Source: Octopus sinensis
Taxonomy: Eukaryota
DNA: 64,000 nt
Direction of reading: 5' to 3'
NCBI RefSeq assembly: GCF_006345805.1
Contig: NC_043006.1
Span: forward strand, 91,636,001 to 91,700,000
Shown here: positions 1 through 64,000 of the stretch, one piece after another
Position numbering within the stretch: the first letter of the stretch is position 1
Layout: every line of letters starts with the position of its first letter
Notes under the pieces: generated by a model
The model's input: the letters and a program-made list of their open reading frames with translations, nothing else
What the model was told of the DNA's origin: nothing
Databases searched by the model: none
Translations under genes and position numbers: made by a program

Positions 1-1292
1 TATTCATTACTTTTTGAAATCAAGGACTCCGGATGAATTTTTACCAATGAACCCCCCCCCCCGAAAGAATAAGCAACAAACTTATTTCTTGCTACTCCCT
101 TGTCCGATCTCCTACTTGGAACAAAGATTAGTATGCGATGTTGGTGAAAGTCACTGTTTATATCTAAGTATAATAGGTTTCCCAGTATATATTTGTTTGT
201 ATATGCATATATAAAGACCATTTGGGCTCAAGATTATAAGGTCATGTGTTGTATTCTTGAAATGGGGCGGGCAGACTGTATCCAATGAGCAAGGTGATTC
301 GTTTTACGTTAGCCTAGTCATCTGGAAATGAGTGCCCACCCAGTGCTGGTGCAATCATTTCTCCCTCCATCCGTCATATCCTCGATGCTCTGTTGGATGA
401 AGAGATCGGAAAGCTGTAAAGGTGTCGGCATCTACAACTGCTCTCGGCACACAAAACAATTAGCATGAGCAAAATCCATTCTGCTATGGTTGTTTATTCA
501 ATGCTATGTTCTTCTAATTTCACCAAAAAACTCCTGAATCGTTGTTATCATTCGCCAGAAGTTTACCTTAAAAATTACCTCATCTCTCCTTTTGGCAATG
601 CTAGGTAGAGTAGGCAAATATTCTTTGTCCAGTGGCTGTACTAAAGGGAATAATATGATGTATGAAAGGGAAGAAAAGCTGAAGTTAAGTGTTTTTTCTC
701 CTTTCTAGACGAACTGATCAGCTTCTCTCAGTTCACTCGCAGTGGAAGACAAAGAGAAAGCGAAAGGAGGAAACTAGTTTTGGGGAAAATTTATGAAGGG
801 ATTACAACGAATGTTTCTTGTTGGGAGTTTGCTGTGTTTTCTCCTTTTTTCGTTTCAACTTGAAATTATTTGTTGAAAGACAAACGGAAAATTGGTAGAT
901 TTGGATTGTTCTGAGCTTTTCTGAGCCAATCCACACTGAGTATTATGTCTGTGTCTGTGTGTGTATGTGTGCGCATCTATGTGTGTGCGTGTGGTGTATA
1001 TTTTGCGGTACAGCTTTACGGCCGCCATTAAAATCTGTTGATTTAGATCTTCTTAAAGCTTTTCACTTTTTGTAGGCGATCTCGTCGCTCTCTTTCTTCG
1101 TGTGTTTTGCTACATTACCTTGTAATGTCTCGAAGAATTATGTTTTGATAAACAGCAAAAAGTCCTCCTTAAAAATAAATTCTATTCCTTTTAACAAGAC
1201 ATTTTGTGCAGTGTCGGATACGATTGACCGAGAACTGATTTTCTTCGCTTGATTCTCGGAGGGAAAAAAATTGTTTATTCGGAATCGAGGCA

Positions 1293-2361
1293 GTTGATTG
1301 ATTGATTGATTAATTCTAGTTTCAGCTCATGAGCTGTGGCCATGCTGGGGCACCGCCATTTGGTGTTGCTACATGGTTTTACTTCACGAATGCTTTTTGG
1401 CAACTGCCATTTGGTGCATGAGAGAGTTCGATGCAGCTGCCCTCATCTGCACCTCCTGCCGTGAAGTTGGTTCATCTGGGATACCTGACAGGAAGAGATC
1501 CAGTTTCATTTTAAAGACATCTGCATCCACCCCATGCAGGTCTCTCAGATTCCTCGGGAGGATATTGAAGAGCTGTGGGCCTCGGAAGACCAGGCTATCA
1601 CAGTATCTTGTCCTACATCTTGATGGCAAATTTGGAGTCCTAGGCACCACGCAGTGGCGCCCAGTTCTGGCATTTGTGTAACTCTCGATGCCAAAGTTTG
1701 GGACAAGTCCCTCCAGGATCTTCCAGATGTATATTATGGCATATCTTTCTCGCCTACGCTCTTGAGTCTTTCCCAGTAGCTTATATTCTGCATAGAAGCT
1801 ATCTTCTTCGTGTAGCTACGTTGGATCGCCTCAAGTTCTGTGATCAGCTTGACACTGGATGGTGACCATAGCTGAGAGCAATAGTCAAAGTGGCTTAGGA
1901 CAAGTGTCCTCCAGAGGACCATCATGGTTTCTTGTTCTCTTGTTCTAAAGGTTCTGAAAATCCACCCGGCCAGTCGTCTACATTTCATTGCCAATTTAGC
2001 AACATGTACACGAAAGGTTGCGTCATCACTCATGTAAATACCCAGGTCACGCACTGATTGTGCCTCTGGGATTGCAATTCCTCCGGGTCCAGTGTATTCA
2101 TTGGGTATTGCATTTAGTTTTGCATGCTGATAGTATAAAGCTTGAAACTTTTCAGCATTGAACTGCATGCTATTCTTTTCAGCCCACTTGTATATTTCGT
2201 CCAGCTCACATTGCAGGTGCTTAGTGTCTTCAGGGTTCTGTATTGCCTGTGAAACTTTTGTATCATCTGCATAACTTGTGATCGTGGCTCTCTGCGTGGC
2301 TGAGGGCATGTCTGAGAGGGCCATTATGAACAGTAGTGGTCCCAAAACAGTGCCTTGCAGT
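1293..2361 (-). mobile_element. 5'-truncated CR1/L2-type LINE: RT C-terminal half, ORF2 end, 3' tail and (ATCA)n terminal repeat
   Basis: ORF 1734-2345 reads (QGTVL)GPLLF..SYADDTK..FNAEKF..DLGI..DYCSQLWSP..YWERLK. A small deletion shifts the frame before ERRRERY. ORF 1384-1650 has GPQLFNILP..FKMKLDLFLSGIPDEP, typical of the CR1 ORF2 end. The tail follows the stop codon and ends in ATCA repeats. Confidence 0.9.
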
Positions 2362-2771
2362 ATTTCGCCTGTCTTTATGTTGAGACTAATTAGTTGAGAC
2401 TAATTGCATTCAAAATTCTATTCTAAATCTATTCCGGACTATTACTGCTACTACAACTTGATGGTTTTTCATTCCAGCACAAAGCAAGCGATGGTATTGA
2501 ACTTAGAACGAAAAGAAGCGGAAGACATACTGCATAGCATTTCACCAACGCCCTAACAATTTCACTAAATAATAATTCTTTATAATTTTGACACAGTTTT
2601 AAAACGAGGGTCTTTATGGATTGGTAAATTCGTCGCTGACACTTTGTCTCATCGACGCTGGAGCGTTGAAAGAGGCAAAGCTTGCTTCATCAGGATTTGA
2701 AATTATTACTGAAACATCCGAAACAAATGCCGTAAGACATTTTCTCCCAACGCTCTGACGAGTCTGTCAGC

Positions 2772-2994
2772 TTGCCCTACTACTACAACCACCACCACCA
2801 CCACCACCACACCACCACCACCACCACCATCCACCACCACCGCCACCGCCACCGCCGCTGCCACCGCCGTCGCCCCCACCGCCGCCGTCGCTACCACCGC
2901 CGCCGCCGCCGCTACTACTACTGCTGCTGCTACAACAACAACAACAACAACTACTACAACAACAACAACTACAACAACAACAACAACAACAACA

Positions 2995-3038
<44 letters not shown>

Positions 3039-3053
3039 AACTACTACTACTAG
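2772..3053. repeat. Compound trinucleotide microsatellite (TAC/CAC/CGC/TGC/AAC)
   Basis: Read directly; it accounts for the spurious poly-V/H/N/Y ORFs at 2706-3056. Confidence 0.95.
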
Positions 3054-4537
3054 CATTGATAAATGCGAAATAATATAGAGTGAAGATAAGAGTGTAACAT
3101 CGTGTGCAAAATGGTTTCTGGAATCAGTAATGTTTCGATTTCGGGGAATTCAAGAAAAGAAATCTTTGAAAATAAAAAAAGCGAAGAACTAAACAAAGCA
3201 GAACAAAACAGAGATGGCGGCGGCTTCACGACGGAAAGGAATGTTGAATGAACAAGTTTTGTAAATGTTTGGTTATTTTCATTTATAGCTGTGAATGGAA
3301 AAAACTCAATCTTGTAGTTTTCACCAGAACTGATCTTTGCTGTGACAGGAACGTGCCCTGGGAGCATTCTGTAGACAATTCCAAATAAATGAAACAATTG
3401 AATTGGCAATATGCAAATGCGTTTCGAAATTGGCGAAAATGTAGCAGGTGCGATGATTGAATGTTATAAATTCGGTTAGAAGAAATGATTTTGCTATTGG
3501 AACAACAAAAGAGCAAGTTCACTTCCTTCAGGGATGTAAGTAAACACCACAAGGCACTCTTCCGATTCTGTTTTGTCTTTGTCAATGAAGCAACGGCGAT
3601 AATGGTTTTTCAGAACATTGCCATTATGATAGAAACGCTTTCAGGGGAAGCGTTGTGTGTTCACTCGTTCCCGGAAACTTCCTTGTTGCATACTTTTCTA
3701 CCTGCTACTCACCGACAAATGTAACTAAATACTCTAAAAACGTGGTGACTTTTATCACAGGTTCGCTAAATGTTTTAGATGTCAACGTATTAAGGGTAGA
3801 CATAGACTCTCTTTCTCTCTCTTCTCTCTCTCTCTCTCTCGACTGTTCCTCTCTTTGACCCAACGACATAACAAGTTGTAACTGCTGGAGGAGGTCGGGT
3901 AGAAAGAGCTGCGCCACAACTCAGTTGGTTCTCATTTTTCAGTTGATTAATCTAACAAAGTGGAATAAAGAGCCTTGCTGAAGGAAACAACGCACCACTC
4001 AGTGGCGGAAGTGAACCCACGACACTATGATCCTGAACAAAATATCCTAACGCCCGTGCCTTAGGCCTTCACCTGTAAGTCTATACTGTGAATTTAATAA
4101 ATAACTAAAGTATATGTTAAACCATGATCAAATACACCTCAGTTCAATGGTGTTTTAATGGCGAAAATCTGTATATGTATGTATGTATGTATGTGTGTAT
4201 GTATGTATGTATGTATGTATGTATGTATGTGTGTGTGAGTGTGGGTGTGTGTGTGTGCATCTTAAAAGATTTCCATATTTTCTATTTGTGTTAACTGGTT
4301 TATATATGTTTAATCGCATTATTCAATTTATAATGTAAAATCTCACAACAAGAATGCAAAGATCTAAAACAACATACTGAATTTGAGAAACTACACACAC
4401 AGACACACACACACACACATGCACACACACATACATACATTTACACACGCACATACACGTTCGCGCGCACACTAAGCTAGTGATAAAGTATATAAGAGAT
4501 AAGAAAAAATTTGAAATACGTTGGAGTTGGTGGTGGT

Positions 4538-4608
4538 GGGGGGGGGCGGGGGGCGGGGGGAAGCAGCAAAAAGATAGATTCCCAGAAATGATAGATTGGC
4601 AGTCAGTT
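4538..4608 (+). promoter_or_regulatory. G-run/GC-box cluster with ATTGG and an initiator-like TCAGTT; possible promoter, G-quadruplex-capable
   Basis: G9-C-G6-C-G6 at 4538-4560 (two GGGCGG), ATTGG at 4595-4599, TCAGTT at 4603-4608. Motifs only; no transcript evidence. Confidence 0.25.
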
Positions 4609-4849
4609 AGACATAGAAGACATGGAACTAAATATGTTTGCTGTTTTGCTCTTATACACTTTCAGAATTTATTGCGAGTTTCTTGTAATTTCTTTGCAGA
4701 AAATTCTTGATGGAAAATTTCAATTTCGTTTTTGTGTTTTTCTTTGTTTTAAAGAAAGCGTTGCATTTGCATGCAGTGTTTTGGTTGTCATTAGGTACAC
4801 GATGGAGGCGATCTGTATATTTAGGAGGGAAGAGGGAAGAGGAAGAGGT

Positions 4850-4991
4850 GGAGAGAGAGAGAGGTGGGGGGAGAGAGTGAGAGAGAGAGAAAGAGAGAGA
4901 GTGAAAGATAGAGAGAAAGAGAGAAAGAGAGAAAAAAAGAGAGAAAGAGAGAGAAAGAAAGAGAGAAAGAGAGAGAGAAAGAGAGAAAGAA

Positions 4992-5034
<43 letters not shown>

Positions 5035-5035
5035 A

Positions 5036-5066
<31 letters not shown>

Positions 5067-5082
5067 AAGAGAAGAGAGAGAA
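4850..5082. repeat. (AG)n/(AAAG)n purine microsatellite
   Basis: Read directly; it accounts for the RE-rich and SL-rich ORFs. Confidence 0.95.
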
Positions 5083-5821
5083 ACAGTGCAGAGTAAATTG
5101 GTTGTAAATAGTAACTGGAAATCAGATAATCGTGACTTGACATTGTTCTCTCTCGTCATAGGATTTGGAAAAATCAATAAATCTAATCCGGCATCTGTTA
5201 TAGCTTTGCAAAAATCAACGCATATAAATCATTGGCTTTCTTTTCGTTACATTTGTTTCCATTTCGTTCTGTCTTTTCTAATGACGACTCAAATTTGAAT
5301 ATGCATTACAAAAATGTTATAGTAAGCAGATTATCAAATGTTTGATGTTATTTAATTTTTGATTGAACATCTACAATTAATATTTATGTACAATTAATTT
5401 ATGAAGCCCAATTAAGTATTGTTAAACACTAAACAAGTGATAAATTTTATTTTATCGCTTTTTGTTCAATAAATTTGTCTATTTCTTATTCAGATAAAAA
5501 CACGGCCGTTGCCTTACTAAAGGACAAATTGTGTTTAAGAGCAACGATATTTGCCGGGTATCAAAATAGCGTTCTGGGTTCAATACTTTCTACACGTTTT
5601 GTCGCTACGAAATACTTAAGCGTGAATTCCACTTTATAGACACTTCTCTGTTTCCCCTTATTTATGTCATACACTTGGGAACAAAAGAGTCGCTGATTAC
5701 AAGCATCTGACAAAGTAATCACTCACCCGATGAAATATTCACGCGACACATATTCAGTTACTTCTATGTTTATATTGTTACGTTAACTTGGTCCGAATGA
5801 TTCTTGAACCAGAGATAGAAT

Positions 5822-6040
5822 AACGGTTTGAAATTTTGGTACAAGGCCAGTAATTTTGTGGGATGAGATCAGATGATTACATCGACCCCTGTGTTCAATT
5901 GGTTCTTATTTTGTCGACCCCGAAATGATGAATGCCAAAGTGGGCCTCGGTGGATTTGAACTGAGAACGTGAAGACAGACGAAATGTCGCAAAGCAGTGT
6001 TCCCGGTGTGCTAACGATTCTCCCACCTCATCGCCTTCAA
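5822..6040 (-). mobile_element. SINE-B (tRNA-derived), older subfamily with the alternative 3' tail
   Basis: Head and core match the copy at 35271-35500 (B-box-like GTTCAAAT, GGGGTCGA..AATAAG core). The tail is instead CTGGCCTTGTACCAAAATTTCAAACC. Confidence 0.8.
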
Positions 6041-6605
6041 ACCAGAGCTAAAATGTGGCAAAATATTTAATTTACAAGAATATAAACAAAATGTTTTAAA
6101 GAATAACCAACCCAAACGACATTTCGATGAAGAAAGAGTGAATGTGTCTCAAATAAGATATTTCTCTAGAATGTTCAGTGTAATGGAGTCCTCTAAATGA
6201 CGCCAACTGGAAGCACCAGACAGTTAATAATTATCAGTGTGAAACTGGGGTACGAGTATAGATGGAGATATAATCCAGCTGTTGACTGTCACAAGAAAAG
6301 AAGAGATGCAAGCAAACCTCAGCTGTTGACGACAAATAAGCCATTAAATTGCCGGTTGATCTCGTGTGATAAAGCAGTTTTCCGCTGAAATATAAAGATT
6401 ACGTAAAATGTGTTATCTCTAGCAAGGAGCTAATGAAATTAAACCGTGAGCTAAACGCGAAACGTTGGGTAGAATTGCAACAAAACGTTATTTGAATCAG
6501 CAGAAAGTGTATGGCTGTCACACTGGCTTTTAGTGTATAGCAATACTTTCCTCATATCTGATGTGCATGTGTGTGTGTAAGTGTGTGTGTGTGTTTTTTT
6601 TTTTA

Positions 6606-6806
6606 TTGTGTTTGTCGCCATCACTGCTTGACAACTTGTCTTGGTTCGTTTACCTCCCCATAATCTAGCGGTTCGGTGCAGAGACCGATGAAGAAAGCAC
6701 CAAATTTTATAGAATTAGCATTCGGGTCGATTTGTCTGACTAAACCCATTCAGGCTGTGCCCCAGCGTGGTCACAGTCCAATGACAGAAACGAGTAAAAG
6801 ATAAAG
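6606..6806 (+). mobile_element. SINE-A 3' half, diverged
   Basis: Matches the downstream half of the SINE-A copies (GCTTGACAAC..TAGCGGTTCGG..GGTCGATTTG..CCAGC..GAAAC..GTAAAAG). Confidence 0.75.
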
Positions 6807-7557
6807 GAAGATTAAAATTTGTTCTAAATCTAAAGAATTTTCAATGGAAATGGTACACTAACCTGATTTCCATTACAATTATCCTGAGTTTTCATGGCAA
6901 CCACTAACATAGTTTAATGAATTGTAAAAACACACCAGAAGTCCAATAACATCACATGGTTTCTAATGGAGAATATTTAGGAACTGGAAGAATTTTATTT
7001 CTGCATCTGTTTATTGCAATCTATCTCTTTGGCAATAAATGTGAATATTATCGATATTTCGGGAGAGAATATAATTTCAGCGTGAGATGTAGCAAGCAGT
7101 TTAGTTTGGACTGAGACGAATGAGATAATCTGTTTGACACTAGTTATTATTTAAAAAATATCCGTGTATTGTTACTCTATAAAGCCGAAGTAAAATTCGA
7201 CGTATTATTGGCGTATTTGACCGCATTGCAAACATACATGGGAATATCGTGAGTGCAGCCGAGGAGAAGTTTGCCCCACGACTAAGTACATGTGGATTTG
7301 AACCTATTATATATATCATGGGCAAATGTTTCTTCCTTCGTGGTGTTCCAGCAAGCATCTTTCAGCGAGGTCAACTTGTGAAAAATCAGAAAAAAATAAA
7401 AGAAACAACCAAGGATAAAAGAAACAAAAAAGGGGGTAAAAATGGTACTTACGAACGGCGTCACCTGTGACAGAATTTCCGTACCGAGTTACATGTTTGC
7501 ATTATGTGCACCTGTATATTTATATACAAACACAAATGTAAATATATGTTTGCATTT

Positions 7558-7690
7558 AGGTGCAGGTGTGGCTGCGTGGTAAGAAGCTCGCTTCCCAACC
7601 GCATGCTTTCGGGGTCATTCTCAGTCATTTAGGCGACTTTCCTCTACTGTAGGCTCAGGCCGAGCAATGCCTTGTGAGGGGATTTGGTGG

Positions 7691-7729
<39 letters not shown>

Positions 7730-7925
7730 TCCCCCCCCCCACCGCTTGATAACCAGTGTTAGTGTACTTATCTCCCCGTAACTTAGCGATTTGGCAAAAG
7801 CGAATGATAGAATAAGTACCGGGCTTTAAAAACGTAAATACTGTGCTTGATGCATTCAACTAAAAATTCAAGGCGGAGCCCCAGCATGGCCGCAGTCTAA
7901 TAACTGAAACAGGTGAAAGATTAAA
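7558..7925 (+). mobile_element. SINE-A copy (AAGAAGC head variant) with an internal deletion
   Basis: Head GGTGTGGCTGCGTGGTAAGAAGC, internal GT microsatellite, tail CCAGCATGGCCGCAGTC..ACTGAAAC. Confidence 0.85.
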
Positions 7926-8809
7926 GATTTTCGAACGACGACATTGCGGACATAATTTCTGTACCGAGTTACATGTTTGTATTATATACATGTGTATATC
8001 TCTATACTCACATGTATATAAATAAATGTTTCACTGTTCATATACACAGAAATGTATATAGATAAATGTATGTGTTCGTATCTGACTTTAACCGTCTGAA
8101 ATGAAATGGTCCAGTCATGGTTTCTTTGGAAAGTATGTAAATCAGAGATTGCAGTATAAATTACGTAAAGGAAAATCGGAGTTAGATATTTCTCTAGGAA
8201 TACATATTTATGTAGTAATTGTTTTCGATATCCCGAGACTTTCAGGAAGCGTAGAAGCCTTGCAGGCGACTGGAGCAAACGTTTCCAACACACACTAAGC
8301 GAATATTAGGGAGAGCAAAATATTCAAATTTCTTACATTGATGTTCTGTGAATTTATAGCGATGCAGGGCTGACTTGGTGGATCCTGTCAACCGTCAGTG
8401 ACAACCTTTTGGTATAGGGCGAAGAAAATGGTGAACCCATACGTCCATGTCATTCTTTCATCCTCCAAGTTTTCACTTTTGATTCTCTCCTTCTTTCTCT
8501 CGCTTCCAAATCTTTATGCTGTTTCGTCTCTGCAAAACCAGGTGAAAATAGATCAGCTTGAACTGCCTTGTACTATGTTCAGTTTTATAAGTCGTACGAT
8601 ATTTGCAGGAAAGAATAAGGAAGATACCAAACAGTAAATGGCATCGTAGATAAGAGTCCTATGTTAATGAGCTGCGGGTGATTTTTGATAAGAAATGTAC
8701 AATCGAAACTTTATCTTTTAAGTATTGTGTTTATCTTTATTTTATATTTCAGCTTCTTTCTATTACGTACACGCACACTTACGTACATATCTACACACAC
8801 ACATACACA

Positions 8810-8864
<55 letters not shown>

Positions 8865-8956
8865 CATATAAATACAAACACGTTCATATGCATATATGTG
8901 TCTGTAATGGTCTGTGCATTTGTATGTATATATATATGTGTGCTTATGTGTTTATG

Positions 8957-9023
<67 letters not shown>

Positions 9024-9030
9024 CATATAT

Positions 9031-9073
<43 letters not shown>

Positions 9074-10193
9074 CGTATATATGTGTATGTGTGTTAATAT
9101 GTCAGTGTATGTATGTAGATTGATTTTTGTATACATGTGAACGGTTTTTCTGTTAGACCTATTGCAAATGTCAGTCCCTCCAATCACACACGTACATACG
9201 TGTGTGTCTGTTTGTATGTGTGTGCGTGTGTGTTTGTGTGTGTGTGTTTGTGAGTATGTGTGTGTGTGTGTAATATAAAAGTAAGGAAATTTGGGTTGTT
9301 TACTTCTTTATATCGGTTTATTGGAAGAATCAAAGAATATTACCTTCCAGTCATTCCTGGGTTTCATAAGCAGAAGTCAAAGCTGTGTCACTCTTTTTAC
9401 TCGTCAAATGCAACCGCAAAAAAACTGATCTGACTGTTTCTTCAAACAGAACTCAACGATTGGAAATGCTGTTATAGCTTTCATCCGTCCAGGCTCAATA
9501 AAAGACACGTTTTAGTTCAACAAACCCTAAATTGCTATGTCTCTTGCGGACATACAACTTCTGTTGATTTCAACTAATTTTACAGCGACAATATTTTCTT
9601 TCCGACAACATATCCAACACAAACAAAACTACATTCATAGATTGAAGAACATACACAGCTCTTTGTTTAACACATTTAAAAGTGATTTTTATTAATGTTG
9701 TCAGTGGAAACTCTTTTTTTTCCCTCAACTATTTGTTGCAAAATTCAAACCTGTAATTACGAAAACAATTAAAACTAAACGCAACTGTTTTACCAAATTC
9801 GCATTTTGTACTGTTTAGTCATGTAGGGGTTTACATTTCTAGTCAAACATATATGGAAATATCGTGAGTGCTGTAGTTTCCAGCTCGAAATTCCTGGGAT
9901 CTCTGTTGAAACTGGCTCACACTTATTGTCCAATAACCCATATACTGCATTAACATTCCTCGCACTTTCCGTTGCCTTTATTAAACTAAAAAAAGCAAAA
10001 TATGCCGAAGAGCCTCCTTTATCACTTCCATTATGTTAAAACCGAACTGCACTCTTCAAAGCTTGCGCTAAGGATAAATACAAAATAAAATTACTGCTTT
10101 TATAGCAAGTTGATGCTGGTAGTTTATCCCGTCCCCCGCCGACTTTTACTTTTTGCAATTAAAAAAGGGCATTAATTATGGGATGACCCAATA

Positions 10194-10560
10194 TCTCTCT
10201 ATATATAAACGGCAGTTTGTCTGTCTGTGTGTCTGTGTGTCTGTCAGGTTGTACCCTCACCCTGATTCTGATGAAACTTGACACACACATAGCCCAATGT
10301 CATAATTCAAAACTAACGCAGCGAAAATGTTGAAAAGTTCCCCCAGTTCTGAAAAAAAATCGATAAATTCGACATGGGGTCGAGAATCAGAAACACAAAC
10401 CACAGACTGTCTAGGGGACGCAACTCGACCTTTTTAACTCTCAAAAAAATTTACCATAATTTTTTTTCCATTTTTTTGCTATTTTTTGGCTATAACTCTC
10501 TAAAAATGCTTTATAGTTATTTCCCTTACAAACCCGAGCAACGCCGGGCGATACTGCTAG
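10194..10560 (+). mobile_element. Non-autonomous Helitron, about 367 bp
   Basis: Starts TC(TCTCTATATATAAA) after an A at 10193, carries internal GTCT repeats, has a subterminal hairpin CCCG-AGCAACGC-CGGG (10533-10548), and ends CTAG (10557-10560) before a T. No TSD, as expected. Confidence 0.8.
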
Positions 10561-10626
10561 TATATATATATATATAAATATATATGTATGTATATATATA
10601 TATATATATGTATGTATATATACATA

Positions 10627-11039
10627 TACTCTTTACTCTTTTACTTGTTTCAGTCATTTGACTGCGGCCATGCCTTTAGTCGAGCAAATCGACCCCGGGA
10701 CTTATTCTTTGTAAGCCCAGTACTTATTCTATCGGTCTCTTTTGCCGAACCGCTAAGTGACGGGGACGTAAACACACCAGCATCGGTTGTCAAGCAATGC
10801 TAGGGGGACAAACACACACACACACACACACACACACCACACACACACACACGCATATATATATATATATATATATATACGACAGGCTTCTTTCAGTTTC
10901 CGTCTACCAAATCCACTCACAAGGCATTGGTCGGCCTGAGGCTATAGCAGAAGACACTTGCCCAAGATGCCACGCAGTGGGACTGAACCCGGAACCATGT
11001 GGTTGGTTAGCAAGCTACTTACCACACAGCCACTCCTGC
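10627..11039 (-). mobile_element. Near full-length SINE-A with an unoccupied Tx1 target site (11006-11020)
   Basis: Reverse complement of the head (A-box-like TGGCTGTGTGG, B-box-like GGTTCAGTCCC), body, internal microsatellite and tail. Confidence 0.92.
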
Positions 11040-11548
11040 ACATACATATATATATATGTATGTGTGTATATATATATATATGTATATATATATTTATATA
11101 TACATATATATATATACACATACATATATAAACATATATATATATATGTGTGTCTGTGTGTATGTATATATACATACATACTCATGCATAAATACACACA
11201 CACTACACACACCCACACTGCACACACACGCGCATATACATATCTATATATGTATGAATCAAGGAGAAAGACGCCCGTCGTCATCCCACAAAGCAGACAT
11301 TATGACATCATGAGTTTCTGTGCCGATCGCTTGCTCTGGAAAGTCTTTGGCCTTGGATAAGAGGTGGCTCGACATTCCATGGAATAACCTTTTGTTGTTT
11401 AATCCTAAAGATTTGTCCATCTTTCATTCCCGATCACCAGAACAGAAAAGAAAAATGTGTCTTCATTTCAATCAAACGCTTCCAGCAGATTAGAACAGGC
11501 TTTCTTTCCCTTCCAATCATTTGTCAGCTGATAAGGTACCCTATTTGG

Positions 11549-11579
<31 letters not shown>

Positions 11580-11629
11580 TGAACGTGCGTGCAGCTATCT
11601 CTCTCCCTTCCTCTCTTTCACTCTCCCTA

Positions 11630-11760
11630 TATCAAGATTAATCAGCCGAAATTGCTAAGATGATCTGGTTCTTGACTGATGACTGAGGGCTTCGAATGTC
11701 CCGTCCTGTGGTTCTTGTGTCGTCTCTGTGTTGTGTCATGTTCTTGTCCATGTCTGTAAT
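11630..11760 (+). repeat. Unclassified interspersed repeat (second copy at 47330-47580)
   Basis: Shares AATCAGCCGAAATTGC..GATGATC..GGTTCTTGACTGA..TTCGAATG..CCGTCC with 47450-47522. Confidence 0.65.
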
Positions 11761-11775
11761 TATTTTTACTGTTTA

Positions 11776-11863
<88 letters not shown>

Positions 11864-12249
11864 TGTGTGTACATGTGCTTGTTTAAAGTCATACGTGCGT
11901 TTAATTGCGTGAATTATATAGGCATTAACCTTAATCAATACCATCTAGAATATAGATGCTTCGATTATGAAATAATGTAGAAGTGTAATGTTGGCAGAAA
12001 TAAGTTCAACAATCATAGAAGTTCATCCTTTCCTTTTAAACTACGACACAATAACCCCGCTATCACATTTAGAAATCCGAATTTTAAGAAACCGAAACTA
12101 CTTTCTTCAAATTTATTTGACTTAATAGAAAATGCTAGCTATAAACTTACACGAACAATAACCCCAAAGGGCCAAAAACTGGTGATAAAAGGCCTGTTTT
12201 TTTCTGTTAGCCCGACAATAAGTTAACCGTTTTACAGGTTAAAGTGTAA

Positions 12250-13400
12250 TTGATTAAATAAACAAGGGCAGCATTCATTTCTGTACATACAAAGCTTCAA
12301 AGCCGAACGTGCATTGTAAACCCAAAGCTTTATTCGAACGATAATGCCGAGGCGCTCCACCAGACACATTTACCTAAACTCTGCACCATCTACACATAAT
12401 TTTTACTTACTGCCATCTCAATCTTTACCTTTTACTAAACACAAACTTCTCATACATTACCTATGCTCTTTTTTTAAACTTTTATTGCCTTATCGCTTCA
12501 TTCTCGACCATATTCCAATTCTTATTAATTGACCTTTTTCTTCCTCATCACTGCATGGGAATGTGAGGTGCAGGCCGATGCATTTGGCCTGCAGCATAAG
12601 GCACTGGACTAGAAGTTGACAAAGTAGCGTTTGAAGAGTAACAGCCGGGAAATGGATCTTCTTAACAGAAGTAGGAATGTATGTATTCACGACACATGGG
12701 ACAACGTTCAAGCTTGCTAAAACAAGTCCTGCACACGCATGCATGTCGACATGGCAACAGAGCCATGCTGATAGATTCACACTGACAAACGATACAGTCG
12801 TTTTGCGTAGAACTCTCAGAATCCGTGGCATTGCAATCTGTTGAAACCGGTTTGTCACATACAGCAGAAGATCTTCTTGTTGATCTGCTTTACACACGGC
12901 TATTGTTCTGCTTGCCATGGGTTTAAATCTATAATTCATTTATTTGTCTTTTCTTCAGAGTCCTTCTGCAACGGTTCTACTTTCCCATTTTTACCTATCA
13001 TCACGCCATCCCCCTTTATCTATTTTTGCATTAAAACAGTTTTTTTTTACTGCATTACTATATGATCTCCTCTCAATGTTAATTTTTACCAACCACATTC
13101 AGCATTTTATAGCAATTCCTGCAGCTCGTCTCTGTCAGAATCTTTTGTATTCATTATAATTTTACTCGAAAACCTCGCAAATTCTCTCCACTCTCAAGAT
13201 TTCTGACGTCTAGTTAGTAAATTGTCTTTTGCTAGAATTATTTCATCGTTCCTCTTTTATCTTCGAAATCTGCAGCGTACATTTGCAGAGCGTTTCAACC
13301 ATTTGCTTTATCATTTACGGCTTACGATAATTAACTCATAATTTATATATGCACTTACATATCACCGAGTATTTTCCTCTCTTCTTCCATTCCTCTGCTT
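12250..13400 (-). mobile_element. Heavily decayed RTE-like LINE remnants flanking the RING fragment
   Basis: Degenerate peptides ILRVERICEVFE*NYN and GDGVMI upstream; EKFVFS and IKLWVYNAR downstream. These resemble RTE ORF segments but carry many stops. Confidence 0.4.
12551..12889 (-). pseudogene. CGRRF1: RING-HC E3 ligase C-terminal fragment, CGRRF1-like
   Basis: A frame absent from the ORF track reads ..STQNDCIVCQCESISMALLPCRHACVCRTCFSKLERCPMCREYIHSYFC* (RING 12796-12665, TAA at 12662-12664). Spacing C-x2-C-x11-C-x-H-x3-C-x2-C-x6-C-x2-C is intact. There are in-frame stops just upstream and no good splice acceptor. The CGRRF1 assignment rests on recalled similarity (CVVCQ..LLPCRH..CPMCR). 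Confidence 0.65.
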
Positions 13401-14012
13401 TTCTTCTTTCCACTTTCTCCTCTTCTTTTCCATTCTCTTGTTCCTCTGCTTGTTGTTGTTGTTCTCTTCCTCCTCTTTGTTCTTCTCACACTTTCTTTCC
13501 TTCTTTGATAGTTTCTTTCTGTCTTTCATTTCCTCACATTATCTTCAAGTCTTTCCCTGTATTTCTTCATTTAATCTCTTCTTCTCATTCTTCTTTCCTT
13601 CTCTCCTTCTCCTCACCCCTTTTAATCCACCACATTGCACCCAACACTATTAATCTGCCCTATTCATAGCCTAATTGCTCGCTGCTCTACTAACCAACCT
13701 AAATTTCCTTACTGACATCCATTACCTCGGGACGTGTTGATTTTCATCTTCACTTAACCATTCCCTGAAGATAATCACATTCATTAACTATTAATTGCCG
13801 ATCCCTTTCACAATATTTAACTTTATTATCACATAGATTACCTTTACTTACAAATTCATATTTTGTCTTTTCGCTTCATTTCTAAGTCACTATCTACTCT
13901 CCCTCCCACTGTCACTCTCTCACTCTCCCACTTCCATTAAATCCCATTGTTTTATCTGGAGTTCATTTCTAAATACATCTTTCTACCGCTTTCTCTACGA
14001 AATTATATATAT

Positions 14013-14410
14013 ATTTCTTTACTGCCCACAAGGGGCTAAACATAGAGGGGATAAACAAGGACAGACAAAGGGATTAAGATGATTACATCGACATCAGTGC
14101 GAAACTGGTACTTTGTTTATCGACCCCGTAAAGATGAAAGGCAAAGTCGACCTCGACGGAATTTGAACTCAGAACGTAACGACAAACGAAATACCTGTTT
14201 CTATTTCTTTGCTACCCACAAGGGGCCAAACACAGAGAGGACAAACAAGGACAGACAAACGGATTAAGTCGATTATATCGATCCCAGTGCGTAACTGGTA
14301 CTTATTTAATCGACCCCGAAAGGATGAAAGCCAAAGCCGTCCTCGGCGGAATTTGAACTCAGAACGTAGCGGCAGACGAAAAACGTTAACGTTTCTGCCA
14401 GCTCGACGCC
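14013..14410 (-). mobile_element. SINE-B nested dimer bracketed by a 21-bp TSD
   Basis: Two tandem core+tail units. TCTCTACGAAATTATATATAT lies at 13992-14012 and 14415-14435. Confidence 0.9.
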
Positions 14411-14459
14411 TATCTCTCTACGAAATTATATATATCTACCTTGCAGTGTGTGTGTGTGT

Positions 14460-14707
14460 TGCTTGTTACAGTGGTCAGGCTACAGCCATGCTGGGGCATC
14501 GTAGTGAAGGCTTTTAGTCGAACAAATCGTCTCCAGGACTTACATTTTTAAAGCCTGGTACTTATTCTATCGTTCTCTTTTTCCCAACCAAATCTACTCA
14601 GTGCTTTGGTCGACCTGAGGCTATAATAGAAGACACTTGCTCAAGGTGCCATGCAGAAGGACTGAACTCGAAATCCTGTGGCTGAGAAGCAAGCACAGCC
14701 ACTCCTG
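14460..14707 (-). mobile_element. SINE-A copy, internally deleted
   Basis: Reverse-complement tail (GCCATGCTGGGGCA), body and head (CACAGCCACTCCTG). Confidence 0.8.
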
Positions 14708-16689
14708 TATATTTTGGGTCAAGTGCTTCATTGGAAATACTACCGAAGCAATTTTAAAGTTCTAAATTCACTCTTCGTCTCCTTTTTTCGATTATATGTT
14801 ACCCTTCGTATGTACGCCTATATATATTACACCAGGCTACTGAAATAAAGCAAAATTAATTTTCATTCCTGCCTTACATGTTCCGTCCAAATTATAAAAT
14901 CCCTTTGTAGCTAACCTCTTCTTTTCTGTGTAACCCTTTCATCTTACTTTTCTATCAATGCATCATCATGTTTATTTGTTTCCTCTCCCGTGAATTTCAT
15001 TCCGATTGACACTGAGAGTGTGACTGGAGAGAGAGAGATATTATATCGACAACTGGATTTGCTGAGAACTGACCTCGCATTCTCTGTGTGGATGTGCATT
15101 ATATTCCCAGCGAGTTATTAAGGTTACATGCTACCATGATACCGCAATAGATTTTCAAACAGGATTTGGTTTCAAAAGTTCCCCGAGACTGATTATGAAT
15201 TTTGTTCAGTCTTTTCAACTGTGCATTGGGACTCCCTCAATTGGCACTTAATTCTGTTTTCAATTGAATTTAGAATTTAATAAATGAGAATAAAATGTCC
15301 AATTAGGCTGCTACAGCTTATTGCAGCTAATTTTTGCCGAATTTTACTTTACATTTCCAACAGCAAATAGATGAAAGGCATGTCGAGTAATAATCGTTCC
15401 GGAAGACCAGACAAAATGTCTGTTGTGGCTTTAATCCATCGAACCATGAATTATTACTCAATTACTTATAGTTCACTCAACCATTTCACCGATATAAGAG
15501 TCTTGTAATTCTTACTTAAGTATACATAGATTAGCAGTGTAAAAGGTTAATTTCTTTAATCTAAACGAAAATGATTCGGGCCCCAAAGTAACATGATCAG
15601 ATAATTTCGAGAGAATAGATCTATGTAGCCATTCTTGTACGTGTCCCTGAATTGATTTCTGCTAACTGGGAAACCTTAGATATTTTAAGAGAGGAGGAGT
15701 TGGATAATTAATACTATTTATGGTAATATTGAAAGACAAAAATCGATTATAACGTGGTTTGAACACAGAAAATAGACACAGAGAACTGCTGCAATGCATT
15801 AACCACGTCAATGTACTAATTCGGACATTACTGGTCATTGCATTACATGTACTTATTACATTTATGCCTTTTAACAGACGTCTGTCTGTGTACTTAGAAC
15901 CATAAACTTAAGTATTACACACAAGCACGACTCGCTATTTATAACGCTGAAAGAAAGGACAATAAAATGCTGAGAGCTTTGAAGGGAGATTATTATAAGT
16001 CAAGTATTAGAGATATTGCACTAAAATTCCTTTATTAGAAACATACCGTAGCTTGATGATTGCGCTTTAATAGTGATAATTTCGGATCGGTCTTTATTAA
16101 AGGAAACCAAATGTTTCATTTATGAAATGGCATCCAGTAAATGCATAAAATTACTTTTCATTCGCTTCAACTCTTCAATTCAATATTACATCGAGTCATT
16201 CTCGGTGTCCATCGTTACTCTTTCTCTCTCTCCCTCTATCTTGTTCTTCTCTCTCTCTCTCTCTCTTTCTAAACTATCGTTTCTAACCATCCATCGCAAT
16301 ATCTAATTGTTTCGCGAAAATAAACATTGATCTATTTAAGATACGAATGATATCATCTACCAGACATCGCTTGTCAGATATTTTTACAAGTTAATTCTGG
16401 TTCCTGAATCTATGCGCTATTTTGTAAACAGTTCTAACTGGTAATGGAAAATATTCCTTTGAGTCTATTTTAGTCAAATTTTCTGTTTAGAAAATATAGG
16501 ATATCGTCAGATAATCTGATCGACAATTGTTCCTCACCGTCGCCGTGAAATGTCTACCAGTCAAACAAAATAGATGTTTAGTGTAAATATTGCTACCTGA
16601 TGTATTTAGAATAGGTTACATACAATCTCTCTTTTGTGCAGGCTGTAACTAGAAGCTGAAGATGATTGAAAAAATTGGTGTCTATTGAA

Positions 16690-16990
16690 ATTCTTGCTTT
16701 CTAAAAGTACACGTGAGGAAGTGAGATCAGCAAATTATTTACCCGTCTCAAGCACAACCATATCCGAACTAAAAAGACTACCTTTATATTGTTTTCATTC
16801 ATCTTTAAACTCTTGTGTTCGAAACTTCCTGTCAGATGCAATCTTCGCAATGATTCTAGATAAATCTCTAGAACTCTCAATTCTATAATCTTTGGTCAGC
16901 CACAAGGTTCAGCTCTGTTACCTAGACTTTTCTCCTGTATATTAATGAACTAATTATTGACGCTTTTAGCCATGCCCACTATTATTCAAA
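16690..16990 (+). mobile_element. Decayed Jockey/CR1-group LINE RT fragment
   Basis: KRLPLYCFHSSLNSCVRNFLSD followed, after a frameshift, by GQPQGSALLPRLF, a degenerate form of GVPQGSVLGPLLF. Confidence 0.5.
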
Positions 16991-17228
16991 TGATACCAGT
17001 CTTAATCCCACCTACATTTTCTGTACACAAACATCATCCGAATGTAACCTAGGTATACTGCGACAAACCTGAAACTCTTTACTGATTAGAACCCTTGCAA
17101 AAGCATTTCCCAGTAGGAAATAAAAGCCAATTCCATCTCTTTGAACAGCAACAATGTACAACCAGTGCATATTGCAAGAGTGAAAGCTTCTACCCGCCAA
17201 CTGTTATGTAATTAAAACTCTCAAAGTC

Positions 17229-17387
17229 GCAGGAGTGGCTCTGTGGTAAGTAGCTTGCTAACCAACCACATGGTTCCGGGTTCAGTCCCACTGCGTGGCA
17301 TCTTGGGCAAGTGTCTTCTGCTATAGACTCAGGCCGACCAATGCCTTGTGAGTGGATTTGGTAGACGGAAACTGAAAGAAGCCTGTC

Positions 17388-17443
<56 letters not shown>

Positions 17444-17643
17444 TTGTCCCCCTAGCATTGCTTGAAACCGATGCTGGTGTGTTTACGTCCCCGTCACCTA
17501 GCGGTTCGGCAACAGAGACCGATAGAATAAGTACTGGGCTTACAAAGAATTAGTCCCGGGGGTCGATTTGCTCGACTAAAGGTGGTTCTCCAGCATGGCC
17601 GCAGTCAAATGACTGAAACAAGTAAAAGAGTAAAAGAGTAAAG
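17229..17643 (+). mobile_element. Full-length SINE-A with an unoccupied Tx1 target site (17248-17262)
   Basis: GCAGGAGTGGCTCTGTGGTAAGTAGCTTGCTAACCAACCACATGGTTCCGGGTTCAGTCCC head, body, TA/TG microsatellite, tail ending in GTAAAAGA repeats. Confidence 0.95.
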
Positions 17644-18139
17644 TCATTATAAATGTTAGGCCACACAACCTTTGATATCTCTTGGTAATCTCACATTTAT
17701 AACAAAGCAAAAATGACATTTCTGAGACTATGCCTCCTTTTTTATAGCTACGAAATCTTTTAGAACAGTTACCGACTGACCACAACGCTCATCTAAACAT
17801 CGCAATGGAATATAACTCTCACACATGATGAAGTGCTGCTGATACAGAGATATTTTCAGCGTTAATTGCAACAATTATAGTCAAAACAAAGAGGAAATGT
17901 CACAACTGTTAGGAACTCTAAACTGGATGAATTATAAATTAAATTATATTGTGGGAGCAGATTCGGATGATTGGGTAAAAAGTTCGATTTAAAACTACAA
18001 GGTTTCCGCTTTGATTTCATTGCGTGGCAATTTCTGGGCAAATATATCAAAGACTCGAGTCAAACAATATTTTGTGAAATTTGACCGACGTAAACTCTGC
18101 CAAAGCCCATCCTACATCCATCCACCCATCCATCCGTGC

Positions 18140-18528
18140 ATAGATACATACATACATACATACATACATACATACATACATACATACATACATACATACA
18201 TACATACATACATACATACATACATACATACATACATACATAATACATACATACATAATACATACATACATACATACATACATACATACATACATACATA
18301 CATACATACATACATTCATACACACATACATACATACATACATACATACATACATACATACATACATACATACACACACACATACATACATACATACATA
18401 CATACATACACACATGCATACATAATACATACATACATACATACATACATACATACATACATTCATACATACGTTACTACATACATACACATGTACATTA
18501 CTACATACATACACACATAAACACATAC
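18140..18528. repeat. (ACAT)n tetranucleotide microsatellite
   Basis: Read directly. Confidence 0.95.
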
Positions 18529-18544
18529 ATGCATATTTGCATCA

Positions 18545-19060
18545 TGGTTACAACATTCTCAAAGGATACAGGGGTGGAGTTTGGTCGGGATAAACGTTGC
18601 TACATGGTTGTGAAAAGAGGGAAAACTGTAAACCAGACTAGCAACAGTTCCATTAATGACTTGACTGTTTCCCCTGTATCTGATGAGGAATGTTATTTAG
18701 GAGTGGATGAGGAAAGTATCTCGGGGTGGATGAAAACATCTTACAATGGCACTGGTAACAAAACATGTGTCACTAAAGAATATTAGAGTCGAATAAAGAA
18801 AATTTGAACTTCGGAACTTTGTGCATTCAATAAAACACTACAGTATTTTCGGTACCAGTACTCATACAAACATTTAGGCTGCTTGATTGGAGACTTGATG
18901 AGATCCAGGTCATTGATGCGATAACTCGGAAGATAATAGTCACCACACATCTACATATAACGAAGACGAAGTGGCAGAGGGTTAACATCGATCCAAAGTG
19001 CCTTTGAATGTCGTATCATATCCCTTCAGTAATTTCTATTAATCACCAAATGTCGAAGTG
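18545..19060 (+). mobile_element. Decayed R4/Dong-clade LINE RT fragment
   Basis: FSKDTGVEFGRDKRCYMVVKRGK..YLGV matches the FSDDIRMQFGLDKCA..YKYLGV region of the element at 58-62 kb. A GRGLTSI-like segment follows. Confidence 0.7.
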
Positions 19061-19456
19061 CTTTGCTTTGACCATATTCACATGCATGAGGTTGATGAAT
19101 CCTTCATTCCCAATAGTTTAACCGCGCGATCGGGTATTCAGTCCGATTATTTCTATGTCCCCGCGCATGATACAGCCTTAAGACATTTATTGGATGGCCG
19201 TTGATTCTCAAGAGTTTCTCCGCCCTTTGACGGGTTTTGTTTTTCATCCCGCAGGGTGTCCAATAAACACGCTCCTCACACACATAGATACATACAAAAA
19301 TACCCTGTTTTTGATTTTGAAATTACAATGAAGGAGCCTTGGATCTAGGTTAGAAACCGGCTCTTTCTCTGTTGCCAAAAAATCATGAAATAAAACTGAA
19401 TAATGACTTCGTATAAATATACTCAGATTCACCTACACATCAATTCACACAAACAC

Positions 19457-19529
<73 letters not shown>

Positions 19530-19540
19530 CACAGAGAGTA

Positions 19541-19889
19541 AAAAGTGGTACCGGCATTGCTAGAAATGAGAGTCAAAACATCTGAATAGCAACAAATGCA
19601 CTATCTTAATTACTAATAATGGAGATAAGTTCCCTAGCGGACGTAGCCAGGTCACCAAAGCGGAGCATTTTAATTCTCATCAGTGGCTCTTTCTGCGCCA
19701 TGTCAGCTTATAAGCAAACCGTTGAACCCATACGCCGATTTCAAAAACGGTAAAAGTGAAAACTATAAATAATATGGGTGACCTATTGGCAATTTAACAT
19801 CCTAAAAGCAAATTTATAGACGTCACTAGTGGATTTGTGACAATTGAGCTGTTTTGACTCTCATTTCTAGTAATGCCGGTACCACTTGG
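19541..19889. mobile_element. MITE with 38-bp (imperfectly about 60-bp) terminal inverted repeats, TA-flanked
   Basis: 19543-19580 matches the reverse complement of 19850-19887 at 37/38. TA at 19539-19540 and 19890-19891. Confidence 0.75.
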
Positions 19890-20054
19890 TATCGTCAGTC
19901 ACTTTAGTGCCGTCTATGAATATAAAGGCGGTGCTCCAGCATGGCTGCAGTCAAATGACTGAAACAAATAAAAGAATATAGACATACATACACATACATA
20001 TATATATATGTATACATGTATATATATATATATGTATGTATGTATATGTATTTA

Positions 20055-20095
<41 letters not shown>

Positions 20096-20159
20096 ATATA
20101 TATTACGGAGATGTATTTGCATAGCAAGTGATTTGATCTGAGATCGTGTGCTAGAACGA

Positions 20160-20265
20160 AAACAATTGCAGCGTGGAAGGTGTTTGTAAGCCATTTAAAA
20201 AACACACAAAAGCTTTTGTGTGTTTCTTAAATGGCTTACAAACACCTTCCACGCTGCAATTGTTT
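20160..20265. repeat. 106-bp loopless palindrome
   Basis: 53-bp arms, 52/53 identical, centred on AAGCTT (20212/20213). Confidence 0.95.
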
Positions 20266-20567
20266 ATATATATATATTTTTTTTTTAACTGCTGGGGGTG
20301 GATGTGGCGTGTGAAGTTTGGCATTTGTCAAGAGTTTTTTAAAAATTTGTGTTGCCTTTTACATTTGAGGATTTTGTGTGCATTTATAATGTTTTTCATT
20401 TTTGGGTCTGTTGACAGTAGACTGAGGTTTTGTATGATTGTGGTGTATGCTTCGATATTTTTGGGGGTGTGGGTGGAAATGTATGGAAGTATTTTGGGGT
20501 TGTGTTTGGTGTTAGGTTGGGTGGTTTTCAGTGTAATATTGTCTAGTTCTTTGGCGCGTTTTATTCC

Positions 20568-20639
<72 letters not shown>

Positions 20640-23600
20640 AGGTGTATTCCGTTAAGAACGTATTAGAATACAAAATAGAGCTCGTTCACTCTTAGAATTA
20701 CCAGATAGCCGGCAGTATTATGGTATACCACCAATTCTAAGCTTAGGTATTCCTCGTTACGCATACACGTGTATGTATGTATATATGTATGTACGTATGC
20801 ATGTATGTATGTATGTATGTATGTATGTATGTATGTATGTATGTATGTATGTATGCGTGTATACATCTAGTTGAAATCCAGTAGACCCAATCAATGAAAT
20901 TATTTCATGAGCTGTTTGTAAACTCAAAGAGTCAGCAGGTATGAGAGGTGAATATATTTATTTAGCCACCTGCTGTCCTTAGCATTACGGCCGTTTCGCA
21001 TCCTTCATTATGCTATAATAACTTTAGTGTATAAGCCATATATCCCAATGTGGGGTGAAAATCGGTACATTCGAACAGAAGTACTTGGTAGCATGTTCCG
21101 CTGAATTAAATCTCCTTCTTCGTTTTGCATTGTACGACAACGAGGAAATAAGAATAAGTATTAGGAAAAGTACTGGAGGCAAAGTAATCAACTAAAGCCT
21201 TAAAATGCCACGCTCCAGCATGGCCACTGCCCGTTAACTGAATCCACTAAAAGACAATAGAAGAATATGACTCACATTAGAGTTAGAGAAACAATCCAAA
21301 CAGCAATTCAATTAGTAAACATTTATTTACAGATCATAAATTTTAAGTAATCTAGCTGAAACCTGGATTGATTGAATAGAAGATTGCATGACAAAGAAAA
21401 TTATGTTTAAGCAGATACTTTGCGAGCAGAAGCGATGGTGTTATTAGGAAGGAGACATACTTTTAAGAATTGCAGATTATTCTGTCTGAAGTAATTCTAT
21501 CGGTTGAATTTGTGGTTTTATGTAAGTATATCCAAGCGAAGCAATTCACAGTGCAGCATGGAATCGCTGATATGGAGATATACTGCTTTTGTCAAACGAT
21601 AAAATGCTGGAATTTGATTGAATTCCGTACTTAGTTGGTGAAAATTATCACAAGGAAACCATAGGATGTTATTCATTTATCCATGTGTAATTTTATGTAA
21701 GGAAAAATGTTTCTATATATTTGTATGCATTTATGTATCGATGGGCCTATAGATTTGTGTTATAATGTGGAATGCTTATATGCATACATAAATATGCATG
21801 CATTGTTGCATACATGAATATATACATTTAACTAAATATATATATACACACATGCATGCATACATGTACTGTATATATGTGTATATATGTATATGCATTT
21901 TAGTGAGAACATACAATTTATATGTAGGCAAATATTTACATATTGCTAGTGAGACATGTCAGTTAGTATCGTACGAGTTTGTATCTTTTGAAAACTGGAA
22001 ACTATCTTTATGTCTTTTAACTGTATAGCATCTTATTCCTTGATAAAGCGTCTCAGATGTTCTTCTTTTGGTGCACGGAAGAGAAGGAACGTAGATGAAT
22101 ATATAATTTAGTTTTATTCTCCTTCAAACTACCAGCAGCTCACAAATATTATCAGGCATTTATTTTCACCTAACGTTATCTCAAGTTTGTTGTTCCATAG
22201 CTATAAAGCGAACATATAAGCGACGAAAATGTTTCATCATTTAGTGCAACCGAGTTGAGGGTAGAGCTGATATTACGACGCTACCGCATCTTATCGCATT
22301 CAAAAGTGCTTTCGGCTTTAAACTCATTATTTCTTTATCGCCATCTTTTTTTTAGTTTACATACAAATAATATGCATCTGTGAGCGCAGTCACGGTTTTG
22401 TGTTTAAGAAGTTTGCTTGCAACCTGAATGTTTTCGGATTCAATCCCATGGCACTGCGCGTTGAACAAAAGTTATCCACTATAACATCGGCTTGGCCAAA
22501 GCCGTGTTAATGGAAATTAGTCGATCTAAACTACATGGAAGCCAGTTAGAGGGGTTGCTGTTGGGTGACAGACTTATTCCATCCACCTATTTGAAACCGC
22601 CGCTCAACCATGGCTGACTGTAGCAGGGTCAACTCTGTTACTTGGGTCGGATCTCTGGTCTGGATATAAGTCCCACCTTTCCCTGAACCAATATTGGAGA
22701 CCCTGTAAAAGTTATGGGTGGTTCCCTTCCTCCTCAGATTTGGCCATTAAAATATCGACCTCTCACCTAATATGAAACCATAGTGTCGAAGACAACTAAA
22801 CAACCTATGATGTCGAGAGACCGAAGAACTTATGCTGTTACTGAAATAAATATTTGTGAAAATACATGCAGTTAATCAAATATGTTCTTTATATACTCCA
22901 TATTTTGATATCTAGAATATATTTCAAGTGAATGTTCATAAAATCTGATCTGTCGTTTCTTGTACAACGCTTTGTGGTTTTCAAATAGCTTTGGTTTGAA
23001 TGTTTCAACACTTTGATGCATGTATGGATACGATGAATAATTAGTTGTAATCTTGTGTAGGACACTCAAAGTTAATCTCTGTTTCCAAGTATAAAAAATA
23101 ATGGATTTCACCACAACTTCTTCGTTTTCTAACTCTTTAATGTTATAATATTAAACCTGCACGGAATTACGATTGCCTTGGGAATTCAATTTGTTCTCAG
23201 ATCTGATCTGATAGCAGCGACAGCTATTTATCATCAATCGCGAGTCTTCATGTATTAAGTATGTTAGTCTTGTGATACGTAGATTTCTCTTAAGTTTCAG
23301 TTTAATTTTACAACCGAAAGAAAATCATCCGTATTCCTGTCATCTCTGCTTCTTTCTCTCGATACACTTGATCATCTTGAAAGCTACTTATCCAGCATTT
23401 TGACGCAAAGAAACGGTCTTGTTGATTTGAACATTTAGATTATCATATATTTAAATTACCAGACTTCTCATCAAAAGTATCAAGACCTTTCTTAGATGTT
23501 CTTGTTAAAATTTTGTTCAGTCGATCTTGCAGCATTTTTATAGGAAAGCAATGTCAGCGTTTAAAGTTGTATTATCTGTTACCGTACAAGGATGTAACAT

Positions 23601-23911
23601 TAAATCATTAAATATATAAGTTTTCTATTACACACTTCGCTCGTTGCCAATGTAAAATCAACTACTCTGTATCGCAAGGAGTCACTTTAAGAAAACAAAT
23701 ATCTACGTTTAGAATGTCGCTCGTTGATCAAATTGTACGAGACGTTGTCCTTGCATATTAATGAAACACTGCACTTGACAGCACATTTTAATGGCAACAA
23801 CCACGCATGTTGTCAATAAAATTTGGTTTAGAGTAGAATATTCACAATCTAGCCATACCCCAAACCGTTTACATCTCACTTTGTATCAGGGAAAAAACTG
23901 TGCTCATCTGG

Positions 23912-23916
<5 letters not shown>

Positions 23917-23944
<28 letters not shown>

Positions 23945-24018
23945 TGTATGTATGTATGTATGTATGTATGTATGTATGTATGTATGTATGTATGTATGTA
24001 TGTATGTATGTATGTATG
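23917..24018. repeat. (ATGT)n microsatellite
   Basis: Read directly. Confidence 0.95.
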
Positions 24019-24239
24019 CATATAATATGTATTTCTCTTCCTCTTTCTTTCTTAATTTTTTCACCTTTTCCTTTGCCCCTATCTATCCACTTAATACTAC
24101 CACTAAATTCTCAAATTTTCATTCACACCACAAGATCCCTTTGAATGAACAGTACATGGTATTTACATCTGCACACTTTCCATTTGTAATGACAAAATAT
24201 GAACTCTAATCGGAATTTATATACCATGGACAAGGGTAT

Positions 24240-24850
24240 CATCATTCTACTCCTCGAATACCACTGTCCCTTATGGTCTCCCCATACAAAACAAAACATC
24301 TCGAGGATTGAATCACCCAGAGGACACTCACTAAACAAATTGAAGGCATGACTGATTTCGATTATTGGGACCGTTTTAAAGCCTTGAGACTCTACTCTCT
24401 CCAGCGCGGCCGCGAGCGGTACATCATTTGTACGATGTGGAGAATATACCGCCAGCATTGCCCAAACGACCTGAACATTAGTTTCAAGGTTCATCCAAGG
24501 CTGGGACCACGGGCCATACGCGCCCCTGCCCAATTCAAGATCACAGCATATAGGTACACTGCGACATAATTTTTTTTCCTCAACAGGCCCTGCCCTGTAT
24601 AACATTGTGCCGAAAGAGATCAAAAGGAAAATGATCCCATCATCTTTAAATGGAGTCTGGGCAGATTCCTTCAAGGAATACTAGATAAACCACCCATACC
24701 TGGATACAATTCACTCAACAAGAACTCACTACTTGAATGGACCATAACAAAACTTGACTTAAACAGGATTTAGATAATCCTATCAGGTGGTGCTATTACG
24801 TTAGACATGGCCTGGACCAATCTTTCGTCGAAACATATCTAAGTTTTATT
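24240..24850 (+). mobile_element. 3' fragment of a second CR1/L2-type LINE family
   Basis: LEYHCPLWSP..QRTLTKQIEGMTDFDYWDRFKALRLYSLQRGRERYII, then GPALYNIVP..LGRFLQGILDKP..NSLLEW in shifted frames. Confidence 0.85.
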
Positions 24851-26011
24851 TAAGTTTTCGAAGTTATACACACACACACACATATATATATATATATTTA
24901 TTTATTTATTTATTTATTTATAGATACATACATACATACATATATATATATATTATATATATATATATATATCTGTATATATATATATATATATACATAC
25001 GAAAACTGGGTGTCCCTGAACTTAAAATATGTAGTCATATAAAAAGAAGTATTAATACACTCACACATGTGTGTGCGTGGGTGGATATACCCAATTTTAA
25101 CAACTCCTGACTTATATAAGTAATAAAGAAAGCGATTCTAAGTAACACTAATTGTCTAATGAGGTTGTACTTATCAAACGTGAATGGGGTATTTTAAAAA
25201 GCTGCCTCTCACTTTCACAACACCAGGTTATATCGGGTTATTCTACAAATATCTACGCACCTTTTATTGAACTTCCAGCTAAATATATCACAGGAAGTGT
25301 ATCGGCATTGGTTTCTGTAACAAAGATGTGTATATGTATCACACACATACACACATTGACGAACACACACACATGTATGTAAGCATGTGTGTGTGTTTTA
25401 TTAGTGAGGGAAGAAAAAGGAAATATCATCAGACCAGACACTTGGCTTGCATGCTTGTAAAAGTGTTCTCTCAAGACTTCCAGAATGAACCCAAACGGCC
25501 GTCTTGTAGTAATAAATCGACTGATGGATTAACTCACCCATCGAACTCTTCGCCGTAAATCGGTTTCTTCTCCTTGTTGAAACCGGCAGAATGAACTTAC
25601 ATGAACCGGTGGAAGCAAGTTATGTCTTGAAGCTGATGTGTCGACATGACTGACATCAGTAAAATTAAGAAATATCAACATCCGACAAACTAGATAATTT
25701 GAATGACTAGGTAGGTGTGGTTGGTGCATAGATAAATCTGCTCTTCTAATTCTCAATGTCGTGACTTTAGGTAATAGTATGTCTCCTTAAAAATATGACA
25801 AGACGACCGTATGCTTACACGTAAGTCTATATACATACAAGTACATATGGCTGCTTGCTGTACCGTCTTTATTATCAATTATGATTAGTTCGTTTATGAA
25901 TGCGTGACAGTAAGCATACTCTCGACGTGCGTAAATATGTTTGGGGAAGGATGAGACGTAGAAAGCATAAAGATATAGAAGATTAGAAAGACAGGAAAAG
26001 AGAGGAAGGAG

Positions 26012-26091
<80 letters not shown>

Positions 26092-26589
26092 AAGACTCGT
26101 CATTTTCTTGATATTGCTACTGGCTTATTTATTTTGTGAAAGTAATTTTGGGGTTTGTTCTCGATTCGAAATCTTGCTTTGCAGTTTTTCCCGGTGTTCT
26201 GACTATTCTACTATTCTGTTAGTTCCCACCATGATTCACAATTTATCAATAGTTCAAACCAGGTGTATACACACACACACACACACACAAATATAGTGGA
26301 AACAATTCATTCAAAAGATGGAATATACTAGAAACTTTATTTATCACAACAATCGTTTCGACACATCTTGCACAGCTCCCTACTTGGGACATACTGTTTC
26401 TACTATACTCAACGTGCGCTATAGAATTCCTCGCGTCGATCCAACGACGATTGTCCAATTTCGGTGGATGACGCTAGGTAGCCATAAACACTGAACGTGC
26501 TTTGCCGGCATACTACTTGGGACATACCCAAAAACGCAGTTTAAATTTTTAGAGTTCTAAATTCAAATCGAAACTTTAATTATAATATA

Positions 26590-26737
<148 letters not shown>

Positions 26738-26789
26738 TAAATTTAAATTTAACCTTTAATCATAACACACATACACACACACATGCCCG

Positions 26790-27060
26790 TTGAATGCTCG
26801 TGGTTCGGCAATTCGAGTCATGATCGCGAGTTCTATTTCTGGCGGTACCTTGTGTCTTTGAGCAAGACACTTTATTTCACATTGCTCCAGTCCACTCAGC
26901 TGGCAAAAATGAGTTTGAAAGGGTCCAGCCTTGTTACATTCTGTGTCACCATGAGTCCCGCTGGGAACTACGTTAAAGGTACATGTGTCTGTGGAGTGTT
27001 CGGCCACTTGCACGTTGATCGGATCAACTGGAAAGCTTGTTGTCGTAACCGACGGACGAA
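26790..27060 (+). mobile_element. SINE-C: tRNA-like head plus a TTGTGTCTTTGAGCAAGACACTT core
   Basis: Degenerate A/B-box head followed by a GTGTCYTTGAGCAAGACACTT motif recalled from conserved SINE central domains. Single copy in the window. Confidence 0.55.
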
Positions 27061-29043
27061 CATTAATTCATATATTCCCAGTTCTAACTCTTCTGAAGAG
27101 TTTAAGGTATCACTGCATTACAAAATCTATCCCCAAAAGTTCTCAAGTCTTGCATTTTATTGAATATTGAGGTGAACTGGCATTATTAGAGTGTTTGACA
27201 GAATGCGTCGTAGTATTCTTCCAACTCAAAACACCCCGAGTTCAAATCATGCAAAAACCAACTTTTACCTTTCCTTCATTTGGGGTCGATCAAAGAATTT
27301 TCCATCTCAGGAGGTGGATTGGCGGAATTCTATGATATTGATATTTGTTCTCGTTCTTTGCATTCGTAATTGAAACCCCACCAAGGCCTAGTTTGGTGGT
27401 AGACTTAATGCGTCAGTCAGTTTAACACTATATCCTGACAAACCGAGATTCGGATCTTCACTGAGCTTTTACTAAAACAAGTTTTTAGATAAGAAGAGCT
27501 TCATGAAATATTACTTAACGTTCAAGAACTGCAAAATCATTTAAAAAAAATTATATTTATGACGAAGAAAATCTAGATCGTCATACTAGGAATTGTGTAA
27601 TGTTTCGTTAGCTAGAACTCTCAATAAGATGGTTTAATCTTTACTCACTGAAGGGTTTTTTTATTGTGTTTTCATTTAGGTAGTTTATATTTCAAAACTC
27701 ATTATTTTGAAAGCTGCGCACAGTAATTTTGCGAGCCCCAGCTTGGCCAGTATACAATGATGGAAACAGAATGAGAGAGAAATGGAAAAAAAAATTCCAT
27801 CGATATTCTGGTTTAACTGATTGTTATCCAATAAAACCGTAAAACAAGGTTCTACCATATTTATTGCTCTCCAGACACTAAGAGCAACGACCATAGAATC
27901 GAACAAGCAATGCATATTATTAGAAAGATTCAATCACGCAATCATCTCAGAATGAATTCCTTACTTAAACCTGTGATGCTTCTCCGCTCCATCCTTTCAA
28001 GTCAAACATCCATATAGTCAGAATTGAGTAATGTTCATTTAGCTTGGAATCTCAATAAGGTGGATTAATCTTTACTCATTGAAGAGTTTTTTTTTAATTG
28101 TGTCTTCAGTTAGGTAGTTCATATTTCAAGTCTTTGCATAACTTGAAGTTATCCTCGATGCCAGTCATCTAAATAGACCAGATCCTTCTCTGTCCTAACT
28201 ATTACTTATAATCTCACGAGACATTGCCACGTCATCTGAATATGATATCACAGGTTAATTCTCTAACTAGAATCTATCCTCCATGTTATGTATAGATACA
28301 AGGAGAGGGTTAGTTGAGCTGGTAAATTCTAAGGTAGAAAAGGATTTGCAGAGTTTAGCTAAAAACTTTAAAGTTTTCATTTCAAACACCCTTTCTTCAG
28401 GACCGACAGATCCTTTCATTGCCCAGAACCAATAAACAGCACTACAAGTCAGCAATCTAGGGACATATCTCAAAACACACGGCAAATTAGAGCCAAGCGA
28501 TCTGATGCCTGCACTAGAAATCATTGTTATTAAGATGATAGCTAACGAAACATTACTCAACTCCGAGTAGTTCAACGTCTTCCGGCGTTGAGTTTTCCTT
28601 CTAATGGATTAATGTATTTTTCTTTGACATACCCTTTTGTTATCAGAAGGGCTAATCCAAAATATCCGAAACGTGTTCCAATTATTCGCGTTTGCAACCG
28701 AGCCCTAACAGATTCACTAAATTTAATATTGCATCTGCTTAGAGCGTCATTTACATGGAAAATATGTGTTCTTGGCAAAATTCTTACAACACGATGAAGC
28801 ATTGTCACTTGATTTATGTCGTTCAAAAGTGTTTCTATACAACTTCATGAGACATAATAGTTTTAGGTGAGGACACGATGTGAGACAGTGACTGGTGATG
28901 AATTTGTTAGTGCCACAGTTTTGGGAAATCTCTATTTTATTCCACTTTCCTGGCGAGTGTCAAATTAGAAAATATAATTCTGATGAAACTAAAGTATTCC
29001 GACGAGATTTTTTCTTAATTTCATATGCTTATTTATATATATA

Positions 29044-29082
<39 letters not shown>

Positions 29083-29699
29083 CAGGAAAACACCCAATGC
29101 GTTTATAATTCAAAGTCATGTTCATTACTAATATACATTTTATCAAAGATAACATGTCCCCAGCTTAATTACTAAAAACATATTGTAATCATGTTGTTAT
29201 CTATTGTCTTCGTCTTACGCCCTCGATAGACTAAATTACTTTATAATTGCACAATCCGTCTCGAGTCTGAAACAGATATCATGCGGATGTGCTGGTCATC
29301 CCCGACACATATTATTTACAAACGCATTGTTAGTTTCATGGACAGAAATGAAATAATCATTTTCAAGCAAGTAAAAGATTGTTTGGCGCCCAGTGTAAGG
29401 AAATGCAGAGACTTTGCAATTTCGTTGTTTTGGTAACCATTCACTTATCGTGCCATTCAATATGTCCATATGCAGCACTTCTTTAAAAGTTTCTTTCCCT
29501 CTGGAAAAATTTGACAGAAAATGTGGACTGCAGAACTAAAATTCCCAACTCATTAAATGATGCGATGTTCTAGAAATAGCAGTTAAGCATATATACACTC
29601 CATAATCTTTCCAATCCATCGTACAATGTAGTCTGGGTTACATCAATCAACGCGCGCGCGCACACACACACACATGCATATGTATATATATATATATAT

Positions 29700-29816
29700 A
29701 TCACAATCAAGGAACGGCCATAATAGGCCATTCACCCACTAGAAATAACAGCCAAAATAACAGGCTGTTATTTCTAGTGGGTGAATGGCCTATTATGGCC
29801 GTTCCTTGATTGTGAT
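29700..29816. repeat. Perfect 54-bp inverted repeat with a 9-nt loop
   Basis: 29700-29753 is the exact reverse complement of 29763-29816; loop AAAATAACA. Confidence 0.95.
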
Positions 29817-30120
29817 GTTGAACTTAAAAATGGTCTATGACTATTTAATTTTTTCCCACTAGGCCGCTGGTGGCAAAAAAATTCTACAAAATTTTTTGCC
29901 ACCCTGAAACAAGTAAAAGAGTAAAAGAGTATATATATATAGTCAATCCGCCCCCCCCAAAAAAAAACGAAGAAAAAAACAAGAAAAAGCAACAACGCGC
30001 GCAGAGGTACGTGCAAAGTATTAAAAGAGGGAGGGAAAAAGAGTGTTTTACGTTTCGAGCAAAGCTCTTCCAAGAGAAAAGGAAGATATATGTATGTATA
30101 TGTATATATATATATATATC

Positions 30121-30228
<108 letters not shown>

Positions 30229-30411
30229 ATATATATATATTGATAAAAACGGTAAGATAACAAAAGAAAGAAAGAGACCTCGATATTATGTAAATAGAGG
30301 AATTTATCTGTAAAGTTAATATGTGACAAGATGGCGGCGTGGATTTCCACCTCGGCATCCGAAACTTGGAGTTTTATCTTGGCTACCGAATAATTGTCAC
30401 ATATTACCTTT

Positions 30412-30474
<63 letters not shown>

Positions 30475-30475
30475 A

Positions 30476-30780
30476 CTTATAAATAGGGGCAAAAGAAAAA
30501 ATTCTTATTCCAAATATAGCTTTGCGTATGCTTGTTTCGTGTGTGCAGGTAAGTATTTCATTTATTTCTTATCGTATTTACCGCTGATGACGAGAGAATT
30601 CTTTATGAATTAACTTAGAAATCGGGACGATTCAGTGATAACGGAATATTTTAGAATTTTCTGTCAGCGTGCTTCGAAATGCGTGCTTTTAGTGATGAAT
30701 TATATGTCATTATATAACGATTTAAAATCTATTTCTCGGAATTTTGGCATAAGAATTTTTCTTTTGCCCTTATTTATAAG
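30476..30780. mobile_element. MITE-like element with about 38-bp imperfect TIRs
   Basis: CTTATAAATAGGGGCAAAAGAAAAAATTCTTATTCCAAA (30476-30514) matches the reverse complement of 30743-30780. No clear TSD. Confidence 0.55.
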
Positions 30781-32109
30781 ATGTTTGTAATTTTCACCTT
30801 AAAAGATATTTTGTAAATATGCTGACCAGTGATAAAAGGTACCGTGTAATGTGACTGAACCCAAAACCATATGGTTGCAACTAAGGCTTCTTAACCACAC
30901 AGTCTCCACCTGCAGATGTGCAGGTTCTTAACTTTGTAGAGTGAAAATAATTTCTACAAAAAAGAAAGCTTCGAGTTTTAAGTGTTAAATGGTAGCAAAT
31001 TTGTAAAGTAGTAAACTCTAACAGTAAACACAGAAACAACAACAGCAAGAACAACGTTAGCATCGCTAATTCAACGAAAATTGTTTGAAAACAATGATTT
31101 GAAAAACATGCTAATTTTTTTTTATTGGCCACGTTTAAATATATAATCACTATATATAAAGTGTGAAATAGAAAAAAAAATCGAAAAGAATTGTTGTTGT
31201 TTTGTAAAATAGCAGCAGGAAGATTAAATTTATTGATTTTAACTTTCGTAGATAACTGACTGAAAAGAAACTCAAAATTTTCCGAGTTCTAGTGACTGTA
31301 ATATTGCCTACGTGAAAATGGTGCAATTGTGGACAAATTTGCGTGAAACGAGGGGAAAAAGTTGTTTAGAATAGGCACAAGCTGAAGGTTAACCAATTCC
31401 ATGTCATAATTTCCCACAGTTTAATCGCTGTTTACCTGAAATGATATCATAAACTTTGTTCGTCCTTCTTTTACACACTGAACCTTGTGATATTAATAAC
31501 GTGCAGATACAATTTCTATAAGTAATTTCCAGAATGGAAATTTAGATTTTAGTTTACATGCGACCAAAGTGCCCCCCCCCCACCAGAATGAACAAATACC
31601 AGTAATATACTGTGTATATCACCAGTATGAAGATTCTATATTTAGCCTGATGTCCTTAAGATTAGTTTACACATAATCAGGTTTGACTATCTGTATGTTT
31701 TCTTCTTAAGATTTTCCATCTTTTAGTTAGGAGGGAAGGCTGGGCTGATGATTCTTTATAGAACTTCTGGGATTTGTGGAAATGAAGAAACTGGTGACAT
31801 GGCTCAAATGCTTAAAACGGAATGGACTTCGCTAAAGGTATCCAAAGATGTCAAGTGGTGGTGTTACTCTGAGCACGGAATAAGGTTTACCACCGAAGCA
31901 GACCAATGATGGGATTTGCACTTAGAACACAAAGGGCCAGAACAACCATCACCAGCAAATTTGGCTTCGACAATATTTGATCTCAGAGCCTACAGATTCA
32001 GGAAGAAATTCAGCAATGCATGGCAACCGTTGCACCCGTTGCACCCGTTGCACCCGTTTCTCTAATGATTTCACCATTTCGTTGTTTCATTCAACTTACT
32101 TTGATTAAT

Positions 32110-32305
32110 CATGGTTTCAAATTTTGGTACAAGGCTAGCAATTTCGAGTCAGGTAGTAAGTCAACTGTTACTTACTTCGTAGACCGCGAAAGTATTGAAA
32201 GATAAAGTTGATCTCGGCATTATTTGACCTCAGAACATGCAGACGGATGAAATACCGCTAAGCATTTTGACCAGCGTCCTAACGATTCTGCCAGCTCGCC
32301 AGCCT
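32110..32305 (-). mobile_element. SINE-B, alternative-tail subfamily
   Basis: Head GCTGGCAGAATCGTTAG, decayed core, tail CTAGCCTTGTACCAAAATTTGAAACC. Confidence 0.75.
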
Positions 32306-33223
32306 ATACTTCAATTAATAATAAATCCCCTCAGTCACTCTCCAACATTGACTTGTCTTCCTCTCAGCCACCCAACAATAAACTTCTATTGTAGAAATGT
32401 CTTCTGCTCTGACGCATAATTATAATAACATCTTGGATTTCTTTCTTAAATTCTGTGAAATACGAAATTTCCTCCCCACGTAGAGTCACTCCGTATCATA
32501 AGGCAGCTCCGCACTCCAACAAGCTTACACCATTGAAAGCGTCTCATCTACCATAAACACACACTCCCTATCATATTCCTCTTCTCTTCTGTCTTATACC
32601 CTAACTTTACCTTTCCATCAATCCCCTGCAGCGTTTATTTTTTCTCATTGAAGCGCCATCTTTTATTCTAAACCTTTCACTTTTTCAAAATAAACAAGAT
32701 CGGATATGATTCTTTCCTTTCTGTGATACTTAGCTCTTCCTCATTCCATTTTGAACGGTTTACTTGCCCTTCATCTCGAACAGAAATTTATAACTAATTC
32801 TAAAGCTTAATTCCATTTCTCTGATCATTTTTGATTGCACAAACACCGAAGTCGTATCGAGTGTAAGCGTTGTTATTACGTAAAGATGAATGAAATGGAC
32901 GCCGGTCAGACGACAGTTTCGCTGATCACCGAATAAACACCACCGGCCCGATTACTTGGTCCTTATTCCAATACAATCAACTGATCAACAAACCCAAGCT
33001 GACCATTTTAATAAGTCGCGACATTCATCTCACTGTGTATGGAGTCATCAAACATCACCGTTGAACGTTTTACCCGAAATCATAAAGAGAAAAAATATTA
33101 CTCTAAGCTCTCATTTGCTCACAGATATTAATGAACGTTTCGCAGCCTCGTTTTCAGCTCTTGTTGTTTTCTTATTATCCATTTCCTGCTTTGTAATGGC
33201 TGATCTTAGTGTCTCCCCGCTTA

Positions 33224-33308
33224 TCTTCTTCTTCTTCTCTTCTTCTTCTTCTTCTTCTTCTTCTTCTTCTTCTTCTTCTTCTTCTTCTTCTTCTTCTTCT
33301 TCTTCTTC
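33224..33308. repeat. (TCT)n microsatellite
   Basis: Read directly; it accounts for the poly-S/E/L ORFs. Confidence 0.95.
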
Positions 33309-33742
33309 AGGACTGTGGATATGTGCGTGGCCCTGGACCGGAATTGATCCACAAACATTTCGCAAATGACGTCTTTTGTATGTTTGGGGCTGCCTTAAGT
33401 CTTCGAAGTATCTTAAGAAGTTGAATGCGAGTTAAGGGGGATTTGGCTGTTGTTTCCAGCAAGTGAAGCAACGTCTTGAACTTAGCCGTATCTAGCTAAA
33501 TGTGTTGTGTGTGTTTGTGTGTGTGTGCTTATGTGTATAGATATATATATATATATATGTGTGCATGTGTATGTGTTTATGTGAGTGCATATATATATAT
33601 TTTTTTATGTGTGCGTGCAGAAAATAAGTTCCATGTACATTCACCGAGCACCGACAAAGTTTTATATTTATGTTGCATATAAACATAAAATTTATTTCTA
33701 TTTTCTGCTTTTCCCCATATTTCTATCACACACACACACACA

Positions 33743-33790
<48 letters not shown>

Positions 33791-35098
33791 ACACACACAG
33801 ACACACACACCATAAGCTTTACTATTTCACCTCATATCATCAATAACAATTACAGTTATCAGACAATAAAAGTAAAAAATCACACAAAATAAGGCGAAGG
33901 AGATACGTAAAGTTTTATATAAATACTCAGTAGAAGAGATAAATATGTATATTTCTATATGTATATATAAATATACACACACACATATTTTTGTGAGCGT
34001 GTTTTTATACAAATGTGTTTATATACATATATGTTTATATACATATATGTTTATATATGTGCGTGTGTGTGAGTGTGTTATACGTGTGTATCTATATACA
34101 CACGTACACACACGCACATATAGAAAAAAGTGGTAAAATGTAAGTTGGAATAAAGGAAAAACTTCGGTGTCAGATATTCCCTTGCTGAGGCTTATTTCTG
34201 TGATAGATGTAATAAAACAGCCGTAAAAAAGCATCTTTACTTTCAGAAGTCAAATGTCTGCTCTTTTCCAGTGTTTTGAGTATAAAAAAGATCCTAAAAT
34301 GGTTACGACTCTGAGAACATTGTCTCGTTTAGGAATAGGTATTGTCAAATAAAAGAAATCAGTGATTAATACTCAGATGTGAAATATCACTTTATTCTTG
34401 TAAGCACACTTGCTTTCGAACAATAAATTTTGAGAAAGACGACGTGATATAAAGCAAAATAGTAGACAGTGAGTACTAAAACAATTTGTCGTAGAAAACA
34501 GCATTAAAAACAATGGTTGCAACGGCTGGAAACTGCTTTCAGTGAGTAAAGAACGTCAGACAATAATAGTTTGGAAGAATGGCGCTACTGATAATGGTGG
34601 TGATAATTTTGATGAATAGGTGATGGAAGAGAAAGCAAACAGGAAGACTGACGAAAGCATCGATTATGCTTAAAACAACGAGTTAATTTCTATTGACTAG
34701 ATCAATAACGAAAACAAATTGGAAATTGTGATAAAATATATTCAGAGTTACAGGATTTATTTATGAGGAACTTCAATGAGATAATTAAAGTATATAAATA
34801 AGTAAAAACACTGGCGTAAAAATTGTAATAGGGAATGATAATGAAGCATGTATTTTAATTAGATCATAGGTAAAGTGAAGGTGTGATATTGCAGTGAAGG
34901 TGTGTGTTGTAATGTGAAGAATACTTATTTCTGAAATGGAACGGCGTGCAACACCGAATCAATAGAAAGAACCAAAGAAGGAAATCTTTTAAAAAAAGAG
35001 AAGAAGGAATGAGCTGAAAATAGAGGACGGGCGGCGAGACATCGTTCAAAGAAACAAACTTTGGTCCGCATTCATACTTCAAAATAGTCTATTTTTCT

Positions 35099-35965
35099 TT
35101 TTACTTGTTTCATTCATTGGACTGTGGCCATGCTGGAGTACCGCACTGAAGAGTTTTAGTCAAACAAATAAAAATCACAAATTGTTTTTTTTAAAGTCTG
35201 CTATTTATTCTGTCGGTTACTTTTGTTGAACCGTTATGTAATGGGGGAGGGACTTAAACAAACCAATACCTATTTCTTTATTACCCACAAGGGGCTAAAC
35301 ACAGAGAGGACAAACAGGGACAGACAAACGGATTAAGTCGATTATATCGACCCCAGTGCGTAACTGGTACTTATTTAATCGACCCCGGAAGGATGAAAGG
35401 CAAAGTCGACCTCGGCGGAATTTAAACTCAGAACGTAACGGCAGACGAAATACGGCTACGCATTTCGCCCGGCGTGCTAACGTTTCTGCCAGCTCGCCGC
35501 CAATACCGGTTGCCAGGCAGTGAAGGAGGCAAACACAAAATCACACAGACATACACGCGTGCATACACACACACACACACACACATACAGACAGACGGAC
35601 ACACGCACACACACACACAAACACACACACACAGACACGCACACAGACACGCACACTCACACAGACACACAGACAGACTGACAGACATACACGCATTTAT
35701 AGCTTTCTTTCATTTCTCTTTTCTTGAACGTGTCAGTCATTAAACTGCGACCATACTGGGGCACCACCTTGGAGAATTGTCTTTGGTCGAACAAATCGAC
35801 CCCAGCACTTGGCTTTTTAAAGTTTCCTACTTATTCTATCAGCTTCTTTTGCCGAATCGTTAAGTTACGGGGATGTAAATACATTGACATCGGTTGTTAA
35901 GCGGTGATGGGGTACAAACACAAAGACCCACGCACACATAAGCACAAAGAGACTCATACATAAAT

Positions 35966-35997
<32 letters not shown>

Positions 35998-36030
35998 GAG
36001 GGGCTTCTTTCAGTTTCTGTCAACCAAATC
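35099..36030 (-). mobile_element. Cluster of two diverged SINE-A copies; the first is interrupted by a SINE-B
   Basis: Reverse-complement tails start near 35099 and 35705; SINE-A body sequence resumes at 35501 after the SINE-B. Confidence 0.75.
35271..35500 (-). mobile_element. Full-length SINE-B (reference copy) inserted in SINE-A, 7-8 bp TSD
   Basis: Sense GGCGGCGAGCTGGCAGAAACG (A-box-like)..GAGTTTAAATTCC (B-box-like)..core..TTTGTCTGTCCCTGTTTGTCCTCTCT..AATAAAGAAATA. CCAATACC lies at 35263-35270 and 35500-35507. Confidence 0.92.
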
Positions 36031-36886
36031 CGCTTGCATGGCTTTGTGTGAATGCGTGTATGTGTGTGTGGTTATGGTGGTGGTGGTGGTGGTGGTGTGT
36101 GTGTGTGTGTGTGTGTGTGCGCGTGTGTGTGTGTGTGCGTGTGTGTGTGAGATTATGCACAGTTCCCGTCTTCGAAGGTCACTCCTAATGCATTAATGGC
36201 ACGGCGCTGAAGTAGGAGACATTTGCCCAAGCTACTTTGCCGTAGGATTGAACTTGAAACCATGTCATTGTAAAGCAAACTTCTTAACCACACAGCCTTG
36301 CCTGTATGGGAAATCTTTAAAAATCCGTTCCATAAAAAAACCCCTTTCATTTCTTAAGAACAAAACAATAATTTAACCTGCGTTGCAGTGGTGAAGTTCG
36401 TCGTAACATAAAATTGGAATTAATTTTCTTATATTACTATATTCGCTTCATAGATTTTTAAGCAATTCCAGTTTGTCCCGACCACTGGAAAGGTTTTCTT
36501 CCCTGCCCTAGACATGCAGGAAGTGAGATTTCACATCGACTCAACAATTTAGCTTTTCATTAGAAAGCAGGTCTAATGTCGTAGAACGTGCGGGCGTTTT
36601 ATTAAACTGCAGTGTTTATTTCGACAACTGTGAATGTAATTAATGGGGTACCAGTTCGATTATGAATAGATTACTATTTGGATCCATATTGCCATGTATG
36701 GGACATTGTTTTGAAATTGAGTTCATAATGGATTTTAGGCACCTTCGAATGATGATCGAACTGATTGGTTTCATTCTTAATTAATTACTCATTAGGATTC
36801 GCAGACCTCCAACACTTTGTGAGGATAAAATAATGTAAGACTAATTATTAACATGTAAACAAAATTGTGCTCATTTACCTAATACC

Positions 36887-37052
36887 TATTTCTTTACTAC
36901 CCCACAGGGGGCTAAACACAGAGAGGACAAATAAGGACAGGCAAACGGATTAAGTCGATTATATCGACCCCGAAAGGATGAAAGGCAAAATCGACATCGG
37001 CGGAATTTGAACTTAGAACGTAGCAGCAGACGAAATACCGTTAAGCATCTCG
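36887..37052 (-). mobile_element. 5'-truncated SINE-B, 12-bp TSD
   Basis: TTACCTAATACC at 36875-36886 and 37058-37069. Confidence 0.85.
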
Positions 37053-37739
37053 TATTATTACCTAATACCATTTGTACGTTATTACCTAATACCATAATAC
37101 GTTCCCGTACAGTATGTGCTAGTAATAATACTGTAGTACTTATGTAGCTAAACCTTTTATCTATAAGCCTCCCTAGACTAAACAATTCAAAACCGACTTC
37201 GCTTTCAAAAGTGACCGTTTTGCTAATGGACTTAATTAAACTGTTAGGTCAAACCAATGACGCTGAAGATTTTAAATCTATAGTTTAAGTCAAAGGGGAA
37301 AAGGGAGAAGAGCGGGATTGTTAAATGGAAGACAACGTGGTACACAATGCGACTGACAAACAGTCGCTCACTCTACTGAAAATGAAGAGAAAAACGTTCA
37401 CAAGTCACACCTTACAGTCGTAAATCAAAGCTAATTCCAATAATATAGTTCCTGGTAAACAAATGACGAAATGGCCATGACTGGAAGGGCTTTCTTCATA
37501 GACTTGTTAGACTACGACTAATCAGGAAAAGTAAGGAGAAGTATATTCATTTACAGTGGTCTTATTTCTTCTACAATAATTTGTTGTTGATACATAAAAT
37601 AATATTACAATTTCAAAGATTTCCAGAAGAAAATCGCTCCGAAACGAATTCTGACGGTAACGAATCTGTAATGACCTACATTTAACCACTTAGTTGTGTA
37701 TCGTAAATATTGATTCATATTACAAAATGAATAAATATC

Positions 37740-37907
37740 TGTTTCTTTATTACCCACAAGGGGCTAAACATAGAGGGGACAAACAAGGACAGACAAACGG
37801 ATTAACTCGATTACATCGACCCCAGTGCGTAACTAGTACTTAATTTATCGACCCCAAAAGGATGAAAGGCAAAGTCGACCTCAGCAGAATTTGAACTCAC
37901 AACGTAC
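37740..37907 (-). mobile_element. 5'-truncated SINE-B, 21-bp TSD
   Basis: ATTACAAAATGAATAAATATC at 37719-37739 and 37908-37928. Confidence 0.92.
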
Positions 37908-38004
37908 ATTACAAAATGAATAAATATCACGTGTCCATTAATCGCCAAGAATTTATTATATTTCAGTTCCCGGTTTCGCAGTTTCGAGTTTCACCAGCAA
38001 CTTT

Positions 38005-38410
38005 TATCTTTTATCTTTTACTTGTTTCAGTCATTCGACTGAGGCCATGCTGGGGCACAACCCTGAAGAAGTTTTACTCGAATGAATCAGGTCGCAGTTT
38101 CAGGACTTATTTCTTTTAAAACCCGATACTTATCCTACCGAACTCTTTTACCGATCTACTAAGTTACAGGGATCTAAACACCAATACCGGTTGTCAAGCG
38201 GCGGTGGCGAACAAACAGGCACAAAACATCCCCACACATATATGCATACGACGGGCTTCCTTCAGTTTTCGCCTGCAAAATCCACACACAGGAATTTGGC
38301 CGACTGAAAGCTATCGCAGGGGATACTTGCGCAAGGTGCTACGCAGTTGGACTGAACTTGGAACCATGTAATTGGGAAACAAACCTCTGATCATAAGACT
38401 TACACAGCAA
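38005..38410 (-). mobile_element. Diverged SINE-A
   Basis: Reverse-complement tail (TTACTTGTTTCAGTCATT..GCCATGCTGG), body and decayed head. Confidence 0.8.
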
Positions 38411-39044
38411 TCTGTGCAGCGCCCGTAACTTTGCGCATATCTTAGCGTCGTGGTGTTAAAAACACCCACGAAACGCATCGAAACCGTCTCAGTGGTATAA
38501 TATTGAAATATGGTCACGTAATACTATTAAATATATCGCCAGTAAGGTTTTACGGTAAATTATTGAAGTTAGCAAAGTTTTAGTACCACAAACAAAAGAG
38601 AAATGCAGAAATGATCGCATTCATTTCGTGTCATGTTGGATAACTTCCGCTCCGTGTATACTCTGCTAATGCGTGCATTTTAAACTTTATGAATCAACAT
38701 TATTAAATATTACCCTCTGATGATAAGGTTATTATAATCTATTTATCGGAAATTAATTAGACTAAATCGCTCCAAGCAAAATCACATCTAATATTGAGAA
38801 ACTTAATCAAGAAAGTTCCATTGTAGGCCAAACCGTCAGCAGAAAGTATCAGCGGGGGGTAATATATACTCAGCGAAGATTAAGATATATCCGACAGACT
38901 GATTAAATAATTCATGCGACCGTTGCTTCCTGCGTCCTCAACGACGCTTCTTTTTTTCCCTTCGATTTTATGAATTAGACTCTAAACCAATACAATTAAT
39001 AAACCGAGCACTTTGCTGCAATTACGATCATACTGGATGGTGCC

Positions 39045-39612
<568 letters not shown>

Positions 39613-39862
39613 TTGGGAATTTGGTTACGTCCAGCCACTATCCAGGCAACTGTCCTATCCAATTACTTTTAAGTCTTCCTTTTCTTATCTCTTTCATTCA
39701 TATAACGCTCTCTCTCTCCCTCCCCTTTCTATAACAGATATACTTATATACAGATATTTACAGACACGCAAGTATATCTCTCTATTTAAATCCATATATA
39801 TATATATACAACGATCTCATTATTATCATACATACACACACGCACACATATATGTATATACA

Positions 39863-39906
<44 letters not shown>

Positions 39907-40027
39907 TATATATGCATAAATGTGTATATATATATATAAATACATATATACAAATATATATATATACATACATGTACATATTTATATATGTTAAGATACG
40001 TAAGAATATGTATGTGTGTATGTATGC

Positions 40028-40073
<46 letters not shown>

Positions 40074-41183
40074 GCACATGTATGAGAGTTAGAGAGGAGA
40101 AGCAGGGCTGGAGGAAATATATAAGCAAACTGGGAGTCATTCAGATATAAATACATTCTTTATCAGGAATTTTTGTGGCTTCATGTGGATAGAAAACAAA
40201 AATTGATTTCAGGCCACATTATCTGTAAGGCTTGCTACGATGAAAAAGATTGTTGCTTGAAGCAACCAAAAATTTTTTTTTTAAATGAGTAACATAAAAA
40301 CTAAATAAAATCAAGGAACAAACAGTAAAAATGTATAATAAGGAAGAAAGATCCGAAAAATAAGATGTTTGTATATGATGGAAGATGAAAGAGGAAGTTA
40401 GGATGTTTGGAAAGCTAAGAAATGACAAATCTCAGATTGAAGTCTCCAGGAAACATACAGTAATGGCAAGACACAATGGCTGGCGATGGACTGATAACTT
40501 TACTACCTAGCAGTAGTGGTCACAGTAGTAGTCGCTGCCGACTGGAAGACATATTGGAATAGCTGTAGGCGCAGCAAAGAATTCAGGCCAGTTTCGGTGT
40601 TTCGTTCTGTTTATGAGCAAGCGATATTGTATACCGCGAACATGGAGTATCCCCAGCGGAGAGTTAGTAGAAGGGAGATAATCATTTCTTCAGACTATCC
40701 AGCCAGATTAGAAGCTAGAATTTGAAATTAAGGTATAAAGAAGAGGCATGGAATATATCTGTGTAATTTTTTTTGGTTATCGCCTTAATTTACTTAGCAG
40801 TTTAGAATTTGATTTTTGAAATTTAATATTCTAAAGCATCCTGTTATTCTGTTGTAGTGGTATCCCAACTAATTCATTGTATAATATTTGACAGTGTTCA
40901 TATCTTCACTGGAAAAAATGAAAAAAATAATATCGGATTTTTATAAAATGAATATTTATATTTATATAATTCTCGCCCAAGCTTGTGGATCGGGATTTGT
41001 CGCTTCTGATCTACGAAGAAGTGAATTAAACTGTCATTAAAGCCATAAGAATGCCTAAACACTTTGAATGCTCAGGATTTGGTTAGATTCATGTACTATT
41101 ACTGGGGCGCAAAGAAGCCGACGCTGGTTGCCAAAGGGCGAGAGCCAAAAATAAGCACAAAGGCACTCACACACACACACACA

Positions 41184-41234
<51 letters not shown>

Positions 41235-43408
41235 ACACACATACACACTCACACACACACACTCGCATGTGCTTCACAAGGCAATGGCCAGCCAGAGGCT
41301 AGAGGATACTGGTGAAGGTGTTGTGAAGTGTGATCGAAGCTGAATCCGAGGGATTGCGAAACAAACTTGTTACCCTCACGACTATATCTAAATAGAAGAT
41401 GTTTCTAGACCAAGACATATCGAATGTGTCTCCACGGAACGATTTATTTCATATCCATGTCATCCAAGCAGTTCGAATTTTTTAGCATATTTCCTCTATA
41501 AATTCAAACGTTACAATTTACATTTTCTGTTGTTTAGACATATTTCATTCCCCCTTGGAGTGAGTATTAAGCTTGTAGTGAGCCGAATTTGCGATTATAT
41601 CAACATTTTTCGCTGATAAATTATATCTAGGAAGTGACATGTTAGTATAACTGGCAAAGCACCAGTGAATTGGTGATGTTTCTAGATCAAGATATGTTTT
41701 AGAGTCTTGTTTGAAAATATTTCACTTTACTATCAATTATAATTCCATTAAGAAAGGCGTGAAGGACGCAACTCTAAATATAAATGTAAACAGTATTTGT
41801 ACCTACCGTAAGAGAAAGCAAACTTTGTCGTCGTATAAATTTAAACGCATCGATACTCAAGTATTCCGCGTAGATTAAATTAAGTTCGAATATTTTATCA
41901 AGCAAATCGTTATATTAATTGATGAACCGAATGGAAAATTGTTATTTCAGTTTTTCATTTCTCAGTCTTAACTAATATTAGAGTCATCTTTGGTAATCAA
42001 AGAACAAAGAATGTTTCCCACCTGTGTCCACAACTATGTACCACGATGTAACATAAAAATGTCGTTCTTGTATCACTGATAAAAATCTTACACATTGCGG
42101 ATTTCTTTCTAGACGAGTGACGCAAATTACCATGAGTCATACATTCTATTTTTCAAATTAGATAAAAGTGCTGTACGTTTAATTTAATTACAAAACATTA
42201 TAAGAAATAAAAGTAAATATCCCATCTTCATTTTAATGGAAGCTCTGTGAAAACCTTAAGCCACGCCGACTCCAGCAACCGTTCATTTATGTTCAACAGA
42301 TTCTCATCCATATGAAGAGTAAATGTTTTTTCCATCCATTATTGAGATTTATTCTCTCCTGATTTTTAGCTTTTCCTCATTTAACTTTTCATTTCCTGAC
42401 AAATTGAGAATTGAAATGATACTTCCATTGACAGGATTTCATTACTTTTTATTGACTTATTTCAGTGAAAATCTCCTTTAAAGATATTCAACAGCCTGCA
42501 GTAGGAAAACAAAACTAAAAACAAACACAACCAAACCAAACATAAAATCCAGAAGGCAAACGGGAGAGGAAGAAAGAAAAAGCATTAAAACACTTCACTA
42601 GAAATTTAATTTGTACTTTCGTTTTTTCCCCTTCCTTTGAAAACCGTTTTGTATTTTGTAAATTAAATTTTAATAGACATTTATTTGAATCCTATTTGAT
42701 GTAAGCCTCCCAGGGATTTCCTGTCGTCTTACTTCATCAGTTTTAAGTGGTGATGGGAATAATGTTCCTACTTTTATTGCCAGCCAGTGTCACTGTTGAA
42801 AGTTTATCTTCAATGATGTACACTAGCAATCTTTTACAAAAGTATTTTGTTATTAAACTACGTCTTTCATGACTTAATATTGTATACTCTTCCATTCATC
42901 ACTGGATGGATTAAATCACTATATCGCTAAATGCTTTTGATGTGATTTGTAATTGCTGAGCTGTATTGAAATTATCTGGCTTGGTTAATCAATATAACTG
43001 GTATAAGTTAGTTTTGTTATAAAGCCTTCCATCCAATGCGGCTCAGATTCAGCAGTGTTACCATCACTAGCATTAAATCTTATAGCATCCCAAGTTTTTT
43101 CAAGAACAATCTGTAGAGGACTGTTAACAAATATGTCAATTATATTATAAAGGTGACAGTATGGTGGAGTATAATAATTTGATTGCACCATGGCTGTTAT
43201 CTCTGCCAGTCGCGATCCCACATAGTAACTCTTTAGTTGGTTCATGACCCCACTCGCGACCCCACATAGTCGATACCAGTCGTGACCCCAAATCTCTCTA
43301 TGGTTTATGACGGGTGCATTTCATGATATATGGAGAGTCTAATGTGGACTGATATATTACATGCAGAGTATGTCACTGGAGTGGCTGTGTGGTAAGTAGC
43401 TTGCTTAC

Positions 43409-45641
43409 AGGTTGCTTCTGCGCATGTGCACGTCAGTGTTGCACTTGACACCGAAGATGTAAGACGTGTTTTTGAAAGCCGTCTTAATTTGAAGACTTTT
43501 GAATACTCAGCCGTAAGGTAAGAATTTTGGGGGTCTAGTGGGGACCTGTTGTATGTTGCAAATTATTTTTACAAGCACCAAGTCCTCACTAGGCTCTAGT
43601 CTGCCGGGAGCTGAATGAAAATATTATTCACTTAATTGTGAAAATTATTGGTTTGGTAGGCGTATCCTGCCAAACATTTGTTTGAAAATAGTGTTGTTCC
43701 TGTTAAGGAGTACCTAGAAGAAATTTAGAATGATTTTTTAACTGTCTTATAGTTGTGTTAAATTTTGGCCGTAACGGTGAATTGAGAAATTTTTTGAAAA
43801 TTCTTCTTGTGAATTCTAGTGGGCGTATCTCGCCCCCCAAAAATAAGAATAAGCCATTTGGATTACCTTTTTGGATTACCTTTCTGGAGTATTATACAAA
43901 AGATTCCCTGTCTGTGCTATTTGTGAGATTTTTCTTTTACTTTTCCCTTCCTCTATTATTTCTTTCTTTCTAAAAATTTTTGGTTCATTCTTTTCATTAC
44001 TTTAATTTAAGTTTCCTCCCCTCCCCTTTATATTGTTTTATTTTTATTCGGTTTAATTTTTTGGCAGACTGTCTTTTGAACTACTTTTGAACTGTTTTTT
44101 GACATGGCAGAGAAGGAACTTAAAAAGAATAACTCTGTCTTAGAGTGGGAAATTAACCCGCCTAAGCAATGGTTAAAAGATATGGAAGAGAAGACGATGG
44201 TACTTAGAACATATTCTAAAGTTCTTAATTCCATCACCGTCTTCCCAAAACAAGTCATAAAAAGTGAACTTAAAGAACATTTGTCTTCTATAATATATAT
44301 ATATATATATCCCGTGGTGTCAAACATGCAAGGAAATCCTGTTTTTCCCGTCATATTGTGGAAGAAAATTAATACGAGCCTGGATATGTGGGCTCCCCCC
44401 GGGCACCGAAGCGGATTGGATTGAAGATACCATCCGACGGGGACTGGGAGATGGCGGGCCTAGGTTCTAAATGTAATAGTATTGCCGGCGGTCGATTGGG
44501 AAGGGTCAAAAGCGATTTTGACCCGGTGGACCCCATCGGCCGCAACAGAACTGGTTTTTCCAGACTTCTTGAAAATGGCTGGCTGCAGGTATCCGGTGAT
44601 ACTTGAGGGACGTCCCCCAAAGTGACATTCCTTGCCTGCAGCCAGGCCACATTAAAAGGAACTGCCCCCAGGACCATGGTAAGGTCCTGGAACAGTCACC
44701 AGATACCACCTCCCCTACCCGGTCAAAGGGAGAGGTGGATGTGGTCGAGGAGGCTGAAGCCTCCTCAATTCAAAAAGGATTAAAAAGGAAGAAGGCGGGC
44801 AACAATAGTTGCCCGCCGAAGGAACCTAAGGCTTCGGGAGGCGAGGGAGAGTCTCCGGACAAAGCGGAAGGGCTCCACTCTCCCGAAGCCAGGAAGAAAA
44901 GAAAAAAAAGAAAAAAGAAGAACGGGTCATCTCAGCAGGGAGATGATGTGCCGACTGCATGTCCCGAAGTTGTGCCACCCACGGTGGAAGAAACCACACC
45001 ACCCTTAAAGATGATCAATTAATTATCTTTTTCTACAAGGGCGGGGAGGTGGAAAAAATAGTAGAAGAACTTAAAGAAACAGTAGATATGCCCTTCACAC
45101 GGGATCCCGAATGGCCTCCGCAGATAGCTGTGGAGGTCATAAGGTTTCCCTTGTGGGAAAGGCTTAAAGGATTTGGGGAGGAGTGTCGCATATGGCCGGG
45201 TGGCCCTTACACGACTTACATGTCCTATATGAGTGAGGCATGGGAAATGGTGGGATACAGGAACTCAAGCGGCATTGAAGATAATGATGAATATATCGAT
45301 GGATATATCGAAGAGTAGGAGGTAAAAGACCCTCGTTACAGAGTTTGAAACCTCACCTTATTGGACTATTTTGTAGTGGTTTATATCCTCAATTTTGTGT
45401 TTTAAGAAAGAAAAAAGAAAATATGTTAAGTAAGAGGTTTTAGTGCCTCCTCCTTGTAAAAGGTTCGAAACTTTATATTGATTAAAAAAAAAAAAATGAA
45501 AATATGTTTTCGAGAAAAATTCAATCGGCGGGTGTTGGGTTTCGTCTCTCATTTATTCATTATAATTTATTTTCATTCATTAATGTGTTTGTCCAGCCCG
45601 CAAAGCTCTTTGTACTGTCTATATGACAAATTTATGAAATA
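43409..45641 (+). mobile_element. ORF1-only non-autonomous Tx1-derived retroelement (half-Tx1), about 2.23 kb
   Basis: 15-bp TSD AAGTAGCTTGCTTAC (43394-43408 / 45642-45656), terminal AATAAA at 45638-45643, disrupted ORF1 homologous to the Tx1 ORF1, no recognisable ORF2. Confidence 0.88.
44104..45318 (+). pseudogene. Disrupted gag-like ORF1 of the half-Tx1 (zinc knuckle, basic low-complexity linker, C-terminal domain)
   Basis: EKTMVLRTY aligns with EKRTVVFKTF, and FPSYCGRKLIRAWICGLPPG with FPSYRGRRTSRIRIVEAPPE, of the Tx1 ORF1. A frameshifted C..C..PGHIKRNC knuckle lies near 44625-44670. Several frameshifts and an (AT)n insertion. Confidence 0.8.
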
Positions 45642-45999
45642 AAGTAGCTTGCTTACCAACCACATGGTTCCGGGTTCAGTCCCACTGCGTGGCACCTCGG
45701 GCAAGTGTCTTGTACTAAAGCCTCGGGCCGACCAAAGTCTTGTGAGTGGAAGTGGTAGACGGAAACTGAAAGAAGCCCGTCGCATATATATATATGTATA
45801 TGTATATGTTTGTGTATCTGTGTTTGTCCCTCCAACATCGCTTGACAACTGATAATGGTGTGTTTACGTCCCCGTAACCTAGCGCTTCGGCAAAAGAGAC
45901 CGATAGAATAAGTACTAGGCTTACAAAGTTCGACTAAAGGTGGTGCTTCAGTGTGGCCACCGTCAAATGACTGAAACAAATAAAAGAATAAAAGAATAT

Positions 46000-46410
46000 A
46001 TTTTCGTTTTTCATTCTTGTATCCGTTTCAGCCCAAAGGTTGTGGCACTGGACTGCGGCCATGATGGAGCACCCTTTCCAGGGTATAGTCGATCACATCT
46101 ACCGCAGTACTTATATTTGAATCTTGATACCTATTCCATCGGCTGCATTTGCTGAACCACCAATTGATGGGACGTTGACAAACCAATACAGGTTGTCCAG
46201 CGTTGGGGCAACAAACACACAGACACTCACACACACACATACTTACACACACACATATACGGGCTTCTTTCAGTTCCCGTCTACCAAACTCCCTTTCAAA
46301 GCATTAGTCGGGCCGAGTCTATGGCAGGAGACACTTGTCCAAGGCACCGCTCACTGGGACTGAAGCCAGGACAACATGGTTACGATGCGAGCTTCTCAAC
46401 CAAATAAGCC
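46000..46410 (-). mobile_element. Diverged SINE-A
   Basis: Reverse-complement tail, body (GGGCTTCTTTCAGTT..GTCTACCAAA) and head remnants. Confidence 0.75.
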
Positions 46411-47216
46411 ATATGTAAACGCTGGATTATTCCTTCCGACGTTTCATTTCCTTTAGGTTACATACTTTAAAAACTTCATGTAATTCGACCTTACAAGGAA
46501 ATGCGTTGACTACTTTGGTAAATATGCACGAAAAACTGTCAAAGTATTTTCTCAATTTCTTTGCGATATACTTGTTGCATGCACACGTTGTAACAGACAC
46601 AAGGAATAAAATGGGATATATTGTGATGATGCATTGTATAACACACACACAAATACACCCACACACACACAAATACACACGTAATTTTATTAATATGGTA
46701 TAGGAGAAGGGAGTGCGTGCATGGGCTTCGCAGAGCCTTCCAAACTATTGAGATGAATGCCTTTAACCGTGGCCAGCTGATGCCTGCAGGAACAAAATTT
46801 GCAAAGAGGAAAATATTTGAGTGCAGAGTTTAACGATGACCCTTGGAGCTTGGATGCATAATGGGAGATTAAAGGAGGAATGACAAGTGAATTGAGTCTT
46901 AAACAAGGAAAGTGCGCTGTGGATGAGGAGGATTTCTTTGTTCCCTGTACAAGTTCTGCTCCCATGTTGTGGCTGTTTATTTCAATTGTCACTTCATGTC
47001 ATATTTAATGAACAATGACATCCTTAATGGCTGCTCGCCAACTGCTCACATAATTCACTGATTCAATGACTAAGGATACACATGCACACTCGCACACACA
47101 CACATACACATGTGTATATATATATATATATATATATACATATATATTACGCCAGCTGAATTCAATTCGTTTCTCGTCGAAAGACGCCTGTTGTTATGTT
47201 CTGTTATTATTATTAC

Positions 47217-47250
<34 letters not shown>

Positions 47251-47329
47251 ATTATTATAATTATTATTGTTGTTGTTTTTTTTGTATTTATATTCGTATT
47301 ATTATTATTTTTTTTTGTATTTATATTCG

Positions 47330-47580
47330 TGTAACATCGTCCGTTTTTCTGTCCTTGTTTCGTATACATTCGATCCTTTTTCCAAGGAATCTAATGCTCT
47401 TAGCTTAGTTTTTCCTTGAGGCTGGCCAGATTGGAGCAATCTCAAGATAAATCAGCCGAAATTGCGAGGATGATCCGGTCGGTTCTTGACTGAAGATTAA
47501 AGGTTTCGAATGACCCGTCCGTGTTTTTTATGTATCGTCTATTTGGATATTTTGCGTTCTTGTCCCATTTTGTATTATAT
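47330..47580 (+). repeat. Unclassified interspersed repeat (longer copy of 11630-11760)
   Basis: Shared block, see the 11630 feature. Confidence 0.65.
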
Positions 47581-48451
47581 ATATATATATATATATAATA
47601 TATATATATATATACATATATATAAGTGACTGATTGACTTGCTCGCATTTCTCATTAATCAATTTTCTTCTGAACGCAACTCGACGCTCAGATGATACAT
47701 GTGAAATGTAGCGTCCACCGGAATCGAATCTAGAACAGTCTGGTTGGCAGCCAATACTTTCACCATTGCTACACACTTATCTGCTATTGCTATACGCTAA
47801 TCGGAAGATATGTGTGGAGTTTTTAAATACTTCAAATAACAGATTCTGATAAAGCTTTGAAAAGACAATTCGTTTCCACTATGGCTTTTGAACAATATGC
47901 AGCCCGGAAACAAATCTCTCTACGCAAGAAAACACTGTATATACAATATACACAGACGGTTATATACCGAAACTTCAATTAAATAGAGAGTTGAGAAAAT
48001 GAAAGTTTACTATCAATTGTTATAGGCGCAGGAGTGGCCGTGTGGTAAGTAGCTTGCTAACCTCACTGACTGAAGAGTGACTTTGCTTACCGTACTACGG
48101 TTTGGATGCGTTTTCTTCCCGGTAAGAATTTTGCTGTGTTGTTAATTGTTGAATTTCTACTACTGAAAATTTGTCTTTAAACGTTGCTGAACTGTCTTGT
48201 TCTCCGGTTTTACCGGGGAATAATTGGATAATTTCTTACCGTTGAACTGTTAACCATTGTGGCTTTTTATTTACGTGACTATATATAGTCCTGCCAGACT
48301 ATTTTCGTGCCCCTCCCCCGAATGGGGGTGGGAATTGGAATTTTTGAACTGCTTTTTTGAACTACTTTGGAAGAAAAACTTTCTATAGGTTTCCCAGTTT
48401 TGTGGGAAACCAATATTTGTAATTTTTGTGTTGTCTAATTTCAACAGAATA

Positions 48452-49856
48452 ATGTCTGTTGAAATTATTCACGAAAGTAGTGCTCTTGAGGAAAGCAATG
48501 TTAAAAAATTTTCTGCGGTAGCCGCAGTGGCTACCGAGAACATTGACATCAATGTCAATCAGCTCGTCGAGCTATTTAAAAGAATGCAAGAGGAGGGTAG
48601 TGATGTTAAAATATCACCCTCCGCCAGTATCGTGGAGACCGAGAAGCGGACCGTAGTGTTTAAAACCTTCTGTCCACAAAGCAGAAGGTTCAAACACTTT
48701 GAATAAAACACCATCGAGAAATGCCTGTCCCCGATTTGGAAGGACATCGTGTACGTCGCCAGGGGACGGGCATATGGCACTGTGGATGTCCGCTTCTCGG
48801 GGGAAGAAGTGGCCCGCGGGCATTCTGTGAACCCCCTAAAAACCAAGGAGGTGGTACTTTTCCCAAGCTATAGGGGACGCAGGACGTCCCGGATCAGGAT
48901 TGTAGAAGCCCCGCCGGAAGTAGATCCGGTAGAGGTAGTGGCCGCCCTGTTATATAAAAGGGCGAACAAAATTAAAATACTAGAAGTAACATGCTCTGCC
49001 CCTCTATTTTGGCTCGGGCGTAACATTAATATATTAATTCAAGGAACAGCGGAGGACCTGCAGCTCCTTCCTGAGAGGGTGCTCGTGGGCGAGAACGTAG
49101 CCCTCAGGGTACAGGTCGAAGGCCGAAAACCCACCTGTTACGCCTGCGGCAAAAAGGGCCACATTCGTGTAGACTGTCCAGACAAGCAAAAGAAACCGCA
49201 GACACCAGGCCCCTCAGATAATAAAAAAGTCCCTACCCTTGCAAACTCACCTACCCCTACAAAAACAAAAAATCCCACTCCTGCTGTTACGGTGCCAACC
49301 CCAAAACAGACTGAAGAAAAAACCCAGCCCTCGCACTCACAAACCCCTACATTATTAAAACCTCCCACCCCCCTAAAAACTGCGGCGCCTACCGAACAAA
49401 CTATTGCTACCCCAGACGATACCATGGAGGTATCAGAGGGGGGATTTACACCAGTTCGTAAAAGAATTCGTGCATCATCCCCGTCCACATCCACTACAAA
49501 AAATAATAAAAACAAAGACACACCACAGACACGGAAAAAAAAATCCCGCTCAACTGGCCCAGAAAAAGAAGACAAAAAAAGAAAATGAACTCATATTAAT
49601 TGAATTCGACACACAAGACAAATACATAAACGATATTGTGGTTCAGCATCAGTCAGCAAGACTGTACAACAAATACAAAGATCGAAATAGACACGCGTGG
49701 ATTGCGGAAACAACGTTCAAACAATTAAAAGACAGACACCCAAACGCCATCCGGCATATCGCGAACTTGCCGGACTATTTGAAGAAAGAGGAGAAAGAAG
49801 GGGCCCACAAACGTGTGGTGAGGTCGGCCCCCACCTCTCCAACGAAATGTAAGTAG
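48452..49856 (+). CDS. Tx1 ORF1 (gag-like nucleic-acid-binding protein with a CCHC zinc knuckle), disrupted
   Basis: ATG at 48452; in-frame TAA at 48704-48706, with the reading frame continuing into ORF 48749-49588; CYACGKKGHIRVDC at 49136-49177. A probable C-terminal domain sits in a shifted frame up to 49856. Confidence 0.85.
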
Positions 49857-49873
49857 AACTTTTACTTTTTGTA

Positions 49874-52800
49874 ATGGCTTCGCTTAACCTTGGTTGTTTA
49901 AATGTGCGTAGTCTGAGTTCGAAGTGGAAGCAGGCTTGTTTCCTCGACGACCTCAGATCACATGATATACATGTGATGGTTGCTACAGACACCAAGCTGG
50001 ACAGCCTACAAACCTTCTCGCCTCTCCTGAATGGCTACGAGAAAATCATGTCTCCTGGCCATACCGGAGGGCGAGGGGGCGTAGTGGTACTGATCCGTAA
50101 AGACTTGGCTCTACAGACAAGTACAGTCTATGTAGACCCAGAAGGTGGGCTGGTCGTCCTTGATGTGACATACAGCAGTAAGGCCTTCAGGTTGATCGGA
50201 CTCTATGCACCTTGTGCTAGAGGTTTCCAAACTGATTTTTATCGGCGCCTAGAGGGCTTTCTCGTGACGTCAAAGACTTTAGTGATATTAGGGGACTTTA
50301 ATGCTATCGTTGGCGTACACATCGATAGCGTTGGCTCGATCTATAGGAAAGTGAACTCACGTCTCGTGGATCTGCTTAAGCGGTTTCAGCTGACAGATCG
50401 TTACAGACTTGACCATCCGAACGTCCCAGAGTGGACCTGGATGAGTGGCGACGGAAGGTTCAAGTCTTATCTAGACAGGATAGTGATAAGAACTAGAGAT
50501 AAGTCTAGTTTTAGTTGTCCACAGCTCGTCCAGGTGCCCTATACTGACCATAGAATGGTCACGTGTAGACTGGACATAGATAGCACACTTAAGATAGGAA
50601 CCGGCTACTGGAAGCTGAACAAGTCTATTTTGACACGCGAGGCATACCGTAGCTGGATTAAGGTGTTAGTGCAGAGGGCGTTAACCGGAGCCGTGGTTAA
50701 TAACCGGTGGTGGTTCGCCCTCAAAAGAGCCATTCGATTCGAGTCCATTAGATTTAATAAACAACTAAGACTAGATAGGGCTAGAATAGAAGGGCAACTA
50801 GTTAAGAACTTAGAGGAGGCGTTGAGGTTGGGCTCTGCATCTCACATTTTAGGGGCGAGAACGGCATTAGACCGTCACCTCAAAACCAAACATGAGGGAT
50901 GTAGAGTTCGGGCTAAAGTACGAGCATTGGGCCGTGAGGGAATTAATGTTGCCGGATGGGCCCGTACGATAGAAACACAGCGTGGAAACGATGCCACAAT
51001 TGGGTCTCTTGTTGATGAAAACGGATGCACGATCAAGAAGCGGGACGAGATGTGTGAGGCACTTCACAAGCACTTCGCCGAGTTGTTCGGGAGGTGCGGG
51101 ACGCTGGATCATGGTGAGGCCCTTAGGGACTTCCTGTCTGGTGGCCTGCGCCTCTCGACACGAGAGGCTGAGTGCTGTGAAGGGCCAATCACAGCCGAGG
51201 AAGTAATCGAGGTGTTGGGCAAGTGCCCCGGGGAGAAGTCGCCGGGTCTCGATGGTCTGCTCTATGAATTTTACAAAAGTATGCCAGACTTGTTCGGGCA
51301 CCTGCTGGCTAGCGTCTACGCCAACTGGCAGCAGAATGGGAGAATTCCCAAGTCTGCGAGCCGGGGGGCGGTGACGTTGATCAGGAAGGACCCGAACAAG
51401 GGGGACGAGATAGGGAACTTCAAGCCCATAACTCTGTTAAACACAGAGTTAAAGATTCTGGCCAAGGTGCTAGCAAAAAGGTTGGCGCGGGTCGTGGACA
51501 AACTTGTCGGGGAAGCGCAAACGTGCGCTATCCCCGGCAGAACGATCTACGACAATCTCCACCTTATACGCTACTCCTTAGAGAGGGTGGGGAAGCTTTC
51601 TGGCGCAGGGGGAGCACTGGTACATTTAGACCAGTCCAAAGCATTTGATAGGGTCGACCATCGGTACTTGGCGGCGGTCCTCGGAGAGGCTGGCCTAGGC
51701 CCGACCTTTCGAGGTTGGATCGCTGCTTTGTATAGCGACATCGAGTCTGTAGTCAAGGTGAACGGTTCCTTTTCGAAGCCGTTCAGGATCGAGCGTTCAG
51801 TTCGTCAAGGGTGTCCCCTGTCCTCGCTCCTATACGTATTGGCTCTTGAGCCTTTGCTGCGGAAGTTGGAGGCACTAGGGGGCGCGCCGCATGATCTATG
51901 GTGTGGAAGAGGAGCTACGGCGTATGCGGATGACACCTCCATCATCGTGGCAGACGAAGGCCAGCTTCCAGTGGTGGAAGAGGCCATCAAAAGCTACGAG
52001 GCGGTGGCAGGAGCAAAGGTTAACAAGGACAAGTCGGTCGGTTTGCAACTCGGCACCTGGAGGGCCAAGCCGATGCCGTCCAATAACATCGTAGGGCGTT
52101 GGACGGAAGGTCCTGTTAAGCTGCTCGGAGTCTGGTTCGGGCCAGACCTCCAGATTGAGAAAAATTGGAGTAAGGTGGCCAACAAGGTGACCGCTCTAAC
52201 CCAGACCTGGTCTGGGCGGGCGTTATCCCTGCTAGGGAAGGCGGAGGTGGTGCAGATGTTTATAGCATCAGTAATCACCTACCGTCTGACCGTGGTGCCT
52301 TGCCCCGACTTGTGGCTGAACAAGTTGGAGAGAATCCTTTTCTGATTTTTGTGGAAAGGAGGAAAGCCACTTGTAAAGCGCTCTGTCTGCTGCCAGAAAC
52401 CGCTAAAGGGTGGGCTAGGGATGCCTTGGCTGAGGATGCGAAAACTCGCGTTAAGGTTGAGGCACCTCTGGCTTTACCTGGATGGAGAGCAGGTGTGGTC
52501 ACCGCACGTCCGGTTCTACCTTCCCCAGTTAACATACCTAACGGACATCGGTGCATGGATCAAGCGGAGACCTAAACTGAGTGAATGGCATTTGGAGTGC
52601 CGTCAGGCGCTCCAGCTACTATCTCGGGTGGGCAATGCCGGCAACAGGAGTTCCACCACGGATTTCTATAGCGGGTTAGTGGAGATTAAGTCCGAAGACG
52701 CCTTGGGGGAGACCCTGGGCTACGATGAAAATCAGTTGGTCAACCTGTTCCGGAGGACGTTCAGGCCGGGGTATCTGGATAATTACCAGAAATCCCTGGC

Positions 52801-53383
52801 CTGGCAGTGTTTCCGTGCGGCTTTACCTGTTCGCGACAAGCTGTCAAGGCACGGTAGTGCCGTCTCGCCGACATGCCCGCGATGTGAGCAGGATAGGGAG
52901 ACCGTCTTGCACGTATTCGTGGAGTGTCCGGAGTTATCGGGTCTGATAGCTTTTGTTGAACAACTGTTGTCAGTGATGGGAAGAGTACAGCTATCAGCTG
53001 AGACTATCATCGAGATTGTGCCGCCTCCTTTCCTTAACAGGGAAAGAAAGGCTTGTTTTTTCTGTGTAGTAGCCATACTGAAAGAAACAGTATGGAAGAC
53101 GCGTACGAAAGGTATAGTGTCAGGCACCTTTGTCTCCGGCCAGGGGTTGATTAACTTTTTTAGTTACCACCTCAGTAGCAAAATCAGGCTGGAGAAGAGG
53201 TGTCTGTCACGAGATATGTTTGGAAAAGATGGAAGCCTGTGGCATGCAGATGGGTATGTTTGGCACCAGGTAAGTGTGACCGGATCAGAAAGTAAAGGTT
53301 CTACCCGGATGGCTGGGTGTCCGTCCTTCGACATGATCATTAAAATTTTTAAACATTGTCTTCGTAAAATTCATTGTTTATAA
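49874..53383 (+). CDS. Tx1 ORF2: APE endonuclease, reverse transcriptase and C-terminal zinc finger; one in-frame TGA at 52343-52345
   Basis: LNVRSL, ILGDFNA, YLDRIV, TDHRMV (APE); KSPGLDG, QGCPLS, AYADD (RT); CPRC..ETVLHVFVECP. ORFs 49874-52345 and 52349-53383 are in the same frame. Confidence 0.95.
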
Positions 53384-53638
53384 TCTTATCCGTAATTTCA
53401 TTCGAAAATTGTAACTGTGTTAAGCTACTTCACCCTTTATATTTGTCTGTCCTTGTTTGTCCCCTCTTTGCCTAAATGGCAAATTATATGAAATAAAGTA
53501 GCTTGCTAACCAGACACATGGTTCCGGGTTCAGTCCCACTGCGTGGCATCTTGGGCAAGTGTCTTCTGCTATAGCCCCGGGCCGGCCAATTCCTTGTGAG
53601 TGGATTTGGTAGACGGAAACTGAAAGAAGCCTGTCGTA

Positions 53639-53669
<31 letters not shown>

Positions 53670-54306
53670 GTTTGTGTGTGTGTGTATGTGTTTGTGTGTC
53701 TGTGTTTGTCCCCCTAGCATTGCTTGACAACCGATGCTGGTGTGTTTACGTCCCCGTCACTTAGCGGTTCGGCAAAAGAGACCGATAGAATAAGTACTGG
53801 GCTTACAAAGAATAAGTCCTGGGGTCGATTTGCTCGACTAAAGGCGGTGCTCCAGCATGGCCACAGTCAAATGACTGAAACAAGTAAAAGAGTAAAAGAG
53901 TAAGAGTAAAGAGGTGACAAAATGATGCGACCAAAAATCGACAAAAAGATGTTCGAGTAAGATCGAGGAAAGGACATGAAGTAAAAGTGAAAAATCTGAG
54001 GTTAGCAGACGACAGGAAAACATGGACGAAACATGATTGCGTGTTTTGCTAGGGATGCACAGTGGGCATAGGCTATGATTTTTTTTTGCCAATAAGTGGA
54101 TTATATAAATATAACTTCTGACTCATGCAGCAGAACTAAATCATACGCCTCCGCTCAGTGTATTATATCTGGCCAGCAAAGTGTAAATACGCAGATAATA
54201 TTCAAATTCACTTTCTCACTTTTGTAACTATACGGAGTGTCTAGACTAATTGTTTACTTATGTAAATATTTGTGTTAATGTCTATATACTTCACCACAGA
54301 CACACA

Positions 54307-54343
<37 letters not shown>

Positions 54344-55621
54344 TTATGCATCTATACTATTCTATATTCCAACTTACATTATATATTTCTATGCCTACAA
54401 ACCAATCATGAGTGTACCTGATAAATACCATTACAGATTGATATTGTAGATAAATATTTCATCGAGTTCTGCAGAATATTTAAAATATTTAGCGTTTCAA
54501 ATTTCTGAAGAATACGCTGAGAAGACATAAAACTGTTTAAGAAGCTTCTCTTTGCTGCGATAAATATTTTGCTATGCTACTAGTAATTTCTGATCCAATT
54601 CCACATTGGTACTTTTGTTAAGCATTTTGGTAGATAAAACTAAGTATTCACACATGAAAACACACATACAAGCACGCACACACATACATACACACACGCG
54701 CATGTAGACGTTGGTCTCCGACACATTTTCCGGCTGCCATTTTCTTTCACACAGTATTGGTCGGACCGATGCTATAATAGAAGACAGTAGACAGTAGAAC
54801 ACAGCACCACATGGTTGCAAAGCGAGCTTCATAACCACGCAACCAAACACACACACACATTTACACATTACATGAGCACACACAGTCACACACACACACA
54901 TTTACGCACTAATTGCGCACACACAGTCACACACACACACATTTACACCCTAATTGCGCACACACAGTCACACACACATGCACACACTCACATCCATTGT
55001 GTGTCCGTGTATGAATGTCTGTATATATATCGTTGGAGGATGTCTGTCAGTGAAGTTAGAAATGGCGAATAAACCGAAGGACTGGTGATTTTCCACCGAA
55101 GTCCCTTGTATTATTTGTTCTGCCCCATGTTATACAAACAACTGTTTTTTCTTTTACTCACATCAGAAATCTACTTTAAGGTTTTGTCCTTGTTGTGCTG
55201 TGGGAGATTATGTGCCTCAACAACACTGCGAGATATTCCGGTGGAGTGCTTGCTCAAGGAGGTGTCTCCCATGCAAGCAAATCTAAGGGTAGAGGCCAGA
55301 CTAATCCTGACCATTTTTTCTAGAGGTAAAACCAGGTTTGTACAGGGCCAGCACCTCTGTCTAGAAATTTATGTCACAGAAGCATCGATGATCATTTTAA
55401 AAACAAAACAAACCTCAAAAATCTGGTAGAGAAGAAGAGCGATAAACGTCGATTTTGACATAAACCTACAATCCACCTGAGGGGCTTCTCCACAGTTTCT
55501 GATCATTAAGTTTACCTGACAAGATGTAATACTATTTCTAGAGTTAGGATTTTGGATGTTGTCGATGCTGCTGTTTCTATCCAATCAACCAATTTTGGTC
55601 AAATTGGATTCATAATACAGT

Positions 55622-55836
55622 TTTATATTTAAGAGATGAGGAATTATGTACATTATTTACATTATTTACATTTGACGGATATTTGTCCTCATCTGCCTGG
55701 AATCGAACTCGGAATTTTGGGGTTAGTAGTCCGCACTCTTAACCACAATGATCTTAACCACATACGGGCATATGACGTTGTGGTTTAGAGCGCGGGCTAC
55801 TAACCCCAAGATTCCGAGTTCGATTCCAGGCAGTGA

Positions 55837-55884
<48 letters not shown>

Positions 55885-56030
55885 TAATAACGAAAATACC
55901 TTAGGAATGAGAATTCAGGTTAGAAATTTCCCCAAGACACCTGATGAAGGCTGGAGGGTGTGTCAGCCGAAACGTTGTGTTAGCAAAAAAGATGAAGACA
56001 AATATCCGTCAAATGTAAATAATGTAAAGT
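55622..56030. mobile_element. Head-to-head inverted pair of SINE-D (tRNA-like head, TAA repeat, hammerhead-containing 3' part)
   Basis: Plus copy about 55765-56030 (A-box-like TGACGTTGTGG, B-box GAGTTCGATTCC). Minus copy 55622-55746 is internally deleted. Arms match at 48/52 and 38/39. Confidence 0.8.
55936..55981 (+). ncRNA. Minimal type I hammerhead ribozyme motif
   Basis: GACAC (stem I) - CTGATGA - A - GGCTG..CAGCC (stem II) - GAAA - C GT T (palindromic ACGT stem III, GUU site) - GTGTT (stem I partner). Confidence 0.6.
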
Positions 56031-57250
56031 GGATTCATGTTGTTCCTATTTTGAGATCTGTTTTGAGAATATATGAAATATATGCTTTACATTGTGGCTA
56101 TTTATATCATCGGAATCAATGAGATTACGAAGTGTTTGCTTTGCGACGTAAAATATTCGAAAATATTGGACTGGCATGACATCACTTCGGTCAATAGCCA
56201 CTCCCTGAGATTGGTTCTTCACTGATACACACACACACACGCACACACACACACACGCACACACGCACACAAACCACACGCACGAAAAAGTAAAAAAAAA
56301 ACGGTCATGCTAAATATGTTCCCAGATATGTATGTATCTACGCATCATATATACAATATGTATGTATTGTATACATTATGTATCTATCTACGCATCATGT
56401 ATACAATATATATTCACACATCCCATATATATGAACAACACATTCTGTTTCTGGTGTTGTTATTTTTACGCATCCGTTTAATCTTGATTGAATAGACCTA
56501 TCATCAAAGAGGTTCCAACCGTGACGAAGCCGCCGTTTAGTATATGAAGGACCACTGTTATCTTATTTTTAAAACAGCAAGGTGGGATAGAGGTAGATTA
56601 GGCTGCAATTTCTAACCGGTCAGTTGAGCGCATTGAGACTCCAGCATTAGTCTAGACAAACATTTTTAAATATTAGAATTATTTTGCAGATGTTCATTCA
56701 GATGTTATGTAATGTTCAAGAACCAGTCTCTCAAAACACCGACTTCTTTAATTGGAAAATGGTCAGTCTCAATTTGCAGTTCTTTAGAAAAGTTTTTTTT
56801 TATATTTGCAACATTTTATAATATTCTGTTGCTTTTCAATGTTTGATCTGTTTAATTGAAACGTTTTTTTTTTCCGATCACAGTTGCAGAAATTTAAAGT
56901 TTTGTGCCAAAAAGAAAGAAAGAAAAACAAAAGATCAAATGTGATAATTTTGCATTTTGACTGTTTGGCGTTATTACATTCAGGCTGTTAAAAGTTACAC
57001 GAAATAATCATATTTATCCATTAACAAAGAGGTCATGGAACTTTTACATGAGCAGCAATACACACACACGCAGACGCAAACACACACACGCGCGCGCGCA
57101 CACACACACACACACACACAGACACACACGCAAGTAAGCAAGCACTCACAAATAAACTCACACACACATGCATAGTGTAGGCCAAATGTCACGACACCAA
57201 AACAATTGACATTTCATTTATATTACGTTATTATTATTATTATTATTATT

Positions 57251-57797
57251 GAGAGAGCAGTGCATGCCATCAAAGGGACACTGGGGTAAAATATACGAAG
57301 CCCAGTATACCCATCATGACTACCCGTCTGATAAGGGTACACCAGGCACATACATCACAACCATATGTGTGCGACATGGTGATCTCATATCAAGATAAAC
57401 AACGCATGACCTTGCAGGTGGGGCCCAGTTAGAATTTTCTTCTGGTCGAGTAACCCATCCCGCTCAAAAGTTCCCTGAATAAGGGTTGTTTAAGGGTGTT
57501 GAACAAACCACCCATGTTTCCTAAGGTGAATTATCCAATACTCTAAGAATTCCTTTCAACACACGGCTATGATGCTCCCCCACTACTTCTGCTCGTGATC
57601 AGAGATGCACATATCATCAGCCACTAAGGGACATGCTCAACTGGTTAAGGTCAAACAACTGACAAGCAAATCTGTGGTATTGAGCAGAATATTTGCTGTA
57701 GCCCATCTTTTATACCAAGGCAAAACAATGTACATGATAACACTTCCAATCAGTTAAGATGAGAAGCCATGAGAGCCACTGTCTGGTACTGCATCAG
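57251..57797. repeat. Unclassified element of about 550 bp bracketed by (ATT)n
   Basis: Complex non-coding sequence with sharp boundaries against (ATT)n at 57228-57250 and 57798-57818. Confidence 0.5.
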
Positions 57798-57818
57798 ATT
57801 ATTATTATTATTATTATT

Positions 57819-60800
57819 CTATGTTTGAGTTTTGCTTTATATTTGTACAAGTTGGCTCCAAGTCTCACTCAGAGAGCTCAAGAGACAACAGGTTGGAAGT
57901 TCATGTTGTTGTTATGCCTAGTGTGCCATATATTTTGGGGGGAGCTTTTGGTGTTGTACTAATGAATGTCTAAAAAAAAAAAAATTTTTTTTTTTTTAAA
58001 CCGAAAATTATGTTTGTTTTAAACCTTGAGATTACATAGAAAGTATTTTGCGTAGGATATGAGCAGTTCCCATGAGCACTATCTTTTGAATTTCTGCCAT
58101 TTTTGGATTTCCTGGTATCTGAGTTAGGTAGCAATCAGCCCCTTTTGCTATCATTCCCAGGGCACCTATGACAACAGGTATTGTTTTAGTCTTCAGGTTC
58201 CACATTTTGCTGATTTCTATTTCAAGATCTTTATATTTGCTCAGTTTTAGGTAGATACGTTTATATCGATTGGGACAGTCATATCAATGAGGAGGCATGT
58301 TCTTTGTTTGAAGTCTTTCAATATGATGTCTGGCCTATTTGCATCTATCTTTCTGTCAGTTTGAATGGTGAAGTTCCAGAGGAGTGAGATGTGGTCATTT
58401 TCAAGCACTGGGGGTGGTTTGTGTTCCCACCAGTTTTTTTCATGGGGCAAGTCCAGGTTTTTGCAGATTACCCAGTGAATATATTGTGCAGCTATATCGT
58501 GTATGTTGAGATACTCTGTAGGCGCTAGAAGACTGCACTTGGAGACCACATGGTCAATGGTTTCATTTTGTTGCTGGCATACACGACACGTTGGACTGCT
58601 TCTGATCTTTAATATGTTGGCCTGGTAGTTTCTTGTTGGTAGGCATTGATTTTGAGCTGCTATGATAAACCCCTCTGTTTCAGATTTTAAGCCAGAGGCC
58701 ATTAGCCAATGATGGGTCAGGGCTTTGTCAACATCTGCATTATTTGCTCTCTTTGGGTATTTGCCATAGAGAGGTTTTTCTTGCCATTTATCATTCAGAA
58801 TATCTAAGGCCGCAGATTTAGCACGGGTTTTCATGCGCTTAGCTTTTTCTGTGCCTGTTTCTTGTATGTCTATCTCTAATTCCGAAATTGGTTGTATTCG
58901 GAATTCACTTAGATATTCCTTTGCCTGTTTTGTTACTGAGTATGATGCTTTCTTGTTTTCATGTTTTGAGACAAGTTTTAACATCCAGTCCTCAGAGTTT
59001 TTCAGGTAGGTGTCTAGGCCAATTGTAGCAATCTTCATTGTTATTGCCAGTTGTAAAAGTCCACGGCCTCCCTCTTTTCTTGGCAGATAAAGTCGTTCTG
59101 TATCTGCCTTAGGGTGGTGCATTCTATGCATTGTCAACAGTTTTCGAATTTTTCTGTCAAGATTATATATTTCAGTAATTGACCAGTTAACGATATTGAA
59201 ACTGTAAGTCACGACTGGTATAGCTAATGCATTGATCGCTTCGATCCTGTTTCTCGCATTCAGCTCTGTCTTGAGTATTGCTCTTACTCTGCGATAACAT
59301 TCTCTCCTGATCCTTTCCTTCATCTCTGAATGCCTTATTCCTTCTCCTTCAATTACCCCTAGATATTTGTAGTTCTCTGCTGGGTCTAATTCTTTTATGA
59401 CATTCTGCTGGTCAAGGTTAACGTTAGATGTTTCTGTCATTTTTCCTTTGATAAAGGTAGCTTTTGCACACTTATCGAGGCCAAATTGCATTCTGATGTC
59501 ATCACTGAATTGTTTGACAATCGCTAGTAAGCCCTTGAGTTGTTGGTCATTTTTTGCAAAGAGCTTTAAATCATCCATGTAAATGAGATGATTTATATTT
59601 TTATCAAACATTTTATACCCGTACTGCGCGTCATTGAGCAGTTTTGAGAGAGGTATTAAGGCTAAACAGAAGAGGAGTGGTGATAGTGAGTCACCCTGGA
59701 AAATGCCACATGAAAGTTTTACATCACCAGCATTTAGAGATTCATTGTCACTGTTCAAAGTTAGTGTGGTTCTCCATGATCTCATACTTACAGACAAAAA
59801 GTTTCGCAGAGTAGGTGCTATCTTATACATTTCTAGGCATTTCTTAATCCAGCTATGTGGTAGGCTATCAAAAGCCTTTTTATAGTCTATCCAGGCTATT
59901 GATAAGTTTTTGTGTCGTTTGTGACAATCTTCTAAGATCATCTTATTGATGAGCAGTTGATCTTTACAACCGTAGTATCCACGTTTACATCCTTTCTGTT
60001 CATTAGGGAATATGCTGCTGTCTTTTAAAAAACTATAGGTATATTCCGTCAGGACAGATGTTAGTGTTTTATACATAGTTGTTAAGCAGGTTATGGGTCT
60101 ATAGTTTTTTGGTTCATTTGTTTCTTCACTTTTTGGAAGCAGGAATGTTAACCCATTAACTAGCCAAGGAGGCATCCTACTAGGGTGTTGGAAAACATCA
60201 TTGTAAAGTTCTGTTAGCAGTTCATGGCTCTCCGGGAAGGCATTCAACCAAACGTTAGGGATTTTATCCTTTCCTGGAGACTTCCATTTGCTTGACCTCG
60301 TGAGAGCAGATCTTATATCTTCTACCTTGACACCCTCCCACTTTTGCTCTTCTAAGGAGTCCAGTTCTGTAGATATTCTATCAATCCAGGGGGCCTTTTC
60401 GCTGTGTGTTTTTTCTTCTGCCCAAATTTTATTCCAAATTCCCTGCACTTCTTCTTTTGATGGTACAGACTTTACAGTAACTGTTGTTTTTCCTATCTTC
60501 CTGTAAAAATTTTTGGGATTATTTTTGAACATGTTGTTGTCCCTGAAGAATCTAACACGCTTTTCATACCTCGCTATGCGGGCAGCTTTAGCAGATACCT
60601 TTTGCTTGATGGTTTCTATGGTGGCATCAATATCAAGTATAGTTTTCATATATTTTTTCATTAGTTTTTGGGTTTTTGTAGGTTTGGTAGTCTTATGAAC
60701 CTTAAGGTTTTTCAAATATTCAATGTCAGATCTAAATTGTTTAATTTGTTGTTGCAAACGCTCTTGCCAAGAAGGCTTTTTGTGGAAATGTTGCCGGATT

Positions 60801-61970
60801 CTAATCTTTTCACCACATAGGATCGTTGTGATTTTCGCGGATGCATAGTATAGGTGGTTGAGATCTGTGATATCAACATCATTAGCTGAAATTATATCCT
60901 TAAGTACAAGCCGGGTTTTACCAATTATTTTCATGTTTTGGTTAGAGTTGCGGATTTTAGGGAGTGTATCACGTTCATCCATACTGGTTTCTTTAATTTT
61001 TCAGCCATTCAATCATGATTTGACTTTTTAGCTCATGTAGTTCTTTCGGGTCAATATTTGTGTGACTTTCTTCATCTATTTGATGTTCATCTGTCTTAGT
61101 GTTTATATTTGGTTCAGGGAGTATTTCACTTTGCCTATCACTTATACTAACTCTTTCAATCCTTACTTCGTTTTTATTAGCTCTGAGCTGGTCTATAATT
61201 ATTTCCTCTGTATTATCTTCTCTAGCTGCAGCTTCATTCATTCTATCCGTTACTGCTTGTCTAATTTGATCAATCTCTACTTCAGTCAGTAATTTTTTTT
61301 TATAATGTTTCTTCTGACGTTGGCAAGTTTGTTACTGTCCATGTAGGGTCTTACTTCAAGGTGTTTCTGTCTCCAGTTTATGTAAGTTTGTATAGTGTTC
61401 GATTTATCTGTGGGGAAATATATGGCATGGTAGAAGGCCGCAAGAACTTCTTTATTATCTTCCCTAATCCATTTTTCCTTCTTTTTCTTTTCAGTGTTTG
61501 GTGACGAGCATGGATGGCCATCTGTTGGAATATTCCAGTTGCGGAGTACCCTCCAGCTCCTGTGTGTCGGGAAGATTTGATCCAGTAGCTGATTTTTCAA
61601 TCAGACTTTGGTTCAATTTTTGGGTACGTGGTCTTTTGTAGTCCGCTCGCCGACCATCGCGGATTGTAGGTTGTTTTGTTGACATTGAAGCATGACGAGC
61701 TTCGACTCTTACATTAAGAGACGGATCTGTCAGTTTAGGATTCTCTGCACGTAAACATTGTTCGTAGCGCAGTTTCCTAAGGCTAGCAGATCTGTATTCG
61801 TCTGTATTTTTTTTGTTGATAGTTTTATCTCCGGGCATAGTTTTCCCTTCTTCTTTTTATTTATTCATTCACTTTTTTTTCTTCCTTTTTTTTAAACTTA
61901 TGAAAGGTTCACTCTGCCTGTATTAGTTCGAAAAAATGAGAATAAAATACGAGAAAAAAACAAAAACAAA
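57819..61970 (-). mobile_element. Near full-length R4/Dong-clade (RLE-type) non-LTR retrotransposon ending in (TAA)n
   Basis: One long ORF with RT, CCHC and RPD..D endonuclease motifs; the 3' UTR runs straight into (TAA)7. The 5' boundary is approximate and abuts a SINE-A. Confidence 0.92.
58032..61838 (-). CDS. Dong/R4 polyprotein (N-terminal domain, RT, zinc finger, restriction-like endonuclease), with frameshifts
   Basis: ORFs 61491-61838, 61286-61600, 60993-61241 and 58247-60982, then KLSKYKDLEIEI..GTAHILRKILSM* ending at 58032. Motifs: WKSPGKD, YRPITC, GIFQGDSLSPLLF, YMDD, CRVC..ETIDHVVSKC, NRPDII..LLID. Confidence 0.9.
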
Positions 61971-62141
61971 CAGGAGTGGCTGTGTGGTAAGTAGCTTGTT
62001 TACCAGCCACATGGTTCTGGGTTCAGTCCCACTGCGTGGCATCTTGGGCAAGTGTCTTCTACTATAGCCTCGGGCCGACCAAAGCCTTGTGAGTGGATTT
62101 GGTAGACGGAAACTGGAAGAAGCCCGTCGTATATATGTATA

Positions 62142-62177
<36 letters not shown>

Positions 62178-62470
62178 TGTATGTATGTATGTATGTATGT
62201 ATGTGTGTATGTGTGTATGTATATGTTTGTGTGTCTGTGTTTGTGTGTCTGTGTTTGTGTGTCTGTATTTGTCCCCCCACTATTGCTTGACAACCGATGC
62301 TGGTGTCTTTTCCGTCCCCGTCACTTAGCGGCTCGGCAAAAGAGACCGATAGAATAAGCACTGGGCTTACAAAAGAATAAGTCTCGGGGTCGATTTGCTC
62401 GATTGAAAAGGCGGTGCTCCAGCATGGCCGCAGTCTGAAACAAGAAAAAGAGTAAAAAGAGAAAAAAAAG
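61971..62470 (+). mobile_element. Full-length SINE-A (target site has one mismatch and is unoccupied)
   Basis: CAGGAGTGGCTGTGTGGTAAGTAGCTTGTTTACCAGCCACATGG head, body and tail. Confidence 0.93.
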
Positions 62471-62489
62471 AGTAAACAAACAAAAATAA

Positions 62490-62604
62490 GAATTATCATC
62501 ATCACCGTTATCATCATCATCATCATGTAGTCACAGCGGTAGCTTATTATTATTATTCTTATTCCCATCACCATCACCATCGCCACGGTCAAGTGGTCAT
62601 ATTC

Positions 62605-62649
<45 letters not shown>

Positions 62650-62703
62650 CATCATTATTATAATTATTTTATTATCATCATTATTATTATTTTATTATTA
62701 TTA

Positions 62704-62734
<31 letters not shown>

Positions 62735-62759
62735 TTATTATTATTATTTATTATTATTA

Positions 62760-62801
<42 letters not shown>
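62490..62801. repeat. (ATC)n/(ATT)n compound microsatellite
   Basis: Read directly. Confidence 0.95.
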
Positions 62802-63164
62802 CGTTTACACATAACGGATTAAACTGCTGGAAAAGAAAAGAATCCTAACATGGGTCTACAGCAAGTATCCTTAGATGCCAAGAACCCTATTCAATATCCT
62901 AGCCGTCCCTCATAACACTATTTTCTGGTGCTGTACTAGGCTGGGTTTTATGCCTATTTCCTTTATCCGTCTGTTCAGATCTGTAGTGATAGTTCTCAAT
63001 GCACCTATAACTACTGGCATACATTTTATCAGCACTTTTCATAACCTCTGTAATTCAATGGCTAGGTCCTGGATCTTTGCTATTTTTCTTATACCTCTCA
63101 TATTGATTTTTTTCATCATTCGGGACTGTAAAGTTAGTTATCTGGCACGTTCTATTCTCTTTAT

Positions 63165-63235
<71 letters not shown>

Positions 63236-64000
63236 ACTACTACTACTACTACTACTACTACTAAATCAGGCCTTCTAACTTCTATTGCTCTGTCAGTCTG
63301 AATATTAAAGTTCCACAGCATCTTGTATTTCTTACTTTCTAGTACTTTCCTAGGTTTATGTTTCATACCATTTATTAATATGTTCAAATCATAGCTAAAT
63401 ATTACTCTCCTTATGTTGTCATGTCGTTTCTTGTATTCGTTCTGTACCAGCGTGCTACATTCACTTTGTATATGAGCAACGCTTTCCTCTTTTGATTTGT
63501 ATAATCTACACTGGGATTCTACTTGGTTTTGTCTATCTTGGCTTTCATCCAAGTAGTCCTTAATGCTTGATCTTATGCTGTTACTAACAAACTTTCTGTC
63601 TCCCTTTTCGGCTTTCATTTCTTCAACCATAACCATGTCTCACTACTTCTATTTGCTGCAAGTATCTTTGGGAATCTACCACGTAATTCTTTCACCTGCC
63701 AGTCAAGTAATTTCTGTTCATTTTTATGGTTTTTAAGTTCATATTTTTGTCTTTGGTTTCCCTATTTCTTGCTATGACTCTAACAGCTCTTTTCCGCTTC
63801 CCCTCTTTGGTATGTATAATCTTGCTACTCCTGCCCTTCGGTGGAGGTCTCCATTTATATTGAATTCCTTGCTAGTTCTTATGTGTTGCTTTGCTAATTC
63901 AGTTTTTCTTTAATCTACAAAAGCTGCTGAGTATCTAAGTAATAATATTGCCCTAATATTTACAGCCTTCACTAGATTCAGACCAGTTAGCTTTGACTTC
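62802..64000 (-). mobile_element. 3' part of a second, more decayed R4/Dong LINE ending in (TAA)n; probably continues past the window
   Basis: C..ESVAHIQSEC..EYKKRHD..MLWNFNIQTDRAIEVRRPDL..DK, then KDLAIELQRLWK..VVIGAL..GTARILNRVLGI* (stop at 62871-62873). Confidence 0.88.

What the first reader, a model, noticed from the sequence alone, without database searches (positions are those of the whole stretch)
43394..53511. SINE-targeting Tx1 retrotransposon system: two different elements inserted at the same site in the SINE-A tRNA head
Seen: both elements interrupt SINE-A between its A- and B-box-like motifs at the same position (within 1 bp). Their TSDs are AAGTAGCTTGCTTAC (43394-43408 / 45642-45656) and AAGTAGCTTGCTAACC (48047-48062 / 53496-53511). 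Each TSD reproduces its own host's TTAC or TAAC variant on both sides, so the insertions are independent, not a segmental duplication. Both are in the same orientation as the SINE and end in ATGAAATAAA fused to the TSD. Empty sites at 11006-11020 and 17248-17262 show the pre-insertion state, so two of four perfect sites in the window are occupied. Known: the Tx1 clade includes sequence-specific families (Tx1L/Tx2L in Xenopus DNA transposons, Keno in U2 snRNA, DewA in tRNA arrays, Kibi/Koshi in microsatellites). Inference: this lineage uses a high-copy SINE as a self-renewing safe harbour and disables each host's Pol III promoter. I do not recall a described SINE-head-specific family, but could not check Repbase or Dfam.
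Basis: partly seen in the sequence, partly recalled or inferred. Interest (0 to 1): 0.92.

Follow-up and report, generated by a model that had tools for sequence, protein, structure and literature searches.

The report
LINE lineage inserting into a SINE head
Two unrelated-looking retrotransposons that share one 3' end have each landed at the same nucleotide of two separate copies of an abundant cephalopod SINE. This points to a site-specific L1/Tx1-type LINE whose target is another mobile element, which is a known strategy with a target class I did not find described.

Summary
A 2,233-bp element (e1, 43409-45641) and a 5,433-bp element (e2, 48063-53495) each interrupt a separate copy of the same ~450-bp SINE. 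Their 3' junctions are identical and their 5' junctions differ by 1 bp. Both lie in the SINE's orientation and carry perfect 15- and 16-bp target-site duplications.

The two host SINEs are about 87% identical and have unrelated flanks. Three further young copies in the window are uninterrupted.

e2 is a complete APE + RT + zf-RVT LINE of the L1 group with a CCHC ORF1; each ORF has one in-frame stop. e1 keeps only a decayed ORF1. It shares with e2 little more than the 3' terminus (CAAATT[A]TATGAAATA), so it was probably mobilised by the same kind of enzyme.

Relatives behave differently. An Argonauta LINE and a second SINE family in the window carry the same tail family but sit at unrelated sites. 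A limpet relative sits precisely inside U5 snRNA genes.

Best reading: sequence-specific endonuclease nicking followed by target-primed reverse transcription, as in target-specific Tx1 elements. Only two copies were available and genome-wide specificity could not be tested. Tx1 membership rests on indirect evidence.

This is a new member of a known kind, of moderate interest.

The parts
43376..43408 (+). Host SINE-A copy 1, 5' segment: head up to the insertion site, including the A-box-like TGGCTGTGTGG
   Evidence: Aligns with the uninterrupted copies.
43394..43408 (+). Left copy of the e1 target-site duplication, AAGTAGCTTGCTTAC
43409..45641 (+). e1: a 2,233-bp non-autonomous element. It has a decayed ORF1-like region (about 44104-45318, with frameshifts, an internal (TA)n run at about 44290-44310 and a CX4HX4C knuckle remnant). 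It has no endonuclease or RT. Its 3' tail ends ...GACAAATTTATGAAATA
   Evidence: ORF list and Pfam; weak tblastx match to e2 ORF1; three-frame translation; tail alignment.
45642..45656 (+). Right copy of the e1 target-site duplication
45642..45998 (+). Host SINE-A copy 1, 3' segment: B-box-like GGTTCAGTCCC, body, internal (TA)n(TG)n and a 3' part ending (AAAAGART)n
48029..48062 (+). Host SINE-A copy 2, 5' segment
48047..48062 (+). Left copy of the e2 target-site duplication, AAGTAGCTTGCTAACC
48063..53495 (+). e2: a 5,433-bp full-length LINE of the L1/Tx1 type
48452..49588 (+). e2 ORF1, with a CCHC zinc knuckle and one in-frame TAA at 48704-48706
   Evidence: Pfam zf-CCHC, E=1.3e-5; frames.
49874..53383 (+). 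e2 ORF2: APE endonuclease (about 49874-50560), RT (about 51398-52135) and zf-RVT (about 52790-52933). It has one in-frame TGA at 52343-52345
   Evidence: Pfam Exo_endo_phos 6.8e-10, RVT_1 3.5e-26, zf-RVT 7e-10. Colinear with human L1 ORF2p over residues 6-819, E=2.9e-58. The catalytic N, GDFN, D and DH motifs are conserved, and the catalytic Glu is replaced by Asp.
53436..53495 (+). e2 3' tail: GTTTGTCC box, hairpin TTTGCC-TAAAT-GGCAAA, and terminus TTATATGAAATA
   Evidence: Alignment with e1, SINE-B and the Argonauta and JGI LINE tails, plus RNA folds.
53496..53511 (+). Right copy of the e2 target-site duplication
53496..53902 (+). Host SINE-A copy 2, 3' segment
11006..11020 (-). Empty target site in an uninterrupted SINE-A copy (about 10450-11041)
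17248..17262 (+). Empty target site in an uninterrupted SINE-A copy (about 17226-17650)
61989..62003 (+). Empty target site with one mismatch (GCTTGTTTAC) in a third uninterrupted SINE-A copy

Best explanation
A lineage of L1-group, Tx1-like non-LTR retrotransposons inserts by target-primed reverse transcription at one defined position in the promoter-bearing head of an abundant SINE (SINE-A).

Inferred mechanism:
1. The APE endonuclease of an e2-type ORF2 protein nicks the bottom strand opposite TGTGGT^AAGTAGC.
2. The freed 3' end (...GCTACTT-3') primes cDNA synthesis on the element RNA. That RNA is recognised through its 3' tail, a hairpin followed by ...TATGAAATA(AA).
3. The top strand is cut 15-16 bp downstream, after GCTTAC or GCTAACC. 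This produces the 15- and 16-bp duplications and fixes the orientation.

e2 is a recently dead autonomous copy. e1 is an ORF1-only derivative with the same tail, mobilised in trans or descended from a sister family.

What is shown: the junctions, the TSDs, the domain content, the shared tail and the independence of the two events. What is inferred: the nick positions, that specificity resides in the endonuclease, mobilisation of e1 in trans, and that most genomic copies sit at this site.
For: - Identical 3' junction, 5' junctions 1 bp apart, same orientation and perfect TSDs in two SINE-A copies that are 87% identical and have unrelated flanks.
- e1 and e2 are otherwise unrelated at the nucleotide level. 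They share the anchored terminal CAAATT[A]TATGAAATA, a hairpin in the same place and a 5'UTR motif.
- e2 encodes APE + RT + zf-RVT and a CCHC ORF1. It is colinear with human L1 ORF2p, E=3e-58, and its nuclease motifs are intact apart from a Glu-to-Asp change that a multi-copy limpet relative also carries.
- A relative with 32% identity (P0018, Patella caerulea) is inserted at one nucleotide position inside loop 1 of U5 snRNA genes in a tandem array. Precise site specificity therefore exists among this protein's relatives. U5 is listed among known Tx1 targets (PMC4494074).
- Chance is unlikely. For random insertion, the probability that a second insertion hits the same position (within 1 bp) and orientation of one of 5 copies in about 56 kb is about 1e-4. 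This is my own calculation.
- Tx1 elements targeting other transposons are established (PMC4494074, PMC4640811). The endonuclease is described there as the main determinant of target choice.
Against: - Only two copies were seen. No further copy of either family could be retrieved, so the fraction of genomic copies at this site is unknown.
- The nearest relatives carrying the same tail family are not in SINE-A heads. These are the Argonauta LINE (L002), the metagenome contig L005, and SINE-B copies in the window, one of which has a 20-21-bp TSD at an unrelated site.
- Three of the five young sites are empty, including two perfect ones.
- Two occupied sites about 2 kb apart could reflect a regional effect rather than sequence specificity.
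- Tx1-clade membership was not shown by phylogeny.
Confidence: 0.65

Rival explanations
1. The preference is loose rather than true SINE specificity. The endonuclease recognises only a short motif around the nick, a few bases as with L1's TTTT/AA. SINE-A heads are hit repeatedly simply because they are the most numerous carriers of that motif.
For: - Sister elements with the same tail family insert at unrelated sites and also make long TSDs.
- The 15-16-bp TSDs resemble those of L1, not the 4-bp TSD of the strictly specific limpet relative.
- SINEs make up about 11.6% of an octopus genome (PMC13282606), so a motif inside one would dominate the pool of sites.
Against: - The 3' junction is identical to the base in both events, and the second-strand cut is also within 1 bp.
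- Three-mismatch searches for the junction sequence in the 64-kb window find only one other match, in an unrelated repeat.
Confidence: 0.2
2. Integration is guided by the Pol III machinery or by chromatin. The element is tethered to TFIIIC/TFIIIB, or to open chromatin on transcriptionally active SINE-A copies, as Ty3 and the Dictyostelium TRE elements are at tRNA genes.
For: - The site lies between the A- and B-box-like motifs.
- Two occupied copies lie within about 5 kb of each other, which could indicate a locally active or accessible region.
Against: - The known tethered elements insert at fixed distances outside tRNA genes, not at one nucleotide inside them (established knowledge).
- Nucleotide-exact junctions and a fixed orientation are what a sequence-specific nick predicts.
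- The limpet relative is equally exact inside a Pol II-transcribed snRNA gene.
Confidence: 0.08
3. Coincidence or artefact. The pattern arises from two unrelated nested insertions by non-specific LINEs, a segmental duplication, gene conversion between SINE copies, or a composite SINE-LINE-SINE unit that moves as a whole.
For: - Nested LINE-in-SINE insertions are common in a genome that is about 13% LINE and about 12% SINE (PMC13282606).
- The scan looked at many windows.
Against: - e1 and e2 differ throughout, so one cannot be a copy or a conversion product of the other.
- The flanks are unrelated.
- Uninterrupted copies show the contiguous, unduplicated site.
- A composite that moves as a unit would still require two original hits at the same site.
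- The chance probability is about 1e-4 per pair. It is lower still given that both elements carry the same rare tail variant.
Confidence: 0.03

Closest known systems
Target-specific Tx1-clade LINEs that insert into other transposons: Tx1L in the piggyBac-type Tx1D of Xenopus, Tx1-Mar in Mariner-N4_AMi, Tx1-9_AMi in Harbinger elements, and Tx1-8_Crp and Tx1-4_AMi in LTR elements of crocodilians (PMC4494074)
   Same: - An APE-type LINE of the L1 group with a CCHC ORF1.
- Insertion at a defined position and orientation of a multicopy mobile element.
- A non-autonomous partner sharing the target, as SINEU does with Tx1-Mar.
   Different: - The target here is a SINE, inside its Pol III promoter region. 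I found no such target in the papers searched.
- The TSDs are long (15-16 bp).
- Specificity rests on two copies, whereas those families were assessed on hundreds.
Small-RNA-gene-specific Tx1 elements: Keno in U2, and the U5- and 5S-specific families (PMC4494074). The U5-specific limpet element found here (L128) belongs with these.
   Same: - Protein architecture; 32% identity to the limpet element over about 810 residues.
- Nucleotide-exact insertion within a short structured-RNA gene sequence.
- The same Glu-to-Asp change at the catalytic position.
   Different: - Those targets are functional host genes in tandem arrays, and the limpet TSD is 4 bp (TTAC).
- Here the target is a dispersed parasitic element.
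Human and vertebrate L1
   Same: - ORF2 is colinear (APE, linker, RT, C-terminal Cys-rich domain), E=3e-58.
- TSDs of about 15 bp, and a bottom-strand nick that leaves a TT 3' end able to pair with terminal A's of the RNA.
   Different: - ORF1 has a CCHC knuckle rather than the Transposase_22 type.
- There is no poly(A) tail. The 3' end is a defined hairpin-plus-GAAATA tail shared with SINEs, which is the 'stringent' type.
- The insertion site is a long unique sequence, not TTTT/AA.
HAL1-like ORF1-only derivatives of LINEs
   Same: e1 keeps an ORF1 and the 3' tail but has no ORF2.
   Different: e1's ORF1 is decayed, and the family could not be sampled beyond this one copy.

Membership tests
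Non-LTR retrotransposon, L1 group | N-terminal apurinic-like (APE) endonuclease in ORF2 | tested here: met
   Pfam Exo_endo_phos, E=6.8e-10. It aligns with L1-EN with N, Y, GDFN, D and DH conserved, and with Glu43 replaced by Asp. The R1-clade endonucleases in the PDB were not hit.
Non-LTR retrotransposon, L1 group | LINE-type reverse transcriptase colinear with L1 ORF2p, followed by a C-terminal Cys-rich domain | tested here: met
   RVT_1 3.5e-26 and zf-RVT 7e-10. Human L1 ORF2p aligns over residues 6-819, E=2.9e-58.
Tx1 clade (within the L1 group) | RT phylogeny places the element with Tx1 references rather than with L1 proper (RTclass1/Repbase) | not testable with these tools
   No labelled Tx1 sequence was obtainable, and cluster names were uninformative. 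The support is indirect only: L1-Tx1 is the only L1-group class among the recently active LINE classes listed for O. vulgaris (PMC13282606), and a close-ish relative is U5-specific.
Tx1 clade (within the L1 group) | Type I ORF1 (RRM plus CCHC knuckle) | tested here: inconclusive
   zf-CCHC was found, E=1.3e-5. No RRM reached threshold in Pfam. Type I variants are described as consistent with Tx1 in PMC5203782.
Target-specific LINE (criterion of PMC4494074) | More than 20% of copies are flanked by the same repeat at the same position | tested here: inconclusive
   2 of 2 copies in the window meet it. No other copy could be retrieved.
Target-primed reverse transcription products | Target-site duplication, a constant 3' junction and a variable 5' junction | tested here: met
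   Perfect 15- and 16-bp TSDs. The 3' junction is identical and the 5' junction differs by 1 bp.
tRNA-derived SINE (host element, SINE-A) | tRNA-like head with A and B boxes; dispersed copies with individual flanks | tested here: inconclusive
   Five dispersed copies of about 450 bp with different flanks. TGGCTGTGTGG and GGTTCAGTCCC resemble the A and B boxes by eye. ARAGORN finds no tRNA, and no Rfam tRNA match appears even at E<=10.
Pol III-tethered integrators (Ty3, Dictyostelium TRE type) | Insertion at a fixed distance outside the Pol III gene, independent of local sequence | tested here: not met
   The insertion is inside the head at one nucleotide position.

The most novel reading that the evidence does not exclude
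The e1/e2 lineage may be an obligate 'parasite of a parasite'. Under this reading nearly all of its copies sit in the Pol III promoter of one SINE family, and its occupancy is high enough (2 of 5 young copies locally) to silence a measurable share of potential SINE-A source copies. LINE and SINE lineages would then interact antagonistically within one genome, while a sister LINE with the same tail family drives a different SINE (SINE-B). This would be a concrete, countable case for the 'transposon ecology' ideas proposed for octopus genomes (PMC12988792).
Probability: 0.15. Interest if true: 0.7.

Novelty: new member of a known kind. Interest (0 to 1): 0.42.

Why it matters
If genome-wide data confirm it, this adds SINEs to the targets used by sequence-specific APE-type LINEs. 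More precisely, it adds the promoter head of a SINE.

- It would give a natural endonuclease with a long recognition site of about 15-20 bp that differs from those of its close relatives (U5 snRNA for one, apparently unconstrained sites for others). That is useful for working out how APE domains acquire specificity.
- It would provide a clean system for measuring interactions between mobile-element families in cephalopod genomes, where SINE and LINE expansions are much discussed.

It does not change the general picture. Tx1-type elements that live inside other transposons are well documented.

Tried and rejected
**More copies of e1 and e2**
- Protein searches with the ORF2 N-terminal and C-terminal parts found only relatives of 70% identity or less.
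- The exact ORF2 product is not on record.
- Contigs of the relatives either stop before the 3' end (L001, L003, L004, L129) or end in a different context (L002, L005, L006).
- A junction pattern in viral contigs found nothing.

**Naming the clade**
- Two cluster look-ups of 20 representative relatives returned no informative names.

**tRNA identity of the SINE head**
- ARAGORN and Rfam found nothing, and the fold is no better than shuffled sequence. I therefore could not say whether a real tRNA gene carries the site. There is no tRNA gene in the window.

**A target-derived leader at the element 5' ends**
- e2 positions 21-40 resemble the SINE-A head (TTGCTTACC...), but only at p of about 0.06 against shuffles. 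e1 gives p of about 0.4. I do not count this as evidence.

**A third junction-like match**
- The match at 26862-26880 lies in an unrelated repeat.

**Hypotheses rejected**
- Segmental duplication, gene conversion and a composite unit.


Full report
**1. The observation**

- AAGTAGCTTGCTTAC flanks a 2,233-bp insert, e1 (43409-45641).
- AAGTAGCTTGCTAACC flanks a 5,433-bp insert, e2 (48063-53495).

A search for AAGTAGCTTGCTWAC with up to two mismatches returns seven sites, against 0.24 expected from shuffles:
- the four TSD copies;
- two perfect uninterrupted sites (11006-11020 on the minus strand, 17248-17262 on the plus strand);

Both inserts end ...TATGAAATAAA|GTAGC, and the 19-mer across this junction occurs exactly twice. 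Two A's are ambiguous between element and duplication. Relatives of the element end in GAAATA, so the full 15- and 16-bp duplications are the likelier reading.

**2. The host element**

Joining the flanks of each insert rebuilds a repeat that is colinear with three uninterrupted copies. It consists of:
- a head with A-box-like TGGCTGTGTGG and B-box-like GGTTCAGTCCC;
- a body;
- an internal (TA)n(TG)n tract;
- a 3' part of about 200 bp ending in (AAAAGAGT)n.

The five young copies are 83-94% identical in the head and body, and each has its own flanks. Five older, more diverged copies in the window have degenerate sites and are unoccupied.

The head is too decayed to be called a tRNA. ARAGORN finds nothing, there is no Rfam tRNA match at E<=10, and the fold is no better than shuffles. 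'tRNA-derived' therefore rests on the box motifs and on what is generally known of cephalopod SINEs.

**3. The two inserts**

e2 is a complete LINE.
- ORF1 (48452-49588) has a CCHC knuckle and one in-frame TAA at 48704.
- ORF2 (49874-53383) has APE endonuclease, RT and zf-RVT domains and one in-frame TGA at 52343.
- ORF2 aligns colinearly with human L1 ORF2p over residues 6-819, E=2.9e-58. R2 proteins match only in the RT domain, and the R1-clade endonucleases in the PDB do not match.
- The nuclease motifs are intact, except that the catalytic Glu is Asp. A multi-copy limpet relative shares this change.

e1 has no endonuclease or RT. It contains a decayed ORF1-like region with a knuckle remnant, interrupted by frameshifts and a (TA)n run.

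e1 and e2 have no BLAST-level nucleotide similarity. They do share:
- the anchored 3' terminus (e1 GACAAATT-TATGAAATA, e2 GGCAAATTATATGAAATA);
- a hairpin just upstream of it;
- a GTTTGTCC box;
- a TTGAACTRCTTTT motif before ORF1.

e1 is therefore best read as an ORF1-only relative that depends on an e2-type ORF2 protein. The two events are independent insertions, but they probably sample one enzyme lineage.

**4. Independence and chance**

The inserts differ throughout. The host SINEs are 86.6% identical, and the 2-kb flanks outside the hosts give no hits to each other. This excludes segmental duplication, gene conversion and a copied composite.

For random insertion, the chance that a second event hits the same position (within 1 bp) and orientation in one of five copies within about 56 kb is about 1e-4 (my calculation). 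It is lower still because both elements carry the same unusual tail variant. Even allowing for many scanned windows, chance is a poor explanation.

**5. Relatives elsewhere**

The closest proteins come from cephalopod-like contigs.
- A full-length LINE in Argonauta hians (L002, 54-58% identity) ends ...CCCTTGTGGCTAATAAAAGAAATAA followed by (TTA)4 and unrelated DNA.
- A metagenome contig (L005) ends ...GGCCAATAAAAGAAATCA followed by a long (TTA)n.

Within the window, a second SINE family (SINE-B; 14041-14320, about 35300-35600, about 37769-37960, all on the minus strand) carries the same tail family...GTTTGTCCCCTCTATGTTTAGCCCCTTGTGGGTAATAAAGAAATA. One copy has a 20-21-bp TSD at an unrelated site.

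The wider lineage therefore has a 'stringent' hairpin-plus-GAAATA tail, drives SINEs, makes long TSDs and is not generally tied to SINE-A. The e1/e2 branch has a changed hairpin and, so far, only SINE-A sites.

A more distant relative (P0018, 32% identity over about 810 residues, Patella caerulea) sits in a roughly 3.4-kb tandem array of U5 snRNA genes. It interrupts loop 1 of U5 at CGCCTTTTAC|...|TTACTAAAG with a 4-bp TSD, seen in at least two copies. Nucleotide-exact target specificity thus occurs among this protein's relatives, and U5 is listed among known Tx1 targets (PMC4494074).

**6. Clade**

L1-group membership was tested and met. Tx1 membership is inferred from four observations:
- a Type I-like ORF1 with a CCHC knuckle, described as consistent with Tx1 in PMC5203782;
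- the zf-RVT domain;
- 'L1-Tx1' being the only L1-group class among the recently active LINE classes listed for Octopus vulgaris, with 13 families and 421 insertions (PMC13282606);
- the U5-specific relative.

No labelled Tx1 reference could be obtained, so no tree was made.

**7. Mechanism**

The most economical account is target-primed reverse transcription after a sequence-specific first nick.
1. The bottom strand is cut opposite TGTGGT^AAGTAGC.
2. The exposed ...CTACTT-3' pairs with the terminal A's of the RNA and primes cDNA synthesis.
3. The top strand is cut 15-16 bp downstream.

This explains the constant 3' junction, the 1-bp play at the 5' junction, the TSD length and the fixed orientation. 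That the endonuclease is the main determinant of target choice is stated for this group in PMC4494074 (citing Takahashi and Fujiwara 2002, and Christensen et al. 2000 for Tx1L). Here it is inferred, not shown.

Splitting the A- and B-box-like motifs by kilobases should inactivate the host SINE's internal promoter. This is also inference, from Pol III promoter biology.

**8. Rival explanations**

- A short-motif preference amplified by SINE-A abundance is the main rival, at about 0.2. It is favoured by the unconstrained behaviour of sister elements and by the L1-like TSDs.
- Tethering to Pol III factors or to open chromatin is possible, at about 0.08. It would also explain why two occupied copies lie about 2 kb apart. 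It predicts less exact junctions than those observed.
- Coincidence or rearrangement is about 0.03.

**9. Novelty**

Tx1-clade families that target DNA transposons, LTR elements, snRNA and 5S genes, satellites and microsatellites are documented (PMC4494074, PMC4640811).

Full-text searches for a LINE that targets a SINE found nothing relevant. Recent octopus repeat papers do not mention it. Repbase and Dfam could not be consulted, so prior annotation cannot be excluded.

I rate this a new member of a known kind.

**10. What is missing**

The decisive genome-wide count could not be run because no octopod genome other than isolated loci was reachable. It is straightforward for anyone who holds the assembly.

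Noticed in passing
window 14041-14320 (-), about 35300-35600 (-), about 37769-37960 (-): A second, clearly tRNA-like SINE family (SINE-B: GGCGAGCTGGCAGAAACGTTAGCACGCC...GAGTTCAAATTCCGCCGAGGTCGAC...). Its 3' tail (...GTTTGTCCCCTCTATGTTTAGCCCCTTGTGGGTAATAAAGAAATA) is homologous to the tails of e2 and of the Argonauta and metagenome LINE relatives. This looks like a LINE-SINE partnership through a shared 'stringent' tail in an L1/Tx1-type lineage. The copy at 37769 is 5'-truncated and has a 20-21-bp TSD (GATATTTATTCATTTTGTAAT). The copies at 14041 and 14231 form a head-to-tail pair.
   Followed up: partly
L128 (Patella caerulea, JAZGQO010000002.1) 2690-2800, 14180-14340, 17590-17760, 21975-22085: A LINE 32% identical to e2 ORF2 is inserted at one nucleotide position in loop 1 of U5 snRNA genes within a roughly 3.4-kb tandem array. 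The TSD is TTAC. At least 11 near-identical annotated copies carry consecutive locus tags. Its 3' UTR also contains CATGAAATAAA, 18 nt before the end.
   Followed up: partly
L002 (Argonauta hians) 1200-1350 (+) and 7380-7540 (-): Two copies of a tRNA-like SINE whose tail (CCCTTGTGGCTAATAGAGAAATCTA) matches the tail of the full-length LINE in the same locus (about 1559-7187). The same LINE-SINE tail sharing therefore occurs in another octopod.
   Followed up: no
window 49994-50002 (ORF2 codons 41-43); P0018: The catalytic Glu of the APE domain (QET in most relatives) is Asp in e2 (TDT) and in the U5-specific limpet element (QDT). In this small alignment these are the two elements inserted at defined sites (for e2, two copies only). 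This may be coincidence.
   Followed up: no
window 48083-48102 (e2 positions 21-40): The 5' end of e2 contains TTGCTTACCGTACTACGGTT, which resembles the uninterrupted SINE-A target TTGCTTACCAACCACATGGTT in the TTAC variant rather than its own host's TAAC. The first 9 nt of e1 (AGGTTGCTT) resemble AGCTTGCTT of the target. The shuffle tests give p of about 0.06 and about 0.4, so this is not significant. It is worth checking on family consensus sequences as a possible target-derived leader.
   Followed up: partly
window 49404-49856 and 44959-45318: In both e2 and e1, the Lys-rich end of ORF1 is followed, in a different reading frame, by an open stretch beginning with a similar short motif (e2 ELILIEF..., e1 DQLIIFFY...). 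This could be a frameshifted extra ORF1 domain or chance. No Pfam match.
   Followed up: no
window 43376-53902: The two occupied SINE-A copies lie only about 2 kb apart, while the three empty ones are 8-32 kb away. If the LINE families are low-copy genome-wide, this local clustering is unexplained. Possible causes are regional accessibility or simply how the window came to notice.
   Followed up: no
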